64,000 bases of DNA, from positions 51,563-115,562 of the forward strand of contig JALOQK010000004.1 in NCBI GenBank assembly GCA_025453395.1. Direction: 5' to 3'. Of this stretch, positions 1-64,000 are shown one piece after another (within the stretch, counting starts at the first letter, position 1; each line of letters starts with the position of its first letter). The translations under genes were made by a program, and so were the position numbers. The notes under the pieces are model-generated. The model was not told the origin of the DNA. It made no database searches and saw nothing but the letters and a program-made list of their open reading frames with translations. Source of the DNA: Candidatus Omnitrophota bacterium. GTDB lineage: Bacteria; Omnitrophota; Gorgyraeia; Gygaellales; Profunditerraquicolaceae.

Positions 1-322
1 GGCGCGGCGAAAAAGCAGCTAATACCCCCAGTTTTGTGTCTTTGGTAATAGCAGAATTAAGATCTCCCTTGTATTCTCCGTCCCAACGGAAGGTCTTGCC
101 TTTTTGCTTAAGCAGAGAATCTAAAATAAGGCCTTTTTGTTTTAAGAAACCGATGTGCTTTTGGGGAAAATCCTCTCCCACAACCGCGACAAGGTTGACT
201 TTGGTAAAAAGGCGCGCGGACATGGAAAAGTGCGTTGCCGAGCCGCCTAACATCTCTAATCTTTTGCCAAAAGGAGTTTCCACTGTATCTAAAGCTACTG
301 TGCCTAAAACCACTATGCTCAT
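1..322 (-). CDS. PfkB-family carbohydrate/ribokinase-like kinase, N-terminal part (gene runs off window start)
   Basis: Reverse-strand translation from ATG at 322 gives MSIVVLGTVALDTVETPFGKRLEMLGGSATHFSMSARLF..., a PfkB sugar-kinase N-terminus. It was not in the ORF track, which lacks minus-strand ORFs running off the window edge. Confidence 0.5.
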   Translation of the reverse strand, partial: MSIVVLGTVALDTVETPFGKRLEMLGGSATHFSMSARLFTKVNLVAVVGEDFPQKHIGFLKQKGLILDSLLKQKGKTFRWDGEYKGDLNSAITKDTKLGVLAAFSPR

Positions 323-326
323 GTTT

Positions 327-1070
327 TTACCTCACAAATAGTAACGCAAACATCCCCATTATTATACAATAATACCCGAAATAATAAAACCGGCAAACAC
401 GTAAAAGCTTCTTCACAATGTAAAGAGCGCTTAAGCCAAAGATAAAACTGAAAATAAAACCAATGAATAACGGCAGCGCCTGATCTTGAAATCTGGCATT
501 TATATCTTTAAATTCCAGAAGCCCTGCCCCGAAAATAGCCGGCAGGGATGCCAGAAATGAAACTTTAAAGGCGTCAACCGGAGAAAAACCCCGGAATAAA
601 AGCGTGGAAATTGTTATGCCGGAACGCGAGATCCCCGGGATAACCGCGATACCCTGGGTTAAACCCAAAATAATCCCATCTTTAAAATTAATCCCCTTGC
701 TAAAAGAATGTTTTATTGCCTTAGTAGATAATAAGATTAATCCTGTAACTAATAAAGATAAGCTGGAAGCCCAGACGCAGGAGAAAAGTTTCTCTATAAA
801 ATCTTTCAGCCCTATCCCAATAACTCCAGTAACTAAAGTAACGATAAATATAAAAATGATTAATTTCTTATCCTTGAATACCCCTAAAATATCTTTAAAT
901 AAAAACACAAGAAGCGAAAGCAAAGTTCCCATATGCAAAACAACCGACAGCAGAAGCCCGGAATCTTTTAACCCCAGGATTTTTCCGAAAATAACAAGGT
1001 GCGCGGAACTACTCACCGGCAAGAATTCGGTCAACCCCTGAATAATGCCTAAAATAATGTAGTTTAACAT
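327..1070 (-). CDS. uppP: undecaprenyl-diphosphate phosphatase
   Basis: 247 aa multi-TM protein with the BacA/UppP hallmarks (GLTEFLPVSSSAHL, PGISRSG). Confidence 0.9.
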   Translation of the reverse strand: MLNYIILGIIQGLTEFLPVSSSAHLVIFGKILGLKDSGLLLSVVLHMGTLLSLLVFLFKDILGVFKDKKLIIFIFIVTLVTGVIGIGLKDFIEKLFSCVWASSLSLLVTGLILLSTKAIKHSFSKGINFKDGIILGLTQGIAVIPGISRSGITISTLLFRGFSPVDAFKVSFLASLPAIFGAGLLEFKDINARFQDQALPLFIGFIFSFIFGLSALYIVKKLLRVCRFYYFGYYCIIMGMFALLFVR

Positions 1071-1684
1071 AACTTATCCAGCATCTTTTGCATTGGATCC
1101 GGCAAATCGCAAGTTAAAGATATTTTTTCATTATTAAACGGATGAATAAACTCTATGCTATAAGCGTGCAGGCATAAACGTTTGGCTTTTATTTTGAAAT
1201 CACGGCGAAAATAAAATTTAGTATCCCCTAATATCGGGCATCCGATTGCCTTAAAATGAATACGGATTTGGTTAGTCCTGCCGGTAGCTGGATAAACTTG
1301 CACCAGGTTAAAAATTCCGCTTTTCTCCAGGACTTTATATTCAGTAATGCTTCTTAAGCCTTCTATCGGCCTATCTATAACGCCTTGGGCAGTCTTGAAA
1401 TCTCCCTGGGCAAAGGCAATATAAGTTTTCTTTAACTTACGCGCGCGGAATAATTCTTCCATTTTCTCTCTAGCCAGTTTCCCGTGGGCGTAAATAATAA
1501 GCCCTGATGTATCACGGTCAAGGCGATGACATGGATAAAGATGGGAATTAGGATCGGGGAATTCCTGATTCAGGATGCCACTTAGGGTACGGGATTCTTT
1601 CTTGGCAGTAGGTACGGTCAAAAGCCCGCTTGGCTTATCTACCACAAGAAACCATTTATCATGGTAAATAACCGGAATATTCAT
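1064..1684 (-). CDS. RluA-family pseudouridine synthase
   Basis: HRLDRDTSG catalytic motif. The 206 aa length fits RluA/TruC. Confidence 0.85.
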   Translation of the reverse strand: MNIPVIYHDKWFLVVDKPSGLLTVPTAKKESRTLSGILNQEFPDPNSHLYPCHRLDRDTSGLIIYAHGKLAREKMEELFRARKLKKTYIAFAQGDFKTAQGVIDRPIEGLRSITEYKVLEKSGIFNLVQVYPATGRTNQIRIHFKAIGCPILGDTKFYFRRDFKIKAKRLCLHAYSIEFIHPFNNEKISLTCDLPDPMQKMLDKLC

Positions 1685-2610
1685 CAGACGATTTGAAGCA
1701 TTAAATTAATCGCCTTTAATGAACGCGCGCGGATGTCTTCAGGAACACGCACTTCTTCTCTCATTTCTTTAAGCGCCCAAATAACTTTTTCCTGGGTAGT
1801 GCGTTTCATATTCGGGCAAACTGCTGCTTCGGTTGCCGGATAAAATTCTTTATCGGGGTTATCTTTTTTAAGCCGGTAAACCATCCCCACTTCCGTGGCC
1901 ACGATGATTTCTTTGGCCTCTGTTTCCTTGGCAAAAGAGCACATTTTGCTGGTAGATAAAACCGCATCTGACAAAGCCAATACTTCCGGCAGGCATTCAG
2001 GATGAGCGATCACCTTGGCAAAGGGATGAAATTTCTTTTCCCTTTTAATATCCTCCGGACGGATTCGCACATGGGTGGGGCAAAAACCATTCCAGGAAAT
2101 AAGCTTCTTCCCGGAAACCTTAGATGTGTGCTCTGCCAAATATTTATCCGGGACAAAGATTATTTTCTTATCCTTAAAGTGATTTACCACTGCCGCGGCG
2201 TTGGTAGAAGTACAACAAATATCCAATTCTGCTTTTACTTGAGCCGGGGTATTCACATATCCTACAACAACCGCCTCCGGGTATTTAGCGCGCAAGCCTC
2301 TTATGTCTTGGGCGGTAATCATATTGGCCATAGGGCAGGCAGCCTGTGTATCCGGCATAAGGATAGTTTTCTTCGGGCATAGTATTGAGGCAGTTTCTGC
2401 CATAAAATACACGCCGCAAAAAACAATCACATCGGCCTGGGTTTTACTGGCCTTGCGCGCCAGCTCCAGCGAATCTCCATGAAAATCTGCTATATCCTGC
2501 ACCTCAGGCAACTGATAATTGTGTGCCAGGATAACCGCGTTTCTTTTCTTCTTTAATTGTTTTATTTCCTGAGCGAAACTATCAAATTTATTCTTCATTT
2601 TCGTGGACAC
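1684..2610 (-). CDS. nadA: quinolinate synthase
   Basis: AHNYQ motif and conserved Cys ligands. 308 aa. Confidence 0.9.
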   Translation of the reverse strand: MSTKMKNKFDSFAQEIKQLKKKRNAVILAHNYQLPEVQDIADFHGDSLELARKASKTQADVIVFCGVYFMAETASILCPKKTILMPDTQAACPMANMITAQDIRGLRAKYPEAVVVGYVNTPAQVKAELDICCTSTNAAAVVNHFKDKKIIFVPDKYLAEHTSKVSGKKLISWNGFCPTHVRIRPEDIKREKKFHPFAKVIAHPECLPEVLALSDAVLSTSKMCSFAKETEAKEIIVATEVGMVYRLKKDNPDKEFYPATEAAVCPNMKRTTQEKVIWALKEMREEVRVPEDIRARSLKAINLMLQIV

Positions 2611-2674
2611 TTCATACCTTTCTATATTTTCCGGCGATTATAACGCAAATCACGCTTCAAAGCAAATCTTCTTT

Positions 2675-3367
2675 TTATTTCTCGCGGCTATCTTTATAGG
2701 ATAGCATAAGCATAGTGTACCCGAATACCCCGGAACCTACAATTTTAACCGGGATACGAAGCTTATCAGTAGTAATCCAAATCTTAATCTTGCGGGGAAC
2801 ACTTTCAAAGCGGTATGCCTGGAAAGTCCCAGCAGGGACTCTTATCTTTTCAATCCCGGTAAGCTTCAAGGTAAAATCCATCAAAGGCAAGCAGGCGGTG
2901 AACTGCCAAGCAGGGCTTAATTCTTTTATGCTCCTTAAATAAAACGGCAGCGCTATAGGGTTATGCACAGGAGCGGTTCTTTTTAAAACAGAAGTAGTAA
3001 CCTGATCCTTGGTTTTCTTGGAAATAGTTACCGTAAAATCTTTTTGATTGTAGTCTTCGGTTATCTGTTCATCGCTAAAACCGCTGATCTTTCTTGTCAC
3101 CCGTACCGGAAGAGAGCTTTCTTGGTCCAGATAAATGCGCTCTGTGTCATGGAAATTCACTAAATCCGTCTGGAACAAAAGGACATTTGCCTTTATGCCG
3201 TTTACTTCTTCTGCTCTAAGATGCTTTAATACACAACGGCCTAAAGACATTATCCCCATTTCCACTTTATAGGTTATTTCCTCTCCCGAATAGGCGTCAT
3301 TAATAAAAGCAAACAAACCACAGCACAACATCATCAGAATAATTAAATAAAATATTTTCTTACGCAT
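2675..3367 (-). CDS. secreted hypothetical protein (DUF3108-like)
   Basis: N-terminal signal peptide. No catalytic motifs recognised. Confidence 0.45.
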   Translation of the reverse strand: MRKKIFYLIILMMLCCGLFAFINDAYSGEEITYKVEMGIMSLGRCVLKHLRAEEVNGIKANVLLFQTDLVNFHDTERIYLDQESSLPVRVTRKISGFSDEQITEDYNQKDFTVTISKKTKDQVTTSVLKRTAPVHNPIALPFYLRSIKELSPAWQFTACLPLMDFTLKLTGIEKIRVPAGTFQAYRFESVPRKIKIWITTDKLRIPVKIVGSGVFGYTMLMLSYKDSREK

Positions 3368-3391
3368 AGAAGTTATTATACCATATTTTTA

Positions 3392-5149
3392 CTACCACTT
3401 AAGCTTTATCCCGGCCCAAATCCACCTGCCGGGCTGTTTGACATCGGATATTTGCGTATACTGGGTATCGCTGAAATTATCCACTTTCAAGAAGGGAACG
3501 ACTTCTTTTTGCTCTAAACGAAAAGTCTTAGATAACGTGAAATTGCCTAAGAAATAGCCTTCAGAATAATACCTTCTATTGTAACTTAACTCAAAAGCCC
3601 AATCGCAGGAAAAAATATTCTGGGTGAATTTTAATATCGCCTGATGCCGTAAAACATCCAAGGCATACTTGGACAGGTAGCCGTTTTGTTTCTTGTCCGG
3701 CAATATATAATTATAAGATAACTCAAAAGGCCCCTTTAAAAATAAAAAATTCGCCCCCCGGAAATCCACTCTTCCTAAATTATCCGCCTGCCAGGGTAGC
3801 GAAGAGTTTTGTCTAACCCAATCTATGAGGCTGTGCACCTTTCTTAAGAAAATACCGAAGCGGGAAGAAAAATTCTGCCCCGAATAATCAAGGTTAAAAG
3901 AAAAGTTATCTGCCTTTTCCTCTTTTAAAGAAGAATTCCCCTTGTTAGCAGAATCATTATAATAAAGTTCAGTGAAACTGGGCATGCGCACAGAACGGTC
4001 AAAAACATAATTAATTTTAAGCCTCTCCTCAATCAAAGGGTACCAGATACTAAGATTATAAGAATTCTTAAAAGCGCTTGTTTGATAATAATCCGCTCTT
4101 GCCGCCAGACTTAAAAAAAATGTCCCAAGGCTTAAATTGGCTTTTTGAGAAAAAGCCTGGCTGTTGCGGTTGTGTATGCCTAAATTGGTGGAGTCGATCT
4201 GTTCACGGGAAAAATAAACCGCTGAAGTTGAATCTATAAACCCAAGCTTATAGCGGCATGAAGAATCCAGGCCATATAAATAAGTTGTATGCCAATTGGT
4301 GTTGCCGCTTTCATGGCGCGAAAGAATAAACTTATCATCGTGCCTGCGCCAATAGAAATTGAAAGCCCATTCTCCCGGTTGAGCCTTTTTATTTAAAGAA
4401 CTCTTTAAAAGCAAAGTCCGGGTATGTTCTTCCTCTTCCGGAAAAAGATTAGAATAAAATGTGCTTGCCCCAAAATTTTTCTCCTGAAACCCAAGAAATT
4501 GGTTAAAAGAAAAATCCCCTTCTTCTTTTGACAAATAAAAAGATGCGATATGGGATTCAAAATCCGTATTGGCAGGATCTGACTTGGAGATCTTCTGCTC
4601 AAAAGAACTTCTAACCCCAAGGCCGTCTTTATTCAAGAACGATGCGGATAAAGCGTTAATAAATAGGGCGTGTTCTCCAAAGGCATTTTCCGTCTCAAAA
4701 TTATTGCCAGTTGGTTTTTTAAGCCTAAAATCAACTGCACCCGCTAATGAGCCGGCCCCGTATAAAGAAGCGCCTCCCTGTTTATAAATTCCGGTTTTCT
4801 CCAGATCAAATATAGTAAGCGGAATATCCAAATTATAATGCGCGGTCTGCGGGTCATTGATCTTTACTCCATCTAACAAAACCGCTGTCTGTTGATAACT
4901 GGCCCCATCTAAACAAAGATCCTGTTGAATGCCAAATCCTGAACGGGTGCGTAAATCCACTGCCTCTTGGCTTCTTAATGAAGATTCCAAAGAAACAGGA
5001 AAATATAAACCGCTATTTCCTGGATTAACCTTATCTTCAAAGCTTACAGAGGGATAAGTTTTCTTAACTACTGTTATTTTATCCCAGGCCAAGGCTTCAA
5101 TGCTAGATAAAAATAAGCAGGATAATACAAAAAACACAAACTTGCGCAT
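3392..5149 (-). CDS. TonB-dependent outer-membrane receptor (BtuB-size)
   Basis: Signal peptide from MRKFVFFVLSCLFLS, TonB-box-like DKITVV, plug-domain motifs (GASLYGAGSLAGAV) and a C-terminal aromatic residue (..KLKW). The ORF-track start at 5200 is probably upstream read-through. Confidence 0.7.
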   Translation of the reverse strand: MRKFVFFVLSCLFLSSIEALAWDKITVVKKTYPSVSFEDKVNPGNSGLYFPVSLESSLRSQEAVDLRTRSGFGIQQDLCLDGASYQQTAVLLDGVKINDPQTAHYNLDIPLTIFDLEKTGIYKQGGASLYGAGSLAGAVDFRLKKPTGNNFETENAFGEHALFINALSASFLNKDGLGVRSSFEQKISKSDPANTDFESHIASFYLSKEEGDFSFNQFLGFQEKNFGASTFYSNLFPEEEEHTRTLLLKSSLNKKAQPGEWAFNFYWRRHDDKFILSRHESGNTNWHTTYLYGLDSSCRYKLGFIDSTSAVYFSREQIDSTNLGIHNRNSQAFSQKANLSLGTFFLSLAARADYYQTSAFKNSYNLSIWYPLIEERLKINYVFDRSVRMPSFTELYYNDSANKGNSSLKEEKADNFSFNLDYSGQNFSSRFGIFLRKVHSLIDWVRQNSSLPWQADNLGRVDFRGANFLFLKGPFELSYNYILPDKKQNGYLSKYALDVLRHQAILKFTQNIFSCDWAFELSYNRRYYSEGYFLGNFTLSKTFRLEQKEVVPFLKVDNFSDTQYTQISDVKQPGRWIWAGIKLKW

Positions 5150-5224
5150 AAAAAAATCCTCCGCAAAAGCATTATAAAACCTCTCGCGCAGGATTGTCAA
5201 CCAAATTATAGATTAGAGTTTACA

Positions 5225-6184
5225 TTATCGGCAATGGATAATATCCCCGGCCATGATCTTTTCTGTTATGCCGGAGTCTCTTCTGACCAATAGCCCCCCA
5301 TCATCGTCAATGTCCAAGGCCTGGCCCTGGATCTGTTTTCCTTTTAAACAGACCTTGACCCTCTTGCCTAAGGTAATATTAATATCGCGCCATTTGTCAA
5401 TAATACTCTTAAAATCGCCTTTTTGGAACAAAAGATAATTGCACTCGATCTTGCGCAGACATTCCTGTAAAAGAAGCACGCGCTCAACAGCAGTATTTGT
5501 GCAGCTTTTAAGGCAAATAGCATCCGCAACATTAGCCGGAGTATCATTAACATTAATGCCAAAACCTACAACCAAAAAATGCACCAGGTCTGCCTCCGCG
5601 CTTAACTCTGTTAATATCCCGGCCAACTTCTTATTTTTTATAAAGATATCGTTGGGCCATTTGATTTGAGCGCTAATCCCGGTTAATTCTTCTACAGCCT
5701 GACAAATACTTACTCCAATAAGAAGGGTCAAGATTGAAGTCTTGGAAGGCAAGATCTTCGGCCTTAAAATAACAGAGGCGCATATACCTTTATATTTTGG
5801 GGAAGCCCAAGATCTTCCTAAGCGGCCGCGGCCCTTGTTTTGCGCTTCCGCCAAAACAACCCCGCCCTCCGGATGGTTATCCATACCAAGCTTAATGGCC
5901 ACATCCATAGTAGAAGAAAGCGAATCATAATAATATATTTTCCTGCCGATGGTCTTGGTATTCAGGCCGTGCTTGACTTCTTGAGGGAAAAGCCGGTCCG
6001 GACAAGATATAAGCGTATAACCCAAATGCGGCACAGCTTGTATATCATATCCGGCGTCTTTAAGCTGTTGTATATGTTTCCAGAGGGCCTGGCGGCTTAT
6101 TCCCAAACGCACGCTTATTTCCTCTCCGGAAACATGTTCGCTTTTGCCTCTTAATAAATCAATTATTCTTTCTTCTGGCGTCAT
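5225..6184 (-). CDS. birA: bifunctional biotin--[acetyl-CoA-carboxylase] ligase / biotin operon repressor
   Basis: N-terminal HTH, GRGRLGRSW biotin-binding motif and C-terminal SH3-like domain. Confidence 0.9.
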   Translation of the reverse strand: MTPEERIIDLLRGKSEHVSGEEISVRLGISRQALWKHIQQLKDAGYDIQAVPHLGYTLISCPDRLFPQEVKHGLNTKTIGRKIYYYDSLSSTMDVAIKLGMDNHPEGGVVLAEAQNKGRGRLGRSWASPKYKGICASVILRPKILPSKTSILTLLIGVSICQAVEELTGISAQIKWPNDIFIKNKKLAGILTELSAEADLVHFLVVGFGINVNDTPANVADAICLKSCTNTAVERVLLLQECLRKIECNYLLFQKGDFKSIIDKWRDINITLGKRVKVCLKGKQIQGQALDIDDDGGLLVRRDSGITEKIMAGDIIHCR

Positions 6185-6984
6185 TTCCTCAAAACCTCAT
6201 TCATGCTACCGCTGCGAAAACCTAAAATATCTAAGGTAATATATTGGTAGCCTAAAGACTTAAATCTCCCGGCTATTTGTTTATTGCGCGATAAGATCAA
6301 ATCCGCTTTTCTTAAATCACACTCTATCCGGCAAAGCCTGCCATAATCTCTTACCCGCACGCAAGAAATACCTAAACTTTTTAAATAATTTTCTGCCTTA
6401 TTAATCCTGTCCAGAAGATTGCGGGTTATTTTGATCCCATAGGCAACCCGCGAAGCTAAACAAGCTAAGGTTGGCTTGTCCCAAGTAGCCAACTTTAATT
6501 TCTTGCTTAAAATCCTGACATCGCTTTTGGTTAATCCTGCCTCTTGAAGCGGAGAGCGTATTCTAAATTCCCGCTTGGCTTTATTGCCGGGACGGAAATC
6601 TTTTTTATCAGACAAATTGCTTGCGTCTAAAACAAAATTCATTTTATTTTTCCGCGCAATGCCTTTCAGCTGGGAAAAAAGCTCTTTTTTGCAGAAATAA
6701 CACCTGTTTACGGGATTAGACAAAAAATTCTTATCTTTAAACTCTCTTGTTCTAATTATTTTATGCTTTGCCTTGAATAGCCGGGCGGTTTTCTCAGCAA
6801 AAATAAGCTCTTCTTTCGGATAAGATGCTGAAACAGCTGTAACCGCTAATACATTCGCTCCAAGAGTATCAAGCGCGATTTTTAATAAAAACGTGCTATC
6901 TGTACCGCCTGAGAAAGCTACTAGCGCGCTTTTCATGCGGCAAAGGATCTGTTTAAGCTTAAGTAATTTAAGGGCCAGACTCAT
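6181..6984 (-). CDS. larE: LarE-type PP-loop ATP-dependent sulfur transferase (TIGR00268 family)
   Basis: SGGTDS PP-loop and the ~270 aa architecture of LarE-like proteins. The start is chosen at MSLALK, which removes the overlap with the upstream gene; the alternative start is 7032. Confidence 0.7.
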   Translation of the reverse strand: MSLALKLLKLKQILCRMKSALVAFSGGTDSTFLLKIALDTLGANVLAVTAVSASYPKEELIFAEKTARLFKAKHKIIRTREFKDKNFLSNPVNRCYFCKKELFSQLKGIARKNKMNFVLDASNLSDKKDFRPGNKAKREFRIRSPLQEAGLTKSDVRILSKKLKLATWDKPTLACLASRVAYGIKITRNLLDRINKAENYLKSLGISCVRVRDYGRLCRIECDLRKADLILSRNKQIAGRFKSLGYQYITLDILGFRSGSMNEVLRK

Positions 6985-6986
6985 AT

Positions 6987-7394
6987 CTAAAAACTTACTT
7001 CCATGGCCCGCGGCGGGCAGATCTTCACGCAAAGCTCACAAGCAATGCATTTTTTATTATCAAAGTTTACCCTGTTGTCTTTGGGGTCTTTAACCAAGGC
7101 CCCCACCGGGCAAACTGACACACACACCCCGCAATGAGTGCACTTATTCTCATCGCGCACTACATCTTGGCTTAAAGGCTGGGTCTTAACCCCGCAGGCC
7201 TTCAAATATGAGATAGCTTTATCAAAATCTTCTTTGCTTCCAACAAGCTCTAAAACCATAAGCCCCTCTTGATTGGGCATAACCGATGCCTTTAGAATAT
7301 TAAACTGCAGGTTGAATTCTTTAACAAGCTTATAAACAATCGGCTGTTCCACAAGGGTCTTAGGAAAATGCAAAACTATTTTTCGTGAAACCAT
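6987..7394 (-). CDS. NIL-domain / 2x[4Fe-4S] ferredoxin (MA1822-like partner of COG1900)
   Basis: N-terminal NIL-like domain, then CTHCGVCVSVCP and CIACELCVKICP cluster motifs. It lies immediately downstream of the COG1900 gene, as in the methanogen homocysteine pathway. Confidence 0.7.
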   Translation of the reverse strand: MVSRKIVLHFPKTLVEQPIVYKLVKEFNLQFNILKASVMPNQEGLMVLELVGSKEDFDKAISYLKACGVKTQPLSQDVVRDENKCTHCGVCVSVCPVGALVKDPKDNRVNFDNKKCIACELCVKICPPRAMEVSF

Positions 7395-7407
7395 TGATAT
7401 TCTCCTT

Positions 7408-8610
7408 TTATTTAAACGGCTTTTCCTTTAAAGCGCGGCAGGTATACCCGGAATCTTTATCCGGAAGAGGAGCCACGCTTTCACTTAAAGCAAAATCTCC
7501 TTTTTTGATCCAGCTCTTTAATTCCTCGGCTATTTGCAAAGCGCGAAGCCGGCTGGAAAGATTTCCTGTAAGTACATCCTTACCCCTGATATTGATCTTG
7601 CCCGACTCAAGGTCAGCGTAACTTATCTGGCCTAAACTTTCCGCGATCATATTGGGATAATTCTTGCTATAATCCACAATGGAAGCGAAGATTTCATCAT
7701 CGGGCACTCCGGCAGAAGCCATCACCTGTTCATCCAATACCGGTATGGGAACGCCTATCCCCACAGCTAAACTGACTCCATACCCAAGCATGCTAACCCC
7801 CACAAGCCACTTAGGCCTCATCTTTTTTAAATCTCCGATCACCGCCAAGGTCCCAGCCGGCACACAAGTTATTCCGTTGGGCAGACGCTTGGCAATTGGA
7901 TTATGCTGTGTCCCCTGCCAGCTTACATAACCAACCCCTCCGCCTAAGAATATTTTTGTGCCGATACCAATAGTGCGGTAATTGGGGTCTTTAAGAAGCG
8001 GCGACAATTCTCCGGCAGAGCAATAATTAGCGTTCCCGATCTTTGGTTTTAACATCCCCATATAGGTATAAATCGTCTTATCTGAAAGATTAACCGCAAC
8101 ATTATAATTTTGGTAACAATTACGGATATTAAAAAGAACTGCCTCATTAATATCTTTTAAATTAATAAAAGTCTTGATTTCCTTGCGCGGATAACAATCT
8201 GTGCCATAGGCATAGGCTTCCAGCTTCACATCTTTTCCTGCAACAAGCTCATGAATGACATGCGCTCCGCCGTATTTAAATTCCCCGGGGAATACTTTAT
8301 TGCGCGGGTCATCCTCGGGCAAGGCAGTTGCCCCTAATAGAATATCTACCGCGGCAAAACCCGTATAACAAGGCACTTCATTTAAATCGCAACTTCCCCC
8401 TCCTATTTTGATCCGCGGCTTGCAGTGGCCGATATTAAAGTAGGCTGCGGAAGAACACATCGGTCCAAAGGTGCCGGTAGTGACCACATCCACTTCTTGA
8501 GAAGCTTTTTTCGCGCCTTTTTTACGCACCAATTGCACCGCTTCTTTGGCGGTAATAACTACCACCTGGCCTTTTTTTATTTTCTCATTTATTTCTTTTA
8601 TCGTCTTCAT
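7408..8610 (-). CDS. COG1900/DUF39 homocysteine biosynthesis protein (sulfide-dependent, MA1821-like)
   Basis: 400 aa. It has the family's conserved Gly-rich and Cys-containing blocks (TTGTFGPMCSSAAYFN, GGGSCDLNEVPCYTG) and is paired with the NIL-ferredoxin. Confidence 0.75.
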   Translation of the reverse strand: MKTIKEINEKIKKGQVVVITAKEAVQLVRKKGAKKASQEVDVVTTGTFGPMCSSAAYFNIGHCKPRIKIGGGSCDLNEVPCYTGFAAVDILLGATALPEDDPRNKVFPGEFKYGGAHVIHELVAGKDVKLEAYAYGTDCYPRKEIKTFINLKDINEAVLFNIRNCYQNYNVAVNLSDKTIYTYMGMLKPKIGNANYCSAGELSPLLKDPNYRTIGIGTKIFLGGGVGYVSWQGTQHNPIAKRLPNGITCVPAGTLAVIGDLKKMRPKWLVGVSMLGYGVSLAVGIGVPIPVLDEQVMASAGVPDDEIFASIVDYSKNYPNMIAESLGQISYADLESGKINIRGKDVLTGNLSSRLRALQIAEELKSWIKKGDFALSESVAPLPDKDSGYTCRALKEKPFK

Positions 8611-8636
8611 TTTTAAATACTTCCTTTTTTAGAAAG

Positions 8637-8864
8637 TTAAACCGATTGAACCTCTTTTATCCCGGGGACTTGCTCTTTAAGCATTTTTTCAATTCCCATT
8701 TTTAGAGTAATCTGGCTCATCGGGCAACAACCGCAAGCTCCGGTAAGCCTTAGTTTAACTATGCCATCTGCGGTTACATCTACCAATGACACATCCCCGC
8801 CATCCGCTTGAAGCATGGGACGCACATTTTTTAAAGCCTGTTCAATTTTTTCCTTCATTTGCAA
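8637..8864 (-). CDS. NifU-like (Nfu-type) Fe-S cluster carrier domain protein
   Basis: 75 aa with LTGACGCCPMS, the NifU C-terminal domain signature. Confidence 0.75.
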   Translation of the reverse strand: MQMKEKIEQALKNVRPMLQADGGDVSLVDVTADGIVKLRLTGACGCCPMSQITLKMGIEKMLKEQVPGIKEVQSV

Positions 8865-8888
8865 CCTCCTTTAAGCGCAGGGTGTTAG

Positions 8889-9812
8889 TTATACCTGTAA
8901 AAGTTCGGTACTCAAATACCTCTCTGCGGTATCCGGGAAAATAACTACAATAAGTTTTCCTTTATTTTCTTTGCGCCTTGCCAGATTCAGGCCGGCAACA
9001 AGGCTGGCTCCGGAAGAAATCCCGGACAAAATCCCCTCTTTTAACGCCAAATCCCTGGAAGCATGAAAAGCTTCTTCATTGGTAACCTTGATAATCTCAT
9101 CCACAAGTTTCAAATCCAAAACCTCTGGGACAAAACCCGCTCCAATACCCTGTATCTTATGCGCGCCCGCGGGCTCTCCGGATAAAACCGCAGAAGAAGC
9201 CGGTTCTACCGCCACAATCTTAATACTTTTCTTTTTCTCCTTTAAAGCCCTGGCGCAACCTGTAATTGTGCCTCCGGTACCTACTCCAGCAACCAATATA
9301 TCTATTTTACCTTCTGTATCGCGCCAGATCTCTTGGGCGGTGGTATCAAAGTGCGCCTTTGGGTTAGACGGATTATTAAACTGCCCCAGCATAATATAAT
9401 TTTTGTGCGCTGCAACTAAATCTTCCGCTTTTTTCACCGCCCCAGACATACCCTTATCGCCAGCAGTTAAAATGATCTGAGCGCCTAAGAAACTTAAAAG
9501 CTTGCGCCTTTCTATGCTCATCGTCTCAGGCATAACTAAAATAAGTTTCAGGGCCTTGACTGCACAAACAAAAGCTAAAGCAATTCCGGTATTCCCGGAA
9601 GTAGGCTCAACAATCACCGTGTCCTTCTTGATCCTGCCAGCCTTGAGAGCGTCCTCGATCATTGCCTTACCGATACGATCTTTTACCGAGGAGCAAGGAT
9701 TAAAAAATTCAAGCTTTGCCGCTACTTGCGCACCTGTACCAGCTGTTACCCTGTTCAGCCTTACAAGCGCAGTATTACCAACAAGCTCTATAATATCCTT
9801 GGCTATTTTCAT
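8889..9812 (-). CDS. cysK: cysteine synthase A (O-acetylserine sulfhydrylase)
   Basis: PLP-dependent fold with SVKDR lysine motif and GTGGT loop. 307 aa. Confidence 0.9.
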
Positions 9813-9816
9813 CTTT

Positions 9817-10263
9817 TTAGATTTGATAGGTTAGATTAATATTGCCTTTTTTCTTATAATAATCTTTTGCTAATTGCTCAAAATTAACATTGTCTACTAC
9901 CTGGGCTATCTTGCGGCTTATCGCCTGCCATACCGGGCGAAAAACACATTTCCTGATGTCATTGCACCCACTATAAGAGGAACTTACACAGGCAATCGGC
10001 TCAACCGGCCCGTCAATAAAACGCACCACATCCCCTAAGGTTATTTTGGAGGGGTGCTTTGCAAGGCTGTACCCTCCGATCTTGCCCCTTTGACTTTGCA
10101 CAAATCCCCCGCGCTTTAAATCCAAAAGTATTTGCTCAAGGAATTTTACCGGGATATCCGCCTGGCAAGCAAGTTCCGAGATAGTCACCGGTTTTTTCCC
10201 GTAAGAAGCAACCAGTATAAGAATTGTTTTTAAGGCGTAATCGCCTTTATAGGTTATGCGCAT
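9817..10263 (-). CDS. Rrf2-family transcriptional regulator (Fe-S type, IscR/CymR-like)
   Basis: wHTH N-terminus and three clustered Cys ([15 protein letters not shown]). Confidence 0.85.
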
Positions 10264-10317
10264 TTTCTCTATAATCTCTATTAGCTTAGTAGAGTATAGT
10301 CTAAAAAATAATATTTG

Positions 10318-11964
10318 TCAAGATATTTCTTCCTGCCAAGGCTCTTGCGCTGTGGCAGCAGGGAAAAATCTCTGCTTATTCTGGTATATATACTCCAAAA
10401 TCTGCAGTTGGTCTTTCTCAAACCAAAGGTTACCGCAATAAATACATTTATCCACTTCTATCGGATATGAGAAAAGGAAAAACTCCCGGTGCATCTGACG
10501 CTGGCAATTGGGACATTTATACACCCAAACCGAAGAAAGATCTCTTCCCATAGGAAGCTTAAATTTATTTTTTGTCTTAATCAAAACCTCTGCCCTGTCT
10601 ATGATATTTTGCCCAAAATCCTCTACTTCCCGAATAAGAATACGGCTTATTTTTCTGCTTGGCAGTAAATACCCAAGGCAGCTGGGGCATTTAAATACGC
10701 CTAAGCCTTCATAATTTACTTTACCCAAAGCAATCTTACAACGCGGGCAGGATAGCTTGCTTTGTTCGCCTTCAGATTCTCTAAGAAAGATGCCTGCCAG
10801 GACAGGATCATAATAAGCAGGGAACACCTCTTCTTTATCCTCCCGCATAACCCAGGAATCAAAACTAAAATCTTTCTTTTCCTTAATCTGGGCTAAGGAA
10901 AACGGACCTTCCCACACACCTTCTTCCATAACCTTCCAGCGTGGATTTTGTGTATTGGTTTGATGCTCAAGCGCTATTTCTTGTGCTACTGTCGGACGAT
11001 AATTACGGCCTTGCGCCCTTAATCTTTCTTCTAAGGTATTCCCGTCCAGATGCCCCATATCCAAAAGAATAGAAATTCTTTTTTGGATCGGCGGATGAGT
11101 AGAAAATAGCCTTGCCATAAAACCATCTTTCTCGTCAATAAGGCGCAGGCGCGGGTTAACAATAAAAATTGATTCCAATGCTTCTCCCTCTATGCCAGTG
11201 CCATGCCAACTTCCGGATATAATCATAAGTGCTTCAGCTAAACTTAAAGGATTGCGCGTTAAACGCACAGACAAGGCATCAGCCCGGTATTCCCTCTGCC
11301 GCGAAACGCACATGCGCAACAAAAGGCTTAAGAAATTCATTACCATCATCACTAAATACAAAAGAAACAAAGCCGGCCAGACGCGCTGGCGGGATTTTCT
11401 TAATAAATTGTTTAGCCCTTTCAGGCTTTCGTTATAGATTTCCGCCAAAGAGCAACTAATAGTAGTAGTAAGAGAATCGTGAGAAGCAATGTGTCCTGCC
11501 TCATGCGCTACCACTGCTTCTATTTGGCTGCGGGAGAGCCGTGACAAAAGCCCTTCGGTGACCCCAATCACAGCATTACCGTTAAAATCTTCCAAGGCAA
11601 AGGCATTTAATGAGGCATCGGGAATGACCAAAGCCTGGATTTTTCTTCCGCCAATAGCAACTGATACTTCATCCACTACATTCTGCAGGACTTTATGATA
11701 ATTATCTTCGGGATCTGCGGTATCAGTGCCTAAACGCTGGGTTATCTGCCCCAAAAGGTTACTTGTAGAAAATATCCAATGCCCGGCGGCAAAAACAAAT
11801 GCTGCCAATAAAGCTATTATTGCCTGATTAAACGCAAGAAACCTATTAAGAATAATTGAAAGACCCAGATAGACGGTGAGAAAATAGATAGCGATAAGCA
11901 AAATAAAAAGATAAATTATTTCTTTGCTCTTTTTATTCTCTATATCAATAAAGGAAAAGGCCAT
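10318..11964 (-). CDS. M48-family zinc metallopeptidase (HtpX-like) fused to two C-terminal zf-TFIIB-type zinc ribbons
   Basis: N-terminal TM helices, HEAGH zinc motif, then two CPxC...CxxCxGxW(F/L) modules. Confidence 0.8.
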   Translation of the reverse strand: MAFSFIDIENKKSKEIIYLFILLIAIYFLTVYLGLSIILNRFLAFNQAIIALLAAFVFAAGHWIFSTSNLLGQITQRLGTDTADPEDNYHKVLQNVVDEVSVAIGGRKIQALVIPDASLNAFALEDFNGNAVIGVTEGLLSRLSRSQIEAVVAHEAGHIASHDSLTTTISCSLAEIYNESLKGLNNLLRKSRQRVWPALFLLYLVMMVMNFLSLLLRMCVSRQREYRADALSVRLTRNPLSLAEALMIISGSWHGTGIEGEALESIFIVNPRLRLIDEKDGFMARLFSTHPPIQKRISILLDMGHLDGNTLEERLRAQGRNYRPTVAQEIALEHQTNTQNPRWKVMEEGVWEGPFSLAQIKEKKDFSFDSWVMREDKEEVFPAYYDPVLAGIFLRESEGEQSKLSCPRCKIALGKVNYEGLGVFKCPSCLGYLLPSRKISRILIREVEDFGQNIIDRAEVLIKTKNKFKLPMGRDLSSVWVYKCPNCQRQMHREFFLFSYPIEVDKCIYCGNLWFEKDQLQILEYIYQNKQRFFPAATAQEPWQEEIS

Positions 11965-11980
11965 ATATAGGTAAAATGGT

Positions 11981-12541
11981 TTAAAACTTTACCTGCGGCG
12001 CCTGGCGTTCTTGGGGATCGCCAACCTCAAAGAAATCTTTTTTGATAAAACCCCCTAATTGAGCTACTATATTCACGGGGACAGTTTGAATAAGAGTATT
12101 AAATCTTCCCGCCTCATCATTGTAATACTGCCGGGCAAAGGTAATCCGATTCTCCGTGGAAATTAATTCCTCCTGAAGCTGTAAAACATTTTGATTAGCT
12201 TTTAGATCCGGGTATCTTTCAAATACCGCAAAGAGCGAACGAAGGGTTTGGCTTAAGAAATTCTCTGAAGCTGCTTTATCCTGCAAGCCCTTAGCATCAA
12301 TTGCCTGCATGCGCGCTTTTATTACCCGCTCTAAGGTGTCTTTTTCATGCGCCATGTAGCCTTTAACCGCCTCAACTAAATTAGGGATAAGGTCATGCCT
12401 TCTTTTAAGCTGCACGTCAATTTGGCTAACCGCATTCTCAACCCTGACCCTTAAAGCGATTAAATTATTATATATACCAAAAAACCATGCCAGCGCCACA
12501 ACAACCATGCCGCCTAAAATAATAAGCACTACTAACCCCAT
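11981..12541 (-). CDS. lemA: LemA family protein
   Basis: The single N-terminal TM helix begins at MGLVVLIIL, with a GGAGG RBS 7 nt upstream. It has the LemA conserved core. The ORF-track start at 12598 lies inside an intergenic hairpin element. Confidence 0.85.
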   Translation of the reverse strand: MGLVVLIILGGMVVVALAWFFGIYNNLIALRVRVENAVSQIDVQLKRRHDLIPNLVEAVKGYMAHEKDTLERVIKARMQAIDAKGLQDKAASENFLSQTLRSLFAVFERYPDLKANQNVLQLQEELISTENRITFARQYYNDEAGRFNTLIQTVPVNIVAQLGGFIKKDFFEVGDPQERQAPQVKF

Positions 12542-12554
12542 AGCTACCTCCTTC

Positions 12555-12597
12555 GCCCAGCAAGGGCGTACTTGGCACTCATTTATGCCAAGGCACA
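12555..12597 (-). repeat. intercistronic dual-hairpin element, divergent copy (GCCCAGCAAGGGC + GTACTTGGCA..TGCCAAGGCAC)
   Basis: Same architecture as the copies at 28759-28838 and 38041-38131. It sits between the polyferredoxin stop and the lemA RBS. Confidence 0.45.
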
Positions 12598-12619
12598 AAA
12601 CTTAAAAACATTAAAATAA

Positions 12620-13276
12620 CTAAACTTTATCTATCGCCTTTTTCGGACAGACCGACTTACAGCAAAGGCAGTTTAAACAATCCCTGTCTTTTATTTGCCC
12701 GGCAGACTTAAAAAGATAAGGTTTAATCCCGACCGGACAGGCTTTAGCGCAAAGCTTACATTCCACGCAAAGCTGAGGGTCAATCTTTAAATAATTTCTA
12801 GCGTAACTGGTAAGATGAATCATTGTTCCTACCGGGCACAAATAACAAAAGCTGCGCTGGTGGATAAACAAAGCCAAAACAACCCCTAATAAAGTGGTAG
12901 CGCTTAGCATAAAAACAAAAACGCGCGCTATCTTAGTAAGATCCGGATAAACACGATAGATATTAAAAACCAATGCGGACATTAGCAATGCCATAACCAA
13001 AACCCTAAAAACAATTTTCTTGAAAACCTGCGGAATGGGTTTCTGGGGGCTTATCTTCAAAATAAAAGCGTCCCAGAAGCTTCCTCTGGGGCAATACCAA
13101 TCGCACCATTTACGGCCATTCTTAAAACCGATAAATATCCCTAAAAGCATGCACACCGGTATAAATAAGCCTAAGACGGGATACGGCCAGCTTAAAGCAA
13201 GAATGGCCACAAATATAGCGGCTAGAAAAGTTTGTTTAAGCCTGCGGTGAGTGAGAAAAATATTATTCCCTGACAT
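12620..13276 (-). CDS. membrane-bound 4Fe-4S polyferredoxin (NapH/MauN-like)
   Basis: Several TM helices plus CVECKLCAKACP and CLNCLCCKSVCP motifs. Confidence 0.7.
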   Translation of the reverse strand: MSGNNIFLTHRRLKQTFLAAIFVAILALSWPYPVLGLFIPVCMLLGIFIGFKNGRKWCDWYCPRGSFWDAFILKISPQKPIPQVFKKIVFRVLVMALLMSALVFNIYRVYPDLTKIARVFVFMLSATTLLGVVLALFIHQRSFCYLCPVGTMIHLTSYARNYLKIDPQLCVECKLCAKACPVGIKPYLFKSAGQIKDRDCLNCLCCKSVCPKKAIDKV

Positions 13277-13283
13277 ATAAAAC

Positions 13284-14189
13284 TTAAGATCCTGCGCCGG
13301 TTAAATACCTGAAAGCGGATAATACCGCTTTCGCGCCTTCTCCGGCGGCGATGATTATCTGTTTTTCCGCAACATCGGTAACATCCCCTGCGGCAAAAAT
13401 ACCCGGGACGCTTGTCTTATTAAATCTATCCACTTTTATTTCGCCAAGGCTGTTTTTATCCACGCAATTGATAAAATCAGAATTGGGCAATAAACCTATT
13501 TCAACAAATACCCCTTCTGCCGGGATATCTCGAACAATTCCGCTATTATTGATTCTTACAGAATTCACAAATTTATCCCCCATAATTTCAATGACCTTTG
13601 AATTATTAAGCACTTCTGCGTTCTTTTCTTTCTGCAAAGCCTCTAACATTATAGCATCGCCGGTTATTTTTTCACCTGAATTTACGATATAAACCTTGCT
13701 GGCAATCCTAACTAGCTGCAAGGCGGCATCAAGCGCTGAATTTCCTGCGCCTATAACAGCAACAGGCTTGCCTTTAAAGATCGGGCCGTCGCATGTAGCG
13801 CAATAAGTTAAGCCTTTGTTCTTGAATTGTTCTTCACCGGGCACGTTAAGAGAACGAGACTTTTTACCCGACGCGATGATCAAACACCGCGCCTTATAAA
13901 CACCTTTAACCGTAGAAACGCGGATCATATTATCTACGGCTTCTACTGAAATTACATACTCTCTTTCATGAACAGGTATTTTATAAGCTCGCATATGCTC
14001 TTCAAACTTAAGAGCTAATTCGGGGCCGCTTATAAATTGATAGCCGGTATAATTCTGAATATCGCCGCTTGTGGAAGCCTGCCCTCCGATATCCAAGGTT
14101 AAGACAAGCATGTTCATTGCCTTTCTTGCGGCATAAACTGCGGCGGTAATCCCGGCGGGCCCGGCGCCAATAATAATCAAATCATACAT
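13284..14189 (-). CDS. trxB: thioredoxin-disulfide reductase
   Basis: GAGPAG FAD motif, CATC redox-active disulfide and GAGNSA NADPH motif. 301 aa. Confidence 0.9.
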   Translation of the reverse strand: MYDLIIIGAGPAGITAAVYAARKAMNMLVLTLDIGGQASTSGDIQNYTGYQFISGPELALKFEEHMRAYKIPVHEREYVISVEAVDNMIRVSTVKGVYKARCLIIASGKKSRSLNVPGEEQFKNKGLTYCATCDGPIFKGKPVAVIGAGNSALDAALQLVRIASKVYIVNSGEKITGDAIMLEALQKEKNAEVLNNSKVIEIMGDKFVNSVRINNSGIVRDIPAEGVFVEIGLLPNSDFINCVDKNSLGEIKVDRFNKTSVPGIFAAGDVTDVAEKQIIIAAGEGAKAVLSAFRYLTGAGS

Positions 14190-14192
14190 TGT

Positions 14193-14432
14193 TTATTTCA
14201 TTCCCAGGGCTTGTTTTATTTTATCTTTGTCAAAGCCAACGATAATTTCTCCTTCAATATCCACAACCGGCACTCCCATTTGAGAAGACTTGCTCATCAT
14301 TTCCTCTGCGGCTACTTGGTCCAAGGCGACATCTTTATTCTCAAAGATAAGGTTATTCTCTTTCAAGAATTCTTTAAGGCGGATGCAAAAAGAACAAGTG
14401 GAAGTGCTGTAAACTGTAATTTTCTTAGGCAT
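14193..14432 (-). CDS. glutaredoxin-like small redox protein
   Basis: Thioredoxin fold (ITVYSTSTCSFC...) with a CxxC active site. The start is taken at MPKK. Confidence 0.65.
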   Translation of the reverse strand: MPKKITVYSTSTCSFCIRLKEFLKENNLIFENKDVALDQVAAEEMMSKSSQMGVPVVDIEGEIIVGFDKDKIKQALGMK

Positions 14433-14452
14433 TTTTCTCTCCTGTGCGCGCC

Positions 14453-14917
14453 TCAAGCCTTAAGCTTAAGAGGGGCTAAATCCACAACCTGGTCAATTTT
14501 GACTAAAATAAAATAGGCTGGCGCGGGAAGGCTGGCTTCAGGATGATGCTTTAAAGGTTTATCCGCGCCAATATTTTTGATAAGCCTTGCGGCGATACGG
14601 CTGGTAATCCTAGTCTCCCAAATCTCTAAAAGATCTTTGCTGGCTTCCGCTATATGGACGATCTGGGCATAGCCTTTTAAACAAAAACCCTTGAAATTGT
14701 GCTCATCCACCATTGTTAGGCTGACGCAGGGGTTTGCCTTAAGATTAGAAAAGCTTTCGCGCTTGTATAAATCCAAAAGGTATATATCATCGTTACTGCC
14801 GATTCGAACAATTCCCTTACAGGCGCTATGCGGCCTTCCTTTTTTGTCAATGGTAGACAAAATAACAAACCCCTGCTGACTTAAGAAATCACGTACAGAT
14901 TCAGAAATTATGGGCAT
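14453..14917 (-). CDS. pyridoxamine 5'-phosphate oxidase family FMN-binding protein
   Basis: 154 aa split-barrel pattern (GFVILSTIDKKGRPHS...). Confidence 0.65.
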   Translation of the reverse strand: MPIISESVRDFLSQQGFVILSTIDKKGRPHSACKGIVRIGSNDDIYLLDLYKRESFSNLKANPCVSLTMVDEHNFKGFCLKGYAQIVHIAEASKDLLEIWETRITSRIAARLIKNIGADKPLKHHPEASLPAPAYFILVKIDQVVDLAPLKLKA

Positions 14918-15076
14918 TTATATCTTCTCAAACATGTCTTTACCCACGCCGCATTCCGGACAGACCCAATCACCGGGCAGGGACTCAAAAGAAGTTCCCG
15001 GGGCTACTCCATTATCCAGATCCCCAACAGCAGGGTCATAGATGTACCCGCAAACAGTGCACTTGTATTTGCTCAT
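14918..15076 (-). CDS. rub: rubredoxin (52 aa; absent from ORF track, below its size cut-off)
   Basis: Minus-strand translation gives [52 protein letters not shown]. It has two CxxCG knuckles and the canonical rubredoxin length. Confidence 0.85.
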
Positions 15077-15130
15077 ATTCACGATCCTCTCTGATACTAC
15101 TTCTTATTTTTCTTTGCTTTCTTTTTCCCC

Positions 15131-16354
15131 TTACATTTTCCGCAAGACATTTTTCACCTCCTTTGCGAATTGTATTGCAGCTTCATAACATGATTTTATT
15201 TCTTCTTGGCTGGGAGTAAACTTAACCGAAAAACTCTCTACGGGAAGATTAACCCCAAAAGATTTTAATTTATTTTCTATGCTTTCTACCGCGCCCCCTG
15301 CCCAGCCATAAGAACCAAAACAAAAACCAAGCCTTTCCCTGGGGGCAAAACCTTTTAATAATTCTAAAAATCCTGCCATGTTGGCCAACATATCGTTATC
15401 ATGCGTGGAAGAGCCTATGACAAAACCCTTGGCATCGAGCATCTCTTTGATGATCTGGGTGCGGCTAGAAGCATTTAAATCAAAAAGTTTTACCTCTATG
15501 CCAGAATCCATAAGCGCTCCGGCAATCACAGAAGCCAATTTCGCGGTATTTCCCCACATGGTCTCATAAACAATGACTACTTTTTCTTTACTGCTATTCT
15601 TGCCCCAATAAAGATAGGAATTAATGATCTTGGCTGGGTCTTTACGCCAGATAACTCCGTGGCTGGGGGCAATCATTTCAATAGGGATGCCTGATTTTAA
15701 TACCTGCTCTATCTTTCTTACTACTAAAGAACTCAAAGGCCAAAGTATATTCCCATAATACTTGGCTGCCTCATCCATCAGCGCGCAATTGTCTACAGTA
15801 TCGTCAAACCTGCCTGATGTTGCCAAATGCTGGCCAAAGGCATCATTGGGAAAAAGGATTTTTTCTTCGGGACAATAGCTAAACATGCTGTCTGGCCAAT
15901 GCAGCATGGGCGCTTCGATAAAAGACAAACTTCTCTTCCCTAATTTTAAGACCTCGCCTGTGCGCACTACCTGGAAATCTGGTTTGATAAAATAATATTT
16001 TTCTAATCCCTCTTTACATTTAAAGCTTCCATATAGTTTTGCTTTTGGGGCAAGCTTTAAAAGCTCCGGAAGCGATCCTGTATGGTCAGGCTCCAGATGA
16101 TTAACCACAATATAATCTATTTTCTCCAAGGGCACAATACCTCTTATATTATCAAATAATCCCTGGGAGAAATCTTTATGCACTGCATCAATAAGCGTTA
16201 CCTTATCATCGATAATCAGATAGGCGTTATAGGTTGTACCGCGTTCTGTGGCATAGGTATGCCCATGAAAATTACGCACATTCCAATCAATAGCCCCCAC
16301 CCAAAAGATATTTTCTTTTAATCTTATGTTTTCCATAAAAGTATCCTTATACAT
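15131..16354 (-). CDS. fprA: flavodiiron protein (FprA / rubredoxin:oxygen oxidoreductase family)
   Basis: Metallo-beta-lactamase-like diiron domain (HLEPDHTGS) followed by a flavodoxin domain. Alternative start MENIRL at 16336. Confidence 0.85.
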   Translation of the reverse strand: MYKDTFMENIRLKENIFWVGAIDWNVRNFHGHTYATERGTTYNAYLIIDDKVTLIDAVHKDFSQGLFDNIRGIVPLEKIDYIVVNHLEPDHTGSLPELLKLAPKAKLYGSFKCKEGLEKYYFIKPDFQVVRTGEVLKLGKRSLSFIEAPMLHWPDSMFSYCPEEKILFPNDAFGQHLATSGRFDDTVDNCALMDEAAKYYGNILWPLSSLVVRKIEQVLKSGIPIEMIAPSHGVIWRKDPAKIINSYLYWGKNSSKEKVVIVYETMWGNTAKLASVIAGALMDSGIEVKLFDLNASSRTQIIKEMLDAKGFVIGSSTHDNDMLANMAGFLELLKGFAPRERLGFCFGSYGWAGGAVESIENKLKSFGVNLPVESFSVKFTPSQEEIKSCYEAAIQFAKEVKNVLRKM

Positions 16355-16739
16355 TCACGTCCAAAGAACTTTCCCAAACCCCATGTATATTACAATAACT
16401 TTCCGCGATAATAGTGCCGGACTTCTCGGTTTTAAAAGAGAAATTCACTACCGGAGAGGTAAATATCGTGCTTGTATTGGGGCCTTGCGCTGATGAACCA
16501 TGAGACGCGAAGTCTATTTTTATTATTTGATAAGCAAATTTTTCATCTTTGGGTAAGAAGTAAACGTTAATCCAGGCAATGTGATGCTCGGTGGTATTGG
16601 GGTGGGCAATTTCTTTACCGACGCTTACTATAACATCAATAGAAGCGCCCTTAGCAACATTGGATTTCAATTCAATTACCGGGACATGCTTTTCTTTTTT
16701 CCAATCAGCAGACTGAATAATATCTTTCATCGTATTCAT
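16347..16739 (-). CDS. sor: superoxide reductase, 1Fe neelaredoxin type
   Basis: EKHVPVIE motif plus His/Cys iron ligands. There is no N-terminal desulforedoxin Cys cluster. Confidence 0.85.
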   Translation of the reverse strand: MNTMKDIIQSADWKKEKHVPVIELKSNVAKGASIDVIVSVGKEIAHPNTTEHHIAWINVYFLPKDEKFAYQIIKIDFASHGSSAQGPNTSTIFTSPVVNFSFKTEKSGTIIAESYCNIHGVWESSLDVNV

Positions 16740-16750
16740 ATTCCCTCCTT

Positions 16751-17461
16751 TTAATAACCAATGAATTTCTCGGTCTTAATGTTAGTTTGCGGGCAGTTTA
16801 TCCCTTGGGCTAAAACCTGCATTGCCTCTACCATCTTTGGCGGCCCAAAGATAAAAATTACCCTTTCTTGGGCATCACAGATATTAGCAGAAAGAAGCTC
16901 TTTGTTAATGCCTCCATAAAAACAGTTTTTATCTTTAGGCGCACATTCGGTTACAGTATAATAAACTTTCAAGGATTTATTGATTTCCATCCAATCATCC
17001 AGCTGTTTCTTAAAAGCTATTTCTTCTTCATTGCGGTTAGAATAAAAAACGGATATATCGCTTTGGATCTTGTTGCTTAAGACATACTCCAACATGGAAA
17101 TAACAGGTGTAATCCCTATGCCGCCGACCAAGAAACTGACCTTTTTAAATTGCTTCTCAAAAACACATGACCCCAAAGGGCCCTGAACAGACACGGAATC
17201 ATCTTTATTAAGGCCTAAAAGCTTATTTGAGAAACTGGACGCGCTTATCCTCTTGGTAACTTCGATATACCCTTTATCTGTACCGCAGGACAAAGAAAGA
17301 TATTTATTCAATTCTTTGTTACCAGGATTATGCTCATCAAAGATAAGGCGCATAAATTGACCAGGAAGAAAATCAACTCTTTCTTGCGGGAAGAAACGGA
17401 AACTGATCACAGTCGGGGTCCTTGGAATTTTTTCTATAAATTTCATCCGGAAATCTTTCAT
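16751..17461 (-). CDS. FAD/NAD(P)-binding ferredoxin-reductase-like oxidoreductase
   Basis: FNR-like two-domain pattern (RxYS-like FAD site, GGIGITP NAD motif). Candidate reductase for the rubredoxin/SOR/FprA chain. Confidence 0.65.
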   Translation of the reverse strand: MKDFRMKFIEKIPRTPTVISFRFFPQERVDFLPGQFMRLIFDEHNPGNKELNKYLSLSCGTDKGYIEVTKRISASSFSNKLLGLNKDDSVSVQGPLGSCVFEKQFKKVSFLVGGIGITPVISMLEYVLSNKIQSDISVFYSNRNEEEIAFKKQLDDWMEINKSLKVYYTVTECAPKDKNCFYGGINKELLSANICDAQERVIFIFGPPKMVEAMQVLAQGINCPQTNIKTEKFIGY

Positions 17462-17462
17462 G

Positions 17463-18605
17463 CTAAAAATTCCCCTTAAGCGTTGCGTCTTCAAGGCGAT
17501 TAATTTCTTCTTTTAATAAATCCGGCAGCGCCAAGACATCTACATCCATAAAGCCCCGCACAATAATTGACTGCGCCTGGTCTTCTGTAAACCCGCGGGC
17601 GCACAAATACTCAATCTCCTCTTTATTAATCTTGCCGATTGCCGCCTCGTGCGACATATCCACATCGCGGTAATCCGATTCCATTTCCGGGATGGCATGG
17701 ATTGTGCCTTTCTCGGATAAAATCAATCCCCGGCATTCCAAATGCGCCTTAACCTGCTGGCTTTCTGCCTTGATATGCCCGCGAGCTATTACCTTGCCGC
17801 CTGTGGATACCGCGCGAGAAACAATTTCCGCTTGGGTATTCTTAGCCTTCAAAATAACCCGGGAGCCGATATCTTGGAATGAGCCCGGGGAAGACAATAT
17901 AAGCGAATTAAAACTTGCCCGGGAGTCCCCGCCGGATAAGACTGCGGTTGGATACATAGTAATTTCCTTCACCGGCCTTAAACAGACATAATTAGAAACG
18001 AAGGTGGCACCCTCTTCTACCACAGCAATGCTCATAGGTTTTACTGAAACATCCTCTTTCCATGAGTGGATCATGGTAAAATTAAGATACGCGCCTTTCT
18101 TGACAAAGAATTCCGAGATCCCTAAATGAAAACCTTCATTGGCAGATTTTGAAGCGGAGCATCCGGTAATAAGATATACCCGAGCGCCCTCCTCTACAAT
18201 AATCAAATTGTGCACTTTTTGTTTAAAGCCCTGGGCTTTTAAAAAAAGGCACGCCTGCACCGGAAGTTGTACTTGAGCGCCTTTTCTGATCCTGATAAAA
18301 TAACCACCCTGAGTATCAAGGGGGAATTCCCGGCCCATCATCCGGAAATTCGCTCCGTAATAATCTTTTACTTCCGGATATTGGGCAAGCGCCTCTTCAA
18401 TGCTTAATACCTCGACCCCCTCTTGCAGGCTGTGAGAAAAATGCACCTGGGTATCTTCTTGGATAAAAGTCCCGGAACGGGTCTCTTGAGAGAAATCAAT
18501 CCCGGAAGAAGACATCGCCTTCTGGTCGTCAGCATTAAACTTATTCAACTCTTTGGATTTCATGGCAAATTTTGCATTTTTCATAACCTTTGGAACGTAT
18601 ATCAC
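17463..18605 (-). CDS. sufB: SufB/SufD-family Fe-S cluster assembly scaffold
   Basis: beta-helix SufBD fold motifs. It lies directly downstream of sufC, with overlapping ends. Confidence 0.8.
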   Translation of the reverse strand: MIYVPKVMKNAKFAMKSKELNKFNADDQKAMSSSGIDFSQETRSGTFIQEDTQVHFSHSLQEGVEVLSIEEALAQYPEVKDYYGANFRMMGREFPLDTQGGYFIRIRKGAQVQLPVQACLFLKAQGFKQKVHNLIIVEEGARVYLITGCSASKSANEGFHLGISEFFVKKGAYLNFTMIHSWKEDVSVKPMSIAVVEEGATFVSNYVCLRPVKEITMYPTAVLSGGDSRASFNSLILSSPGSFQDIGSRVILKAKNTQAEIVSRAVSTGGKVIARGHIKAESQQVKAHLECRGLILSEKGTIHAIPEMESDYRDVDMSHEAAIGKINKEEIEYLCARGFTEDQAQSIIVRGFMDVDVLALPDLLKEEINRLEDATLKGNF

Positions 18606-19266
18606 TAAACATCTTTTTAGGATCCCCCACGCACCAAAGTTTTCCGTTAATCATCATACAGCCTTTTTTCGCATTAATGTAGTCAAGAATATACCCGGTA
18701 TGGGTGATAATAAGCGCGGATTTACCTTCGCGCGACAAGAATTCTTTTAAAGCATCCCCCATAACCGAAATATTTTCTAAATCAACTCCGGATTCCGGCT
18801 CGTCCAATAAAATCATCTGCGGGTCCTGCAAAAGAAGCTGGAATAATTCCGAACGCTTCATTTCTCCTCCGGAGAAATCCAGATTAATATCGCGTTTGAG
18901 GTGGCTAGTAAGCGATAATCTTTCTGCGCATGAAGAGATCTGCTCTTTATCCCGGCTTAAGAAACCCGCCATCTGCTCGAGTTTTACCCCCCTTATCTTA
19001 GGAGGGTTTTGATACATAATCCCCAGCCCAAGCTTGACCCTTTGCTCAATAGTAAGCGAATTGATATCCTTGCCATTGATTAATATCTGTCCGCGGGTTA
19101 CGCGATAACCGCTAAAACCCATGATTGCTTTTACTAAAGTGGATTTTCCGCTGCCGTTGGGGCCGAATAAAATAGCCACTTCACCGGGCTTGATTTCTAA
19201 TTCTATCCCCTTTAATATCTGCTTATCCTGAGTTTCTACCGAAAGGTCTTTAATATCTAGAAACAT
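18541..19266 (-). CDS. sufC: Fe-S cluster assembly ATPase SufC
   Basis: Walker A GPNGSGKST, ABC signature LSGGE and Walker B ILLDEP. Confidence 0.85.
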   Translation of the reverse strand: MFLDIKDLSVETQDKQILKGIELEIKPGEVAILFGPNGSGKSTLVKAIMGFSGYRVTRGQILINGKDINSLTIEQRVKLGLGIMYQNPPKIRGVKLEQMAGFLSRDKEQISSCAERLSLTSHLKRDINLDFSGGEMKRSELFQLLLQDPQMILLDEPESGVDLENISVMGDALKEFLSREGKSALIITHTGYILDYINAKKGCMMINGKLWCVGDPKKMFSDIRSKGYEKCKICHEIQRVE

Positions 19267-19332
19267 CTTCTTTTTTCCCTGCTTGCGATAATGATATTAT
19301 TATATACCAAAATCCTTAACCCCATGCAAACT

Positions 19333-20625
19333 TTATTTAACGCCTAAAATATCCGCCAAATCTTTTTCCGCAGTAGTAACCAGCTTCAAATTATACTTAT
19401 CTTGAAGCAATTTCAGAACATTCGCGTTTAAGAATGCCGGAGCGCTGGGGCCAATGCGGATATTTTGGATACCTAAATAAAGCAGGCTTAAAAGTATCGC
19501 TACTGCCTTTTGTTCATACCAGGAAAGCACCATTGACAATGGCAATTGGTTCACCGAACAATTAAAAGCCTTAGATAAAGCAAGCGCTACCTGCACCGCA
19601 GAATAGGCATTATTACATTGCCCGATGTCAATTAAGCGCGGAACCCCCTCAATATCACCAAAATCAAGTTTATTGAAACGATATTTCCCGCAGGCCAAAG
19701 TTAAAATTATACAATCCTTGGGAACTTTCTGCGCGAATTCTGTGTAATAGTTTCTCCCCGGCTTGGCTCCGTCGCAACCACCGACTAAGAAGAAATGTTT
19801 TATTTTCCCGGATTTAACTAATCCCACGATTTTATCTGCAAGGCCTAATATCGCGGTATGGTGAAACCCCGTTTGTATGTTTTTCCCGGCAACTTCAGGA
19901 ATACTGCCTAATTCTAATGCCTTTTTAATCACAACAGAAAAATCTTTACGTTCTACATGCTTGGCACCCGCCATACCCACGATGCCGGAAGTAAAAAGCC
20001 TATCCAGGTATGTGCCAGAAGGCGGAATCTGGATACAGTTAGTTGTAACCAAAATTGCTCCGCCAAATTCATTAAATTCTTTTTTCTGTTCTTGCCAGGC
20101 GCCTCCAAAATTCCCCACAAGATGCTTAAACTGTTTTAATTTGGGATAACCATGCGCCGGCAACATCTCGCCATGGGTATAAATATTGACCCCTTTGCCT
20201 TCGGTTTGTTTTAAAAGTTCATAAAGATCCGGCAGGTCGTGCCCCGTTATCAAAATACCCGGGCCTTTTTTAGTCCCGGTATAGACATTCGTTGGCACGG
20301 GATTACCGAAATTATCGGTATTTGCCTTATCTAATAATTCCATGGCCTTGAAATTAATTTTCCCGCATTCTAAAACTAGAGCCAGATAATCATTCAGATC
20401 GAAATTAACATTGGTTAAGGTGGTAAAAAGCGCGCGGTGCATAAAACCATCAACTTCATCGTCTTTAAAACCCATTTCTCTGGCATGATACGCGTAAGCT
20501 GCCACGCCTTTTAAGCCAAATATTAAGGTATCCTGCAAACTTTGAATATCTTCATTCTTGCCGCATACACCTTGCTTTGTGCAACCTGTTCCAAGAGCAG
20601 TTTGTTCACATTGATAACAAAACAT
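19333..20625 (-). CDS. hcp: hybrid-cluster protein / hydroxylamine reductase (short class)
   Basis: MFCYQCEQT N-terminal cubane-cluster motif and conserved hybrid-cluster ligands. Confidence 0.9.
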   Translation of the reverse strand: MFCYQCEQTALGTGCTKQGVCGKNEDIQSLQDTLIFGLKGVAAYAYHAREMGFKDDEVDGFMHRALFTTLTNVNFDLNDYLALVLECGKINFKAMELLDKANTDNFGNPVPTNVYTGTKKGPGILITGHDLPDLYELLKQTEGKGVNIYTHGEMLPAHGYPKLKQFKHLVGNFGGAWQEQKKEFNEFGGAILVTTNCIQIPPSGTYLDRLFTSGIVGMAGAKHVERKDFSVVIKKALELGSIPEVAGKNIQTGFHHTAILGLADKIVGLVKSGKIKHFFLVGGCDGAKPGRNYYTEFAQKVPKDCIILTLACGKYRFNKLDFGDIEGVPRLIDIGQCNNAYSAVQVALALSKAFNCSVNQLPLSMVLSWYEQKAVAILLSLLYLGIQNIRIGPSAPAFLNANVLKLLQDKYNLKLVTTAEKDLADILGVK

Positions 20626-20671
20626 AACCCTATCCTCCTTTTAACTGTTTATACTTTTTTTATCCTACCCA

Positions 20672-21076
20672 TTAATTTCCCCTTATTAATTGGGACAATC
20701 TAATGCCTTTGAGCTGCCGCCTGACATAAGATTCTATTTCCTGGATTTTCTTGCGCACAAAACAAGTCTTAGTGTTTGGGCAAGGCATTTTCTTGAAGCT
20801 GCATTCATTTAACCTAAAGGGCCCTTGAAAAACACACATCAACTTTTCTAAGGTAATATTTCTCGCGCCTGGCGTTAATTTAAACCCCCCACCTGGGCCT
20901 TTTATAGAACCAAGAAGGCCATTTCTGCATAAAACCTGGGTGATCTTTCTTAAAAATGGCCGCGGGATCCCTAGATTCTTTACCAATTCTGATACAGGAA
21001 TAATCTTTTTAGAATGACGCTGTATATATATAAGAGACCTTAATGCATAATCTGTATCGCGAGTAATTAGTTTCAT
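20672..21076 (-). CDS. Rrf2-family regulator (NsrR-like, Fe-S type) upstream of hcp
   Basis: wHTH N-terminus and a Cys triad (CVFQGPFRLNEC...CP). Only 46 nt separate it from hcp. Confidence 0.8.
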   Translation of the reverse strand: MKLITRDTDYALRSLIYIQRHSKKIIPVSELVKNLGIPRPFLRKITQVLCRNGLLGSIKGPGGGFKLTPGARNITLEKLMCVFQGPFRLNECSFKKMPCPNTKTCFVRKKIQEIESYVRRQLKGIRLSQLIRGN

Positions 21077-21223
21077 CTATAATCTTTCGGTTATATAGCT
21101 TTAAAAGAAGCGGGCAGTTTTACGTCGTGCCCAGGACATGTTACTACAGCCCTCTTTGCAGTGCGCTACCGGTCTAAGCATATACTTAATAGTCACATTC
21201 ATCTGGCACCTCCCTCTGGATAA

Positions 21224-21244
21224 ATGATACCACAATAGTATCAT
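21224..21244. promoter_or_regulatory. perfect inverted repeat ATGATAC-N7-GTATCAT in the rrf2-hcp upstream region
   Basis: Seen directly in the sequence. It sits about 150 nt upstream of the rrf2 start codon, in a 186-nt intergenic region. Confidence 0.4.
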
Positions 21245-21262
21245 TTGTCAAGAAAAAAACTT

Positions 21263-23293
21263 TTATCTTAACTTCTTCTCGAATTCCTGCGGGACTTTAT
21301 AGCCGTAGATCTTGGCCTTTTCGCAAGCCAGCCTTGCGCGGGGCAAATCTTTTTCTTGCAGATATGCGATCGCCAGATTAAAATGAAGCACTGGATAAAA
21401 CGGTTTAATGCGTAATGCCCCCTGCAAAACACTTATCGCCTCTTTCCCCTTATGCATGCTATTGTAAACATTAGCCAGATTATTATAACCCTGGATATAC
21501 TCTGGATTAGTTTCTATGGCTTTCTTAAAACAGTTAACAGCCTCTTCTTTGTTATTTAAATCAAAATAGATAGCGCCCAATTGATTGTACCCTTCAGCAA
21601 ATTTAGGATTTTGTTTTAAGGCTTGACGCAACACTGCAATAGCCTGATCAGGCTTTTTATTGGTAGAATAAAAATTTGCCAAGTCCAAATAAACACTATC
21701 CTGTAAAGGGTTGATATCTATAGATCTCTTATACGCGGCTTGCGCGTTTATGAAATCACCCGATGCTTCATAGGCTTTACCTAAAACTGCCCAGGCATTA
21801 AACAGGCCGGGGTCCAGCTTAATTGCCTGCTTTAAAGAGGCCACGGCTTTCTGCGCCTGACCAACCTTAAGCTGTATTTGGCCCAAACTCAAATAAACCT
21901 GCGGCTGATTGCTTACGGCAAGTTTAGCTGAAGCCTCCAATAAAGATACAGCCTGACTATGGAACCCCTGCCGGCTATAAACTAAAGCCAAGTTATTGCG
22001 CGCATCGGCGTAGCTAGAATTAATACGCAGAGATTTCTGAAATTCCTCTATCGCGCGTTTTACATTGCCTTGGCGCAAACAGATTACCCCGTAATTATTA
22101 AGCGCGCGGGGGCTTAGCGGAGAAGTTTCCAAGGTGCGCGTCCAGAATATTTCTTCGCTTTTCCAGTCAGTATTCCTGATTGCGGTGCGCATTAATAAAA
22201 CAACCAAAACCAGGATAAAAAAGCCTAAAATATACGGACGCTTTGATTCTTTACCCTCCAATAAGCGCGCGTAAAGGCAGGCAAAGAAAATAGAAAATGC
22301 CAACAACGGGAAATAAACATAACGTTCCGCGACAACCGAAGAAACCGGTATATGGCTATAAGTAAAGGAAAGAAAAATTATGAATATGCTCAAGGCAAAG
22401 AATAACCGCCTGGATCTTTTCCATAGCACCCAGAGAACAAATAAAAAACCAAAGGCAAATAAATACTTAAAATGCAAAATGAATTTAGGGATAAATACCG
22501 GCTCATGATAAAGAGTAAGGACTCTTGGCCAAACTAATAGCCATAAATGAGCGAAAAACGAATAAACGAAATAGACAAGCGGATTATGCACCACAAGAAC
22601 GCTTCCTGTGGTTTCCTTTGCCACAAAAGTAATCCTGTCAGCAATGAATTCTCTGGCCAAAAATATCCTTAAAGCCACGATCAAAACAAACACTATCCAC
22701 CATCTCCATCTTTCCCTATAATCCCTAAAACATATATCCCAAATCGCGATAAAGAACGGGAAAAGCGCATAAAAAGAAAAGCTGTCCAGCAAGAAATAAG
22801 TATAAAACAGAACACATAAAATATAAGTTTTTATTGCGCTGGCTTTCTTGCCTTGCCCAAGAAAAGACATAGACCTCTCGTACAAGAAGAAACTACCCAG
22901 CAAAAATATGGTCATGATTATGTATGGCCTTCCGGATATCCAAGCCACAGCTTCGCAATGCGCTGGGTGCACAGCAAAAAGGCTTGCGGCAAAAAGGCTT
23001 GGGTATAGGCCAAATAAATAGCGCAAAAATAAGAAAACCATAACTGTGGCGATAATATGAAAAACAATGCTGGTCAAGTGATAGGGAAGCGGGTTTTGTT
23101 TGAAGAAGAAATAGGTCAAGGTATGCATGGCCTGCTGGGGATTATGCCAAGCCTGCCCAAGCTCATTTATATTAGGAGAATGGTCAATGAGGACTGTCAC
23201 ATCATCAGAGATAAAGCCATTAAACAGCGTATTGGCATAAGCCAACACGCACAAAATCCCTAAAAGAGTAACCGCTCTTTTTAAATTAAACAT
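21263..23293 (-). CDS. multi-TM glycosyltransferase-like domain (PMT_2/DUF1736-like) fused to C-terminal TPR repeats (TMTC-like)
   Basis: About 370 aa of hydrophobic helices, then about 8 TPR units (YNQLGAIYFDLNNKEEA...). Confidence 0.6.
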   Translation of the reverse strand: MFNLKRAVTLLGILCVLAYANTLFNGFISDDVTVLIDHSPNINELGQAWHNPQQAMHTLTYFFFKQNPLPYHLTSIVFHIIATVMVFLFLRYLFGLYPSLFAASLFAVHPAHCEAVAWISGRPYIIMTIFLLGSFFLYERSMSFLGQGKKASAIKTYILCVLFYTYFLLDSFSFYALFPFFIAIWDICFRDYRERWRWWIVFVLIVALRIFLAREFIADRITFVAKETTGSVLVVHNPLVYFVYSFFAHLWLLVWPRVLTLYHEPVFIPKFILHFKYLFAFGFLFVLWVLWKRSRRLFFALSIFIIFLSFTYSHIPVSSVVAERYVYFPLLAFSIFFACLYARLLEGKESKRPYILGFFILVLVVLLMRTAIRNTDWKSEEIFWTRTLETSPLSPRALNNYGVICLRQGNVKRAIEEFQKSLRINSSYADARNNLALVYSRQGFHSQAVSLLEASAKLAVSNQPQVYLSLGQIQLKVGQAQKAVASLKQAIKLDPGLFNAWAVLGKAYEASGDFINAQAAYKRSIDINPLQDSVYLDLANFYSTNKKPDQAIAVLRQALKQNPKFAEGYNQLGAIYFDLNNKEEAVNCFKKAIETNPEYIQGYNNLANVYNSMHKGKEAISVLQGALRIKPFYPVLHFNLAIAYLQEKDLPRARLACEKAKIYGYKVPQEFEKKLR

Positions 23294-23306
23294 TTTTCAA
23301 GAAAGC

Positions 23307-24326
23307 TTATTCGTTGAATATCCCCTTTATTATACCATTACAATAAGAACAGCGTCCGGAACTTATTTTGTTTTCTTCTACGCTAAAGCCATGCCTGAGG
23401 ATAAGTTTCTTGCCGCATGAAGGGCAAAAAGTATCTTCTCTTATCCCGCGCAGATTGCCAACATACACATACCGCAATAAAGCATCTTTCCCGATTTTAT
23501 AGGCTTTTTCCAAAGAATCTAAATCTGTTGGAGGAAGATGCGATAATTTATAGTCAGGATGAAAAGCGGATATATGCCATGGCATATCCTTGTCTACACC
23601 GGATAAAAAATCAGCAATGCCTTTTAATTGCTCCGGCGAATCGTTTTGTTTTGGAATAAGCAAAGTTGTAACCTCAACCCAAATGCCTATTTCGTGCATA
23701 AAGCGGATAGAATCCAAAACTGGCTTCAGGCGCGCGCCACAAATCTTCTGGTAAAAAGAATCATCAAAAAATTTCAAATCAACATTAGCTGCATCTAGAA
23801 ACCCCCGCGCCAGCTCTAAACAATCCCTGCTCATAAACCCGTTGGTGACAAAAAGATTATACAGCCCCTTTTTCTTAGCCAGCTTCATTATCTCTAAAGC
23901 GTACTCAAAGAAAATCGTAGGTTCAGTATAGGTATAAGAGATACTCCGGCATTCATGCTGAAGAGCCAGATCCACTATTTCACCGGGGGAAAGTTTCTTA
24001 GCTGTGGCAGGATCATTTGAATCGCGAAAATTAATCTGCGAAATCTGCCAGTTCTGGCAGAATGAACACTTAAAATTACACCCCATGGTAGCCACAGAAA
24101 AGGTCTGGGATCCGGGTAAAAAATGGAATAGGGGCTTTTTTTCCACCGGATCCACATTGGCAGCAACCACTTGATCATAGGCAAAGGTATAAAGCACGCC
24201 GGAATTATTCTGACGCATGCCGCAGATACCAAAATCTGCATCCGCGATACGGCAGTTATGGGCGCAAAGAAAACAATGCACATTATTGGAGTCTAATCTC
24301 TCATAAAGAATTGCTTCTTTTTTCAT
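23307..24326 (-). CDS. radical SAM enzyme, pyruvate-formate-lyase-activase-like (AmmeMemoRadiSam-system type)
   Basis: N-terminal CxxCxxxC..C cluster (CFLCAHNCRIADADFGICGMR), CNFKCSFCQNW radical-SAM motif and C-terminal CPSCG..CSYCNG ribbon. Confidence 0.7.
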   Translation of the reverse strand: MKKEAILYERLDSNNVHCFLCAHNCRIADADFGICGMRQNNSGVLYTFAYDQVVAANVDPVEKKPLFHFLPGSQTFSVATMGCNFKCSFCQNWQISQINFRDSNDPATAKKLSPGEIVDLALQHECRSISYTYTEPTIFFEYALEIMKLAKKKGLYNLFVTNGFMSRDCLELARGFLDAANVDLKFFDDSFYQKICGARLKPVLDSIRFMHEIGIWVEVTTLLIPKQNDSPEQLKGIADFLSGVDKDMPWHISAFHPDYKLSHLPPTDLDSLEKAYKIGKDALLRYVYVGNLRGIREDTFCPSCGKKLILRHGFSVEENKISSGRCSYCNGIIKGIFNE

Positions 24327-25327
24327 ATTTTTATCCGCGATAACGACTCTTGATCAATAGGATACACCAAGGCTTTTTCTTCTTTGCCATTAGCAACCTT
24401 TTGAAACATAATTTCTGTTTTCTTGCTCTTATCAATATCCGAATAGCGCGCCACAACAGAACAGGAAAGAGAAATCAGATTATCATCCATACCGCCGCTG
24501 CCAACGGCAGTTGGCCCGGCGGTATCCTCATCCACATAAAAAAGAAAATCTCCCGGGCGGGCCATCTTTTCTAAAGCCAGGTTCTCCTGCTGGTTTCTGC
24601 CTACGACTAACTTTGTATGGTTATTCAAGCGAAAATGCCTGCCTAATTTTAAAAGCTGAACATTTTTAGATTTAAGCTGTTTATGCGCTATTAAATCTTT
24701 GAGGCGCCGGGAAAAATCAGGATCAGTTAATAAACATCCCCCTGCTGGCTGGGCATAATCTTTGATCTTAAAATACTCTGCCAATTCCATTTGCGCCTTG
24801 CGGCTTCTGCCGTTTATGGAAAAAAGTTTTTCGCGCATGACCCATCCTTTTTCCTCAGGCAGTGTGACTGGCAATAATTTAGCGCAAAGCGGGCGCAAAA
24901 TCAAACGCTCTAACCCGGCCTTGCCCGGAATAAAATTTATCGCCTGCTTATTTTGAGACATCGGACGCTGCGATAAGACTTCCCCGGTGACCAGAAAATC
25001 AGCCTGCCCGGCCTTAAGAAGCTGTCCTGCTTTCTTAAGCATTAATATCTTACAATCAATACAAGGATTCATATTAGAACCAAACCCATGCTGCGGGTAA
25101 CGCATCATTTCTAAGAATTCTTCCTGTATATCAATCTCTTCCAAAATCCTGCCTAATTTTTGCTTAACAACCAAGGCAGTCTTGTCAAAAGTATCTTTTG
25201 ATTTCTTGGCGCTTAAGAAAGGAATAATAAATTTGACTGGAAAGACATCTATCCCCTGCTCTTTTACTACGCAAGAAGCAAGGATACTGTCTAGACCGCC
25301 AGAGATAAGCGCGATCGCCCTTTTCAT
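24323..25327 (-). CDS. MnmA/TRMU-like PP-loop ATPase (tRNA 2-thiouridylase family, divergent)
   Basis: SGGLDS PP-loop. NPCIDCK aligns with MnmA NPDILCN (catalytic Cys) and GGCLLTDP aligns with the second Cys. The start is taken at MKRAIALISGG, which forms a TAATG overlap with the feoB stop. Confidence 0.6.
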   Translation of the reverse strand: MKRAIALISGGLDSILASCVVKEQGIDVFPVKFIIPFLSAKKSKDTFDKTALVVKQKLGRILEEIDIQEEFLEMMRYPQHGFGSNMNPCIDCKILMLKKAGQLLKAGQADFLVTGEVLSQRPMSQNKQAINFIPGKAGLERLILRPLCAKLLPVTLPEEKGWVMREKLFSINGRSRKAQMELAEYFKIKDYAQPAGGCLLTDPDFSRRLKDLIAHKQLKSKNVQLLKLGRHFRLNNHTKLVVGRNQQENLALEKMARPGDFLFYVDEDTAGPTAVGSGGMDDNLISLSCSVVARYSDIDKSKKTEIMFQKVANGKEEKALVYPIDQESLSRIKI

Positions 25328-27054
25328 TATCGGATAATAATATTTAAAGTTATGCCTACGATGAAACTTGCGGAGAGCATTATAAAAGTAGCTTTGATTA
25401 AAGCCTTTATCCCCAATTCCTTCCACAAAACCATGAAAGTGGCCATACAAGGAAAAGACATCGCAAGTATAGTTGAAGAAATCAAAAGTTGCTTTGCGGA
25501 AAGCCCAAGCGGCATCAATAACCCGGCGGCGACATCTTTTCTAAAGAAACCGAATAAAAGCGCCACCACCGCTTTTTGGGGAAGGCCGAATAATCCTTCA
25601 ATAACCCAAGCAAAAATATGCTCCAAAAAATCGAACAGGTGATAGTAAATAGCCAAGTTTAAAATCAATACCCCGGCAAAAACAAGCGGCAGCGCTTCTA
25701 TAATAAAAACTTTAACCCTAAAGAAAAGTTTCTTTAAAAGAAGCAGAAGCGGAGGAAAACGGTACGGCGGGATTTCTAATAGAAATTCCGGGCTGTAACC
25801 TTTAAGAATACGGTTTAAGAACGCGCCGATTATTAGAATAACCACAAATAATATAAGGTAAACTCCTACCACATACTTTAACCCATAAGAACCCAATAAA
25901 GCAAAGATCATCGCCTGAAGCGGGACACACGGAATCCCGATAGAAATAAGAGTGGCGGCAATGAACCTTTCGCGTTTTGATTCCAGAACTCTTGTTGCCA
26001 GGATCCCTGGGACATTGCAACCAAAGCCTAAAAGCACCGGAATAATCGCAAAACCATGCAGGCCCAAACGATGCAATAGATTATCCAATAATATCGCCAA
26101 ACGCGGCAGGTATCCCGTGTCTTCAAGAATACTTAAAACAAAATAGAAAGAAACAATGTAGGGCAAAACCATGGCAAATTCAATATAGGGCGCGGTAGTC
26201 AAAAGTCCGAATGACTGCTTAAAATCAATAACACCGCCGATCATATCCCCGATAAGCAGATGATCCATTAAGCTGCCAGGCAAGATGAAAGTATGGATTT
26301 TTTCCACAACCGGCATATATAAATTATGGAAAACCGGATCCGCGACATAATTAATCAAACCCTCGCCTAAGAAACGCACTGCTTTAAAAGAAAGAAAAAT
26401 AACTCCAAGCGATATCAATGCTCCGCTAAAGGGGCGCACAGAGGCATCTTCCAAAAGCTCTCTTAGGGTATGATGACGATGGGTAAGCTTCTGCACAGCC
26501 TCAATGATACGGCCGATTTCCTGCCAACGCTGTTGGCTCTCAAGTTTAACCCGGCTGTTTGACCTTGCCTGCTCTATCCGGCTTATAAGAAATTTAATCC
26601 CCGCCCCTGTTACCGCGCAAGTAGAAATAACTGGAACCTTCAGCATTTCTTCAAGCTTCTTAACATCAATCTCTATGCCGCGATGCGCTGTATCATCGCA
26701 CATATTCAGGCAGACAATCACCTGATATCCTGCTTCAATGAGTTGCAAGGTTAAAAATAAATTCCTCTCCAGATTAGTAGCATCAACAATATTAATCACC
26801 ACGCTTTTATCAGCAGGATACTCCATAAGCATATTAACTGCTGCTTCTTCCGCTTCTGAAGAAGGCTCTAAAGAGTACGTTCCGGGTAAATCAATTACCT
26901 CAAACTTTTCCTGCCTTAATAAAAGATAACCCTTGCTAAAACCTACTGTAGTCCCCGGGTAATTAGCGGAAATAACCTGCACCCCGGTCAAACGCGAGAA
27001 AACAACGCTTTTGCCGACATTGGGGTTGCCGATTAAAAATATTTTTTCTATCAT
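25327..27054 (-). CDS. feoB: ferrous iron transporter B
   Basis: N-terminal G-domain (GNPNVGKS) plus a polytopic membrane domain. ATGA overlap with feoA. Confidence 0.9.
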   Translation of the reverse strand: MIEKIFLIGNPNVGKSVVFSRLTGVQVISANYPGTTVGFSKGYLLLRQEKFEVIDLPGTYSLEPSSEAEEAAVNMLMEYPADKSVVINIVDATNLERNLFLTLQLIEAGYQVIVCLNMCDDTAHRGIEIDVKKLEEMLKVPVISTCAVTGAGIKFLISRIEQARSNSRVKLESQQRWQEIGRIIEAVQKLTHRHHTLRELLEDASVRPFSGALISLGVIFLSFKAVRFLGEGLINYVADPVFHNLYMPVVEKIHTFILPGSLMDHLLIGDMIGGVIDFKQSFGLLTTAPYIEFAMVLPYIVSFYFVLSILEDTGYLPRLAILLDNLLHRLGLHGFAIIPVLLGFGCNVPGILATRVLESKRERFIAATLISIGIPCVPLQAMIFALLGSYGLKYVVGVYLILFVVILIIGAFLNRILKGYSPEFLLEIPPYRFPPLLLLLKKLFFRVKVFIIEALPLVFAGVLILNLAIYYHLFDFLEHIFAWVIEGLFGLPQKAVVALLFGFFRKDVAAGLLMPLGLSAKQLLISSTILAMSFPCMATFMVLWKELGIKALIKATFIMLSASFIVGITLNIIIR

Positions 27055-27284
27055 GCAAGCTCCACAATGATTTTTGCTGCCACCCCATAGCCTATGGCTA
27101 AAGTTGACCTGCCGCATTTAATCGTAACCGGGCCGCGCATAGCAAAATGGTTAAGCTTGGTTACGGTGGTGCCGGGATAAATACCCATACTCATCAAACG
27201 GCTGGCTAAATTACTCCCACCTGATATTTCCAAGATACGCGCTTTCTGATTTTCCTTAAGATGGGCCAAAGAGATCTTTTTCAT
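27051..27284 (-). CDS. feoA: ferrous iron transport protein A
   Basis: 77 aa SH3-like FeoA domain. Confidence 0.8.
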   Translation of the reverse strand: MKKISLAHLKENQKARILEISGGSNLASRLMSMGIYPGTTVTKLNHFAMRGPVTIKCGRSTLAIGYGVAAKIIVELA

Positions 27285-28024
27285 TAATGCGCGTGGGTTT
27301 TAGAAATGAGGATAAAGGCTATTCCGAGAATAAAGAATACCATGGACAAGGCACTCTTCTTAATATCCGGCTGTTTGTGCAGCTCCGGAATTAGGTCGCA
27401 TGCGGCGATATAAATAAAACCTCCGGCAGTAAAAGCCAAAAGGCCCGGAGAGAAATTTTGCGCTTGTGTGGCGATAAAATATCCGCAAACTGTCCCAATA
27501 ACACAAGTCAAAGCACTTAAGAAATTAAACATAAGCGCTTTTATCTTAGTCATCCCGCCATAAATCAAAACTCCAAAATCTCCTATTTCCTGGGGGATCT
27601 CATGCAGAATAATAACCAATGTGGTAACTATCCCGAATTTAATACTCACCAAAAAGCTTGCCCCAATAACCAAACCATCAACAAAATTATGGATGCCGTC
27701 TCCGATTAAGTTAAGATAAGTGAAAGCGTGGATGCTACAGACTCCGTCATGGCAGTGCCGCCAATGGAAATACCTTTCTAAGATAAAAAATACCACAAAC
27801 CCAAAAAGTAAATAATAGTAAGGCATATTGGTCGTGAATTCTTCCAGGGCTTCGGGCAAAAGATGCAACAGGGCTGCCCCCATTAAGCTGCCTGCTGAAA
27901 AAGCAATCAAGAGAAAAAGAATCTTATTCAGCCACTTCTCTTTAAGAAGAAGCGCAAATATCCCGATAAGAGAAATAAGGCTTACCACCGCACTTGCGCC
28001 AAGCGCCCAGAATAAATTCATCAT
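27284..28024 (-). CDS. zupT: ZIP-family divalent metal (Zn/Fe) transporter
   Basis: HEIPQEIGDF signature and 8 TM helices. Confidence 0.85.
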   Translation of the reverse strand: MMNLFWALGASAVVSLISLIGIFALLLKEKWLNKILFLLIAFSAGSLMGAALLHLLPEALEEFTTNMPYYYLLFGFVVFFILERYFHWRHCHDGVCSIHAFTYLNLIGDGIHNFVDGLVIGASFLVSIKFGIVTTLVIILHEIPQEIGDFGVLIYGGMTKIKALMFNFLSALTCVIGTVCGYFIATQAQNFSPGLLAFTAGGFIYIAACDLIPELHKQPDIKKSALSMVFFILGIAFILISKTHAH

Positions 28025-28028
28025 TTTA

Positions 28029-28373
28029 TTAACAAGCAGTAGTTATATAAATATACTTAAGCGGTTTATTAGCGATATTCTTAATATCATGGACCACGTC
28101 TTTTGGGACATAGATAAACGCCGGGGCTTTTATTTGCAAGAAGCTTTTTTGCCCATAGTAAAAACGCGCCCGGCCCTCTAAGAAAACAATTGCTTCTTCT
28201 TTGGCCGTTGTGCAATGCCTGCCCACAGACACCCCCGGAGCAAGAACTACCAAACCCGAACGAAGATTAATGCCTTTGCCCGAGTCACCCAGAAGACGCC
28301 GGTATTTCCTTAAACAAGCTACGTTTACTTTGAAAGGCTTCACCCTTTTTGTCCCATCCTTAAAATTTATCAC
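28029..28373 (-). CDS. cupin-domain protein
   Basis: 114 aa beta-barrel cupin pattern. Confidence 0.55.
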   Translation of the reverse strand: MINFKDGTKRVKPFKVNVACLRKYRRLLGDSGKGINLRSGLVVLAPGVSVGRHCTTAKEEAIVFLEGRARFYYGQKSFLQIKAPAFIYVPKDVVHDIKNIANKPLKYIYITTAC

Positions 28374-28758
28374 CCAAAGAAATCTTCCCGGGGCCTAAAA
28401 GTATAAGTGCCACACAAATGGCGATAATAATAAAATTATATTCAAACCCGCCCTGCATCATAAAAAATCCGTTTTTAAGATGCACGGTAATTGCCGCCAC
28501 CAAGATGACAATCAATAATATGCCTGCTGACAATCTGGTAAAAAGTCCCAAGATCAAAAGCGCACCACAAATAAGTTCGCTATAACCTGCTAAATACGCC
28601 CAGAAAATTCCCGGAGTAAATCCAAGGCCGGTTAACATCTTGGCAAATTTATCCATACCCGAACCACCAAACATGCCAAAAACCTTCTGGCTGCCGTGCA
28701 AAACAAACATTATCCCCAAAGAACACCTTAATACTAAGATCGCCCAATCTTGCATGGC
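28360..28758 (-). CDS. DoxX-family membrane protein
   Basis: The start is taken at MQDWAILVL, with a GGAGG RBS upstream. The 4-TM DoxX pattern is present. The ORF-track N-terminal extension runs into a conserved non-coding element. Confidence 0.75.
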   Translation of the reverse strand, partial: AMQDWAILVLRCSLGIMFVLHGSQKVFGMFGGSGMDKFAKMLTGLGFTPGIFWAYLAGYSELICGALLILGLFTRLSAGILLIVILVAAITVHLKNGFFMMQGGFEYNFIIIAICVALILLGPGKISLGDKF

Positions 28759-28838
28759 ATACCTCCTTCGCAGTAGCGAACACCGGCGCAATTTGCCGCA
28801 ATTGCGGCATACTTTGCCTTCCGATAGGCAAAGGTACA
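28759..28838 (-). repeat. conserved intercistronic dual-hairpin element, copy 1 (GTACCTTTGCC-TATCGGAA-GGCAAAGTA + GCCGCAATTGCGGC + GGTGTTCGCTACTGCGAAGGAGG)
   Basis: Its sequence and architecture (two hairpins, GGTGTTC tract, RBS) are shared with the copy at 38041-38131. It lies between the NDH-2-like stop and the doxX start. Confidence 0.55.
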
Positions 28839-29969
28839 TTATTGCCGGCTATTTAATATTAAACTTCTAAAAACCGAAAGCTTATTCCCCCACCCTACTG
28901 TGCGCCATAAGCATAAAAGGTAATGCAGGAAAATCGCTTTCCTGCCTTTTACCTTTCGCCCTAATACTATACCACAAGCAAAATTATTTGCCATGGGAAT
29001 AATATAGCCCCAATCGCGCGGCTTAAAGACAGCCTTGGGTTTATTTTCTAAGGACCGCGCAATATTAAGCGCTACGGTATGGCCTTGGGCAATGGCAAAT
29101 TGCACGGCCATGCGCAAGAAACTCTTGCCTTGGCTAAAACAAGCGCTGTCTCCAGCGGCAAAACACCCCTCTCTAAATTCTAAATAATTATCCACCATGA
29201 TTCTTCCTTGAGGATTTTTAGGAATATTCAAGGTTTGGAGATACTGTGGAGTTTTTACTCCAGCTGCCCAAATAAGCAATGACTCTTTTAAAATAGTTTT
29301 ATCAGATAAAACTAAATCCTCCCCCTCTATATTCTCAATAAAAACCCCGCAGCGTATTTCAATACTCATAATTTTTAAATTACTCGCCACATAGTCTTTC
29401 ATCCACTCTGGCAAAGGGCCTAAAATAGAACTGGCGCGCTCTAAAATAATGACGGGCTTGGATATTTTTCGCTTTTGAAGATGCAGTTTTAAATTAGTTG
29501 CTACCTCTATTCCTGTGTAACCGGCCCCAGAAATAACAAAATTCTGGAAATCCTGGGCCCAAAGGCCATCAAGGATTTTTTGCGCGTCTGCAGGAGAATC
29601 TAACTTATAGGCATAATCCCTAATCTTGTTATTGCCATAAAAGTTTGTTTCTGTGCCAGTTGCAATTACCAAATAATCATAGTTCAAATTTATATGCGCG
29701 CAATGCGCAATTTTATTTTCCAGATCTAAACTTATTACTTCCTCTTGAATAAACTGACAACCGTATTTCTTAGCCAACGACCCTATAGGAAAATAAAGTT
29801 TGCTAGTTAAGATGCCCCTTCCGATACAATCCGGCATTAAGGGCAAACAATTAAAGCTGCCCCCCTTATCGATAATTGTTACGCTTATTTTATCCCGAAA
29901 AGAAGAAAGCCGCCATGCGGTAACTGCGCCGGCATACCCACAACCGATAATAACTACTTTTTTCTTCAT
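28839..29969 (-). CDS. FAD-dependent pyridine-nucleotide-disulfide oxidoreductase (NDH-2 / sulfide:quinone oxidoreductase-like)
   Basis: GCGYAG Rossmann motif and a second nucleotide-binding GAGYTG motif. Confidence 0.65.
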   Translation of the reverse strand: MKKKVVIIGCGYAGAVTAWRLSSFRDKISVTIIDKGGSFNCLPLMPDCIGRGILTSKLYFPIGSLAKKYGCQFIQEEVISLDLENKIAHCAHINLNYDYLVIATGTETNFYGNNKIRDYAYKLDSPADAQKILDGLWAQDFQNFVISGAGYTGIEVATNLKLHLQKRKISKPVIILERASSILGPLPEWMKDYVASNLKIMSIEIRCGVFIENIEGEDLVLSDKTILKESLLIWAAGVKTPQYLQTLNIPKNPQGRIMVDNYLEFREGCFAAGDSACFSQGKSFLRMAVQFAIAQGHTVALNIARSLENKPKAVFKPRDWGYIIPMANNFACGIVLGRKVKGRKAIFLHYLLCLWRTVGWGNKLSVFRSLILNSRQ

Positions 29970-30028
29970 ACAAGCTCAATCTATTTTCTCTATATTAACG
30001 GAATCCCGAACCTTCAGGATATTTTGCC

Positions 30029-30955
30029 CTAAGGATTCGGGGAAAATAGCGCCGCAATTAAAATTAAGCTTACTACCGCATTGAATTTAATGGTCAAGGC
30101 TGAAGACCGCAAAAGCAGCTGCTTGCTTGCGTAGTCAACCTTTAAAATCTTTGTTGCCTTAAAAACCATGGGCAAAAATAATAAAACCGCTAAAGCGCTT
30201 ATTTTCAAATATCCTATCGCTACCGCGCAAACTATAAAGATGACAGAAAGCCCCGCAAGCGCAGCGTATAGAATAAAGGCGCGCCTTGGTTGCAGAAAAT
30301 TTACCCAAGTGTATTTTCTTGCTTCTTTGTCCTGCGGATAATCCGGCACTTCATTGGCCAAAAGAATAGCGCTTGTCAACAATCCAAAAGGAACCGACAA
30401 AAAGAATGCTTTTAATGAGGGGAAAATCCCGGTTTGCAAAAAATAACCGCCCATAACAAGCGCGGGGCCGAATAAAAAAAAGATCACGACCTCTCCTGTC
30501 TGCCTGCAGGAGAATTTTAAAGGAGGCAAAGAATACCCCGCGCCCAAAAGTGCGATGAGAATAAAAACTAAAAAAGGGAGAAAACTTTTAATGATAAAAC
30601 ACAAGCTGACAACCGAAAATAAGGCCAAGAATAAAAACACAATGGATGAAAACAGATAGAAGCTTTCGGAAAGAATTCCTTCCTGAATAAGTTTTGATCC
30701 TCCAAACAACCCATAGAATTTCTTATCTTTCCAGTCGGCTGTATTCTGGGAATCCGCGTAATCATTGATAAGATTAGCTCCCAAATGCGTAAAAATAACT
30801 GCGCATAAACCTAAAACAAAGATAACCGGATGCAAAGCCTGCCTGCTTAATAAAGAGCCGAAAACAAAAGGAAGAATGCTTGCGCCCAAAAAAGGAATTC
30901 TAAAAGCGCGCGCTAAAACTGCCAGGCCTAAAGGACTTTTTGTTTGCATTACCAT
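30029..30955 (-). CDS. UbiA-family aromatic prenyltransferase (MenA-like)
   Basis: NDYAD Asp-rich motif and 8-9 TM helices. Confidence 0.75.
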   Translation of the reverse strand: MVMQTKSPLGLAVLARAFRIPFLGASILPFVFGSLLSRQALHPVIFVLGLCAVIFTHLGANLINDYADSQNTADWKDKKFYGLFGGSKLIQEGILSESFYLFSSIVFLFLALFSVVSLCFIIKSFLPFLVFILIALLGAGYSLPPLKFSCRQTGEVVIFFLFGPALVMGGYFLQTGIFPSLKAFFLSVPFGLLTSAILLANEVPDYPQDKEARKYTWVNFLQPRRAFILYAALAGLSVIFIVCAVAIGYLKISALAVLLFLPMVFKATKILKVDYASKQLLLRSSALTIKFNAVVSLILIAALFSPNP

Positions 30956-30977
30956 ATACTTATGTTAACATAATCTG

Positions 30978-32030
30978 ATGAACTTGAAAATCAAAAATAC
31001 TATTGATAAAAGAATAAAAGAATTCCTGAATAAGGCTGACAGCTGTTATAAGATCAAGCGGCTCTCCCCTATTTTGTCAAATACCATCCGGGAATTTGTT
31101 ACGCGCGATGGAAAAAGAGTCCGCCCCATACTTTTTATTCTGGGGTACCTGGGATTCAATAAAAAAGAGGCGAAAGGACTATATGAAAGCGCTATTTCAA
31201 TAGAATTACTGCATGATTTTATGTTAGTGCATGACGACATAATTGATAAATCAGGGCTCCGCCGCGGCAAACCTTCTATGCATAAGATCTTTGACAGGCA
31301 CATAGCCGAAAATAAAAATATAAAATTTAGCGGGCAAGATTTAGCGATTGTCGCAGGAGATGTAATGTACGCAATGGGCTTGGCCTCTTTTTTGTCTATT
31401 GATGTAGCCAAAGACAAAAAGGAAAAAGCCATGCGTAAGCTCATTGAAGCCGCAATTAATACTGGAAGCGGAGAATTCTTAGAGCTTATGTTAGCGGCCA
31501 AGGATATAAGCAAGATTAAAAAAGAGCAGATCTACCAGGTCTATGATTACAAAACTGCCTGTTACACCTTTGCCTCTCCTCTTGCCATAGGCGCGATCCT
31601 TGCGGGAGCGAATAACCAAGAAGCGCAAAAACTTTATGACTACGGCATATACCTGGGCAGGGCCTTCCAGATCAAAGACGACATTTTAGGGATGTTCTCC
31701 AGCGAAGAGGAAACCGGCAAGCCCCTGATATCAGACTTACAAGAATCCAAAAGAACGCTTCTTATGTGGCATGCCTATCAAATGGGGACTTTTGTACAAA
31801 AAAAATATATAAAGAAAGTCTTATCTGGAGAAAAAATCGGGATGCGCGAATTAAAACTTACCCAGGATATACTTATTTCTTCAGGCTCACTTGCCAAAAC
31901 AAAAGAAGATATTGTTTATTACGCTTCTTGCGCTAAGAAATCACTCTCAAACTCAAAAATCTCACCTGAAATTAAAGATTACCTCGACCAATACTCAAGC
32001 CTTATCCTTAATATCCAACCGGACAAATAA
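30978..32030 (+). CDS. polyprenyl diphosphate synthase (GGPP synthase-like)
   Basis: FARM motif LVHDDIID and SARM motif KDDILG. Confidence 0.85.
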   Translation: MNLKIKNTIDKRIKEFLNKADSCYKIKRLSPILSNTIREFVTRDGKRVRPILFILGYLGFNKKEAKGLYESAISIELLHDFMLVHDDIIDKSGLRRGKPSMHKIFDRHIAENKNIKFSGQDLAIVAGDVMYAMGLASFLSIDVAKDKKEKAMRKLIEAAINTGSGEFLELMLAAKDISKIKKEQIYQVYDYKTACYTFASPLAIGAILAGANNQEAQKLYDYGIYLGRAFQIKDDILGMFSSEEETGKPLISDLQESKRTLLMWHAYQMGTFVQKKYIKKVLSGEKIGMRELKLTQDILISSGSLAKTKEDIVYYASCAKKSLSNSKISPEIKDYLDQYSSLILNIQPDK

Positions 32031-32898
32031 ACCTGCATTTCCCGGATTTAAAATCATTGGCTAACTCATTGCCAGGGTCAAGCATAAAAGCCCAATCAAG
32101 GTATTTCTTAAAACCCTCTTCATCTTTATTCATCCGGCAGGCTTGCGCTAACCGCACATAGATATCCGCGAAACGCGGGTCTTTATCTTTAGCCTTCTCT
32201 AAATATTCCAAGGCTAACTTTTTGTTGCCTCCAACTAAAGTAGGCGAAAGAAGATAATAAGAGCCTAAGCCAAAATAAACTTGCGCATCGTAAGGCGCTA
32301 AACTTTGCGCTTTTCTTAAAAGCGGCAATATCTTTCTTCCGTGTGATAACTTCACGATTATCCCGCCATAATGCGCAACCATACCCTTATTAGCGGTCAA
32401 CATTAAGATTGCCCTAAGATAATTTTCTTTATCCATCTGTTCGCTCCCCAGATCAACAATCTCTTGGGTCAAATCCATAGCCTTGTGGAATTCCCCTTCC
32501 AGATAATAAATATAGACGCGCGATAGCCGCGCGGGAATAAATTCCGGATGATCCGCTATAATTTCATCAAGGATCAACTTACTCTCTTCAAGATCATGCT
32601 TCCGGCGTAAGATTTCAGCTACGCCCCACTGCGCCGGGAAAAAAGAAGGAGCTATTTTTCTTACTTTTATAAATACCTCTTTAGCTTTATCTTCCTGGCG
32701 CGCGGAAAGATAAACCAATCCTAAGACATAAAGATCGTCTTGCGAAACAGATTTGGATAACGCATCCGCGCTTACGCTATTTAAGTTTATACCACTTGCC
32801 TTATCGTGCAGGGTTTTCCAGTTGGCAGCAAACACAGGATGGATAAAAAAAACCACAATTATGAAAAATAACACCTTACTTCTTAACATATCCTGCAT
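32008..32898 (-). CDS. secreted TPR-like repeat protein
   Basis: Signal peptide and helical repeat pattern. Confidence 0.45.
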   Translation of the reverse strand: MQDMLRSKVLFFIIVVFFIHPVFAANWKTLHDKASGINLNSVSADALSKSVSQDDLYVLGLVYLSARQEDKAKEVFIKVRKIAPSFFPAQWGVAEILRRKHDLEESKLILDEIIADHPEFIPARLSRVYIYYLEGEFHKAMDLTQEIVDLGSEQMDKENYLRAILMLTANKGMVAHYGGIIVKLSHGRKILPLLRKAQSLAPYDAQVYFGLGSYYLLSPTLVGGNKKLALEYLEKAKDKDPRFADIYVRLAQACRMNKDEEGFKKYLDWAFMLDPGNELANDFKSGKCRFICPVGY

Positions 32899-33187
32899 CC
32901 TTTCTCTTAAAGAATTCCCAGAAAATAATGGTCAAACTTACCATACTAAAACCAAACAGGAAATCCTCAAGCGGAATACTGCCCAGCCTGATACCTAAAA
33001 ATGCTTCCTGGGAATACAAGACAATGTGCCGGGCGGTAAGATAGCCATTAACCACAAGCTTAAAAATGAAAATAATCAATAAAAACAGATAGAAAATTTT
33101 CTTTTTCAGGATATTTATCTTTAGGTAATTATCCAAAAATAGCACCAAAAGAATAGATATTGAGCATAAGAATGTGTATTCGCGCAT
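32876..33187 (-). CDS. lycopene cyclase domain protein (heterodimeric CrtYc/d-type subunit)
   Basis: About 100 aa, 3 TM helices and a PLED motif. Confidence 0.6.
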   Translation of the reverse strand: MREYTFLCSISILLVLFLDNYLKINILKKKIFYLFLLIIFIFKLVVNGYLTARHIVLYSQEAFLGIRLGSIPLEDFLFGFSMVSLTIIFWEFFKRKDAGYVKK

Positions 33188-33190
33188 AGC

Positions 33191-33499
33191 TTATTTATTT
33201 TTCCTTAAAAACTCCAAGGCCTCCCAAGTGAAAATACAGCAAAACGGGATAACCACAAAAAATAACACCTCCTCCAGCGGCAGATTTATAATTTTTATTC
33301 CCCAGACTGCCCGAGGGTTAAAATACCAATGATTACGCCAGACTGCGAAAACATCCCATGAGCCGAAAATAATAACGATCAGAGATATAGAAAAGACAAG
33401 CGCGCGATAGTTTCTATAGAACCCAAGCCTGGGGTAAAAACTAAGCGCCAAAGGAAGTATCCCCGCTAATAACAAAACTTTCATATATAAAGAAACCAT
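33191..33499 (-). CDS. lycopene cyclase domain protein (second subunit)
   Basis: About 100 aa, PLEE motif. It pairs with the preceding gene. Confidence 0.6.
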   Translation of the reverse strand: MVSLYMKVLLLAGILPLALSFYPRLGFYRNYRALVFSISLIVIIFGSWDVFAVWRNHWYFNPRAVWGIKIINLPLEEVLFFVVIPFCCIFTWEALEFLRKNK

Positions 33500-33564
33500 A
33501 GTTACATTGTAAGTTTAAAACAAAGCATTGGCAAGCGCTTAATTTTTAGGTTAAAATATACCCT

Positions 33565-34347
33565 ATGCCAACAAACGCAGAACAAGGATTCTTAATTGCC
33601 AGGGGAATGACTAAGAAATGCGCCAGAAACTTTTATTCTGCTTCATTGTTTCTGCCTAAGGAAGAAAGAATGGCAAGCTTTGCAGTATACGCGGTCTGCA
33701 GAATAAGCGATCAAGCGGTAGACAGCCCCGCCAATGGATCCCTGGAAAACATCCAGCGCGTACAAAGAATAATAGATTCCTGCTATCAAAATACAAAGCT
33801 TGATTCAGCGCTTCTTTTTGCTTTCCGGGATACAATACTAAAATACAACATCCCCAAAGAATATTTTGATAAACTCTTAGAAGGCATGCGCATGGATCTT
33901 ACTAAGAAACGCTACGCGAATTTCACGCAATTGGATGATTATTGCTATAAGGCTGCCGGGGTCATCGGGCTTATTATGTTAAAAATATTCCACTGCGATA
34001 TTCCCGAGGCAAAAGAACACGCAATTAACTTAGGCAAGGCGATGCAGCTGACCAATATCCTGCGGGATATCAAAGAGGATTTCGCTCTGGGCAGGATATA
34101 TTTGCCTGGCGACGAATTATCCTGCTATAAAATAACAGAAGAGCAAATCCGCGATTACATAATAGACGATAACTTCAGGTCGTTCTTAAAGTTTCAGATA
34201 GCTCGCGCGCGAGAATATTATCAAGAGGCTGAAAAAGGAATCTATTTGATAAAAAACTTTCGTTTCCGCCTGGTAATTGGATTGATGTCAGGCCGTTACC
34301 GCCATATACTCAAACGCATAGAAAGAAATATTTTACCATGCGCATAA
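33565..34347 (+). CDS. crtB: phytoene/squalene synthase family
   Basis: Two Asp-rich motifs (DxxxD-type, e.g. RISDQAVD and DIKED) in the trans-isoprenyl diphosphate synthase head-to-head fold. Confidence 0.75.
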   Translation: MPTNAEQGFLIARGMTKKCARNFYSASLFLPKEERMASFAVYAVCRISDQAVDSPANGSLENIQRVQRIIDSCYQNTKLDSALLFAFRDTILKYNIPKEYFDKLLEGMRMDLTKKRYANFTQLDDYCYKAAGVIGLIMLKIFHCDIPEAKEHAINLGKAMQLTNILRDIKEDFALGRIYLPGDELSCYKITEEQIRDYIIDDNFRSFLKFQIARAREYYQEAEKGIYLIKNFRFRLVIGLMSGRYRHILKRIERNILPCA

Positions 34348-35183
34348 ACCTTGCCAAATCCGCTGGATTTTGTTTTGGGGTAAAAAGAGCGATTAAAATC
34401 GCTTTAGAACTTGCCTCTTCCGGGAATAACGTAGAGATGCTCGGAGATATCGTCCATAATGAAACAGTTGTGGAAGGCATAAAAAAAGCAGGCGTAGATA
34501 AGGTTTCCCGACTAAAATGCGGCAGGAATAAGATTTTGCTTATCCGCGCGCATGGGGCCTGCGAGAAAACAATCCAAAAAGCAAAAACACTGGGCTACAG
34601 AATAGTTGATGCCACCTGCCCAATGGTCAAAGAGATCCATAAAATCGTCAAGGCCTATGATAAAAATGGCTACCGCATAGTTATTATCGGAGACCAAAAG
34701 CATGATGAGGTGCATGGCATCGCAGGGCAAGTAGACAATAAGGCAATTATAATTTCTGATGAAAACAAAATTCCGCTTAATAAATTAAGGCTTAATGACA
34801 AGCTGTGCCTTGTTTCCCAGTCCACCCAGACAGAGAAAAAGGTAAATAAAATCTACTCCCTGATAAAACCTTGCGTTAAGGAGTTAAAGTTTTTTAATAC
34901 TATCTGTGCCCCTACCCGCGCCAAACAAAAAGAGATCAAGGATATGCCGCTAAAGAACGATGTGATGATTGTTATTGGCTCGCGGACTTCCGCCAATACC
35001 AAAAGGCTTTATGAAATATCATGGAGGCTGAATAAACGCACTTACTGGGTAGAAGATCCGGCAGAACTTCAAAAGCAATGGTTCAGGCATGCCAAAAACA
35101 TCGGGGTTACTTCCGGGGCGTCCACTCCCTGCCAAACAACAGACCAAATCATTAAAAAAATAAAGAATTTTAACGTAAAATAA
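34338..35183 (+). CDS. ispH: 4-hydroxy-3-methylbut-2-enyl diphosphate reductase
   Basis: LytB fold with three conserved Cys (C13, C94, C192) and the HNE and TSGASTP motifs. Confidence 0.9.
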   Translation: MRINLAKSAGFCFGVKRAIKIALELASSGNNVEMLGDIVHNETVVEGIKKAGVDKVSRLKCGRNKILLIRAHGACEKTIQKAKTLGYRIVDATCPMVKEIHKIVKAYDKNGYRIVIIGDQKHDEVHGIAGQVDNKAIIISDENKIPLNKLRLNDKLCLVSQSTQTEKKVNKIYSLIKPCVKELKFFNTICAPTRAKQKEIKDMPLKNDVMIVIGSRTSANTKRLYEISWRLNKRTYWVEDPAELQKQWFRHAKNIGVTSGASTPCQTTDQIIKKIKNFNVK

Positions 35184-36609
35184 GCCCTGCGGCGATACGG
35201 GAACTAGCAATCACCGGAGGAAGCCCCCCTCCTGGCTGGGTACTTGCACCAACATAAAATAAATTCTTTATTCTGGAATCATAATTGACTGGCCTAAAGA
35301 ATGCGCTCTGCATTAAATTATGCGCTAAGCCGAAAGTCGCGCCGTATTCTATGTTATAACGCCCAATAAAATCAGCGGGATAAAAATGATGCTCGATTTC
35401 AATCAAATCCTCAACGTTCTGGCCGCAGACATGGCTTATTTTATCCAGCGTAATCTTTCTTAAGCGCTCTCTATGCCCCCGGAGAGAATCTTCTGTATGC
35501 TCCAGGTTAGCTGTGGGAATAAGGATATAAAGGATCTCTTTATCCATGGGCGCAAGTGACTGGTCTGTTACTGTTGGCACATGCACATAAAAAGAGGGGT
35601 CAAAAGGGGCCTGAACTGTTTGAAAGATCTCGTGGAGGTTGCGCTTGATATCGCTTGAGAAGAATAAGTTATGATGCGCAAGATGGCTTATTTTCTTCTT
35701 AAGCCCCAGATAAATCAGAAAAACAGAACAGGAATATTTATACTGAGGCAGCTTTCTTCCTAGAAGATGCCTCTGCGTATAAGAATAATCTGCGCTTGAG
35801 ACAACCGCATCATAAGAAACCTCTTTTTCTTTAAAACGAATGGTTAACCCCGAATGACCATGGCTAATCTTTTCCGCTGGGTGGTCATAATAAAATTTAA
35901 CCCCAAATTTACGGCAGATACTTTCAAGCGCTTGCGGTATTTTATACATGCCTCCCATGGGATGAAAAACCTTCTGCATATGATCAGCGTAACTTATAAT
36001 ACTATAAAACGCGGGCGCATCAAAACAAGACACCCCCATGAACATTGCCTCAAAGGTAAAGGCATAGCGCAGTTTTTCACTTTTGAAATATTTAGAGGCG
36101 ATATCCCAGTATGATTTGAATATATGCAGCTTAAAAGGCAGCCACATATAGCGGATAGATAGGATATCTTTTGCGGAAAAACACCTGTAAAGAAGAGGCT
36201 TTACCGCTTTATAAATATCGCCTGTGGCATTTATAAAATCATTAAAACGGCGCGAGCTACCCGGCTCTATGCGCTCCAGCTGTTCACAGGTGAGTTTTGT
36301 GTCATGATATACAGTTAATGTTTTTCTATCGGAAAAGAATATTTTATAGTGGACATCGAGGGCTCTTAAATCAAGATAATCTTTTATATCCAAGCCACAG
36401 TAAGAAAAAAGCTCATTGAAGAAATCCGGCATCAGTACGAAAGAAGGCCCGGTATCGAACTTAAAGCCTTTGTCCTCTATGATATTGTTTCGCCCTCCGG
36501 GACGGGAAAGTTTTTCGTGGACTTCTACATCTAGATTATGGTAGGCAAGCCGCATTGCTGTGGCCAATCCTGAAACACCGGCGCCAACAATACCAACTGT
36601 CTTTGCCAT
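35170..36609 (-). CDS. crtI: phytoene desaturase (CrtI family)
   Basis: GAGVSGL FAD motif and CrtI C-terminal signature (..GASTQPGGGLP). Confidence 0.85.
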   Translation of the reverse strand: MAKTVGIVGAGVSGLATAMRLAYHNLDVEVHEKLSRPGGRNNIIEDKGFKFDTGPSFVLMPDFFNELFSYCGLDIKDYLDLRALDVHYKIFFSDRKTLTVYHDTKLTCEQLERIEPGSSRRFNDFINATGDIYKAVKPLLYRCFSAKDILSIRYMWLPFKLHIFKSYWDIASKYFKSEKLRYAFTFEAMFMGVSCFDAPAFYSIISYADHMQKVFHPMGGMYKIPQALESICRKFGVKFYYDHPAEKISHGHSGLTIRFKEKEVSYDAVVSSADYSYTQRHLLGRKLPQYKYSCSVFLIYLGLKKKISHLAHHNLFFSSDIKRNLHEIFQTVQAPFDPSFYVHVPTVTDQSLAPMDKEILYILIPTANLEHTEDSLRGHRERLRKITLDKISHVCGQNVEDLIEIEHHFYPADFIGRYNIEYGATFGLAHNLMQSAFFRPVNYDSRIKNLFYVGASTQPGGGLPPVIASSRIAAGLILR

Positions 36610-36629
36610 AAAGGCACCCCTCTTTCTTA

Positions 36630-37973
36630 TTAAGCTAAATCCGGAAGGTCTTTAAGAGATTTTCTTATTTCCGCTTTAGGGTAGGCGTAGTTTTTAAGTT
36701 CTCCGGCTAAGAATTTATCATAAGAGGATAAATCCAAGAAACCATGCCCGCTGAAATTAAAAACAATACACCCCTTCTTTTTTCTTTTGGCAATATCTAT
36801 TACCGCCTTTACGGCATGGGCGGTTTCCGGAGCAGGGACAATACCTTCAGCGCGCGCGAAATCACAAGCTGCCTCAAACACCTCTAATTGATTATAGGAA
36901 ACCGAATCAATGATCCCTTTTTCCTGCAAGGCGCTTACAATCGGAGAACAACCGTGATAACGCAAACCTCCCGCGTGAATCCCGGGAGGAATAAAGTTGT
37001 GGCCTAAGGTGAACATCTTGATAAGAGGCGTTAACCGCACTGTATCGCCATAATCATATTTATACACGCCTTTTGTCAGACTAGGACAAGCCGCCGGCTC
37101 AACCGCAACTATCTTTAAGCAGCCATCTTTCATGCATTGCTTAACAAAGGGGAAAGCAAAACCCGCAAAATTACTTCCGCCGCCCACACAAGCCACAAGA
37201 TAATCCGGCTTCTCGCCAAAAACTTTAAGTTGTTTTTTAAGCTCCAGACCTATGACAGTCTGATGCAGCATCACATGGTTTAGGACGCTTCCTAAACAAT
37301 ATTTCGTATCCTTGTCCCCGACGGCATCCTCTACCGCTTCGGATATAGCAATGCCTAAACTACCCTGGCAATGCGGATCTTTTGCCAAAACTTCCCTGCC
37401 GCTGTTAGTTGTATCCGAAGGAGAAGCCAAAACCTGCGCGCCCCAGATATGCATAAGAGACTTGCGAAAAGGTTTTTGATGAAAACTTACCTTCACCATA
37501 TATATGCGGCATTCTAAACCAAAGATATTACAGGCAAAACTCAAAGCCGCCCCCCACTGTCCGGCGCCGGTTTCCGTAGTTAAACGTTTGACCCCTTCTT
37601 TTTTATTGTAATAAACTTGGGCTACTGAAGTATTGGTCTTGTGGCTGCCGGTGGGAGACACGCTTTCATCTTTATAATAGATACGACACTTAGTCTTTAA
37701 GTGTTTTTCTAAGTTTCTGGCTCTTTTTAAAGGAGTCGGCCTCCACAAACGATAAATCTGCCGGACATCTTCCGGCACGCCAATCCATTTTTCGCAAGAC
37801 ATCTCCTGTTGTATCAAGGCATCAGGGAATATCGGGCTTAAATCATCCCTGTTTAAAGGCTTGCGTGTTTGCGGATTTATAGGAGGCGGCAGCTTAAAAG
37901 GCAAATCACTTAAAAGATTATACCAGCTGCTGGGGATATCTTTTTCGCTCAGGCTAACCCTTAGTCTGTCCAT
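36630..37973 (-). CDS. trpB: TrpB-like PLP-dependent enzyme (tryptophan synthase beta, TrpB2 type)
   Basis: 447 aa, with the long N-terminal extension and HKTN lysine motif typical of TrpB2. Confidence 0.85.
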
Positions 37974-37977
37974 ACGC

Positions 37978-38058
37978 TTATCCCAAACAAGGTTTTCTGC
38001 CTTTATTGGCTTTCTTAGAACGCCAGTTTAATTTACCTCTACGTTTACGTTTTCCCAT
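37978..38058 (-). CDS. candidate 26-aa highly basic peptide ([26 protein letters not shown]). Its stop lies 4 nt before the trpB2 ATG
   Basis: ATG preceded by GAAAGGGG, which aligns with the RBS of the doxX leader copy. A 32-aa alternative starts at 38073. It was not in the ORF track (below 60 aa). Confidence 0.25.
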
Positions 38059-38131
38059 ATCTGCCCCTTTCATAGTAATGAACACCGCCCCAGAAAGGGG
38101 CGTACTTTGCCTTCCAATAGGCAAAGGTACG
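38041..38131 (-). repeat. conserved intercistronic dual-hairpin element, copy 2 (GTACCTTTGCC-TATTGGAA-GGCAAAGTAC + GCCCCTTTCTGGGGC + GGTGTTCATTACTATGAAAGGGG)
   Basis: Near-identical hairpin, including the loop, and the GGTGTTCRYTACTRYGAARGGRG tract are shared with 28759-28838. Confidence 0.55.
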
Positions 38132-38135
38132 ACTT

Positions 38136-38786
38136 TTATTTATAATATTCTACTGGAACTGCCTGACGCATAATAGACAAAGTTTCGTTTATCAGGATAT
38201 TTATCGCTTTTTCCATAGGAGCATTTTGGTAAGATTTTAGCGCTGCGATATTCCCGCAACTAAATACCCCCCCTGCCTGCTGTTTCAAGCAATCTGTGGC
38301 CTGGCCCTTAATCCTTGTCTTTTGCAAAATAACTTTATTATTGTTAGCATCGTTTATCTGCAAATCAAAAGCTACATACGCCTTGTTCAGGGAGTCTCCT
38401 AAAAATCCGCCTAAAACACCGCTTCCTGCCCCGCCGCCTCCTCCTGAACCAGAGCGGCCGCCGGACATCTGTGGCTCAAATTCAACAACATCCACTTGCG
38501 CGATCAGATCATAAGCCGGGCTTCCGGGGTCATCGGGTTTTTTCAGGTCTATTATATTAAAATTGCTATTTTTATTAAGTTCAGCGATTAAAACGCGGCG
38601 CAGGCTGTCGCTTATCGCGGCTTGCGCGTTTGGAGAAGTTGCCGTAAATTCTGCTACCGCTAATTTAACCTTTTTACCAGACAAAAGACTATTCCTTAAC
38701 CCCGATTTCTTTGAAGCAAGGCACCCGCCTAAAGCTAAACAGATAACAACTAAATAGATATAAAATACAGCTAATATTTTTTTCAT
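38136..38786 (-). CDS. CsgG/HfaB-family-like lipoprotein
   Basis: Lipobox LALGGC, a KVKLAVAEF..S motif resembling the CsgG family, and an internal Gly-rich linker. Confidence 0.5.
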   Translation of the reverse strand: MKKILAVFYIYLVVICLALGGCLASKKSGLRNSLLSGKKVKLAVAEFTATSPNAQAAISDSLRRVLIAELNKNSNFNIIDLKKPDDPGSPAYDLIAQVDVVEFEPQMSGGRSGSGGGGGAGSGVLGGFLGDSLNKAYVAFDLQINDANNNKVILQKTRIKGQATDCLKQQAGGVFSCGNIAALKSYQNAPMEKAINILINETLSIMRQAVPVEYYK

Positions 38787-38809
38787 CTGCGATATTAAGA
38801 TAAACCAAT

Positions 38810-38842
38810 AAGGGCAGGAATATTATCCCGCCCTTATTTTTT
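38810..38842 (-). terminator. hairpin AAGGGCAGG-N8-CCCGCCCTT flanked by A/T runs (bidirectional terminator-like)
   Basis: Seen in the sequence between the 38864-39313 gene and the CsgG-like gene. The T-run is on the + strand and a weaker U-rich tract is on the - strand. Confidence 0.35.
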
Positions 38843-38863
38843 AGCTTTTTATGAAAAGCCCTT

Positions 38864-39313
38864 TTACGGCTGTTTTTCTACAGGAACTGGCGCAGCAGCA
38901 GGATTATCCATTTCATAAGCAGGAGCAGCCATATTATCTGCCGCGGGAGCCTCTTCAATAGATTCCCTGCTTATAGTTTGGGCTAAAGAAACCCCGCCTG
39001 GCCCCAAGGCCCAATCAATACTGACCATATCCTGAAGCTTAATTTCCTCAAGAGAGCCCACGCCTTCAAAGGTTGTAGCTTCGTTTACTTTTAAATCCAT
39101 TTCTTTCTCGGTGTCTGTTTCGTAGTCTAAGTATTTAACCTTGATTACCTTAGCAGCCGGATCCACTGATACAACTTCACCCCAAACCCATTGCGGGCCT
39201 TCCGCGTTAACAACAGGGGCAGCTGGCTGATTAGGCGCCTCTTGAGCAGACAGGGTTACCTGCCCTAAGAGCATAACGCTTAATATGCTGGTTATAATTA
39301 TTACTATTCTCAT
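38864..39313 (-). CDS. secreted hypothetical protein (Ala/Pro-rich termini)
   Basis: Signal peptide. No recognisable domain. Confidence 0.45.
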   Translation of the reverse strand: MRIVIIITSILSVMLLGQVTLSAQEAPNQPAAPVVNAEGPQWVWGEVVSVDPAAKVIKVKYLDYETDTEKEMDLKVNEATTFEGVGSLEEIKLQDMVSIDWALGPGGVSLAQTISRESIEEAPAADNMAAPAYEMDNPAAAPVPVEKQP

Positions 39314-39407
39314 ATAATCCTCCTTTATGAATAAAGCACCGTTAATTCATAACGTTTCTGCACTATAACATAAAAAAATATCCCTGTCAAGAATGCCCTG
39401 GGCGTAA

Positions 39408-40790
39408 TTAATGATAATACGGGACAAAGATAAGAACAGCCCAGGCGATACAAACAGTTACGCAGCCAACAACTAAACCAATGCCCAGCCACTGAAGAAA
39501 CTTAAGACGCAGATTCTTTTCTTTCTCTAATATGCCTAAAGCTACAATATTAGCGGTTGAGCCTACTATAGTGATATTGCCGCCGAAACAGCCTCCAATA
39601 AGAAGCGCCCACCATAAAGAATCTAAATGTATATTAAGGCTGCTAAAGCTCTGTAGTACCGGGATAAATGCTGCCACTAAAACCACATTATCTAGTATGC
39701 TTGATCCAATCGTGGAGACCCACAGCACTATACCAGTAAGCGCTGAAGCATTATTGCCTATAGCCTGCCCCAGCCTTGAAGCGATAACGTCAGTTGTGCC
39801 GCTGTACTTAAGTGTCCCGGCCTGCGCAAAAAGCAACAAAAAGAACAAGAGCGTCCACCATTCCACATCTTTCTCTATATAATCGCGCGCCTTGTGCGAT
39901 TTCCAAAGCATCACCAGGCCGCTTGACACAAGAGGCAGCGCCAATAAAACAGTATTCTCTGGCAATCCCAAAAGTATCTCAATACGGTGATGTAATGAAA
40001 TAGAAAAAAGTGTTGTCAAGAGAATGCCTAAGCTTATTTTCAATTCCTTGCAAGGGGAAATTGATATAAGACGGATAAGAATTTCATTAGCGCCTAATTC
40101 TTTGATGTGCCGATCAAACTGGCTTAATGCTTTACGATACCAATACTTAAAAATTATTGTGCAGACAATAATCGCTAAGACCATTATTGGAAAAGCCTTA
40201 ATAATAAAGTCCTCAAAGGTAAGCCCGGATTTTATAGCGATTAATACTCCAATCGGGTTGCCTAAGATTGTGCCGACAGAACCTATGTTAACCGCCATTA
40301 CCGCAATAATCACAAACGGCACAGGATTAACTTCAAAATAATCGCAAATTTCTAAAATAACCGCCAAAATAAAAATAATCGCCGCTACTTCTCCCACTAA
40401 ACATGATAAAATTGCCGAGACAAAAGAAATAATAAGCAGAAACTTGTTCGCGGTAAGCCTGCGCATGCGTAAAACTAAGCTGACAAGCCAGGCAAAAAAT
40501 CCCGTATCCTTCAACAGCCCGACGATTACCATCATTCCGATCAAGAAAAGGATAACCTCAAGCGAAGAAAATAAAATCAAATGCTCCAGATCAATAGTTT
40601 TGGTCATGAGAAGAACCGCTGTTCCTAAGAAAGCGAAGGTCAGGCGGAAACTCCAAAAAAGAAGCGTGCCTAAAATAGAAACGGCAAAAATAGAAAGCGA
40701 AGTGGCTTGATGCAGGTTAAGGCCGAATTGCTGGCTTAAGAAAAAAAGGCAGAGCGGAATTAATAGTATTAATAAGAATTTTACTTTCAA
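39408..40790 (-). CDS. ArsB/NhaD (CitMHS/SLC13-like) superfamily anion permease
   Basis: 460 aa with 12+ TM helices and an internally duplicated pattern. Confidence 0.65.
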   Translation of the reverse strand: MKVKFLLILLIPLCLFFLSQQFGLNLHQATSLSIFAVSILGTLLFWSFRLTFAFLGTAVLLMTKTIDLEHLILFSSLEVILFLIGMMVIVGLLKDTGFFAWLVSLVLRMRRLTANKFLLIISFVSAILSCLVGEVAAIIFILAVILEICDYFEVNPVPFVIIAVMAVNIGSVGTILGNPIGVLIAIKSGLTFEDFIIKAFPIMVLAIIVCTIIFKYWYRKALSQFDRHIKELGANEILIRLISISPCKELKISLGILLTTLFSISLHHRIEILLGLPENTVLLALPLVSSGLVMLWKSHKARDYIEKDVEWWTLLFFLLLFAQAGTLKYSGTTDVIASRLGQAIGNNASALTGIVLWVSTIGSSILDNVVLVAAFIPVLQSFSSLNIHLDSLWWALLIGGCFGGNITIVGSTANIVALGILEKEKNLRLKFLQWLGIGLVVGCVTVCIAWAVLIFVPYYH

Positions 40791-40812
40791 AAGTCTTAGG
40801 CTGCCCCTCTTT

Positions 40813-41373
40813 TTACTTACTGTTTTTCCTGCCGAAACAACTGTAAATTGCGGCGGCAGACAAGATCTTCAAGAAATCCCCCGGGATAAAAGGAATTATT
40901 CCCAATAAAACGCCTTGGGTAAAGGATACTTTTAAAGAATTAACTAACCAGAGCGCTCCTGAGATAAGCAGGATCGCCTCTGAGATAAGGAAAAGTAAAA
41001 CAACTCTATGGAACTTGTTGTGGGTAAATTTTATGCAGAAGCCGCAAAATAAAGCTGCCAGGAAAAATCCATATAGATAACCAGCAGTTGGCCCGGCTAA
41101 ATAAAGAAAACCGCTTCCTGCTCCAGAAAAAACCGGAAGGCCCAAAGACCCTATTACTACATACAAAATCTGGGCCAGGCCTGCTTTGCGCGCGCCTAAG
41201 AAACTAGCGCCCAAAAGCACAAAAAATACCTGCAAAGTAAAAGGCACTGGCGTAAATGGCAAAGGGATGCGCACCAGCGCTCCGACGATATTTAGAATAA
41301 CAAGCAGGCTTACGCCAGCCACAGCCAAAAACGCCCTTCTGGAAGAAGCCGCGTTCTTATAAATTAATTCCAT
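40813..41373 (-). CDS. bioY: biotin transporter BioY (ECF S-component)
   Basis: 186 aa with 6 TM helices and BioY conserved blocks. Confidence 0.8.
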   Translation of the reverse strand: MELIYKNAASSRRAFLAVAGVSLLVILNIVGALVRIPLPFTPVPFTLQVFFVLLGASFLGARKAGLAQILYVVIGSLGLPVFSGAGSGFLYLAGPTAGYLYGFFLAALFCGFCIKFTHNKFHRVVLLFLISEAILLISGALWLVNSLKVSFTQGVLLGIIPFIPGDFLKILSAAAIYSCFGRKNSK

Positions 41374-41425
41374 AAATAATCTCCTTCTTATTATTATAAA
41401 TCCTGCGCGCGAAAAGTAAATAAAA

Positions 41426-41617
41426 TTATTCCCTGGCTAAACCCAAAATTACTAAACCGCAAAGCAATAAAACCACGCCGATACAGCCTTTAGCGATTAC
41501 CTTGATAGCGTAAAACCAGTGCATCATCGCCCAAACCCCCGCTGTCACCAAAACTAGGCCCAAAATAAGCTTTAAAAATACGGACAATTTCACTTTGCAC
41601 CTCTCTTTTCTAGCCAT
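41426..41617 (-). CDS. small 2-TM membrane protein (about 54-63 aa)
   Basis: The start is MARKERCK, or the GTG after an AGAGAGG RBS. The upstream part of the ORF-track call is a heptamer repeat that only appears to encode WQIANSKWQ. Confidence 0.35.
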   Translation of the reverse strand: MARKERCKVKLSVFLKLILGLVLVTAGVWAMMHWFYAIKVIAKGCIGVVLLLCGLVILGLARE

Positions 41618-41643
41618 TTGCCATTTGCTATTTGCTATTTGCC
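41613..41643. repeat. tandem heptamer repeat (CATTTGC/TATTTGC)x4
   Basis: Seen directly. It overlaps the lpxL-like stop codon region. Confidence 0.7.
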
Positions 41644-42552
41644 AACTGGGGGTTGGCTCTTCCATCTGCGATGGATCCATCCCCATTCCTGCGGGTACAT
41701 ACGGATATAGCGCTCAATTATATCAGTTAAACGCTGCACATTTAATATAATTGTGTCCTGAGAATTTTTGCCTTCTATCAAAGGGACTTCTTCATCAAAG
41801 ATAATTTTATGCGTATCATCAGCTTGCCTCAGAATAAAGCAAGGCAAAAGAACTGCCCTGGTGCGTTGGGCAAAGATAACCGGGCCTGTGGCAGTAGCTG
41901 CCTTGCGGCCAAAAAAATCCACAAATACCCCGGATGTGCCGAAATTCTGGTCAATAGGCAAGAATATTATCTCGTTATTGCGCAAGGCTTTTATGGTATT
42001 GTCCACGCAGACATTCTTGGGATAACTGTAAATAGTTTTTACCTTATATTTCTCGCGCTTCTCTAAGAATATTTTCTCTACCCGCGCGTCGTGCATCGGG
42101 CGCATGATCCCGCCTATGGCATATCCTTCCAAGCTTAATTTCCCCAGCATAATCGGGAAGTTGCCAAAGTGGCCGCTAACCAAAATCACGCCTCTTTTTT
42201 TTGCTAAAGCCTGATCCAATTTTTCCTTGTTGGCAATGGTTATTCTTTCTTTTAAAAGCCAAGGTTTATCCATCATGAACATAAGCTCTAACGATGCTTT
42301 AGACATAAAGGTAAAACTATCCCGGGCAATTTTCTCTATTTCTGCTTGTGTTTTATCTGGAAAGGCCATGCGCAAACTTTCCAGGGCGATCTTTCTTTGT
42401 CTGGCAATAACCGCATAGCCAAAAGCGGCAATGCCCTTAGCAAAAGGATACAAAAATCTCCAGGGCGTTATGTTTATAATCTTAGCGCAACTAACAAGCC
42501 CAATAAAGGCCAGGAATCGCGAAAATTCTTTTTTCTTCTTTTTAAAATCCAT
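41635..42552 (-). CDS. lpxL: LpxL/HtrB-family lipid A (Kdo2-lipid IVA) acyltransferase
   Basis: 305 aa, N-terminal anchor and LPLAT-like acyltransferase motifs (H..D-type region around SGHFGNF). This assignment is inferred from family resemblance. Confidence 0.7.
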   Translation of the reverse strand: MDFKKKKKEFSRFLAFIGLVSCAKIINITPWRFLYPFAKGIAAFGYAVIARQRKIALESLRMAFPDKTQAEIEKIARDSFTFMSKASLELMFMMDKPWLLKERITIANKEKLDQALAKKRGVILVSGHFGNFPIMLGKLSLEGYAIGGIMRPMHDARVEKIFLEKREKYKVKTIYSYPKNVCVDNTIKALRNNEIIFLPIDQNFGTSGVFVDFFGRKAATATGPVIFAQRTRAVLLPCFILRQADDTHKIIFDEEVPLIEGKNSQDTIILNVQRLTDIIERYIRMYPQEWGWIHRRWKSQPPVGK

Positions 42553-42556
42553 TTGT

Positions 42557-42598
42557 CAGCTATCAGCTTTCAGCTATCAGCTATCAGCTTTCAGCGCA
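42557..42598. repeat. tandem heptamer repeat (TCAGCTW)x6, ending 4 nt before the lpxL start
   Basis: Seen directly: TCAGCTA TCAGCTT TCAGCTA TCAGCTA TCAGCTT TCAGCGC. Confidence 0.8.
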
Positions 42599-42624
42599 TG
42601 GCGCCGTAAACTGTTAACTGTAAA

Positions 42625-43107
42625 CTATAACTTATATCCTATTTTTCTTAAGAGGTCTTTTCGTGATTGTTTTTCCTCTTTTGTTTCCACGCCTTTAGGC
42701 GGCAATCCGTCAATAACTCCTAAAATACCTCTGCCGGAATCTGTTTGGGCGAGAATAACCTCTATCGGGTTAGCGCTGGCGCAATAGATATTACAGACTT
42801 CCGGAACCATTTTAATCGCGTTTAAGACATTAACCGGATACGCGGCTTTTAAGAAAACAATAAAAACATGCCCGCAGGAAACAGCTAAAAGATTATCTTC
42901 TGCAAGCTTCAGAAGCTCTCTGTCATTGCCCTCAAGGCGGATCTTACAAACTCCCGAGGCTTCAGAAAAACCTACAGCAAACTTTACTAACGGGACACTA
43001 TTAACAATTGCCTCATAGATGTCTTCGGCTGTCTTAATGAAATGGCTCTGGCCGATAATTACATTCAAATCATCGGATTTCTTTATCTTTACGGTAACAA
43101 TTTCCAT
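42625..43107 (-). CDS. conserved hypothetical protein (possibly adenosine-specific kinase family, PF04008-like)
   Basis: 160 aa. The assignment rests on remembered family resemblance (..NIYCASANPIEV..GRGILGVIDG..) and is uncertain. Confidence 0.4.
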   Translation of the reverse strand: MEIVTVKIKKSDDLNVIIGQSHFIKTAEDIYEAIVNSVPLVKFAVGFSEASGVCKIRLEGNDRELLKLAEDNLLAVSCGHVFIVFLKAAYPVNVLNAIKMVPEVCNIYCASANPIEVILAQTDSGRGILGVIDGLPPKGVETKEEKQSRKDLLRKIGYKL

Positions 43108-43157
43108 CTTATTCGCCCCCCTATTTTAGGCTACATATTAACATAAGAATGACAGCA

Positions 43158-43316
43158 AATCAATCACCAAACACCAAATTACCTGCCTACCGGCAGGCAG
43201 GCAAACACCAAATAATACCCAATAATCAATAACCAATTAACCAAACAGATTCGGGTATTGGTAATTGGTATTTGGTTATTATTTGGTTATTGTAAACTTG
43301 ATTATTGGTTATTAAA
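43158..43316. promoter_or_regulatory. long imperfect inverted repeat built from ACCAAA(T) / (A)TTTGGTTATT direct repeats, plus a CCTGCC-TACC-GGCAGG hairpin, in the divergent region upstream of the CDF gene
   Basis: Seen directly. TTGGTTATT occurs three times on the right arm, and its complement motifs occur on the left arm. Confidence 0.5.
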
Positions 43317-43319
43317 AAG

Positions 43320-43356
43320 TTGTTACTACCCATAAAATATTGTATAATAATTTTAT
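43320..43356 (+). promoter_or_regulatory. sigma70-like promoter (TTGTTA-17 bp-TGTATAAT) overlapped by the perfect palindrome CCATAAAAT-ATTGTATAATA-ATTTTATGG. The predicted TSS is at or near the ATG at 43355, so the mRNA may be leaderless
   Basis: Seen directly. The palindrome spans 43328-43356 and covers the -10 box and the start codon. Confidence 0.45.
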
Positions 43357-44224
43357 GGAAACAAACGATAATAAGTATAAAACAATCCGCAAGGTTTTAA
43401 TTATTGTGCTTATCTTAAACTGGCTGGTAGCGGGCTTTAAAATTGCCTTTGGCCTATTTACCCGCTGCGCCAGTATGACTGCCGACGGATTCCATTCCCT
43501 TGCTGACGGGGCATCCAATATTATAGGGCTTGCCGGCATCCATTTTGCCAGCCAGCCTAAAGACAGCGACCATCCTTATGGGCACAAGAAATTTGAAACC
43601 TTCTTTACTTTAGGCATCGCGGTATTACTGTTCTTGGTAGCCATAGAATTATTCAAAGAAGGCATCGCCCGCTTAGGCAAACCAGTAACCCCAGAAATAA
43701 ACTTCGCGAGTTTCATTGTCATGATTTCAACCATGATAATCAATATTCTGGTAATGTTATACGAGCGCAACCGCGGCAAAAAACTCTCAAGCGATATCCT
43801 GACTTCTGACGCCCTGCACACAAAAGCGGACATCTTTGTTTCCTTCTCGGTTATTATCACTTTAATACTTATCCAGCGGGGATTCTTCCTGGCTGACGCG
43901 ATTGTCACTTTGGCTATCGCGTTTCTTATCGCTTACAGCGGAATTGGCATCTTAAAAGAAAGTTCGCGTGTTTTATGCGACTCAACAGTATTAGATGATA
44001 AATACATTGAGAAAATTGTTCTTTCTGTGCCGGGAGTGCGCACCTGCCATAAAATACGCACCCGCGGAAGGACTGACGATGTGCATGTAGATTTACATGT
44101 GCAGGTTACCCCCAGCATGCATGTGGATAAAGCGCACACGGTCAGTGACACTATTGAAGAAACGCTAAAAAAAACCCTGCCCGGAGTAACGGATGTAATT
44201 GTGCACATTGAGCCGACTTCTTAA
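43355..44224 (+). CDS. cation diffusion facilitator (CDF) family metal efflux transporter
   Basis: 6 TM helices, the HSLADG motif and a C-terminal cytoplasmic domain with His/Asp. The start is taken at METNDNK; the ORF-track start at 43340 lies inside the -10 box. Confidence 0.8.
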   Translation: METNDNKYKTIRKVLIIVLILNWLVAGFKIAFGLFTRCASMTADGFHSLADGASNIIGLAGIHFASQPKDSDHPYGHKKFETFFTLGIAVLLFLVAIELFKEGIARLGKPVTPEINFASFIVMISTMIINILVMLYERNRGKKLSSDILTSDALHTKADIFVSFSVIITLILIQRGFFLADAIVTLAIAFLIAYSGIGILKESSRVLCDSTVLDDKYIEKIVLSVPGVRTCHKIRTRGRTDDVHVDLHVQVTPSMHVDKAHTVSDTIEETLKKTLPGVTDVIVHIEPTS

Positions 44225-45696
44225 AGAACAAATAAAATTACCCCCGCCAAAGTCACAAACACATCCCCATAGCGGGTGTAAAAAGTATTTCTCAAGGCGC
44301 AATCCTGAAATTGACAGCTACTAAAACCACCTATAAAAGTATTTTCCCCGCCTTTTTCTACCAAAGACAATATCTTTCCTGAAGGCGCGATAAAACCTGA
44401 AATCCCGGTATTGGCAGAACGCGCCAGGAATACCCTGTTCTCCAGCGCCCTGAAAACTGAAGCCTGCAAATGCTGCCGGGGCGCAGAAGTTTTCTTATAC
44501 CAGGCGTCATTGGTGATATTCACCAAAAGCCCCGCGCCTTGCTTTACAAAAGAACGCGCCAGCTCCGGGAATAGATCCTCAAAACAGATCAACACTGCGC
44601 ATTTAACAGAAAAACTTGCCTTCTTGGCGGCAACAGGAAACAATGTGTAATCTTTCCCCGGGCTAATATCGCCTATCGGAGCAATGGATTCTAAGAAAGG
44701 AAATACGCCGCGAAAGGGAATATATTCTCCAAAGGGCACAAGGTGCAGCTTGTTGTATACAGCTAAAATATCGCTTTTAGCGGATAAAAGAAGCGCGCTA
44801 TTATAATATTTTTGATTTTCTGTCCTGACTGCGCCTAAAAGAAGCTGCGATCTTAGCCCACGGTTAAAATCCTGAACAAGCTTAAAATATCGCGGCTGTT
44901 CTTCCAATACTACCGGCAAGGCCGCCTCCGGCCAGATAATCAAATCCGGATTATCCGTTCCTGATAAACGCGCGGTTGTTTCCATGAATCTGGCCATAAT
45001 AAAATCGCGATTATCCTCGGACCACTTTAATTCTTGGTCTATATTGGACTGGACAACCCCTAAGTTTAAATCAAGTTTCTGGCTTAAACTATTTACCTTG
45101 TTTAATCTTATAAACCCATAAAAGAGTACTGCCAATAAAACTACAACTGCTACTAACGCCTGCTTCAGGCGCAAATTTAAAGATATTTCTTTTTGCAATA
45201 GAATAAACACCCCGGCATTGACCAGAACAATAACAAAAGAAACCCCGTAAACGCCTGCCAAATCAGCTACCTGAATAAAGGGAAGATTTAAATATTGAGA
45301 ATAGCCTAAACTTGCCCAGCCAAACCCGGTAAAAAGATGCGCCCTTGTGTATTCTAAAACAGACCAGGCCCCCGGGAGAATCCATAAAATACGCATCGGG
45401 CTTTTTTTGTTCAGGAAAACCGCGGTTAAAACCCCGAAAACCCCGAAATAACAACAAAGATAGGCAATTAAAACCACTGTCCCTAAGAAAGTTACATGCA
45501 CCAGCCAATAGATCGCCCCCCACCAAAATATCATTCCCGATAGATAGGCGATAAAAAATGATTTTATAAGCGGCTGTTTTCTTAAAGCAAAGAAAAGCGG
45601 CACAAAGGCAACGAATGCTAAATAGGAAAGATTAAAATCCGGAAAGGAAAGAAAAAGTAAAATCCCTGAAAAGGAAGCTAAAATAAAAGGGAACAA
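44221..45696 (-). CDS. lnt: apolipoprotein N-acyltransferase
   Basis: N-terminal multi-TM domain plus a nitrilase/CN-hydrolase domain (E..K..C triad region). It has a TTG start with a GAGGT RBS. Confidence 0.8.
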   Translation of the reverse strand: MFPFILASFSGILLFLSFPDFNLSYLAFVAFVPLFFALRKQPLIKSFFIAYLSGMIFWWGAIYWLVHVTFLGTVVLIAYLCCYFGVFGVLTAVFLNKKSPMRILWILPGAWSVLEYTRAHLFTGFGWASLGYSQYLNLPFIQVADLAGVYGVSFVIVLVNAGVFILLQKEISLNLRLKQALVAVVVLLAVLFYGFIRLNKVNSLSQKLDLNLGVVQSNIDQELKWSEDNRDFIMARFMETTARLSGTDNPDLIIWPEAALPVVLEEQPRYFKLVQDFNRGLRSQLLLGAVRTENQKYYNSALLLSAKSDILAVYNKLHLVPFGEYIPFRGVFPFLESIAPIGDISPGKDYTLFPVAAKKASFSVKCAVLICFEDLFPELARSFVKQGAGLLVNITNDAWYKKTSAPRQHLQASVFRALENRVFLARSANTGISGFIAPSGKILSLVEKGGENTFIGGFSSCQFQDCALRNTFYTRYGDVFVTLAGVILFVL

Positions 45697-45711
45697 ATCA
45701 TTACCTCGTTT

Positions 45712-45746
45712 TCAGCTATCAGCTGTCAGCCTTCAGCTATCAGCTA
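45712..45746. repeat. tandem heptamer repeat TCAGCTA TCAGCTG TCAGCCT TCAGCTA TCAGCTA between the secA stop and the lnt RBS
   Basis: Seen directly. It is almost identical to the copy at 59416-59450. Confidence 0.8.
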
Positions 45747-48662
45747 TTTTCCACAGCACTTCTTATATTTCTTCCCCGAGCCGCAAGGACAAGGTTGGTT
45801 TCTGCCGACTTTTTCCGAAGTTGCCTGTTGCTGCGCAACCGGGGCATTTATATTACTACCTGTATCTCCGGGCGCCTGGCCTTGCTCTGGAAACCCTTCG
45901 GCATCAGGATGCAACATGCGCTGTGAACGCGCTGAGAAAACCTGTTTGAATTTTTCCTGCTGGCTCTGGGGCTGGAGTTTAAAAATAATCTCTGCCGCCT
46001 CTTCTTCAATGGTGGCAATCATTTCCGCAAACATCTCAAAGGCCTCGCGCTTATATTCAATCAAGGGGTCGCGCTGGCCATAGGCGCGAAGCCCAATCCC
46101 CTCTCTTAAACTATCCATGGCGTAAAGGTGCTCTTTCCATTTGGTATCAATAATCTGCAAGAAGACCATGCGCTCTAAATGCCTAAGCATCTTTTCGCCG
46201 ATAGCCTGCTCTTTATTATTGTAATACTCTTGGGCCTTCTCCAGTAAATAGACAGCGGCGTCTTTGGCAGATTTCTCAAAGTCTTTCTTTTCAATTTCTA
46301 TGCCCAATTTAAGCCGCATCTCATCAAATACCACCTGAAAATCACGCGCTTCCGGGTCATTCTCCGAGGCTACATAGGCATTTACCTTTTCTTCAATTAT
46401 TTTACCGGCGACATCAAGAATGCTATCTTTAAGCGAAAGCCCCTCTAAAACATCTCTTCTTTGGGCATAAATAACCTCACGCTGCTTATTCATCACATTG
46501 TCATAATCCAATAATTGCTTGCGAATTTCAAAATTATGCTGCTCCACGCGCTTTTGCGCCACCTCAATGGATCTAGTTACCCAAGGATGCTCAATAACCT
46601 GGCCCTCTTCCAAACCTAAAGCAGCCATCATGCCGCTAATCTTATCTGAACCGAACAAGCGCATCAGATTATCTTCAAGGGAAATATAAAAACGCGATGA
46701 CCCCGGGTCACCCTGCCTGGCGCAGCGGCCGCGCAGCTGATTATCAATACGCCTTGCCTCATGGCGTTCAGTAGCTAAAACATGTAAACCGTCTAAAGCA
46801 ACCACCTGCTCATGCTCTTTAAGGCAGGACTGCTTGAAATCCTGCAGGGCCTTCTTAACCTGGTCATTATAATCCGGGGCCTCTTGATCTAACTTATGCT
46901 GAATAAAACTTTTAGCTAGGAAATCCGGATTGCCCCCTAAAAGTATATCTGTGCCGCGGCCAGCCATATTTGTGGCAATGGTCACGGCTTTATAATGGCC
47001 TGCCTGCGCCACAATTTGCGCTTCTCTTTCATGATGTTTAGCATTTAAAACTTCATGTTCTATCCCGCGCATCTTTAACATCTCTGAAAGCTTTTCGGAT
47101 TTATCAATGGATACTGTCCCCACTAATACGGGCCTGCCTTTTTCATGCAATTCACAGATTTCATCTACCACTGCTTTAAATTTCTCTTTTTCCGTGCGGT
47201 AAATACAATCCGGATAATTATGACGGATCAAGGGCCGGTTGGTAGGAACATTGACCACGTCCAGCCGGTATATATCCTTGAATTCATTGGCCTCGGTAGA
47301 AGCTGTGCCGGTCATGCCGGAAAGCTTCTCATACATACGGAAGTAATTCTGAAAAGTCACTGTAGCTAAAGTTTGGTTTTCCCGCTCAATCTTAATGCCT
47401 TCTTTTGCCTCTACCGCCTGGTGCAGGCCATCGGACCAGCGCCTTCCGGGCATCATTCTTCCGGTAAACTCATCCACAATGATAACTTCGCCGTCCTTAA
47501 CCACATAATCCACGTCGCGCTGGAAGAATTCTTTAGCGCGCAAGGCCTGAATAGTATGGTGCCTGAATTCCATAGTATCAATATTATGCAGGCTTTCTAC
47601 CCCCCAAAGTTTTGCCGCGCGGGATTCTCCGTCTTCAGTCAAAGATATCGTCCTTGCTTTCTCGTCGGCGAGATATTCATACCCTTTGGTTAAATCAATC
47701 CCTTTGTGCTTGGCATTAATCTCATCTTTCTCAAGCACTCTTCTGCCCTTTAAAGAATCAGCGATATGCCGGGCAGTATAATATTTATCGGTTGCCTCTT
47801 CAGCCGGGCCGGAAATAATTAGCGGGGTGCGCGCTTCATCAATCAAGATTGAATCCACTTCATCCACAATCGCAAAATAAAAACCTCTCTGCACAAGATC
47901 TTCAAGGTTGTATTTCATATTATCGCGCAGATAATCAAAACCAAACTCGTTGTTGGTGCCATAGGTAATATCGCAATTATAAGCGGCCTGTCTTTCCTGG
48001 TCATCCATTTCATGCTGAATAACCCCCACGGTTAAACCTAAGAATTCAAACACCGGCCCCATCCATTCCCGGTCGCGTCTGGCTAAATAATCATTGACCG
48101 TAACAATATGCACGCCCTTGCCTAAAAGCGCGTTTAAATAAGCTGCCAATGTTGCTACAAGGGTCTTCCCTTCTCCGGTGGACATTTCAGAGATTTTCCC
48201 CTCGTGCAAAATAACCCCGCCGGCTATCTGCACATCAAAATGCCTCAAACCGATGGCGCGCTTAGAGGCTTCTCTTACTACGGCAAAACTTTCTGCCAAG
48301 ATATCTTCAAAGATTTTATTGCGGGTGGATTTTATTTTCTCTTTGATGCGGTCCTTCTCCTCGGGTATAGCTACTTCAAAAAGCTCTGCCTCTAACTGTT
48401 CTATCTGAGAGGCGCATTCCCTGGCCTTATCGGAAATGTGTTGCCTGAAATAATCTGTTTTCTCTTTTAACTGCGCATCGCTTAAACCAGAAATTGTTTC
48501 TTCAAAGGAATTTACTTTATAGACTATCCCCGCCAAATCCGCCATTTTGCTCATTGATGGAGATGGCATATCCGGATGCAAAACAATATTGACTCCGGGA
48601 AAATTCTTTACAATGCCGCCCTGCTTGCTTTTTAACACCTGCTGTTTAATCCATCCGAACAT
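45744..48662 (-). CDS. secA: preprotein translocase ATPase SecA
   Basis: DEAD-motor motifs, the preprotein cross-linking domain and the C-terminal zinc-binding tail CPCGSGKKYKKCCG. 972 aa. Confidence 0.95.
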   Translation of the reverse strand: MFGWIKQQVLKSKQGGIVKNFPGVNIVLHPDMPSPSMSKMADLAGIVYKVNSFEETISGLSDAQLKEKTDYFRQHISDKARECASQIEQLEAELFEVAIPEEKDRIKEKIKSTRNKIFEDILAESFAVVREASKRAIGLRHFDVQIAGGVILHEGKISEMSTGEGKTLVATLAAYLNALLGKGVHIVTVNDYLARRDREWMGPVFEFLGLTVGVIQHEMDDQERQAAYNCDITYGTNNEFGFDYLRDNMKYNLEDLVQRGFYFAIVDEVDSILIDEARTPLIISGPAEEATDKYYTARHIADSLKGRRVLEKDEINAKHKGIDLTKGYEYLADEKARTISLTEDGESRAAKLWGVESLHNIDTMEFRHHTIQALRAKEFFQRDVDYVVKDGEVIIVDEFTGRMMPGRRWSDGLHQAVEAKEGIKIERENQTLATVTFQNYFRMYEKLSGMTGTASTEANEFKDIYRLDVVNVPTNRPLIRHNYPDCIYRTEKEKFKAVVDEICELHEKGRPVLVGTVSIDKSEKLSEMLKMRGIEHEVLNAKHHEREAQIVAQAGHYKAVTIATNMAGRGTDILLGGNPDFLAKSFIQHKLDQEAPDYNDQVKKALQDFKQSCLKEHEQVVALDGLHVLATERHEARRIDNQLRGRCARQGDPGSSRFYISLEDNLMRLFGSDKISGMMAALGLEEGQVIEHPWVTRSIEVAQKRVEQHNFEIRKQLLDYDNVMNKQREVIYAQRRDVLEGLSLKDSILDVAGKIIEEKVNAYVASENDPEARDFQVVFDEMRLKLGIEIEKKDFEKSAKDAAVYLLEKAQEYYNNKEQAIGEKMLRHLERMVFLQIIDTKWKEHLYAMDSLREGIGLRAYGQRDPLIEYKREAFEMFAEMIATIEEEAAEIIFKLQPQSQQEKFKQVFSARSQRMLHPDAEGFPEQGQAPGDTGSNINAPVAQQQATSEKVGRNQPCPCGSGKKYKKCCGK

Positions 48663-48663
48663 T

Positions 48664-49768
48664 TTAATTTGCTCCTTGCGCCTGTAATTTTAAGAAGGCT
48701 TCAATAAAACCCCAGATTTTACCATCTAAAACTGCCGCGGTATCCGCTGTCTCATAATCACTTCTGTGGTCCTTAACCATGTTATAAGGATGCAGCACAT
48801 AAGAGCGGATTTGGCTGCCCCATTCAATCTTTTTCTTAGGCGTTCCACAGGTTTTTGTTAAAGCAGCCTCCTGCTCCTGCTGCTTTTGCTGATAAATGCG
48901 CGCTTTTAATATGTTTAAAGCCACCTGCTTATTTTGATGCTGCGAACGCTCATTCTGGCATTGCGCGGCTAAGCCGGTAGGGATATGGGTAATCCTGACC
49001 GCGGAATCCGTAGTATTGACGCTTTGCCCTCCGGCGCCTGATGAACGAAAAACATCAATGCGTAAATCTTTTTCTTCAATTTTGAAATCCACTTCTTCCA
49101 CTTCAGGGATAGCATCCACTGAAGCAAAAGAAGTATGCCTTCTTTTATTAGCGTCAAAAGGCGAAATACGCACCAGCCTATGCACCCCGCGTTCTGCCTT
49201 TAAATATCCGTAGGCATAAGGGCCTTCGACAAGAACAGTAACATTCTTTATCCCTGCCTCTTCTCCAAGCAAAATATCCAAAACCTTGAAAGTAAATTCT
49301 TTGCTTTGCGCGAAACGGCTGTACATCCTGAAAAGCATCTCTACCCAATCGCAGGATTCTGTGCCGCCGGCTCCGGAATTAATACTTAAGATGCAGTTAT
49401 TTTTATCAAATTCACCAGATAAAAGAGTGTGAAACTCCAAGCGGTTGGTTTCTTCAATAATAGAATCAAGGGTCGCCTCTATCTGGCGGATAAAACTTTG
49501 CTCCTCGCCTTCGGACAGCTCAAGAAGCTCTTTTGTCTCTGTTGCCCGGAAATACAACTCGTCCCAAGGCTGGACAATGTTCTTTAAAACTTTGATTTGC
49601 TTAACAACCTTTGTGGAATTATCCTGATTATCCCAAAATCCTTCCTGGGACATCTGCGCGTTAAGCTGTCTGATCTTCTCTTTATTCTTATCTACATCAA
49701 AGATAACCTCGTAGTTGCTGGAGGCGGGCTTGAATGGCTGAAAGCTGATCTTTTATTTCTTCAAACAT
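48664..49768 (-). CDS. prfB: peptide chain release factor 2 with programmed +1 frameshift (the ORF track shows only the post-shift part)
   Basis: The frame-0 segment MFEEIKDQLSAIQARLQQLRGYL ends at an in-frame TGA within the CTT TGA T context (around 49697-49705). The +1 frame continues as DVDKNKEKIRQLNAQMSQEGFW... The SPF and GGQ motifs lie downstream, and a GAGGAG RBS lies upstream of 49768. Confidence 0.9.
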
Positions 49769-49784
49769 AACTTTTCTCCTCTTA

Positions 49785-50858
49785 CTATCTTTTCTTGATC
49801 CCTCTTAAAGAAAGCGAAAATTCCTCTTTATTGTCGGAAAACCGCATAGCTTCCTCTTCGCTTACCTTGCCTTGAGTAACTAATTTCACCAGGCATTGGT
49901 TAAAAGAACACATATTATAAATCTGCCCCTCTTCAATAAAACGGGTTATCTCATCATCCTTGGCTTCGCGGATAAGCCGGCTTATCGTGGGGGTAAGAAG
50001 CATAGTCTCATACGCCGGGATGCGGCCTGCCTGGTCTTTAAACGGCATAAGGCGCAAAGAAATAATCCCTTTCAGAAGGCTTGAAAGCTGGATACGGATC
50101 TGTTGATGCTGATGCGGCGGAAAGAAATTCACTATTCTTTCCACGCTTTGCGGGGCATTAACCGTATGAAGCGTGCTTAAGACTAACACCCCTGTTTCAG
50201 CCGCGGTCAAAGCAGCGGACATAGTTTCGCGGTCGCGGATGTTAGCGATATAGATCACATCCGGGCTCTGCAATGTAAAGGCCCTTAAAGCAGTTTCATA
50301 TGAAGATACATCCAGCCCCAGCTCCCTCTGATTAACTATGGATTTCTTATCAGAAAAGGTAAATTCTATGGGCTCTTCAATGGTTAGAATATGCCGGCTT
50401 GAGTTCTGGTTGATATACTCTATCATACTGGCGATAGTAGTGGACTTGCCGCTTCCCATAGTTCCGGTTAGAAGCACCAGGCCCCTTTTCTCCATGGCGA
50501 GGTTTTCCAGCACCTTCGAAGGCAGATTTAACTCTTCGAAACTATTTATGTGGTTGCGCACATTCCTGACTACTATTGAAGGAGAATTGCGCTGACAAAA
50601 TATGCTGACCCTGAAACGCCTGTCCATTTCCGCCAGATAAAACGCGAAGTCCACATCCATATTATTGCGAAAGGTATCCCTTTGGCCGGCGGTGGTAATC
50701 TCCTCTATGGCCTTGTGCATCTGCTCAATAGTCACAATAGAGTTGTCTACGCTGATAACTACGCCATCTATGCGGATATGCGGCAGGCCGCCGACCCTGA
50801 AGAACAAATCCGAAGCATCGCGGTTGACCATTTCTTTAAGTAAATCTCTTATCATCAT
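49785..50858 (-). CDS. pilT: type IV pilus retraction ATPase PilT
   Basis: Walker A GTMGSGKST and the Asp/His boxes of secretion ATPases. 357 aa. Confidence 0.85.
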   Translation of the reverse strand: MMIRDLLKEMVNRDASDLFFRVGGLPHIRIDGVVISVDNSIVTIEQMHKAIEEITTAGQRDTFRNNMDVDFAFYLAEMDRRFRVSIFCQRNSPSIVVRNVRNHINSFEELNLPSKVLENLAMEKRGLVLLTGTMGSGKSTTIASMIEYINQNSSRHILTIEEPIEFTFSDKKSIVNQRELGLDVSSYETALRAFTLQSPDVIYIANIRDRETMSAALTAAETGVLVLSTLHTVNAPQSVERIVNFFPPHQHQQIRIQLSSLLKGIISLRLMPFKDQAGRIPAYETMLLTPTISRLIREAKDDEITRFIEEGQIYNMCSFNQCLVKLVTQGKVSEEEAMRFSDNKEEFSLSLRGIKKR

Positions 50859-50880
50859 TTTCTTAACCTCCGAAAAGTTA

Positions 50881-51150
50881 TTATACCATCTGCTTAAGGA
50901 TTTGTCTTTCTAAATCTATCAAAAGCCTTTTCTTATTTGCGCCCTGCGAATATCCCCCCAGTTTTCCAGAAGAAGCTATAACCCTGTGGCAGGGGATAAT
51001 AATAAGATAAGGATTTCTCTTTAATGCCTGCCCCACTGCGCGGCTTGATAAGGGCAAACCGATCTTACGCGCTACCCATTTATAAGTGCGCACCTGCCCA
51101 AATGGAATGCCTAAGACCGCCTTATAAACTTTAATCTGAAAATCCGTCAT
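50881..51150 (-). CDS. MGMT-family protein (6-O-methylguanine DNA methyltransferase DNA-binding domain, active-site Cys retained)
   Basis: PCHRV motif. An 89 aa standalone domain. Confidence 0.75.
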   Translation of the reverse strand: MTDFQIKVYKAVLGIPFGQVRTYKWVARKIGLPLSSRAVGQALKRNPYLIIIPCHRVIASSGKLGGYSQGANKKRLLIDLERQILKQMV

Positions 51151-52388
51151 TTATTATGCAAATTTTTCTTTCTTAAAAGCCTATGATAAGTAATAGCGAA
51201 TCGATGCGCCTGATCACGGATATGCCGGATAAGATTTAACGCTTTTGAGCCTTCTTTAAAGCGCACTGGAAAAGCGCGATTGACAATATATAAATTTTCT
51301 CTTTTTTTAGCGATACTGCATAAAGCAATAGAAAGCCCTAACTTTCTTATTTCCCTCAAGGCTGTCTCTAAATGCCCTTTGCCTCCATCAATAAGCACTA
51401 AATCCGGCAAGGCAAGATTGTTTGAAACAAGATAAGAATACCTCCTTCGCACTACTTCCGCCATCATCCCGTAATCATTAACCCCGGAAACAGTCTTGAT
51501 GCGAAACCTGCGGTAATTATTTTTGTCTGGATGGCCGTTATAAAAACTGACCATTGAAGCGCAGGCCTGCTGCCCGGCAATATTAGAGATATCAAAGGCT
51601 TCAATTCTTAAAGGCACTTTTTCTAAATTAAGCGCCTTGCGCAATTGCTCCAAGGCGTCATCATTGCTAAAAGGACTTGCCTGGCGCATCACCGAAAGGG
51701 CCTGGATTTGATCCCTTAATCCAGCTGCCTCTTCAAATTCCCGCTTCACGGACTTTTTGTGCATCTTCAAGGAAAGCTCTTGGATTAATTCTTCAAACTT
51801 TCCCTCTAAGAAAAGGATGATTTCTTTGATAATCTTTTTATACTCATCCCGGTCCATTGCTCCAACGCAAACAGCCGGGCACATCTTTAAGCGCGCATAC
51901 AAACAAGGGGCCTTGGGCATCTTGCGGCAGGAGCGGAAACCAAAAAGCCTGCGCACTAATTTCAGTGTCACACGCAAACTTTGCGCATCAGTAAAAGGGC
52001 CAAAATACAGGGAATTATCGTTTTTCTTAATCTGGCGCCTGCGGCAAATGGACACTATCGGGAAATCTTCAGAGGTTATTTTTATAAAAGGAAAGGATTT
52101 ATCGTCTTTTAGATCAGTATTGTAGCGCGGCTGTTTATCGCGGATAAGCTTTGCCTCCAGGATATTAGCCTTAGATTCGGTAGGGGCACTTATATAATCC
52201 AAATCCTCTACCCTGGAAACAAGCGCCTGTATCTTTGAAGAAAGCTGCTTGCTAAAATAAGAATAGACCCTTTTCTTTAAAGACTTGGCCTTGCCGATGT
52301 AAATAATCTTTTTATCTTTATCCTTAAATATATATACCCCGGGGGCATCAGGCAGGGAAATAACTTTCTTTTTAAGCGCTTCATCCAT
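51147..52388 (-). CDS. uvrC: excinuclease ABC subunit C, short form (no C-terminal HhH2 domain)
   Basis: GIY-YIG (GVYIF..YIGKA), a UvrBC interaction region and an RNaseH-like endonuclease domain. It is only 413 aa long. Confidence 0.75.
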   Translation of the reverse strand: MDEALKKKVISLPDAPGVYIFKDKDKKIIYIGKAKSLKKRVYSYFSKQLSSKIQALVSRVEDLDYISAPTESKANILEAKLIRDKQPRYNTDLKDDKSFPFIKITSEDFPIVSICRRRQIKKNDNSLYFGPFTDAQSLRVTLKLVRRLFGFRSCRKMPKAPCLYARLKMCPAVCVGAMDRDEYKKIIKEIILFLEGKFEELIQELSLKMHKKSVKREFEEAAGLRDQIQALSVMRQASPFSNDDALEQLRKALNLEKVPLRIEAFDISNIAGQQACASMVSFYNGHPDKNNYRRFRIKTVSGVNDYGMMAEVVRRRYSYLVSNNLALPDLVLIDGGKGHLETALREIRKLGLSIALCSIAKKRENLYIVNRAFPVRFKEGSKALNLIRHIRDQAHRFAITYHRLLRKKNLHNK

Positions 52389-52391
52389 GTT

Positions 52392-53945
52392 TTATTTTTT
52401 TAAAGTTAACAAACAGAAAAACTGCTTCATTTCACGCAAGCCCAAGATAAAACAGAATAAAACGTAAGAACAAAAGGAAAGAAGCGTCACTAACAATAAA
52501 TAAGATGCCTTCTGCCAGAAAAATGCCGTTTCCGGAGAGAATTTCTTTAGCCAAAAACAAACCGTGCCCATGCAAACGCTGGCGATGGACACGCGCCATA
52601 AACTGCTTAAAGTTTCTTTTAAGGCATGGATGCCGATATGCTTCTCTAAGGCGAAAGACAACACTATCGCGCAGATAAATCCCGCTATGGAGCTTGACAA
52701 GGCAATCCCGGAGGCCTTAAGATGAGGAGTCAGAATAAGATTAAAAATAACGCTTAACCCCAGAGACAATGCCGATACCTTCATGGGGATAACCGTATTT
52801 TTCAAAGCAAAGAAACACGACTGAAGTATTTTAACCACAGCGTAGAAAGTTATGCCTAAGCTATAGCAGGCAAATACCCGCGAGGTGATAGAAGCCGAAT
52901 AGGAGTCAAATTTGCCTCCTAAGAAAATACTGGTGATGATCGTATCCGAGAAAATAATGAAAAATACTGACACCGGAAGCATCACCATGAATACCGCGCG
53001 CAAAGAAAAAAGAAGGGTTTGCTTAAGGCAAGTTTTATCTTCGCTGCAAGCCTGAACCGACAGATTCGGCAAAACCGCCTGTGATAGAGAATTGCTGAAA
53101 ACTCCTATTGGGAATTGTATAAGCCGATAGGCAAAATACAAAGCCGCTACCGCGCCTTCCCCGGCTAAAAATGCCAGAGACCCAAAAATAGAATCCACAA
53201 AATTACTCAACTGATAAATAGAAGAACTTAAGATCCGCGGCATCATAAGCTTACCGATCGCAATGGCCGCGGGATGCTTAAAGTTTTTAAAAAGACGCAA
53301 GCGAAAACCTTTGCGCAAAAGTACCGGTATCTGTATAGCAAGCTGTAAGAACCCTCCTGCCAAAACGCCTCCTGCCAGGCCTAAAGACCCCTCCCCAAAG
53401 ACTAAAGCAAAAACAATAATCGAGATATTTAGAAGGCAGGGCGCGAATGCCGGAACGCTAAAATGCCCCAGGCAATTTAAAATCGCCATAGAATATGCCG
53501 CTAAGCTTACTAAAATTATATAAGGGAAAATAATCTGGTTAAGTTTTATGGTGAGGGCTAATTTCTCTGGAGAAGCGGCAAATCCGGGAGCGATAAGCCG
53601 GACAATTACCGGAGACAAAACTATGCCGGCTATCGCAATAGCGGCAAGTATCACCAATAGAAGATTTAAAACTATGTTGGCTAATTCCCAGAATTCTTCT
53701 TTGGTATGGTCAAGTTTATACTGGCTAAATACCGGGACAATCGCGGAATTAGCTGCGCCCTCGCCTACCAAGTCCCGGAAAAGATTAGGAATACGAAATG
53801 CCACCACAAACGCCTGGGCAAAGGAATAGACCCCGAAAAGCCTGGCCAAAACCACATCCCGTAAAAAACCCAACAGCCGGGATAAAAAAGTAGCCACCCC
53901 CATGACCAAGGTTGACTTAATAATCGCGTTATGCTGGCTTCTCAT
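52392..53945 (-). CDS. murJ: lipid II flippase MurJ
   Basis: 517 aa, 14 TM helices and the MurJ/MviN N-terminal conserved region (FLSRLLGFLRD). Confidence 0.85.
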   Translation of the reverse strand: MRSQHNAIIKSTLVMGVATFLSRLLGFLRDVVLARLFGVYSFAQAFVVAFRIPNLFRDLVGEGAANSAIVPVFSQYKLDHTKEEFWELANIVLNLLLVILAAIAIAGIVLSPVIVRLIAPGFAASPEKLALTIKLNQIIFPYIILVSLAAYSMAILNCLGHFSVPAFAPCLLNISIIVFALVFGEGSLGLAGGVLAGGFLQLAIQIPVLLRKGFRLRLFKNFKHPAAIAIGKLMMPRILSSSIYQLSNFVDSIFGSLAFLAGEGAVAALYFAYRLIQFPIGVFSNSLSQAVLPNLSVQACSEDKTCLKQTLLFSLRAVFMVMLPVSVFFIIFSDTIITSIFLGGKFDSYSASITSRVFACYSLGITFYAVVKILQSCFFALKNTVIPMKVSALSLGLSVIFNLILTPHLKASGIALSSSIAGFICAIVLSFALEKHIGIHALKETLSSLWRVSIASVCMGTVCFWLKKFSPETAFFWQKASYLLLVTLLSFCSYVLFCFILGLREMKQFFCLLTLKK

Positions 53946-53950
53946 TTATT

Positions 53951-53998
53951 TTGACATTTAAGGCAAATTATGCTATATTTAGCTTCCGATAAGAAGCT
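53951..53998 (+). promoter_or_regulatory. rpsT promoter (TTGACA-17 bp-TATATT) followed by leader hairpin AGCTTC-CGATAA-GAAGCT
   Basis: Seen directly. AAGGAG RBS at 54007-54012, ATG at 54022. Confidence 0.55.
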
Positions 53999-54021
53999 TT
54001 AAACATAAGGAGAATTGAAAG

Positions 54022-54276
54022 ATGCCAAGACGTAAAAGTTCAGTCAAAAGGACCCGCGCAGACAAGAAAAAATACCTGCGTAACCTGCGCATTACCCGTA
54101 AACTAAAAACCGTGTTGAAGGATTTCCAGAAACTGGTGGCTGCTAAGAAAAATGACGAAGCCAAGAAGTTTCTTATGGATGTTTTTTCCCAGCTTGATAA
54201 AGCTGCCAAAAAGAATATTATCCATCCCAACCGGGTCAACCGCACTAAATCCCGCTTAAGCAGAAAATTAAGCTAA
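54022..54276 (+). CDS. rpsT: 30S ribosomal protein S20
   Basis: 84 aa basic helical protein with the S20 N-terminal signature (SVKRTRADKKK...). Confidence 0.95.
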   Translation: MPRRKSSVKRTRADKKKYLRNLRITRKLKTVLKDFQKLVAAKKNDEAKKFLMDVFSQLDKAAKKNIIHPNRVNRTKSRLSRKLS

Positions 54277-54894
54277 TTTTGCCAACATCTTCTCAAGGGC
54301 GAAATGGGGTTTTAACTTTCCGGTTTTAATTTCAATATCACATTCCAGAAGAAGCTTAATTCTGTGTTTGTCAGCCTCCCAGGCATGCCTTAAGCCTCCC
54401 ATGATGCGTTCGGGTTTCTCGCCTTCCTGAAGAAGGCTTTTCAGTATGGCCAGGGCCTCTTTCTTGCGCCCCGTTTCAATCTGGCGGGCCAGGTCAAAGG
54501 CGGTCTTCGGATAAACAACAGAAAAATTAACTACCTTAGAATATGATTTCAATTTATTTATGAACTCATCGCGCTTGTCTTGATAGGATGATTCCAAAAT
54601 AAGCACCAGATAGCCGGCAGGTTTTTTGGCGTAATCAAGCAGAAAATCTTTTAGTTTAGGCTTAAACGCGTCTATGCCTTTAATAATAATCAGCCTCTTG
54701 CCGCTTCCAAAAGGAAGCTGCAGGAATTTTTCCTGCAGTTGGCTTAAATTAAGGTCGCGCGCGTAACAAAGCTCAAGATTAAACTGCGCGGCATTTTTTG
54801 GAATGGTCTTTTCTTTGATTTGATCAATAGAGGCGTCTTTTTCTTGGGAGCTTTCCCCCAAAAAAAGATAGATGGATGCAGCATTGCTTACCAT
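54268..54894 (-). CDS. holA: DNA polymerase III delta subunit (short)
   Basis: IYLFLGES N-terminal motif of HolA. The gene order lptE-holA is conserved. Only 208 aa. Confidence 0.6.
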   Translation of the reverse strand: MVSNAASIYLFLGESSQEKDASIDQIKEKTIPKNAAQFNLELCYARDLNLSQLQEKFLQLPFGSGKRLIIIKGIDAFKPKLKDFLLDYAKKPAGYLVLILESSYQDKRDEFINKLKSYSKVVNFSVVYPKTAFDLARQIETGRKKEALAILKSLLQEGEKPERIMGGLRHAWEADKHRIKLLLECDIEIKTGKLKPHFALEKMLAKLA

Positions 54895-55424
54895 TGCTCA
54901 ACGGTTCTCTCAACTATGCGGCGGGCCAGGTCATTTACCGCTTCATTTATGGCAACAGATTCTGATTTAGCTGCCGGGCCAGAGGTAAAATAGGTGTAGT
55001 CTCCGGTAAAGCCTTTTTCTTCCCACAATACCTCATCCTTATGCCGGTCATAAAGCTTCAAATCAACCACAACATTTAACCTGTACTCATAGACATCGTC
55101 ACTATCAGTATACCTTAAAGGGTCGCGGCGGAAATCCACTAAAGAGCCCCTCAAAACCAGATCCGAAGACTGCTCTTGGGTTGGCTTGAGATTTCCGTCT
55201 AACATATACCTGCTGCTGGTGGCCTTGGCAACATCTGTTTCAAGCCCGGGTTTATATAATTTATATTTGTTCCCGGATAAAGCGGCATCCGTAAAATCCA
55301 TTTTATTCTCAAACTGGGCTATATATATGGTTTTGTACTGCCCGGAAAGCAAAGAACGCGTAGTATAACCGCACCCGGCGGATAAAAGAACGGCAAGAAA
55401 TAAAGAAAATATTCTTATTTTCAT
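54888..55424 (-). CDS. lptE: LPS-assembly lipoprotein LptE
   Basis: Lipobox LLSAGC, about 178 aa, in the conserved position upstream of holA. Confidence 0.65.
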   Translation of the reverse strand: MKIRIFSLFLAVLLSAGCGYTTRSLLSGQYKTIYIAQFENKMDFTDAALSGNKYKLYKPGLETDVAKATSSRYMLDGNLKPTQEQSSDLVLRGSLVDFRRDPLRYTDSDDVYEYRLNVVVDLKLYDRHKDEVLWEEKGFTGDYTYFTSGPAAKSESVAINEAVNDLARRIVERTVEQW

Positions 55425-56380
55425 TTTTTGGCCTCTAATTGTTTAAGCCTCTCTTCTGCCTTCTTCGCCCATTCTGTTTGGGAATAAGTATCCAAGATAT
55501 TCTGATAGTAAATCCTGGCAGACTGATAGGCTTTTTGCTTTTCGTAAAAAGAGGCGATCTGATAATTACTTTCTGCCTCCTTAAGCTTTATCTTTGCAAT
55601 ATTAGCTTCTGCTTCTTTGGATAAAACCGCGTCCGGGTGATCCCTGACAAATTCCTCAAATTTCTCTTTGGCCTCTCCGGCAGCGCCCTGATCATACTGC
55701 GGCCCCCTGGATACAGCGGCTCGGCACTGGGCGATCTGATACTGCGCCAATGGCGCCCATTCGCTATTGGGATAGCTGGAGATCACCTTATTAAAAGCCT
55801 CTTCGGCCTCAAAATAACGCAACAACTCTTTTAACACCAAACCTAATTTATACTCTGCCTTGGCAGCAAGCGGGCCGTAATTGGAATTCTCCACCACCTT
55901 AGCAAAGATTTCTATCGCCGGATTCTCAACCGGGATCGGCAGGCCGGCCAATTTACGTTTTTCACCAGATAGAAAGATCTCTCCTATATTATACTGGCGC
56001 TGAATAATTTCCTGGATCCGCTGGGAAAAAGGATATTTATCAATCACCTTTTGGTAGGCCAGAAATGCCTCATAGAGATTATTCTTGGCTTCCTGGATTA
56101 AGCCCAAATAATACTGGCTTTCGGCGGCTTCCGCGGCCTTGGGGTAATTCTTGATCAACTTCTTGAATTCCCGGTCCGCCTCATCATAATTCTTGATTTC
56201 ATATAATGCCAAAGCCGCGGCAAACTGATCTTTAGGGGTGTCCTTTACTGAACTTTTAGGATTAACCCATTTCTTAGTCTGGGGTGTCCAAATCCAGTAA
56301 GGATAAGCGCTATGCGCAAAAGTTAACAAAACAATTGTGAACAAAAGGGTTTTTGCTTGCATATTAGGTAAATCTAACAC
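55421..56380 (-). CDS. bamD: outer membrane protein assembly factor BamD (TPR lipoprotein)
   Basis: Signal peptide and about 5 TPR-like repeats with BamD-type spacing. Confidence 0.75.
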   Translation of the reverse strand: MLDLPNMQAKTLLFTIVLLTFAHSAYPYWIWTPQTKKWVNPKSSVKDTPKDQFAAALALYEIKNYDEADREFKKLIKNYPKAAEAAESQYYLGLIQEAKNNLYEAFLAYQKVIDKYPFSQRIQEIIQRQYNIGEIFLSGEKRKLAGLPIPVENPAIEIFAKVVENSNYGPLAAKAEYKLGLVLKELLRYFEAEEAFNKVISSYPNSEWAPLAQYQIAQCRAAVSRGPQYDQGAAGEAKEKFEEFVRDHPDAVLSKEAEANIAKIKLKEAESNYQIASFYEKQKAYQSARIYYQNILDTYSQTEWAKKAEERLKQLEAKK

Positions 56381-56412
56381 ACTGGGGGGCTTTTGTCAAA
56401 CACAAATAGCCG

Positions 56413-57198
56413 TTAAGAACCTAGAAGATTTTCAGCGTTTTTATATAATATGCGCTCATGAAGAATCTGGGGCAGGCCCAATCTCGCCAAATACTCCAGG
56501 TCTTGCGCCTGGTCCACCAAAGGAAAATCCGTGCCAAATAATAACCTGTCCGGACGATGGCTGAAAAGAAGATCCCTTACTTTTTGATCCGGCAGAAATC
56601 CAAAGAAAAAAGAGGTGTCCAGGTATATATCTTCGCCCACAAGATATTTTTCAGCTTCTTCCCAAAGCTTAAACCCTCCAAAGTGCGCGGCAATTATTTT
56701 AAGCTTAGGGAATGCTTTCTTGATATTAATTATTCTTTTCCCGGAGGAACGCACCAGCATTGTCCCGGAAAGCTCTTCCCCGCAATGAAAAAGAACCGGT
56801 ATCTCCAATTCTTCCATGACTTGGTACATCGGAAAAGCCTTTTGATCATCGGCATAAAAGCCCTGAAATTCCGGCTGAAGCTTTACCCCATCCCCATTAA
56901 CTCTTATACGATTAAGCTCATTCTCCCATTGCGGATAATCCGGATGCATAGAACAGAACACCCGGTAACGCCTGCTTTTAATCCCGAAAAGCCAGTCGTT
57001 AATAGAGGGTACCTGTTGCGGCTTGGTGGCTACCGCGCAGATTACACTTGTATCAATATGATTCTTAAGCATGAATTTATCAAGAGTGTTTAAGGTGGGC
57101 ATGCCCACCATCTTATGCTGAAAAAGAGACTCTAGGTGTTCTCGGGCACGCTCTGCCACCTTATCCGGCCAGGCATGGGTATGCATATCAATGATCAT
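56413..57198 (-). CDS. amidohydrolase-2 family TIM-barrel metal-dependent hydrolase
   Basis: HTHAW N-terminal metal-binding motif and FGTDFP C-terminal motif. Confidence 0.7.
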   Translation of the reverse strand: MIIDMHTHAWPDKVAERAREHLESLFQHKMVGMPTLNTLDKFMLKNHIDTSVICAVATKPQQVPSINDWLFGIKSRRYRVFCSMHPDYPQWENELNRIRVNGDGVKLQPEFQGFYADDQKAFPMYQVMEELEIPVLFHCGEELSGTMLVRSSGKRIINIKKAFPKLKIIAAHFGGFKLWEEAEKYLVGEDIYLDTSFFFGFLPDQKVRDLLFSHRPDRLLFGTDFPLVDQAQDLEYLARLGLPQILHERILYKNAENLLGS

Positions 57199-57632
57199 AC
57201 TAATTCCTGGACTTCAACGTCGGTTAAAACGCTAAAACCTGCTTTGCGCACGATTTTTTCAGCGTCTTTAATATTTTTCTCCGGAATCTCTAAGATACAA
57301 ATTCCTTTTTCTTTCGGCTGCATAACAAAACCATGGGCATCCACAATATTTATCTTGTGCCCAGACAGAACATCGGTTAATTTATACAGATTCCCGGCTT
57401 TATCTTTTATAGAAACTGCCAGGACATCCTTCATTGCCGAGGCAAAGCCGCTTTCAGTAAGCGCCAATTGCGCCTGTTTAGGATAATCAACAAATAATTT
57501 CATCATCCCGAAATCGCCCCTGTCCTGAATGGTAAAACCGATAATATTGATTTTCTTCTCGGAAAGGACTTTAGAAACAGATTTTAACCTTCCCGGACGG
57601 TTCTCAATGAAAATATTAAGTTGTTTAGCCAT
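57195..57632 (-). CDS. tandem ACT-domain protein
   Basis: Two approximately 70 aa ACT-like repeats. It is paired with the PaaK-like ligase. Confidence 0.7.
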   Translation of the reverse strand: MAKQLNIFIENRPGRLKSVSKVLSEKKINIIGFTIQDRGDFGMMKLFVDYPKQAQLALTESGFASAMKDVLAVSIKDKAGNLYKLTDVLSGHKINIVDAHGFVMQPKEKGICILEIPEKNIKDAEKIVRKAGFSVLTDVEVQELV

Positions 57633-57644
57633 TATTGCCCCCTT

Positions 57645-58961
57645 TTATAATTTATCGCGGTTATCCACTACGCGTTTGGCTTTTCCTTCAAATTCCGGCA
57701 ATACCCCGGGCTCATGAAGCTCTATCACTGGGCTTATAATAATAGAAGCCCGCAATTCATTCTTGATCTTCTCTTTGATCGTGTCCAATTGAGCAACATC
57801 TCCGGTAAAAAGCTTAGAGTATATTTCTACCTTAACAATAAGTTTATCCAGGGTGCCTTCTTTTTCCAGATGGATCTGGTAATTATTCCCCACTTCCGGG
57901 ATGCGCATGATTATTTCTTCAATCTGCGAAGGATACATATTCACGCCGTTAACGATAAGCATATCATCGGTTCTTCCGGTAATCCGCGAGATCCTGCGGT
58001 GCGTGCGCTTACATTTACAGGCACCCTTATAGACAAAAGCCAAATCTCTTGTGCGATAGCGCAATAACGGAGTTGCGCGGCGGGTAAGATGGGTTAAAAC
58101 AATTTCTCCTTCTTTTTCTTCAGGCAGGATATTGCCTGTCTTAGGGTCAATTACCTCCAGGATATAGCTATCTTCCCACAAATGCATTCCGTTTTTATAG
58201 ACACACTCAAAACTTACCCCCGGGCCGTTTAGCTCGCTTAGGCCGTAAGAATTATAGACATCAATATCATAAAGAGCCTCTATCTTTTTGCGCGTATTAT
58301 CTGAATACGGCTCTGCCCCGACATAGGCCTTCTTCAGGCAAAGGTCTTTCTTGCTGAATCCGCATTCTTCCAGCTTTGAATATATATGCAAAAGATAACT
58401 CGGAGTGGCATGCACGACGGTGGCCTTAAAATCTTTCATCAAAGAAAGTTGACGCTTGGTATTTCCTGCCGAAGATGGAATAACTGTTAACCCCGCGCGC
58501 TCTGCCCCATAATGAAGCCCCAGGCCTCCGGTAAAAAGCCCATAGGTCATCATATTCTGGAAAATATCATTCTTGTCGGCGCCGGTTGCGATAATACAGC
58601 GGGCCACCAATTCCGCCCAGTGCTTGATATCTTCTTGGGTATGGTAAATTACCGTGGGGGTGCCGGTAGTCCCGCTTGAAGTATGCACCCTGACCACATC
58701 CTGCATATTTACCGCCAGCAGGCCATTGGGGTAACACTGCCTTAAATCATCTTTACTGGTAAAGGGGATGCGTTTTAAGTCATCAAGCGATTTTATGTCG
58801 GATGCCGAACGGATGCCGGCTTTTTTCAGGCGGTGGTTGTAAAAAGCAGTATGCATCGCGTAATGCACAGACTGCTTAAGATGCGCCAGCTGCATCTTTT
58901 TTAATTCTTGCGCGCTTAAGGTTTCGGTATTCTTATCCCAATAAAATATTTCTTTAGGCAT
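57645..58961 (-). CDS. paaK: phenylacetate--CoA ligase family (PaaK-like aryl/acyl-CoA ligase)
   Basis: Adenylate-forming motifs SSGTTGTPT and YGLSE. 438 aa. Confidence 0.85.
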   Translation of the reverse strand: MPKEIFYWDKNTETLSAQELKKMQLAHLKQSVHYAMHTAFYNHRLKKAGIRSASDIKSLDDLKRIPFTSKDDLRQCYPNGLLAVNMQDVVRVHTSSGTTGTPTVIYHTQEDIKHWAELVARCIIATGADKNDIFQNMMTYGLFTGGLGLHYGAERAGLTVIPSSAGNTKRQLSLMKDFKATVVHATPSYLLHIYSKLEECGFSKKDLCLKKAYVGAEPYSDNTRKKIEALYDIDVYNSYGLSELNGPGVSFECVYKNGMHLWEDSYILEVIDPKTGNILPEEKEGEIVLTHLTRRATPLLRYRTRDLAFVYKGACKCKRTHRRISRITGRTDDMLIVNGVNMYPSQIEEIIMRIPEVGNNYQIHLEKEGTLDKLIVKVEIYSKLFTGDVAQLDTIKEKIKNELRASIIISPVIELHEPGVLPEFEGKAKRVVDNRDKL

Positions 58962-58964
58962 AGT

Positions 58965-59396
58965 TTAAAGATTGACAATTTCTTCTTTTCCGATAACCCG
59001 GATCTTATTTTTCTTTAATAAGGCGACTGCCTTGTCCGGCTGGTCAAAGCGTAAAACAAGAAGCGCGTTTTTGGAGAATTTTTCCACAAATCCGTACATA
59101 TATTCAAGGTTGATCCCGTCCTGGGATAAAACCTTTAATATCCCGGCCAATCCTCCGGGAGAGTCATCTACTTCAATAGCCACAATATCGCTTAGATGCA
59201 CTACAAACCCCTGTTTCTTAAGGGCTTTTAGCGCCTGCTGCGGCTTATCTACTACAATCCTTAAAATACCAAAATCCTGCGTCTCAGCAATAGTAAGCGC
59301 GCGGATATTGATTTTATTCTTTCCTAAAATATCGCAGACTTCATAGAGCCTGCCCTTGCGATTCTCTAAGAATATGGAAATTTGAGTTATCGTCAT
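58965..59396 (-). CDS. tandem ACT-domain protein
   Basis: Paralog of 57195-57632. Confidence 0.7.
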   Translation of the reverse strand: MTITQISIFLENRKGRLYEVCDILGKNKINIRALTIAETQDFGILRIVVDKPQQALKALKKQGFVVHLSDIVAIEVDDSPGGLAGILKVLSQDGINLEYMYGFVEKFSKNALLVLRFDQPDKAVALLKKNKIRVIGKEEIVNL

Positions 59397-59415
59397 CTCT
59401 TTCCCCTTTCATTTT

Positions 59416-59450
59416 ATCAGCTTTCAGCTGTCAGCCTTCAGCTATCAGCT
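59416..59450. repeat. tandem heptamer repeat TCAGCTT TCAGCTG TCAGCCT TCAGCTA TCAGCTA between the paaK stop and the ACT-protein RBS
   Basis: Seen directly. Confidence 0.8.
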
Positions 59451-60750
59451 AAAGAATTCTTTTATCTATAACTCTTTTGGCTTTTCCTTCGCTTCGCTCA
59501 AGGACCTTAGGCTCAACAAGCTTAACTTTCACAAAAACACCAAGCACGGATTCAATTTCTTTCTTAATCTTGTCGGAAAGCGCGCTCAAACTCTTCATTT
59601 CATCAGAAAAGAATTTATCTTCCACTTCCACCAAAACTTCCAGCTCATCCATGTCGCCGACTTTTCGATCTACCACAAGCTGATAATGCGGTTTAGTCCC
59701 TTCAATGCCCAGAAGAACGTGCTCAATCTGCGACGGGAAGACATTGATCCCGCGCACAATGATCATATCATCTGTGCGGCCTTTGATCTTGCTTATGCGC
59801 GGGGATGTCCTCCCGCAACGGCATTTTTCATACTTTATAGAAACAATATCCCGCGTGCGATAACGCAATAAAGGAAGCCCTTCTTTGATAAGCGTAGTAA
59901 TAACTAATTCCCCGAATTCACCTTCTTTTACCTCTTTGCCGGTTTTGGGGTTTATTATTTCGGGATAAAAAACATCCGAAAAAATATGTAAACCCTTTTT
60001 ATGCTGGCATTCCTGGGCCACTCCCGGCCCGATGACTTCAGATAAGCCGTAAACATCCGTAGCAAGAATATTCCATGTTTTTTCTATTTCGCCTCTCATG
60101 GTCTCGCTCCACGGCTCTGCCCCAAAGACCCCCACTTCCCAACTGCTTTCTTTAGGGTTTAATCCCATTTCCCGGGCTTCTTCTGACATATACAAACAAT
60201 AACTGGGCGTGCAGGCTAAAATCCTGGGCTTAAAATCATTCATGATCTTTAACTGCCTTTTGGTTTGCCCCGATGAAGCAGGGATTACCGTTAACCCCAT
60301 CTCAAGAGCCCCATAATGAAAACCTAATCCTCCGGTAAACAAACCATAGCCATAGGCAATCTGGATAATGTCCCCCGGAACAGCTCCAGCGCAGCCTAAG
60401 ACGCGCGCCATCACTTCTGACCAAAGCCCTAAATCTTCTTTGGTGTAACCAACTACCGTGGGATTGCCGGTCGTCCCGCTTGAGACATGGATCTCGGCTA
60501 TGTCTTTAAGAGGGCTTGAAAAAAGATTGAAAGGGTAACTATCGCGCATGTCTTCTTTGGTGGTAAAAGGAATCTTTTTCAAATCACGCAAATCCTGTAT
60601 ATCCGAAGGGCGCACTCCAGCTGCTTCTAATTTCTTGCGGTAGAGTTTGTTATTATCCCAGATATACTGCACTTTTTTGCGCAAGCGTTCAGACTGCAGA
60701 ATTTGCATTTCTCCAGCAGACATACATTCCATATTCTCATTCCAAATCAT
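59449..60750 (-). CDS. paaK: phenylacetate--CoA ligase family, second paralog
   Basis: SSGTTGNPT and YGLSE motifs. The start is taken at MIWNENMECMS, abutting the iorB stop. Confidence 0.85.
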   Translation of the reverse strand: MIWNENMECMSAGEMQILQSERLRKKVQYIWDNNKLYRKKLEAAGVRPSDIQDLRDLKKIPFTTKEDMRDSYPFNLFSSPLKDIAEIHVSSGTTGNPTVVGYTKEDLGLWSEVMARVLGCAGAVPGDIIQIAYGYGLFTGGLGFHYGALEMGLTVIPASSGQTKRQLKIMNDFKPRILACTPSYCLYMSEEAREMGLNPKESSWEVGVFGAEPWSETMRGEIEKTWNILATDVYGLSEVIGPGVAQECQHKKGLHIFSDVFYPEIINPKTGKEVKEGEFGELVITTLIKEGLPLLRYRTRDIVSIKYEKCRCGRTSPRISKIKGRTDDMIIVRGINVFPSQIEHVLLGIEGTKPHYQLVVDRKVGDMDELEVLVEVEDKFFSDEMKSLSALSDKIKKEIESVLGVFVKVKLVEPKVLERSEGKAKRVIDKRIL

Positions 60751-61213
60751 CTTGCCCTCTCTTCCTGCCTTCTTTAAATATTTTTTTGTTTTCTTCTGGA
60801 GCGCGACCTGCAAATTCCTGCTCTATTGATTTAATCCAATTTTCCTCTTTTATCTTAAGATGCGCGGATAAAACCCCCAGTAAAAATGTATTGGCGTATT
60901 TTCTATCCTTAAGCTTATTTACTTCTTCTAAATAGCGGCTAAGGTTTACTCCTTCTTTTTTAAGAAACCCTGCAAGCCGCGCTTCTTCATCCGCATGCAT
61001 AGAAACCAAGAAATCCGCCTGGCCGTAAGGGATAAGGGGAGAAAAAATCTCTTTGCCGAAGCGAAGATGCGATTCTACTGACCCTCCGCGCTGGGCCATG
61101 CCATGCACCTCGGATTTCTTAACATGAAACCCGTCAAACATGCAGGCTACCGCGCAAATTTCCGCCATCTTTAAAATCCCCTGCCCGCCTGTGCCGCAAA
61201 AAAGTATATTCAT
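60737..61213 (-). CDS. iorB: indolepyruvate ferredoxin oxidoreductase subunit beta
   Basis: GTGGQG motif of the 2-oxoacid:ferredoxin oxidoreductase gamma-like family. 158 aa. Confidence 0.85.
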   Translation of the reverse strand: MNILFCGTGGQGILKMAEICAVACMFDGFHVKKSEVHGMAQRGGSVESHLRFGKEIFSPLIPYGQADFLVSMHADEEARLAGFLKKEGVNLSRYLEEVNKLKDRKYANTFLLGVLSAHLKIKEENWIKSIEQEFAGRAPEENKKIFKEGRKRGQDDLE

Positions 61214-61220
61214 TTAGAAA

Positions 61221-62933
61221 TTATCCTCTGGCCTTAAGCGCGCCAAATTTACACGTCTTTACGCATAAGTTGCATCCCGCGCAAAAAGAAATCTCTATTT
61301 TAATCTTCCCGTCACTGTCCTTTTTTATCGCCGGGCAGTCCAGGGCTAAACACAGATAACAAGATTTGCAAAGGCCGGCGTCATATTCCGGATAAGGCGC
61401 CTTATCTTTTTTTATCAAACGACAAGGATAACGCGCGATAATAACTGAAAGCTTATCTTCAGAAGAGCGCTGTTTAACCAGATTCTCAAGGCTTTCAATA
61501 TCATAGGGGTTAACCACATCCACATTGTCCGCCCCGCAGGCACGGCAGATATCTTCTAAAATAAGCTTCTTGGTGGCTTCGCCTTTTATGGTGCATCCTG
61601 TAGCGGGATGCGGCTGGCTGCCAGTCATGGCAGTAGTGGAATTATCTAAAATAACCAGAACCGCGTTGGTTTTATTATAACTTAAGTTTATTAGGCCGGT
61701 AATCCCGGAATGCACAAATGTGGAGTCTCCAATTACTCCCACTACGTTTCTTCCAAGCGCCCGGGTAAAACCCTCTAAGAATGTAACCCCTGCGCCCATA
61801 CACAGACAGCTATGCAATGCCCCGAGAGGCGCAAGCGCGCCTAAGGTATAGCATCCAATATCTCCGGTAACAATCAATTTTAATTTCTTTAAAACCGAAA
61901 AAACATTGCGATGCGGGCATCCCGGGCACATGACTGGTTTTCTTGGGGCAGGTAACCCCGGAGGCCTTTCTTTGCCCTGGACAATATCCGGAATATATTC
62001 CGGACGTAATTCTCCAACCCTAAAAGATGGATGCGCAGTTTTAATCTTATTGATCCCGGCTATTTTTAGTTCTTCTTCCAGAAACGGGTCAAGCTCTTCA
62101 ATAACAAAAATATCTTTCACGCTATCCGAAAATTCTTTTGCTAATTGTCTTGGGAAAGGATACGAAAACCCCAGCTTTAAGAACGAGGCTTCGGGATACA
62201 TTTCTTTGGCATAAAGATAACCAACGCCAGTTGCAATAAACCCTAATTTTGTATCGTTTATTTCTGCGCGGTTAAGCTTGCTTTTTTCGCTTAGCTTACG
62301 CAATTTATTTATTTTCTCTTCTAAAAGGATATGTTTTTTATAGGCATTCCCGGGGACCATGACATACTTCGGGATATCAATTTTAAATTCTCTGGCAGGC
62401 GCTTCTTTTCTTTCCCCCAAAAACACATTTTCCTTGGTGTGGGCGACACGAGTAGTCATGCGCAGGATAACCGGGGTATCAAATTCTTCGCTTAGGGTAA
62501 ACGCGTATTTGACAAAGTCTTTGGCTTCCGAAGGGCTGGAAGGCTCCAATAATGGCAGCTTTGCCCATTTAGCAATCAAGCGGCTGTCTTGTTCGTTTTG
62601 CGAGGAATGCAGCCCCGGATCATCGCAAACAACTACCACAAACCCGGCATTTATCCCGGTGTAGGCAGAAGTCATCAGGGGATCCATAGCCACATTCAAG
62701 CCAACATGCTTAGAGGCATAAAGAGAGCGCCTGCCGGAAACTGCCGAGGCCAAGGCCACCTCATAGGCGACCTTTTCATTAACTGACCACTGGGAATCTA
62801 TTTGCTTAAAACAGGCTAGGCTCTCCAGTATCTCTGTGGCGGGGGTCCCGGGGTAACTGGCAGCAAATAAAAGTCCAGCCTCATAGGCGCCTTGAGACAA
62901 GGCCTGGTCGCCCGAGAGAAAACCTGACTGCAT
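61221..62933 (-). CDS. iorA: indolepyruvate ferredoxin oxidoreductase subunit alpha
   Basis: TPP-binding domains plus a C-terminal 2x[4Fe-4S] motif (CxxCxxCxxxCP twice). 570 aa. Confidence 0.9.
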   Translation of the reverse strand: MQSGFLSGDQALSQGAYEAGLLFAASYPGTPATEILESLACFKQIDSQWSVNEKVAYEVALASAVSGRRSLYASKHVGLNVAMDPLMTSAYTGINAGFVVVVCDDPGLHSSQNEQDSRLIAKWAKLPLLEPSSPSEAKDFVKYAFTLSEEFDTPVILRMTTRVAHTKENVFLGERKEAPAREFKIDIPKYVMVPGNAYKKHILLEEKINKLRKLSEKSKLNRAEINDTKLGFIATGVGYLYAKEMYPEASFLKLGFSYPFPRQLAKEFSDSVKDIFVIEELDPFLEEELKIAGINKIKTAHPSFRVGELRPEYIPDIVQGKERPPGLPAPRKPVMCPGCPHRNVFSVLKKLKLIVTGDIGCYTLGALAPLGALHSCLCMGAGVTFLEGFTRALGRNVVGVIGDSTFVHSGITGLINLSYNKTNAVLVILDNSTTAMTGSQPHPATGCTIKGEATKKLILEDICRACGADNVDVVNPYDIESLENLVKQRSSEDKLSVIIARYPCRLIKKDKAPYPEYDAGLCKSCYLCLALDCPAIKKDSDGKIKIEISFCAGCNLCVKTCKFGALKARG

Positions 62934-62948
62934 AAATATCTCCTAAAA

Positions 62949-64000
62949 CTAAATATGCTTAAAACAATGCTCTAGATGGTCTTTAGAATACTTCTTGCCA
63001 AAAATGCTAAAAACTACAGCCGCAATAAAAGATATGGGCAAAGCTATGATTATCGGATCTACTACCGTCCAGGGGTAACTGGCTAAAGTAGGCTTATTAA
63101 ATAAAAGGTTACATAAGCCCAAGGCCTCGGATTCTTTCTGGTGAATGAATAAAAGCCAGAAAAGAGTAGCAAAAAATCCCGTGAACATGCTTGCGATTAC
63201 CCCTATGCGGGTCATGCCTTTAAAGAAAAGCGCTCCTGCGTAAGCCGGCAAAAAAGTGCTGGCGCATAAGCCAAAAAATATCGCGGTGGCGATAGCAATA
63301 ATGCTCCCGGGCAGTTTATACCCTAAGATAACAGTCGCTAAAACTCCGAGAATGATCCCGATGCGGGTAAGAAAAACACTTATCTGCGGGCGTTTGCCCT
63401 TGAAAATCGCTCCGGCAATAAAATCCCGGCCAAAAGAAGCGCCCAATGTGTGCAGCTGTGAACTTGAGGTAGACATAGCCGCTGATAAAAGCGTCAGCAT
63501 AAAAACATACACAAACCAGGTTGGCATGGCGTTATTGATATAGGCGGGGATGATTTTATCCACGTTTCCTTCGGCTGCTGCCAAAGAGATCTTCTGGAAA
63601 AGCGGATGCTGGTAAAAATAAACATTAGAAAGCGCTCCCACCACAAAGGCCACTCCGGTCATAGCCAGAATAAAAATGCCTCCGACCACTACCGCGCGGT
63701 TTATTTCTTTGTTACTTTTAACAGTCATGAACCTGACCGCCAATTGCGGCTGGGCAAGGACTCCAATTCCCACTCCCATCACAATAGTAGAAACAAGCGA
63801 CCACCAGATATTAGAATTAAACACCGGCATGCGCGTCCAGCCCTGATGGCCTAAATTAGCCAGTTTCGCCGGGACAAGATTAGCCATATTGGTTAACGCC
63901 TGATGCGCCGGGACAATCCCGCCTAACTTAACATAGGTAAACACAAGCAGCACAACCATGCCCACGAACATAATAGCGCCCTGGAATGCGTCGGTATACA
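62949..64000 (-). CDS. sodium:solute symporter family transporter, C-terminal part (gene continues past window end)
   Basis: The reading frame stays open upstream of the ORF-track Met to position 64000 (..YTDAFQGAIMFVG..). Multiple TM helices. Confidence 0.7.
   Translation of the reverse strand, partial: YTDAFQGAIMFVGMVVLLVFTYVKLGGIVPAHQALTNMANLVPAKLANLGHQGWTRMPVFNSNIWWSLVSTIVMGVGIGVLAQPQLAVRFMTVKSNKEINRAVVVGGIFILAMTGVAFVVGALSNVYFYQHPLFQKISLAAAEGNVDKIIPAYINNAMPTWFVYVFMLTLLSAAMSTSSSQLHTLGASFGRDFIAGAIFKGKRPQISVFLTRIGIILGVLATVILGYKLPGSIIAIATAIFFGLCASTFLPAYAGALFFKGMTRIGVIASMFTGFFATLFWLLFIHQKESEALGLCNLLFNKPTLASYPWTVVDPIIIALPISFIAAVVFSIFGKKYSKDHLEHCFKHI

Follow-up and report, generated by a model that had tools for sequence, protein, structure and literature searches.

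The element immediately 5′ of the lemA Shine-Dalgarno (SD) sequence in an Omnitrophota contig is, in our judgement, probably a solo unit of a mobile dual-hairpin repeat that has at most a generic structural effect. Units of this kind are about 42 nt long and form a dispersed family, which we found at more than 100 metagenome loci and in MAGs. The family is apparently undescribed so far, as our search of the literature on Omnitrophota repeats and on nested stem-loop MITEs found no description of the units; what it returned concerned unrelated primers, or REPs and MITEs in general. We read them as a new form of RPE/REP/MITE-like small mobile palindromes. The Omnitrophota are a large and nearly uncultured phylum whose expression signals and mobile DNA are little known.

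Results

Two hairpins adjoin the lemA Shine-Dalgarno sequence

We analyzed a 64-kb stretch of DNA (the window) by inspecting the sequence, by folding it as RNA, and with two models of the repeat. R1 is a covariance model made from 71 metagenome composites, in which units are nested in one another, and it holds zero window sequences. R2 is a 29-nt hairpin-only model that was run with the filters off and was trained partly on the three copies in the window. The parts of the lemA copy and its surroundings are given below, with the basis of each call in brackets.

12568 to 12596, minus strand: big hairpin of the lemA copy, alpha type (sequence, fold, R1 and R2 matches)
12555 to 12567, minus strand: small G+C hairpin GCCC-UUGCU-GGGC of the lemA copy, abutting the SD (sequence, fold, R1)
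12547 to 12554, minus strand: GAAGGAGG, the lemA Shine-Dalgarno sequence (sequence)
11981 to 12541, minus strand: lemA coding sequence, 186 aa, with an M48 peptidase gene next (called product LemA, PF04011)
12597 to 12619, minus strand: A+U-rich 23-nt spacer UUAUUUUAAUGUUUUUAAGUUUU from the stop of the 4Fe-4S gene to the unit (sequence)

The genes around the lemA copy lie on the minus strand, and the plus-strand text that the first-pass annotation had read is the antisense. The upstream gene for a 4Fe-4S protein ends with a TAG stop at 12622 to 12620 (minus strand), and the intergenic spacer of 78 nt from this stop to the lemA ATG contains both hairpins. As RNA, the big hairpin reads GUGC-C-UUGGCA, loop UAAAUGAG, UGCCAA-GUAC. 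Its 29 nt form 4 bp, a bulged C and 6 bp, including one G·U pair whose plus-strand equivalent is an A·C mismatch. The 13-nt small hairpin serves as both the inner P3 and the SD-proximal P4 of the full composites; P4 variants resembling it, GCCC UUACU GGGC AAAGGAGG, occur in two metagenome loci (L120 and L048). The SD core GGAGG is at 12551 to 12547, followed by UAGCU and by the ATG at 12541 to 12539 (minus strand).

Folding the spacer, we find both hairpins in its minimum-free-energy structure. The 42-nt unit in sense folds into these two hairpins with −17.0 kcal/mol (z −2.7), and the antisense gives −13.1 kcal/mol (z −1.7), which is weaker because the G·U pair becomes an A·C mismatch. No promoter-like or terminator-like sites were seen in the lemA spacer (terminator scan over 12300 to 12900). 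Therefore, lemA is probably co-transcribed with the upstream redox genes, and the unit is probably an intercistronic RNA structure in a polycistronic transcript.

The window holds three copies

Searching the 64-kb window with R1, we obtained exactly three matches, all on the minus strand: 12614 to 12538 at the lemA copy (43.1 bits, E 4e-13), 38148 to 38070 at a small-ORF copy (42.5 bits) and 28855 to 28777 at a doxX copy (38.1 bits). These are precisely the three copies alluded to in the first-pass annotation, recovered by a model built without any window sequence, and the dual-hairpin architecture that it had placed immediately 5′ of the lemA ribosome-binding site is there as described. R2 returned the same three copies at 37 to 40 bits (lemA 36.9) and nothing else above 15.9 bits; since its training included the window copies, only the absence of further copies is informative here. 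The other two copies have the following parts.

28795 to 28837, minus strand: doxX copy, beta-type unit GUAC-[C]-UUUGCC UAUCGGAA GGCAAA-GUAU + GCCGC AAUU GCGGC (sequence, R1, R2, fold)
28762 to 28794, minus strand: doxX copy, 3′ parts (sequence, fold, R1)
28794 to 28790, minus strand: doxX copy, spacer AAAUU, followed by GC at 28789 to 28788
28787 to 28781, minus strand: doxX copy, outer-stem 3′ arm GCCGGUG
28780 to 28767, minus strand: doxX copy, SD-proximal hairpin UUCGC UACU GCGAA
28766 to 28762, minus strand: doxX copy, SD GGAGG, with the doxX ATG at 28755 (DoxX by Pfam)
28844 to 28850, minus strand: doxX copy, outer-stem 5′ arm AGCCGGC, in the last codons of the upstream gene (R1 pairs it with GCCGGUG)
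38087 to 38130, minus strand: small-ORF copy, beta-type unit GUAC-[C]-UUUGCC UAUUGGAA GGCAAA-GUAC + GCCCC UUUCU GGGGC (sequence, R1, R2, fold)
38064 to 38086, minus strand: small-ORF copy, 3′ parts (sequence, fold)

The gene upstream of the doxX copy has its stop TAA at 28841 to 28839. The 3′ parts of the small-ORF copy are GGUG, a remnant of the outer-stem 3′ arm, then the hairpin UUCAU UACU AUGAA, the SD AGGGG and the ATG at 38058, which opens a basic ORF of 26 aa; in the fold, an alternative pairing hides the SD of this copy. Comparing the SD-proximal hairpins of the two copies, we find that two compensatory pairs differ (UUCGC/GCGAA versus UUCAU/AUGAA). The beta big hairpins of the window, GUAC-C-UUUGCC UAUYGGAA GGCAAA-GUAY, have the same layout of 4 bp, bulged C and 6 bp as the lemA copy, and the upper stem of the lemA copy is set apart from theirs by two double changes, U-A to G-C and C-G to A-U. 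The genes that follow the three copies are functionally unrelated.

The sequence after the lemA hairpins had been said to match the doxX copy, and GCGAAGGAGGTA is indeed exact in both; it occurs exactly three times in the window, the third time in a coding region (51439-51450), against 0.27 matches expected by chance from shuffles at up to one mismatch. This string is made up of the SD and the 3′ arm of the SD-proximal hairpin, an arrangement found family-wide, for example as GGTGTTCGCTATCTGCGAAGGAGG in L107.

Units share one scaffold and nest in one another

The big hairpin of all units follows a shared 29-nt scaffold, namely N-Y-A-C, a bulged C, 6 bp, the loop UAWNKGAW and G-U-R-N, with a C-G pair adjoining the closing pair of the 6-bp stem. 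Directly 3′ of it stands a short G+C hairpin with a pyrimidine-rich loop of 4-5 nt. We call the subfamily of the lemA copy alpha and that of the doxX and small-ORF copies beta; each recurs with a near-invariant sequence in many gene contexts of many other genomes. L007 and L040 contain a gamma type, CCCUUCC..GGAAGGG + CCCCUCUGGGG. Alpha, beta, gamma and also the outer hairpin with its P4 all consist of a big hairpin and a small G+C hairpin.

Aligning 20 big hairpins from different subfamilies, we got a gapless alignment over 29 nt with A3, C4, the bulged C5, the C10-G21 pair, loop positions U12, A13, G17 and A18, and G26 and U27 invariant or near-invariant. The remaining stem positions vary freely and still pair when more copies are aligned, with 99.5% of the stem cells paired and changes on both sides in 8 of 10 pairs, although these 20 units were hand-picked and biased to pairing and so illustrate the scaffold rather than prove it.

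A full composite is an outer unit with alpha in the loop of its big hairpin, and alpha may in turn hold beta in its own loop; the small hairpin of the outer unit extends precisely to the SD of the following gene. In the composite consensus, the order is the outer stem P1, UAUC, the alpha unit, GGAU, the P1 3′ arm, P4 with its 3′ arm running into AAGGAGG, and the start codon. The alpha consensus within it is GCAC-C-UUGGCA UAAAGGAU UGCCAA-GUGC + GCCCC UUCU GGGGC, and this inner hairpin is nearly invariant across the 71 composites. In the outer stem P1 of the same 71 composites, three positions show 4-5 pair types each. Its double-change cells number 105, a count attained by 0 of 500 shuffles (28.6), and its pairing falls from 92% to 31-41% when the partners are slid. 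P4 covaries between loci as well (UUCCGC/GCGGAA, UGCGC/GCGCA, UUCAC/GUGAA, CCCUUA/UAAGGG and others).

A beta unit occupies the alpha loop in many loci; in L004, L005, L007 and L008, this alpha is in turn enclosed by the outer stem. The reverse arrangement, alpha inside a beta-type stem, is seen in L018, L084 and L108. The nesting site is constant: in the loop of the host, the nested unit follows UAWN and precedes G(G)AW. The L008 leader shows both states, empty as CACCCGGCC UUAUCGGAU CGGCCGGUG and filled as CACCCGGCC UUAUU[unit]GGAUCGGCCGGUG. Tandem Repeats Finder, run on the four loci with beta inside alpha, did not capture the unit spacing of ~131 nt. Counting loops over the loci, we found TAAAGGAT 53 times, TAAATGAT 23 times, TATAGGAT 14 times and TATCGGAT 11 times; the regex hairpin finders behind these counts are noisy and register-ambiguous, and were used for loop statistics only. 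GGA is present in ~75% of the loops, and about a quarter have UGA instead.

These observations bear on the idea of compensatory evolution in the first-pass annotation. The stems do differ by compensatory changes and the fold is kept. However, alpha and beta are each conserved elsewhere and are nested in each other, and therefore the difference between them reflects paralogous subfamilies and not in-situ compensatory drift of one local element. The view of the lemA copy as a diverged version of the same local regulatory element as the other two is likewise not supported, as alpha and beta are separate subfamilies.

The lemA copy is a family member by its 29-nt scaffold hairpin, its short G+C hairpin with a pyrimidine-rich loop and its significant R1 score. 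It departs from the scaffold only at A3 (a G, giving the G·U pair) and at the last loop base (a G, not U or A). Its loop UAAAUGAG has UGAG and no GGA, and ends in G where the family has a near-invariant U. No outer-stem partner was found for it, the P1 positions being marked as non-pairing in the R1 alignment. The covarying outer stem around an alpha unit that defines full composites is thus missing, and the copy scores 43 bits versus 60-101 bits. Judged by its sequence, a copy without P1, without a separate P4 and without the consensus GGA looks like a minimal or decayed one; the departing last loop base fits with decay and is no proof of it.

The family is widespread in Omnitrophota

Applying R1 to the metagenome loci, we obtained 130 matches in 100 loci, among which the full composites reached 60-101 bits. 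Scanning metagenomes for the 3′ half of a lemA-type unit had yielded 117 stretches, of which a few are chance matches (L039, L053, L117). In species-representative genomes, an exact-pattern scan for the beta hairpin gave nine stretches: five look like chance and four, from two MAGs each of Omnitrophota and 'Planctomycetales', carry the element. Each of these four has the beta unit within the loop of a lemA-type hairpin, which is itself within a third stem, ACACC-C-GGCC...GGCC-GGUGU; the lemA-type arms there are GYACCUUGGCA...UGCCAAGURC + GCCCYUNCUGGGC. The collection scans used exact patterns, and the breadth of the family given here is accordingly an underestimate that is biased towards the consensus.

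The whole window had no match in Rfam 15 at the gathering threshold. With E values up to 10, the lemA spacer and one full composite gave only chance-level Rfam hits (E at least 0.3). A tRNA/tmRNA scan found none. In viral contigs, the alpha pattern had one chance match without a hairpin, and the beta pattern had none.

Units are gained and lost between close relatives

The leaders of L047 and L007 are orthologous, sharing the promoter region and the downstream gene (MDWNPEVK...). Relative to the L047 leader, that of L007 has three extra blocks: two units of gamma type, a beta unit nested in alpha, and an additional unit of the outer type.

A second case is inside a gene. In L046, a composite of exactly 84 nt lies in pgk between GATTGC and (A/G)TAGGC, and is read in-frame as 28 aa (...KFLNDC[APGFMAPWHKGLPSAPLLGREAGARSCA]VGDSIKK...). 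The Pfam PGK match spans this insert, with 163 residues against 134 profile positions. The insert has no counterpart in the PGKs of the PDB, and its flanks abut at residue 109 of a solved PGK. It was absent from all 15 best PGK homologues, one of which is 90% identical. Comparing the filled and the empty pgk site at the nucleotide level, we find a difference of 84 nt and no target duplication (one pair resolved).

Other in-frame copies, in rlmN (L022, L044), in a DUF1573 gene (L026) and in L089, use the same reading frame. The L026 copy comes after the signal peptide of the DUF1573 protein, and the L089 copy is near the C-terminus. The copies in pgk, rlmN and the DUF1573 gene share the peptide ..APG.IAPWHKGLPSAP.LGG.., and all verified coding insertions are in the sense orientation. 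A peptide search for further translated copies with a 56-aa concatemer returned 4 candidates, none a real match. The element-bearing genomes were sampled as fragments and gene calls at the loci were crude; crude ORF calling produced many false 'inside gene' calls through N-terminal over-extension, and we claim coding insertions only where they were verified by translation, Pfam or homologues.

At the insertion flank, +1 is a G, usually in GGA, GAU, GAA or GUA. The 5′ flanks vary (UAUC, UAAAU, UAUAG, UGC, CGG) and no fixed target is evident. In summary, gain and loss between close relatives is shown, and the dual-hairpin units are, or recently were, mobile.

Units sit in the sense orientation before Shine-Dalgarno sequences

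To place the units relative to genes, we took 72 non-redundant alpha-containing elements having at least 200 nt on both sides. In sense, 37 of the 72 are followed within 120 nt by an SD-like motif, a start codon and an ORF, versus 4 of 72 in the antisense control. Distances to the start codon, measured from a point 15 nt beyond the alpha-motif match that lies near the end of the 3′ arm of the outer stem, cluster at 19-37 nt, where P4 and the SD alone intervene, and at 64-75 nt, where a further unit intervenes as well. Among the inner P1 pairs, G·U (25) outnumbers A·C (10), only a mild lean to pairing of the sense strand at the RNA level. The sense/SD bias is compatible with orientation- and site-specific insertion, with selection for a leader function, or with both.

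Discussion

How would a mobile unit come to stand before lemA, and what would it do there? An alpha unit may have inserted immediately 5′ of the lemA SD, or may have been left there after loss of an outer stem. As RNA, it would fold into two stable hairpins, leaving GGAGG single-stranded. By analogy with REP sequences and 5′-stabiliser hairpins, the structured block upstream of the SD could slow 5′-to-3′ or endonucleolytic decay of the lemA-M48 segment, and on the same analogy could fix the accessibility of the SD. For the mobilisation, we conjecture a hairpin-recognising, single-strand process of the HUH/Y1 type, to which the lack of target duplication, the strand-specific insertion and the hairpin with an extrahelical base point. 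Performing tblastn on the collected fragments, we found no IS608 TnpA, and the RAYT query hit one gene (in L124); none of the collected fragments had a transposase linked to the units.

Rather unlikely is that the units are a functional mRNA-leader module. Here a global RNA-binding protein or the 30S subunit would bind the loops UAAAGGAU and the SD-proximal hairpin and so set how well many genes are translated or how stable their transcripts are; lemA would actually be regulated by its copy, and mobility would be the means of spread and not the reason for persistence. The loop UAAAGGAU resembles an SD and contains a match to the CsrA-type motif A(N)GGA; its consensus is conserved across subfamilies. 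The sense orientation with tight SD spacing (37/72 versus 4/72, peak at 19-37 nt), the covariation of the SD-proximal hairpin between loci and within the window, the sequestered SD of the small-ORF copy and the mild sense-strand excess of G·U over A·C all agree with it. However, roughly a quarter of the loops have UGA and not GGA, the lemA copy with its UGAG among them, and GGA is essential for binding of the CsrA type in the CsrA/RsmA family. A search for csrA by tblastn found none, which weighs little as it covered ~0.9 Mb of fragments with approximate queries. No leader function is obvious for the in-frame coding insertions or for the nested copies, orthologues of lemA manage without the element, and the downstream genes are functionally unrelated. 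Even so, the sense/SD bias and the covarying SD-proximal hairpin could mean that the family is kept for a leader function and that the lemA copy is relevant to lemA expression.

We consider it quite improbable that the units are classical REP/REPIN sequences mobilised by a RAYT. They are short imperfect palindromes with an extrahelical base and no target duplication, and one element-bearing contig (L124) has a gene for a RAYT-like Y1 transposase (Pfam Y1_Tnp 63.9 bits; NCBIfam REP_Tyr_transpos 76.1 bits versus a cutoff of 80). But the inverted repeats on either side of this gene are its own, are unrelated to the units and recur in other loci. Moreover, the units are nested or in direct tandem and not in inverted pairs, and they lie 5′ of genes and not at 3′ ends, and enter coding sequence.

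The common fold, the two compensatory pairs by which copies differ and the position of all three window copies just 5′ of an SD would also suit one conserved riboswitch- or attenuator-like RNA that serves lemA, doxX and the small ORF alike and has diverged by compensation at lemA. This reading is largely refuted and we give it very little credence: alpha and beta are each near-invariant elsewhere and nested in one another, there is no Rfam match, the plain hairpins come with no conserved junction or pocket, the genes are unrelated, lemA orthologues lack the element, and coding insertions occur. Least credible of all is an intrinsic terminator or attenuator closing the upstream redox-gene operon before lemA, since two stable hairpins do follow a stop codon in the 78-nt spacer but no U tract comes after either, the scan finds nothing, and the second hairpin runs straight into the SD GAAGGAGG with no promoter-like site to restart lemA transcription. 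A promoter or terminator identity of the lemA element was rejected for want of any such site in the spacer.

Taking the units as mobile repeats, we compared them with known small elements. PMC10969869, citing Ogata et al. 2000, describes RPEs as small palindromic repeats found between genes and in-frame in unrelated housekeeping genes. Like RPEs, Omnitrophota units occur in-frame in unrelated genes, keep the frame and add a conserved peptide, a trait of the family and not of the lemA copy. Unlike RPEs, which are ~100-150 bp and confined to Rickettsia, the units are ~42 nt with composites of 84 nt and more, and are found in Omnitrophota; most of their copies directly precede an SD in a leader, and units nest within their own hairpin loop. 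We know of no report of SD-proximity or self-nesting as RPE traits. Judged informally, the units have no apparent sequence relation to RPEs.

REPs are 20-40 nt long, are transcribed within mRNAs and can stabilise upstream segments; they are extragenic, typically at gene 3′ ends or between convergent genes, and often in inverted pairs. The units resemble REP/BIME/REPIN sequences as dispersed imperfect palindromes with an extrahelical base, conserved nucleotides at the stem base and no target duplication. They differ in that they lie in sense 5′ of an SD, are nested or directly tandem rather than in inverted pairs, and are in some cases intragenic rather than extragenic; the sole RAYT seen (L124) carries another repeat.

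Among bacterial MITEs, Correia, ERIC, BOX and RUP elements are listed with effects on expression in the review PMC10969869. The units are likewise non-autonomous, structured, modular (with a BOX-like variable number of modules), co-transcribed and sometimes intragenic, but they lack the usual terminal inverted repeats and a target duplication (pgk site), are much smaller, and self-nest at a defined position of the loop.

Members of the IS200/IS605 family have hairpin-defined ends, no inverted terminal repeats and no target duplication, and insert strand-specifically. The units share hairpins and the lack of target duplication with IS200/IS605 PATEs; however, a unit consists of two dissimilar hairpins, no conserved tetra- or pentanucleotide target emerged beyond the G at +1, and no cognate TnpA was found in the collected fragments.

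Stable 5′ structures and SD-like leader sequences of the STAB-SD type protect mRNAs. The units also recall CsrA/RsmA leaders in their GGA-containing loops upstream of the SD and in a site overlapping the SD. They differ from these as GGA is not obligatory (the lemA loop UAAAUGAG has none), as the stems are conserved far beyond the needs of binding, and as copies occur inside coding sequence. The CsrA-type leaders are a functional analogy only.

Among small mobile palindromes, the units are unusual in their self-nesting, their SD-adjacent placement and their 42-nt, in-frame-compatible length. We tentatively raise a wider idea, namely that they are an undescribed class of non-autonomous elements with four properties jointly. 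They would integrate strand-specifically 5′ of G(G)A-type sequences without target duplication; their preferred targets would be the site just 5′ of an SD and their own hairpin loop, which would make the nesting fractal; the 42-nt stop-free unit length would permit survival inside genes; and many Omnitrophota genes would have taken them over as their standard structured leader. The niche of such a class would be the ribosome-binding region and its mover a putative hairpin-recognising enzyme.

If the units are what we propose, R1 and R2 are a ready marker for annotating hundreds of leaders, and marking the units with them guards against wrong calls, for instance of spurious N-terminal extensions or of apparent 'insertions' in pgk or rlmN. 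The units would then also be, to our knowledge, a second clear case outside Rickettsia of palindromic repeats in-frame within housekeeping genes. They would offer a natural system to study the targeting of a hairpin element to its own loop and to sites near the SD, and a possible influence of such elements on translation initiation. The lemA copy is ordinary when taken alone, and it is the family revealed by it that merits dedicated study.

For lemA, the message is modest, and the element is no evidence of a lemA-specific riboregulator. On four other Omnitrophota contigs, one of them from Ca. Velamenicoccus archaeovorus, the lemA-M48 pair is kept (lemA 70-80% identical) and the dual-hairpin unit is absent upstream. 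As the lemA loci of relatives are without the unit and the window copies precede unrelated genes, the lemA copy is not specific to lemA; a lemA-specific regulatory role for it is unlikely, and ligand-specific control by it is not expected.

Separately, we observed a different set of nested hairpins upstream of lemA in one relative.

Dual-hairpin units inside coding genes

In the fetched genome and metagenome stretches (L-numbers), we found 84-nt composites, in which one or more dual-hairpin units are nested in the hairpin loop of another, lying in frame within coding genes. They interrupt pgk (L046), rlmN (L022 and L044), a DUF1573 gene (L026) and a coding gene of L089, and the reading frame is constant throughout (..APG.IAPWHKGLPSAP.LGG..). 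The empty-site counterpart of the pgk insertion is present in L134. A further presence/absence difference is seen near the 3′ end of a Lys/Glu-rich ORF that is apparently orthologous in two stretches:
L080, 3618-3661: one dual-hairpin unit
L043, 540-618: two dual-hairpin units in tandem

Matches to the alpha subfamily, to which the lemA copy belongs, also lie within a conserved unit of ~185 nt (GGGUCCCUCUC[alpha unit]GUAUGAGCCGAGGGGAAACCUCUCU...AGAGAGGUAAUUCCUCGC) in L019, L031, L043, L045, L058, L063, L082, L088 and L126. The flanks of these loci are unrelated to one another, and the orientation of the ~185-nt unit is independent of the adjacent genes. It may represent the capture of an alpha unit, either by a different mobile element or by a small RNA gene.

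The small-ORF copy and the lemA neighbourhood

The copy at 38130..38087 (minus strand) directly precedes a small ORF, and a TrpB-like gene is the next one after it:
37978-38058, minus strand: putative gene, an ORF of 26 aa, very basic, with no Pfam match

In the minimum-free-energy fold of 38063-38101 (minus strand), GCCCCUUUC pairs with GAAAGGGGC, the Shine-Dalgarno (SD) region, and the small hairpin is not formed. The small hairpin and the GCCCCUUUC/GAAAGGGGC pairing are predicted to be mutually exclusive structures, in one of which the SD would be hidden.

Oxidative-stress and Fe-S genes form a long cluster on the same strand (12620-21100, via the fetched stretch L001), at whose end the lemA-M48 pair stands. 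This cluster encodes Rrf2, hybrid-cluster protein, SufBD, desulfoferrodoxin, flavodiiron protein, rubredoxin, glutaredoxin, a thioredoxin-reductase-like protein and a 4Fe-4S protein. The upstream neighbour of lemA is different in the relatives.

Other repeats and RNA elements

Three 7-nt repeat arrays (AGCTGAT / AGCTGAA / GGCTGAC) were located in the window, each closely preceding the SD of a gene on the minus strand:
42539-42604
45709-45746
59414-59451
They are therefore a second leader-associated repeat of the same genome, unrelated to the dual-hairpin units. Omnitrophota leaders hold further families of nested hairpins:
L129, 9815-10000: upstream of lemA, UAGACCUUCGC..GCGAAGGGUCUA containing inner hairpins
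L007, 5110-5215, and also L040: gamma-type units, CCCUUCC..GGAAGGG plus CCCCUCUGGGG

A classical REP/RAYT-type system, separate from the dual-hairpin units, was found in L124. Its gene is flanked on both sides by inverted repeats, CAGGGACGGTTCT..GTGTCCCTT (region 1770-2385), that are also found in L089, L068, L061, L082 and L022:
L124, 1820-2299, minus strand: Y1_Tnp / REP-associated tyrosine transposase-like gene

Two riboswitches in the fetched loci bear no relation to the dual-hairpin element:
L088, 1464-1548: c-di-GMP-I riboswitch
L019, 7305-7379: fluoride riboswitch

What the first reader, a model, noticed from the sequence alone, without database searches (positions are those of the whole stretch)
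24323..27284. Translationally coupled feoA-feoB-(MnmA-like PP-loop)-(PFL-activase-like radical SAM) operon
The feoB stop and the PP-loop start share TAATG. The PP-loop stop and the radical SAM start overlap by 4 nt. feoA and feoB overlap by ATGA. A tRNA-2-thiouridylase-like ATPase (SGGLDS, catalytic Cys aligned to the MnmA NPDILCN) is hard-wired to an AmmeMemoRadiSam-type radical SAM enzyme and to ferrous iron import. I do not know this as a described arrangement. It suggests an iron-dependent thiolation or sulfur-insertion step, either a tRNA or a small-molecule modification, that is co-regulated with iron uptake. The whole unit follows doxX-cupin-ZIP and is preceded by the conserved dual-hairpin leader.
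Basis: partly seen in the sequence, partly recalled or inferred. Interest (0 to 1): 0.55.

Follow-up and report, generated by a model that had tools for sequence, protein, structure and literature searches.

The report
Iron-uptake operon with RNA-thiolase and radical-SAM pair
In an uncultured Omnitrophota bacterium, iron and zinc-type importer genes are fused into one tightly packed operon with a predicted iron-sulfur RNA-thiolating enzyme and an orphan radical SAM enzyme; the pairing recurs in about 14 lineages and hints that two uncharacterised predicted RNA-modification systems work together.

Summary
On the minus strand, ZIP, feoA, feoB, a PP-loop gene and a radical SAM gene follow each other with 1- or 4-nt start/stop overlaps. 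The radical SAM gene (23307-24326) lies just outside the stated coordinates.

The radical SAM enzyme is a true AmmeMemoRadiSam-family member (TIGR04337, 325 bits against a cut-off of 220). The PP-loop protein is not MnmA (about 23 bits against cut-offs of 237-284). [quoted passage not shown] It has an invariant CXXC+C motif, as in [4Fe-4S]-dependent thiolases.

The PP-loop to rSAM pair recurs in 21 loci (14 lineages, PP-loop identity down to 45%), all in one mostly Omnitrophota clade. FeoB (12 loci) or ZIP (6 loci) sits directly upstream. The pair is absent from 61 relatives in other phyla, which sit in ThiS/ThiF/JAB sulfur-relay contexts.

No AMMECR1 or Memo gene is in the window. Independently, Memo lies divergently next to the same PP-loop family in anammox Brocadiales.

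Best reading: an iron-linked operon carrying two Fe-S enzymes that probably act in one RNA-modification pathway. This rests on gene neighbourhood only. New variant of known kinds; moderate interest.

The parts
28745..28838 (-). 5' leader of the doxX-to-TPR gene string, with two hairpins (28812-28833 and 28785-28806). A second copy of the leader lies at about 38030-38126.
   Evidence: Inverted repeats. RNA fold -38.2 kcal/mol, z = -1.9. Repeated hairpin with 0.04 expected by chance. Alignment of the two copies shows hairpin 2 kept through different sequence. No Rfam match.
28360..28755 (-). DoxX-family membrane protein. The likely start is the internal ATG at 28755; JGI calls the start at 28710.
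   Evidence: PF07681, 78 bits; gene call.
28029..28373 (-). Small cupin protein.
   Evidence: PF07883, 35.9 bits.
27284..28024 (-). ZIP-family divalent-metal importer (ZupT-like). Its stop overlaps the feoA start (TAATG).
   Evidence: PF02535, 163 bits. Sequence. ZIP lies upstream of the PP-loop gene or of feoAB in most linked loci.
27051..27284 (-). feoA.
   Evidence: PF04023, 70 bits. ATGA overlap with feoB.
25327..27054 (-). feoB, ferrous iron transporter (G domain plus membrane gate domains).
   Evidence: TIGR00437, 362 bits against a cut-off of 316. PF02421, PF07670 and PF07664.
24323..25327 (-). ThiI-like PP-loop ATPase fused to a C-terminal NFACT-R_2 RNA-binding domain (334 aa). Motifs: SGGLDS (9-14), Cys89-x-x-Cys92 and Cys198 (CXXC+C), GEVxxQRPMSQ, GRSRKAQ. 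Predicted [4Fe-4S]-dependent RNA thiolase.
   Evidence: PF02568 38.5 bits and PF18297 71 bits; MnmA models far below cut-off. Invariant residues in alignments of 40 and 94 sequences. AF2 model pLDDT 94.8. Fold matches to ThiI, MnmA, [4Fe-4S]-LarE and TtuA (N-terminal domain) and to RqcH/FBPS NFACT-R (C-terminal domain).
23307..24326 (-). AmmeMemoRadiSam-family radical SAM enzyme (339 aa). N-terminal CxxCxxxC...C motif, CNFKCSFCQN radical SAM motif, C-terminal CxxC...CxxC ribbon. Its start overlaps the PP-loop stop (ATGA).
   Evidence: TIGR04337, 325 bits against a cut-off of 220. All family motifs shared with Memo/AMMECR1-linked homologues. Directly downstream of the PP-loop gene in 21 loci.
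21263..23293 (-). Polytopic membrane protein with C-terminal TPR repeats, 13 nt after the rSAM gene. Probably the last gene of the transcription unit. It is specific to this genome's version of the operon.
   Evidence: ORF and Pfam TPR hits. No terminator-like site between 23307 and 23293. A promoter-like site follows it at 21251-21224. Absent downstream of the rSAM gene in the other linked loci.
20672..21076 (-). Rrf2-family regulator with a C-x6-C-x5-C cluster-binding motif. A candidate Fe-S-sensing regulator of the region (context, not shown to regulate the operon).
   Evidence: PF02082 93 bits; TIGR00738 85 bits against a cut-off of 73. Rrf2 homologues of 48-56% identity lie 2-5 kb downstream of the rSAM gene in L011, L024, L089, L090, L092, L111, L113, L122 and L124.

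Best explanation
This is a conserved Omnitrophota operon that joins divalent-metal import (ZIP, FeoA, FeoB) to two iron-sulfur enzymes made by translational coupling.

[quoted passage not shown] The proposed mechanism is as follows. The NFACT-R domain holds a structured RNA, most likely tRNA. The PP-loop adenylates a uridine carbonyl with ATP. A [4Fe-4S] cluster held by Cys89, Cys92 and Cys198 presents hydrosulfide on its free iron to replace the oxygen. The product is a thiouridine, 4-thiouridine by family prediction.

Enzyme 2 is an AmmeMemoRadiSam-family radical SAM enzyme. It probably acts in the same RNA-modification pathway, either on the same RNA or on the thiolated nucleoside. In this clade the thiolase has taken the neighbourhood position usually held by Memo and AMMECR1. 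Placing both enzymes behind the iron importers ties their synthesis to iron supply.

Shown: gene order and overlaps, family assignments, invariant motifs, a high-confidence two-domain fold, recurrence of the pair and of the transporter link, and absence of Memo and AMMECR1 from the window.

Inferred: cluster binding, the RNA substrate and s4U product, iron-responsive regulation, and that the two enzymes share a pathway.
For: Operon and coupling:
- Overlaps of 1 and 4 nt run from ZIP to rSAM, with no internal terminator-like site of note.

Family of enzyme 1:
- ThiI PF02568 plus NFACT-R_2 PF18297. It is not MnmA.
- SGGLDS, Cys89, Cys92, Cys198, R121, Q125 and GRxRxxQ are invariant in 94 homologues.
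- The same CXXC+C motif binds the catalytic [4Fe-4S] cluster in archaeal TtuI (PMC9825150).
- The AF2 model has pLDDT 94.8. It matches ThiI, MnmA, [4Fe-4S]-LarE and TtuA, and RqcH NFACT-R.
- NFACT-R contacts rRNA helix 38 in RqcH (bioRxiv 10.1101/2020.09.03.281279).
- Unlinked relatives are flanked by ThiS-like carriers, ThiF E1, JAB, NifU and HcyBio, with a separate real MnmA gene. This fits a sulfurtransferase.

Family of enzyme 2:
- TIGR04337 at 325 bits against a cut-off of 220.
- 47-48% identical to rSAMs that sit in canonical rSAM-Memo-AMMECR1 operons (L160, L162, L164).
- All family motifs are kept.

Pairing:
- The rSAM gene is directly downstream of the PP-loop gene in 21 loci. These are 14 lineages below 70% identity, with pairwise identity down to 45% and different flanks.
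- All linked proteins fall in one clade.

Independent second link:
- Memo, named 'AmmeMemoRadiSam system protein B' by NCBI (PF01875, about 250 bits), lies divergently adjacent to the same PP-loop family in Brocadia, Scalindua and Loosdrechtia. The other neighbours differ between these genera.

Iron link:
- FeoB is directly upstream of the PP-loop gene in 12 of 21 linked loci and ZIP in 6 of 21.
- In other Omnitrophota-like contigs the rSAM gene precedes (Fur)-FeoA-FeoB in a different gene order.

Prior predictions:
- AMMECR1 and its rSAM were predicted to perform an RNA base modification (PMC2034487).
- AMMECR1 neighbours NFACT genes in archaea (PMC4075521).
Against: - All evidence for a shared pathway is gene neighbourhood. 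Only two independent lineages support it (an Omnitrophota clade and Brocadiales), and the Brocadiales pair is divergently transcribed.
- 61 of the PP-loop loci with enough downstream sequence lack the rSAM gene. Most close rSAM relatives (about 70 of 80) lack the PP-loop gene and instead sit next to Nth, a PncA-like gene, Thi4 or FeoAB. Neither enzyme therefore needs the other in general.
- The whole region is a redox, iron and Fe-S gene island (Hcp, SufBC-like, desulfoferrodoxin, flavodiiron protein, rubredoxin, Rrf2). Shared regulation alone could explain the clustering.
- No member of either family has a demonstrated activity in the literature I could search.
- Whether Memo and AMMECR1 exist elsewhere in this genome is unknown.
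- No Fur or other regulator site was identified for this operon.
Confidence: 0.5

Rival explanations
1. Co-regulation only. The thiolase and the radical SAM enzyme are unrelated Fe-S client enzymes that, in this phylum, have been gathered into an iron/Fe-S-regulated transporter operon. They share a regulator and an iron supply but not a substrate or pathway.
For: - The rSAM gene is found next to FeoAB, Fur, DtxR-like and Rrf2 genes without the PP-loop gene (L122, L130, L150, L157, L165).
- The PP-loop gene is found between ZIP and Fur-FeoB without the rSAM gene (L027).
- The wider region is an iron and redox island.
- Most rSAM relatives and most PP-loop relatives lack each other.
Against: - The two genes are immediately adjacent, often overlapping, in 14 lineages, while everything around them changes.
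- A different member of the same three-gene system (Memo) neighbours the same PP-loop family in an unrelated phylum that has no Feo genes nearby.
Confidence: 0.33
2. Small-molecule chemistry. The PP-loop enzyme acts like LarE and inserts sulfur into a cofactor or metal-binding metabolite. The radical SAM enzyme tailors that product, and the product is linked to metal uptake through ZIP and Feo.
For: - The best local structural superpositions of the PP-loop domain are with [4Fe-4S]-LarE (rmsd 3.8-5.0 A, TM 0.46-0.49 on the target).
- The operon is embedded among metal transporters, a cupin and DoxX.
Against: - The C-terminal domain is an NFACT-R RNA-binding domain.
- The family was assigned to RNA thiolation on phyletic grounds.
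- One homologue is fused to methionyl-tRNA formyltransferase.
- Cupin and DoxX are specific to this genome's version of the operon.
- No carrier, exporter or scaffold genes for a metabolite are conserved.
Confidence: 0.1
3. Ordinary MnmA next to an unrelated radical SAM gene by chance.
For: JGI annotates many family members as 'tRNA U34 2-thiouridine synthase MnmA/TrmU'. There is weak PF03054 similarity over residues 3-118.
Against: - MnmA models score 22-24 bits against cut-offs of 237-284.
- The C-terminal MnmA domains are replaced by NFACT-R_2.
- Genuine MnmA genes occur as separate genes beside family members.
- The pairing recurs in 14 lineages.
Confidence: 0.02

Closest known systems
ThiI+DUF814 (ThiI-like PP-loop + NFACT-R_2) family, predicted alternative tRNA 4-thiouridine synthase (Burroughs and Aravind 2014, PMC4075521)
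   Same: Same two-domain architecture, CXXC plus internal Cys, GRxRxxQ loop motif, and conserved arginines in the NFACT-R domain. The window protein is a member.
   Different: The 2014 paper reports TusA (with IscS in some genomes) as the only conserved neighbour. Here there is no TusA. The conserved neighbours are an AmmeMemoRadiSam rSAM and the FeoAB/ZIP importers. No TusA motif was seen in the 80 closest genome loci either.
[4Fe-4S]-dependent tRNA U8 sulfurase TtuI (ThiI) of Methanococcus and Pyrococcus (PMC9825150)
   Same: ThiI-type PP-loop domain without a rhodanese domain. A CXXC+C motif is proposed to hold a [4Fe-4S] cluster that delivers sulfide to the adenylated uridine.
   Different: TtuI uses an N-terminal THUMP/NFLD module to bind tRNA, whereas this protein has a C-terminal NFACT-R_2 domain. 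The ThiI equivalog model scores 39 bits against a cut-off of 264. Cluster binding is not shown here.
MnmA (tRNA 2-thiouridine-34 synthase), including the Fe-S-dependent 'C-type'
   Same: PP-loop SGGxDS. NPC-x-x-C aligns with the MnmA catalytic region. The Cys89/Cys92/Cys198 spacing parallels Asp99/Cys102/Cys199 of E. coli MnmA (my own knowledge).
   Different: The protein fails the MnmA models by more than 200 bits and lacks the MnmA central and C-terminal domains. Real MnmA genes coexist with family members.
AmmeMemoRadiSam system (TIGR04335 AMMECR1, TIGR04336 Memo, TIGR04337 radical SAM)
   Same: The rSAM passes the TIGR04337 cut-off. It shares all motifs with, and is 47-48% identical to, rSAMs in canonical rSAM-Memo-AMMECR1 operons.
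   Different: No AMMECR1 or Memo gene lies in the 64-kb window or beside any Omnitrophota-like rSAM examined. A PP-loop thiolase and iron importers are the neighbours instead.
TtuA/TtuB/TtuC-type thiolation with ubiquitin-like sulfur carriers
   Same: Relatives of the PP-loop protein are flanked by ThiS-like, ThiF and JAB genes. Three-Cys [4Fe-4S] chemistry is expected.
   Different: No carrier or E1 gene lies in this operon. The domain architecture is different.
QueC/QueE (a PP-loop ATPase paired with a radical SAM enzyme in 7-deazaguanine synthesis)
   Same: A precedent for an adjacent PP-loop and radical SAM pair working in one nucleobase-modification pathway (my own knowledge).
   Different: Different subfamilies: QueE models score 17 bits against cut-offs of 206-260. 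QueC acts on a free base and has no RNA-binding domain.

Membership tests
MnmA / TrmU | Full-length match to the equivalog models TIGR00420 and NF001138 above their cut-offs | tested here: not met
   21.9 and 23.8 bits against cut-offs of 237 and 284. The match covers only residues 3-121. PF03054 scores 19.9 bits against a gathering score of 20.6.
MnmA / TrmU | Central and C-terminal MnmA tRNA-binding domains after the PP-loop domain | tested here: not met
   The C-terminal 105 residues are NFACT-R_2 (PF18297, 71 bits). The fold matches RqcH/FBPS NFACT-R.
Canonical ThiI / TtuI | ThiI-type PP-loop domain (PF02568) | tested here: met
   38.5 bits against a gathering score of 20.5. Fold hits to 4kr6 and 2c5s.
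Canonical ThiI / TtuI | N-terminal THUMP domain (and a rhodanese domain in the E. coli class); TIGR00342 cut-off | tested here: not met
   No THUMP or rhodanese hit. TIGR00342 scores 38.8 bits against a cut-off of 264.5, matching only model positions 174-313.
ThiI+DUF814 (PP-loop + NFACT-R_2) family | ThiI-like PP-loop at the N-terminus fused to NFACT-R_2 at the C-terminus | tested here: met
   PF02568 over residues 3-148 and PF18297 over residues 229-329. The same two Pfam domains are precomputed for all 120 top homologues. The AF2 model shows two domains.
ThiI+DUF814 (PP-loop + NFACT-R_2) family | CxxC plus an internal Cys; GRxRxxQ, TxxE and Gln motifs in the enlarged loop; two conserved Arg in the NFACT-R domain (PMC4075521) | tested here: met
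   C89, C92, C198, G173, R176, Q179, R121 and Q125 are invariant. T155, E158, R230 and R244 are at least 90% conserved. The cysteines are invariant in 94 sequences.
ThiI+DUF814 (PP-loop + NFACT-R_2) family | Conserved neighbourhood with TusA (and IscS in some genomes) | tested here: not met
   No TusA-like CPxP ORF lies in the operon or near the 80 closest genome loci. This is a contextual trait, not a defining trait of the protein.
ThiI+DUF814 (PP-loop + NFACT-R_2) family | Mutually exclusive phyletic pattern with THUMP-ThiI; 4-thiouridine synthase activity | not testable with these tools
   Only 64 kb of the genome is available, and there is no biochemical test.
[4Fe-4S]-dependent PP-loop thiolases (TtuA, TtuI, NcsA, C-type MnmA, LarE-FeS) | Three clustered Cys (CXXC+C) in the active site beside the PP-loop | tested here: met
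   Motif present and invariant. The motif is defined in PMC9825150. The fold matches 8cnz, 5mkp and 5b4f. Inter-cysteine distances in the model could not be measured because no coordinates were available.
[4Fe-4S]-dependent PP-loop thiolases (TtuA, TtuI, NcsA, C-type MnmA, LarE-FeS) | Actual binding of a [4Fe-4S] cluster | not testable with these tools
   Needs anaerobic reconstitution and spectroscopy.
AmmeMemoRadiSam system | Radical SAM enzyme scoring above the TIGR04337 cut-off, with the CxxxCxxC motif | tested here: met
   325.1 bits against a cut-off of 220, covering model positions 4-334 of 349. CNFKCSFC and the N- and C-terminal Cys motifs are shared with the canonical members.
AmmeMemoRadiSam system | AMMECR1 (protein A) and Memo (protein B) genes adjacent or fused | tested here: not met
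   HMMs built from Pfam-confirmed Memo and AMMECR1 genes of L160-L164 find nothing in the six-frame translation of the window, nor in the flanks of the Omnitrophota-like rSAM loci. The motif grep and Pfam scan of candidates were also negative. Presence elsewhere in the genome is untested.
Glycyl-radical enzyme activases (PFL-AE) | Match to TIGR02493 or TIGR02494 above cut-off; a glycyl-radical enzyme partner | tested here: not met
   50.1 and 46.9 bits against cut-offs of 232 and 174. PDB PFL-AE hits only at E = 3e-5. No glycyl-radical enzyme gene is nearby.
FeoAB ferrous iron transporter | FeoB with G domain, gate domains and FeoB_C above the TIGR00437 cut-off; FeoA upstream | tested here: met
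   TIGR00437 scores 362 bits against a cut-off of 316. PF02421, PF07670, PF07664 and PF04023 are all present.

The most novel reading that the evidence does not exclude
The ThiI-NFACT-R thiolase and the AmmeMemoRadiSam enzymes (radical SAM, Memo, AMMECR1) are parts of one RNA-modification pathway. The pathway would build or process a thiolated, possibly hypermodified, nucleoside. In Omnitrophota it would be wired to iron availability through ZIP and FeoAB. If true, this would give the first concrete substrate class (a thiouridine in structured RNA) for the long-orphan MEMO1/AMMECR1 families.
Probability: 0.25. Interest if true: 0.8.

Novelty: new variant of a known kind. Interest (0 to 1): 0.55.

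Why it matters
AMMECR1 and MEMO1 are conserved from archaea to humans and are linked to human disease. Their biochemical function, and that of their prokaryotic radical SAM partner, is still unknown. Published predictions point vaguely to RNA-base or isoprenoid modification.

The ThiI-NFACT-R family is a second orphan: it is widely distributed and has only a predicted role. This work finds a recurrent, translationally coupled pairing of the orphan radical SAM enzyme with this predicted RNA thiolase. It also finds an independent Memo-thiolase adjacency in anammox bacteria.

Together these give a specific and cheap experiment. Co-express the pair, and look for s4U and its derivatives in RNA. The locus also suggests that some anaerobes tie RNA thiolation to iron import, in the way iron-responsive tRNA modifications are known to work in model bacteria.

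If the link is only regulatory, the locus is an ordinary iron/Fe-S operon with mis-annotated genes. Public annotations variously call the PP-loop protein MnmA, ThiI or QueC.

Tried and rejected
- **Standard MnmA:** rejected by model scores and domain content.
- **PFL-activase or other named rSAM families (MoaA, QueE, NrdG, viperin):** all far below their cut-offs.
- **Sequence search of the PP-loop protein against the PDB:** only marginal hits (E of 0.1 or worse). The fold search was needed instead.
- **Two paralogues in one Omnitrophota MAG (P0079 and P0120 of SM23_72):** this would have suggested a duplicated, specialised copy. Both sit in the same ZIP-FeoAB-PPloop-rSAM context. They look like two strains in one bin, so there is no evidence of paralogy.
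- **Riboswitch or known RNA in the leader or the operon:** no Rfam match at E up to 1.
- **Leader motif in related loci:** found only in the same genome (one search used a wrong spacer length).
- **TusA neighbour expected from the 2014 paper:** not found by motif in 80 loci.
- **AMMECR1 or Memo in the window:** not found by motif, by Pfam on ten candidate ORFs, or by custom HMMs.
- **Fusion proteins linking the PP-loop to rSAM, Memo or AMMECR1 among long homologues:** none. P0234 is fused to Fmt and P0209 to a HAD domain.
- **Promoter and terminator scans:** counts are no better than shuffles, so they are uninformative.
- **Burroughs et al. 2019 (JBC; PMC6664185) on Memo gene contexts:** could not be retrieved. 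I cannot exclude that a PP-loop/Memo association is already mentioned there.

Full report
**1. What is in the sequence**

The finding lies on the minus strand of a window that is identical to a 122-kb contig of a Candidatus Omnitrophota MAG. Reading 5' to 3' on that strand, the genes are:
- a pyridine-nucleotide-disulfide oxidoreductase (28839-29969)
- an approximately 85-nt leader with two hairpins
- doxX (28360-28755)
- a small cupin (28029-28373)
- a ZIP transporter (27284-28024)
- feoA (27051-27284)
- feoB (25327-27054)
- a PP-loop gene (24323-25327)
- a radical SAM gene (23307-24326)
- a membrane/TPR protein (21263-23293)
- after a promoter-like site, an Rrf2 regulator and the hybrid-cluster protein gene

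ZIP/feoA is also TAATG. JGI's independent gene calls give the same boundaries. The radical SAM gene lies outside the coordinates given. Overlaps of 1 and 4 nt are the normal signature of an operon, not an oddity.

**2. What the proteins are**

FeoA and FeoB are orthodox. FeoB scores 362 bits on TIGR00437 against a cut-off of 316.

The radical SAM enzyme is a clear member of TIGR04337, the 'AmmeMemoRadiSam system radical SAM enzyme' (325 bits, cut-off 220). Its resemblance to pyruvate formate-lyase activase is distant (50 bits against 232; PDB E = 3e-5).

The PP-loop protein is not MnmA:
- The MnmA equivalogs score 22-24 bits against cut-offs of 237-284.
- PF03054 is just below its gathering score.
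- The significant domains are ThiI (PF02568, residues 3-148) and NFACT-R_2 (PF18297, residues 229-329).

Burroughs and Aravind (2014, PMC4075521) described this fusion as ThiI+DUF814. They predicted it to be an alternative tRNA 4-thiouridine synthase. Their grounds were its near-exclusive phyletic pattern with THUMP-ThiI, retention of the PP-loop and CxxC+Cys residues, and a TusA neighbourhood.

The family is large. About 900 clusters at 50% identity match at E below 1e-30.

In an alignment of 40 diverse members, and again in 94 members, several residues are invariant: SGGLDS, Cys89, Cys92, Cys198, Arg121, Gln125 and the GRxRxxQ loop. The CXXC+C arrangement is the one shown to carry the catalytic [4Fe-4S] cluster in archaeal TtuI (PMC9825150). 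From my own knowledge, the spacing parallels Asp99/Cys102/Cys199 of E. coli MnmA and the three-Cys site of the Fe-S 'C-type' MnmA and of TtuA.

An AlphaFold2 model built on the alignment is confident (pLDDT 94.8, pTM 0.89). Foldseek matches the following:
- the C-terminal domain to the NFACT-R domain of RqcH and FBPS;
- the N-terminal domain to ThiI, MnmA, [4Fe-4S]-LarE and TtuA.

In RqcH the NFACT-R domain contacts 23S rRNA helix 38, so an RNA substrate is plausible.

No experimental study of this family was found. Public annotations are inconsistent: ThiI, MnmA and QueC are all used.

**3. Is the pairing conserved?**

*Search from the PP-loop side.* I scanned one genome per species with a profile of the PP-loop family and kept the 80 best loci, which come from many phyla.
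- An rSAM of the same family lies immediately downstream only in a subset of Omnitrophota.
- It is absent from 61 loci that have enough downstream sequence.

*Search from the rSAM side.* A scan of metagenome contigs with the rSAM protein gave 80 relatives at 47-60% identity.
- About ten have the PP-loop gene directly upstream.
- The rest are flanked by endonuclease III, a PncA-like isochorismatase, Thi4 or other genes.

*Combined result.* With look-ups of individual homologues there are 21 full linked loci, plus two truncated ones.
- They collapse to 14 lineages at below 70% PP-loop identity, with pairwise identities down to 45%.
- The genes outside the core differ between lineages.
- In a neighbour-joining tree all linked proteins fall in one large, mostly Omnitrophota clade. 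A few unlinked members are interspersed.
- A second Omnitrophota clade and all other phyla are unlinked.
- The stop-to-start distance between the two genes ranges from -4 to about 76 nt.

The pair is therefore an old, retained feature of one clade. It is not a general property of either family.

**4. The metal-transport link**

Among the 21 linked loci:
- FeoB lies directly upstream of the PP-loop gene in 12.
- ZIP lies directly upstream in 6. ZIP also precedes feoAB in most of the FeoB cases.
- Neither is present in 3.

One unlinked Omnitrophota locus has ZIP-PPloop-Fur-FeoB without the rSAM gene (L027).

In other Omnitrophota-like contigs the rSAM gene stands upstream of (Fur)-FeoA-FeoB. This is a different gene order and cannot derive from the first by deletion (L130, L150, L157, L165, L122).

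Rrf2 regulators 48-56% identical to the window's lie a few kb downstream in many of these loci. The window's Rrf2 has a C-x6-C-x5-C motif.

No regulator binding site or expression data were tested.

**5. What the unlinked relatives say about function**

Where the PP-loop gene is not next to the rSAM gene, it is flanked by the following:
- ThiS-like carriers, some fused to ThiF or to a PLP enzyme
- a ThiF-type E1
- a JAB peptidase
- NifU
- the HcyBio sulfur-incorporation enzyme
- CysK
- PAPS reductase
- a separate, genuine MnmA

This is the kind of context seen for TtuA/TtuB-type thiolation. It supports a sulfurtransferase role for the family.

The window has the same NifU/HcyBio/second-PP-loop/CysK/Rrf2 cluster 15 kb away, at 6181-10263.

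**6. Where are Memo and AMMECR1?**

At 47-48% identity to the window's rSAM, the metagenome set contains canonical rSAM-Memo-AMMECR1 operons (L160, L162/L163, L164). These were confirmed with Pfam. The window's rSAM shares every conserved motif with them.

HMMs built from those Memo and AMMECR1 genes gave three results:
- Nothing in the six-frame translation of the 64-kb window.
- Nothing beside the Omnitrophota-like rSAMs.
- Unexpectedly, Memo (PF01875, about 250 bits) directly and divergently upstream of the ThiI-NFACT-R gene in the anammox bacteria Brocadia (L054, L064) and Scalindua (L029, L043, L044, L046).

NCBI names this protein 'AmmeMemoRadiSam system protein B'. A further look-up found the same divergent pair in Loosdrechtia but not in Kuenenia. 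The other neighbours differ between Brocadia and Scalindua.

Two different components of the same three-gene system thus neighbour the same PP-loop family in two unrelated phyla.

As a rough, inferential estimate:
- The chance that a given gene abuts one of three specified genes in a genome of a few thousand genes is of the order of 0.002-0.004.
- About 20 independent lineages were sampled.
- Two such events are then expected with a probability of the order of 1e-3.
- This is not a formal test.

Earlier work had already connected AMMECR1 and its rSAM with an unknown RNA base modification (PMC2034487), and AMMECR1 with NFACT genes in archaea. From memory, the abstract of Burroughs et al. 2019 (JBC) links Memo contexts to 'nucleotide base and aliphatic isoprenoid modification'. 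I could not read that paper.

**7. Most likely mechanism**

Shown:
- a co-transcribed, translationally coupled string from ZIP to the rSAM gene;
- the family identities;
- the invariant ATP-binding and three-Cys motifs;
- the two-domain fold;
- the recurrence of the pair and of the transporter link.

Inferred:
- The PP-loop enzyme binds a structured RNA through NFACT-R and adenylates a uridine.
- It replaces the oxygen with sulfur delivered by a [4Fe-4S] cluster. The sulfur source would be free sulfide or a thiocarboxylated carrier encoded elsewhere.
- The rSAM enzyme acts in the same pathway.
- The operon couples production of both Fe-S enzymes to iron import, probably under an Fe-S- or iron-sensing regulator.

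I put about 0.5 on the full statement including a shared pathway. I put about 0.33 on the weaker reading that the two enzymes are merely co-regulated Fe-S clients, about 0.1 on a LarE-like small-molecule role, and about 0.02 on 'ordinary MnmA by chance'.

**8. Novelty and verdict**

Each component belongs to a known or previously predicted family. What is new, as far as the searchable literature shows, is threefold:
- the conserved pairing of ThiI-NFACT-R with the AmmeMemoRadiSam radical SAM enzyme;
- its attachment to ZIP and FeoAB;
- the independent Memo adjacency in Brocadiales.

I class it as a new variant of a known kind, with moderate interest (0.55). It is a neighbourhood-based lead that makes the function of two orphan families experimentally approachable. 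It is not a demonstrated new system.

Noticed in passing
window 28745-28838 and about 38030-38126 (minus strand): Two copies of a structured 5' leader. One is upstream of doxX and the other is upstream of a TrpB-like gene (36630-37973). Hairpin 1 has identical arms (CTTTGCCT / AGGCAAAG). Hairpin 2 differs in sequence but still pairs (GCCGCAATTGCGGC versus GCCCCTTTCTGGGGC). A conserved GGTGTTC..TTACT..GAA stretch follows, before the start codon. No Rfam match. It could be a cis-regulatory RNA or a regulator operator.
   Followed up: partly
window 6181-10263 (minus strand): Sulfur-metabolism cluster: a second PP-loop ATPase (283 aa; weak QueC/ATP_bind_3 hits, LarE-like size), a NIL-like 135-aa protein, an HcyBio-type 400-aa protein, a NifU-like protein, a CysK-like protein and a second Rrf2. 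In another Omnitrophota genome (L034), NifU-, HcyBio-, NIL- and second-PP-loop homologues directly follow the ThiI-NFACT-R gene.
   Followed up: partly
L054, L064, L029, L043, L044, L046 (about 5750-8060 in each; 675-2766 in L064); L172 3786-5804: In the anammox Brocadiales (Brocadia, Scalindua, Loosdrechtia), a Memo gene ('AmmeMemoRadiSam system protein B') is divergently adjacent to the ThiI-NFACT-R gene. This is not so in Kuenenia (L171) or Anammoxibacter (L056). In Brocadia and Loosdrechtia a TPR protein follows the PP-loop gene.
   Followed up: partly
L130 3810-7485; L150 2532-7278; L157 183-2973; L165; L122 5001-8639: A second recurrent architecture for the same rSAM family: TrxR-like, endonuclease III, rSAM, (Fur), FeoA, FeoB. 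In L122 it is followed by DtxR-like and Rrf2 regulators.
   Followed up: partly
L010 4382-6287; L094 1392-3303; L122 6668-8639; L157 2449-3820: In several lineages FeoB is split into a separate G-domain ORF (about 165-180 aa) and a membrane ORF.
   Followed up: no
protein P0234 (604 aa); P0209 (519 aa): A ThiI-NFACT-R homologue is fused at its C-terminus to methionyl-tRNA formyltransferase domains (Formyl_trans_N and Formyl_trans_C). Another is fused at its N-terminus to a HAD hydrolase domain. The Fmt fusion, if it is not a gene-call artefact, is a further hint of a tRNA substrate.
   Followed up: no
window 13284-20625 (minus strand): A dense oxidative-stress and Fe-S block: a TrxR-like flavoprotein, a PNPOx-like protein, a flavodiiron protein, desulfoferrodoxin, a NAD-binding oxidoreductase, SufBD- and SufC-like proteins, and the hybrid-cluster protein. 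Homologues of the TrxR-like and PNPOx-like genes also travel with the rSAM gene in other contigs (L122, L150).
   Followed up: no
window 30029-36609: An isoprenoid and carotenoid-type cluster directly upstream of the operon: UbiA prenyltransferase, polyprenyl synthase, two lycopene-cyclase-domain proteins, squalene/phytoene synthase, LytB and an amine-oxidase/desaturase-like protein. This is of note only because Memo contexts have been linked (from memory of a 2019 abstract) to isoprenoid modification. No conservation with the rSAM gene was seen in other loci.
   Followed up: no
L112 852-1637 and 4025-5176: One contig carries two rSAM paralogues of this family 2.4 kb apart. The second has a twin-arginine-like N-terminal signal (MKIFNNKLTRRDFLKKG...).
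   Followed up: no

Follow-up and report, generated by a model that had tools for sequence, protein, structure and literature searches.

Copies of a probable small, self-nesting palindromic repeat between genes of a Candidatus Omnitrophota bacterium

Results

Three copies of a two-hairpin unit in front of minus-strand genes

The DNA analysed here (the window) is a stretch of 64,000 nucleotides from a Candidatus Omnitrophota contig, and its minus strand carries three hairpin loci: copy 1 (28837-28809), copy 2 (38130-38102) and a diverged copy 3 (12596-12568). The copy 1 hairpin follows the stop codon of an NDH-2-like gene (TAA at 28841-28839, then TG) and precedes DoxX, copy 2 separates the stop of a CsgG-like gene from the SD of a conserved 26-aa ORF, and copy 3 adjoins the SD GAAGGAGG (12554-12547) of LemA (ATG at 12541), with LemA/M48 downstream. 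Pfam confirms the names DoxX, cupin, ZIP, FeoA/B and M48 that had been given to genes of the window in a preliminary description made from sequence alone. All three copies are sense-oriented within operons and end 0-1 nt before an SD.

The preliminary description had reported two near-identical hairpins, loop included, each followed by a second GC-rich hairpin, and our data bear this out and add copy 3, which has a second hairpin as well. The big hairpins of copies 1 and 2 are identical at 27 of 29 positions (they differ by C or T in the loop and in the last base), and both their 23-nt core and the GGTGTTC..GAARGRG tract match twice in the window, with 0.00 matches expected in either case. In copy 1 the big hairpin (28837-28809; predicted fold, 40.0 bits with covariance model R1, see below) combines a GTAC foot, a bulged C, a TTTGCC/GGCAAA stem and the loop TATCGGAA, so that it is spelled GTACC-TTTGCC-TATCGGAA-GGCAAA-GTAT, i.e. 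GTACCTTTGCC-TATCGGAA-GGCAAAGTAT. The small hairpin GCCGCAATTGCGGC (GCCGC-AATT-GCGGC; 28808-28795) comes next and is separated by AAATTGC from GCCGGTGT, the 3' arm and foot of an outer host stem (28787-28780). The 5' arm of this decayed stem, GCCGGC (28849-28844), lies within the final NDH-2 codons and pairs with 28787-28782 in the centroid fold; it is homologous to the host arm CACCCGGCC of loci L012 and L003 (L numbers denote loci outside the window), just as GCCGGTGT compares with GGCCGGTGT in L012, L003 and L045. An outer host small hairpin, TTCGC-TACT-GCGAA (28780-28767), completes the structure and is the same module as TTCGC-CTACT-GCGAA in L012 and L039. The host part as a whole aligns with the L012 and L003 composites (GCCGGTGTT-CGC-TACTGCGAAG versus GCCGGTGTTTCGCCTACTGCGAAG), and the inner hairpin of L012, L039 and L044 equals the guest big hairpin of copy 1 at 29 of 29 nt. 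Copy 1 is, in other words, a composite in which an intact guest unit (28837-28795) sits within a decayed outer host unit. The inserted block amounts to ~87 nt (28856-28769), its edges being uncertain by a few nt, given that NDH-2 identity to the relatives used to define it is 49-55%. Outside the element lie the SD AAGGAGG (28768-28762), which relatives lacking the element also have, a 6-nt spacer and the DoxX ATG (28755-28753), the junction reading GGAGG-TATGCC-ATG with the DoxX start at 28755.

Copy 2 (38130-38069; 40.6 bits with R1) is built alike from a guest, a host remnant and a host small hairpin. Its guest small hairpin GCCCCTTTCTGGGGC (GCCCC-TTTCT-GGGGC; 38101-38087) is followed by the host remnant GGTGT (38086-38082), by TTCAT-TACT-ATGAA (38082-38069) and then by the SD AAAGGGG, with the ATG of the 26-aa ORF at 38058 (minus). 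The tract GGTGTTC-RYTACTRY-GAA is thus conserved as had been noticed, while its supposed role falls away, since it belongs to a partly decayed outer host, of which it forms the 3' foot and small hairpin. RYTACTRY itself belongs to a hairpin with a double compensatory change, the inner pairs being GC/GC in copy 1 and AT/AT in copy 2. Copy 3 (12596-12555; 36.0 bits with R1) is a single un-nested unit, spelled GTGCC-TTGGCA-TAAATGAG-TGCCAA-GTAC plus GCCCTTGCTGGGC, with the small hairpin GCCC-TTGCT-GGGC. Two compensatory pairs (TTTGCC/GGCAAA to TTGGCA/TGCCAA) and the loop TAAATGAG set it apart from copies 1 and 2, and its stem type recurs in L003, L013, L019, L043 and others.

Run over the whole window with filters off, R1 returned exactly three strong matches (36-40.6 bits), in keeping with the earlier suggestion of a sequence- and structure-defined module. 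A marginal match at 20255-20282 (plus strand, 16.9 bits) lies inside a coding sequence without a following small hairpin and was put down to chance; when the window was searched for further diverged copies with a descriptor that tolerated one mismatch, only noise came up. The adjoining 17 kb of the source contig held no further units, so that three loci in 81 kb were counted, not the hundreds of copies per genome that the preliminary description had named as marking a plain selfish repeat. No U-tract was found in the sequence after the hairpins of any of the three copies. Predicted folds gave z-scores of -3.1 to -3.6 for copy 2, -2.1 for copy 1 and -0.7 to -1.2 for copy 3, and the MFE fold of copy 2 can pair GCCCCUUUC with the SD GAAAGGGGC.

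A repeat family defined by structure and sequence

Across the family, the unit measures 42-45 nt and combines a big hairpin (29 nt, 10 bp) with a small GC hairpin of 4-5 bp. The former consists of a paired foot (G-Y-A-C/G-T-R-Y, the first base being G or A across the family, hence R-Y-A-C/G-T-R-Y), a bulged C, a variable, covarying 6-bp stem and an 8-nt loop of the type TAWNKGAW (TATCGGAT, TAAAGGAT and TAAATGAT among others), the latter of a stem around loops of the TTNCT type (TTTCT, TTCT, TTGT, TTACT). A descriptor that imposed geometry only (foot, bulged C, 6-bp stem, 8-nt loop, then the small hairpin) found 60 matches in 262 kb, where shuffled sequence gave 3.8, and the matches have loop, foot and small-loop sequences in common, none of which had been imposed. 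Alignment of 34 distinct big hairpins (of 37 found) revealed ~17 stem variants with changes on both sides in 9 of the 10 stem pairs. That pairing in this alignment is 100% is circular, since the descriptor required it, but no such circularity applies to the variety of pair types. Only 9 of 340 cells are G-U pairs (six at the terminal pair), a rarity that fits a constraint acting on both DNA strands.

From the aligned hairpins we built the covariance model R1, and the search beyond the window that had been proposed at the outset gave 56 matches in 218 kb of related loci. Rfam 15 holds nothing comparable: at the gathering threshold the window had no match, at E values up to 10 nothing overlapped the element within 28600-29000, and among ten unit-bearing loci the sole match was a neighbouring fluoride riboswitch. 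The units are a real repeat family, defined by structure as well as sequence.

Filled and empty orthologous sites

In four relatives (L055, L056, L057, L060) the gene order polyprenyl synthase-UbiA-NDH2-DoxX is kept and the element is absent from the NDH-2/DoxX junction in all four. There, the two genes abut or overlap (spacing of +1, -4, -1 and +2 nt, respectively) and the DoxX SD is encoded by the final NDH-2 codons (..KGG*). The L055 junction reads TCT TTA ATA AAA GGA GGT TAA T ATG (..SLIKGG*), with AAGGAGGTTAATATG as its element-free SD, and L056, L057 and L060 have equivalents. In the window, AGT TTA ATA is followed by the ~87-nt block and then by AAGGAGGTATGCCATG; without the block the junction would be ..AAAGGAGGTTAATATG. 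A block that stands between the conserved NDH-2 tail and the SD and is absent in four relatives identifies an insertion just 5' of the ancestral SD. The stop codon TAA of the window gene lies inside the block, and its product ends in ..SLILNSRQ* where the relatives have ..SLIKGG*; it is not longer than its homologues (the next-best is 55% identical) and the differences are limited to the last residues. The insertion replaced the last three NDH-2 codons and moved the DoxX SD and ATG 84 nt downstream. At the level of sequence comparison, this shows that the composite of outer and inner unit went into what appears to have been an ancestrally overlapping, translationally coupled NDH-2/DoxX pair. 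The earlier proposal that the conserved tract supplies the RBS does not survive this result: AAGGAGGT-N5-ATG is ancestral, being contained in the last NDH-2 codons of the relatives, and the element went in directly upstream of it.

Copy 2 has empty sites, too. In L060 the CsgG-like stop is followed by 22 nt (including AAGGAGG) and the conserved 26-aa ORF, and in L059 the two ORFs overlap, while the window has ~62 nt of element between them. Across 110 kb of these relatives' loci the covariance model detected no unit. The genes upstream of LemA differ in the relatives examined, which leaves no orthologous site to compare with that of copy 3; LemA leaders do occur with reverse-oriented nested units (L063) and without units (L062). 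Because the relatives are distant (49-55% NDH-2 identity), the comparison places the copy 1 insertion without dating it.

Spread, orientation and nesting

When genome and metagenome collections were scanned with a degenerate big-hairpin pattern, units turned up on 8 Omnitrophota-type MAG contigs and 25 metagenome contigs, the latter from freshwater or sediment; three of the contigs are labelled Planctomycetales and one simply 'bacterium'. Viral contigs scanned gave no match. Pattern matches in Collinsella (8 + 8 loci) were discarded as a coding-sequence coincidence, their arms TTGGCA and GGCCAA being non-complementary. Relative to neighbouring genes, the units occur in sense and antisense orientation at ~2:1 by crude ORF calls (about one third antisense), and the flanking genes are mutually unrelated (HU/IHF, PyrR, ferredoxin, transporters, lipoproteins). 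Nearly every top-level copy adjoins an SD or sits in a 5' UTR, a placement that could reflect function and not just tolerated sites. Units in L010, L012, L040 and L045 end directly at the SD, as copies 1, 2 and 3 do, and these four loci are among the many elsewhere that lie between a sigma70-like promoter and the SD.

Guest units inside complete host units, i.e. hosts with foot, bulged C, stem and small hairpin all present, are found in ten loci (L003, L004, L008, L010, L012, L018, L020, L022, L037, L039). The guest splits the host loop near its centre (TATC^GGAT, TATA^GGAT and TAAAG^GAT, the last also given as TAAA^GGAT), nesting reaches up to three levels in L012 and L039, and in L011 and L021 it is the small-hairpin loop that houses a guest, in reverse orientation. 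Empty and filled hosts can be seen side by side in the L012 leader of an HU/IHF gene, where the host hairpin CACCCGGCC-TTATCGGAT-CGGCCGGTG is empty and, 17 nt on, filled with two nested guests. Tandem units are arranged head-to-tail, and single leaders of L012, L039 and L045 hold 3-4 hairpins; L012 and L039, which come from Lake Tanganyika samples, are 99.8% identical and differ by exactly one 47-nt tandem unit. Several contigs terminate inside units, which in other MAGs suggests that many copies are present. A Logan contig that ends inside copy 1 was set aside as evidence for repetition, since a de Bruijn assembly can break at a palindrome even if it is not repeated. Finally, 22 of 46 distinct units have a 3' flank that starts with GA within 4 nt (background 17%). 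Much of this GA/GGA enrichment comes from units nested in TATC^GGAT loops, and a compact genome has few other sites where insertion is tolerated.

Discussion

Our findings show that the units are dispersed, nested and orientation-independent insertions, which are absent from orthologous sites in distant relatives and leave the SD in place. We therefore favour, with a probability of roughly 0.75, a reading of copies 1-3 as insertions of a small non-autonomous, self-nesting palindromic repeat that resembles REPs or cyanobacterial SDRs and is present in some Candidatus Omnitrophota. Among the options that the preliminary description had listed, REP/MITE-like is the one we favour most, although neither label fits in full. 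MITEs have terminal inverted repeats that match an IS and are flanked by a target-site duplication. With 42-45 nt per unit as opposed to the 100-400 bp typical of MITEs, with the hairpin as the only inverted repeat and with no direct duplication visible at the junctions of copies 1 and 2, the MITE label was rejected. The units resemble REP/BIME/REPIN elements (PMC3733652, PMC2817692, PMC3116915) in several ways: these, too, are short (about 30-45 nt) imperfect palindromes, extragenic, located within operons and transcribed, which come as singles, clusters and composites, have a conserved tetranucleotide at the hairpin base and few G-U pairs, and break assemblies. The big hairpin (29 nt, 10 bp) falls within the 20-40 bp imperfect stem-loop palindrome expected of a REP. 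REPs are reported to carry a terminal GTAG or CGTC tag that stays unpaired (PMC3733652) and to exceed 100 copies per genome (PMC2817692). The 5' tetranucleotide of our unit, G/A-T/C-A-C, is instead paired with a 3' G-T-R-Y and is neither GTAG nor CGTC, and three loci in the 81 kb of source contig covered suggest a low copy number next to classical REPs. Further differences are the two hairpins per unit, the stems that vary and covary around a loop that is kept, tandems that run head-to-tail rather than alternate, nesting inside the loop, and a typical site just 5' of an SD and not downstream of genes.

Other small repeats offer parallels to the nesting. The SDRs of Nostocaceae, which Elhai et al. 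reportedly described in 2008, are said to be very small mobile repeats that have no known transposase and insert into their own copies and into or onto hairpins. Nesting within itself is what our unit has in common with them; the resemblance is one of behaviour, and the phylum differs as does the size (about 21-27 nt for SDRs against 42-45 nt for the two-hairpin unit). IS1397/ISKpn1 and IS110-family elements are said (in work by Tobes and Pareja from 2006 and Clement et al. from 1999) to target REP loops. Loop-specific insertion in a palindromic repeat is a feature that our units share with these elements, yet the latter are full insertion sequences encoding a transposase, whereas the guest here is another 45-nt unit. 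The element is best filed among the small palindromic mobile repeats as a new variant and not as a REP sensu stricto. A literature search found no published description of such repeats in Omnitrophota.

How the units move can be sketched in conditional terms. They would multiply at the DNA level, land at the loop centre of existing units, in a small-hairpin loop or within the short non-coding stretch just ahead of an SD, and expand or contract as tandem copies. Mobilisation may fall to an enzyme that acts in trans by recognising the single strand in its folded form, one candidate being a transposase of the HUH/Y1 type as for REPs, and insertion would be preferred, or only tolerated, at hairpin loops and a few bases 5' of the SD. 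REPs have a cognate RAYT gene, which encodes a Y1/HUH transposase and is usually flanked by REPs. While REPs are mobilised by RAYT, no RAYT, transposase or other mobilising gene was found for our units in the ~350 kb searched, albeit with weak probes: no HxH-type motif was present among 152 ORFs of the unit-bearing loci (a crude motif for HUH enzymes), and tblastn with an approximate IS608 TnpA query had no match in the ~350 kb. Nor is a target-site duplication visible at the copy 1 and copy 2 junctions. GGA/GA sites occur both in the unit's own TATC^GGAT loop centres and in SDs. To our minds it is unlikely, and clearly a minority option, that the family is a structure-defined, self-targeting mini-element which inserts preferentially just 5' of GGA/GA by an unrecognised mechanism and is kept by Omnitrophota, in very compact operons, as leader modules that can be stacked to adjust mRNA stability or translation. 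As for its SD-directed preference, selection for tolerated sites in compact genomes explains the SD-adjacent ends and the GA flank equally well.

Could the hairpins have a function as RNA? It seems possible, if somewhat doubtful, that the transcribed hairpins have been exapted as an intercistronic or 5'-UTR module, e.g. as an mRNA stabiliser against exonucleases or RNase E/J, as an insulator of translation initiation or, at copy 2, as a mask of the SD; this would be compatible with an origin by repeat insertion. The sense orientation of the three window copies in operons with ends 0-1 nt before the SD, the many copies elsewhere between promoter and SD, the stable folds (above all that of copy 2, whose MFE structure can engage the SD) and the report of REPs as RNA elements (PMC3733652) all point in this direction. 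Against it, the orthologous junctions of the relatives work without the element, roughly one unit in three runs antisense to its neighbouring gene and the z-scores of copies 1 and 3 are unremarkable. The pattern of stems that covary between neighbouring units around a constant loop and foot would equally be expected from selection on a functional RNA or DNA structure. A more specific proposal invokes sites for a global RNA-binding regulator of the CsrA/RsmA type, in which the loop of the hairpin would present GGA, the SD would hold another GGA and arrays in tandem would act as multi-site leaders or as sponges. CsrA sites have the SELEX consensus RUACARGGAUGU with GGA in the loop, and loops such as TATCGGAA, TATTGGAA, TAAAGGAT and TATAGGAT do place (A)NGGA in the 8-nt loop next to an SD with a second GGA, as in copies 1 and 2, and the leaders with 3-4 such hairpins (L012, L039, L045) recall CsrB/RsmZ arrays. 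GGA is present in 23 of the 37 distinct loops, however, and absent from 14 (38%), including TAAATGAG of copy 3, which consequently does not qualify; reverse-oriented units would present the loop AUCCNAUA, the units behave as insertions missing from orthologous sites, and csrA was not found in the ~350 kb searched (a weak test). We hence regard a CsrA/RsmA role as improbable. The GGA count and the occurrence of both orientations likewise undercut the earlier argument from a conserved loop to a specific RNA ligand.

The preliminary description had also raised the option of a cis-regulatory leader with a metal theme, i.e. an operon-specific, metal-sensing or riboswitch-like element, for which speak the ZIP, FeoA/B and M48 zinc peptidase genes downstream in the window as well as the loop and RBS-proximal tract that copies 1 and 2 have in common. 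Our data largely refute it and leave it a very small chance. Relatives with NDH2-DoxX or CsgG-smallORF-TrpB synteny, four orthologous junctions with DoxX among them, do without the element, the genes immediately downstream are DoxX, the 26-aa ORF (then a TrpB-like gene) and LemA, elsewhere units precede HU/IHF, PyrR, ferredoxin and other unrelated genes, Rfam has no match, and the units have no multi-helix junction or conserved internal loop able to form a ligand pocket. Stop codons precede the GC-rich hairpins, as they would in front of an intrinsic terminator or attenuator between cistrons, a role we find barely credible given that no hairpin is followed by a U-tract and that the next gene has its SD and start codon within 0-20 nt; the preliminary description was right to doubt a generic terminator.

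Returning to the repeat-insertion reading, the copy 1 block would be co-transcribed with its neighbours and fold as three hairpins with the SD left accessible. The consequences for expression may range from neutral to modest (stabilising or insulating at most) through lost translational coupling of NDH-2 and DoxX combined with a hairpin that acts as barrier or stabiliser, and the local effect of copy 1 is probably small. What the analysis removes is a false lead, as the element is neither a new metal-sensing leader nor the source of the RBS. What it offers in return is a clean example, copy 1, of a tiny repeat that splits a translationally coupled gene pair and rewrites a protein C-terminus, together with the record of a two-hairpin repeat family that nests in its own loops in Omnitrophota, a candidate phylum for which MAGs are the main source of knowledge. 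Assemblies break at repeats of this kind, which also give rise to spurious ORFs and N-terminal extensions and can pass for regulatory RNAs, and the unit description together with the covariance model approach makes them recognisable. Nesting, covarying structure-defined copies and SD-adjacent insertions are unusual, and if true, targeting directed by the SD or by the loop would amount to an unusual insertion specificity.

Discussion

The two-hairpin units of the window lie close to coding sequence, and at copy 1 the possibility arises that one is translated. An ATG that overlaps the NDH-2 stop codon (TAATG, 28839-28837) sits in the DoxX frame within 28753-28839 on the minus strand, and the 84-nt insert between TAATG and the DoxX ATG is open throughout, with zero stop codons. 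Judged from this reading frame, initiation at the upstream ATG could possibly give DoxX a 28-aa N-terminal extension (MYLCLSEGKVCRNCGKLRRCSLLRRRYA-MQDW...). The chance probability of a stop-free in-frame insert of 84 nt is about 9%, and the length of DoxX homologues (131 aa) agrees with a start at the internal ATG at 28755. A second, independent assembly of this genome also breaks off in copy 1: the 3' end of the Logan contig SRR12684589_179772 (L051) falls at window position 28807 and coincides exactly with the 3' end of the big hairpin. Five MAG contigs (L004, L013, L020, L022, L064) likewise have ends inside units.

The interval from copy 2 to the TrpB-like gene contains a conserved, unannotated 26-aa ORF (37978-38058, minus strand) which encodes a very basic peptide and whose stop codon is followed, 4 nt further on, by the TrpB ATG. 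Two relatives with an empty copy 2 site (L059, L060) have a near-identical peptide 3' of the CsgG-like gene, although their TrpB identity to the window is only 76-77%. Their records hold no gene call for the ORF, and searches of Pfam and NCBIfam with the peptide gave no match. In the MFE prediction for copy 2 (38064-38101, minus strand), the small hairpin's 5' arm and loop (GCCCCUUUC) pair with GAAAGGGGC, a stretch that includes the Shine-Dalgarno sequence of the 26-aa ORF. This predicted 9-bp helix competes with the small hairpin and may be an accidental SD-masking structure.

The window also holds other repeats. Tandem AGCTGAW heptamers, read on the minus strand and 5-6 units long in each case, occupy three short intercistronic spacers (42560-42604, 45709-45746, 59414-59451), each time immediately 5' of the RBS. 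They are a second intergenic repeat family of the contig, unrelated to the two-hairpin units, and recall the TAACTGA heptamers that have been reported as intergenic repeats in Beggiatoaceae (PMC4679880). A divergent intergenic region (43107-43340) carries an imperfect inverted repeat that is long and AT-rich (AACCAAATAATAACCAAATACCAATTACC... / ...GGTTAATTGGTTATTGATTATTGGGTATTATTTGG); a GC hairpin, CCTGCCTGCCGGTAGGCAGG, lies in the same region.

Among the other loci compared, a repeated module of ~190 nt occurs in sediment metagenomes (L019 7150-7400; also L023, L025, L026, L030, L032, L036, L048), with neighbouring genes that differ from copy to copy. On the strand opposite to the unit, the module has a sigma70-like TTGATA-N17-TATAAT flanked by CCTCTCTAAA/TTCAGAGAGG, and the bracketed promoter is followed by a hairpin, GGTTTCCCCTCGG..[unit]..GAGAGGGACCC. 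The module may represent a mobile promoter/leader cassette. The L019 sequence continues with a fluoride riboswitch (RF01734, 45.3 bits) at 7305-7379. One composite of ~250-300 nt, made of nested units and a shared leader (GGGTTTTGTTTTGGAGTAAAATAAA..ATG, minus strand), recurs at locus L031 (140-460 and 5770-6010), 5' of two different genes that lie 5.4 kb apart; one of its copies has an extra inserted unit. At locus L010 (5100-5230) we see a second, self-nested unit type, G[CT]CCCTTCC-TTAAAAGGTAT-AGGAAGGG[GA]C + TACCCCTNTGGGGT, which shares one leader with GTACC-type units. Nesting behaviour is common to more than one hairpin family.
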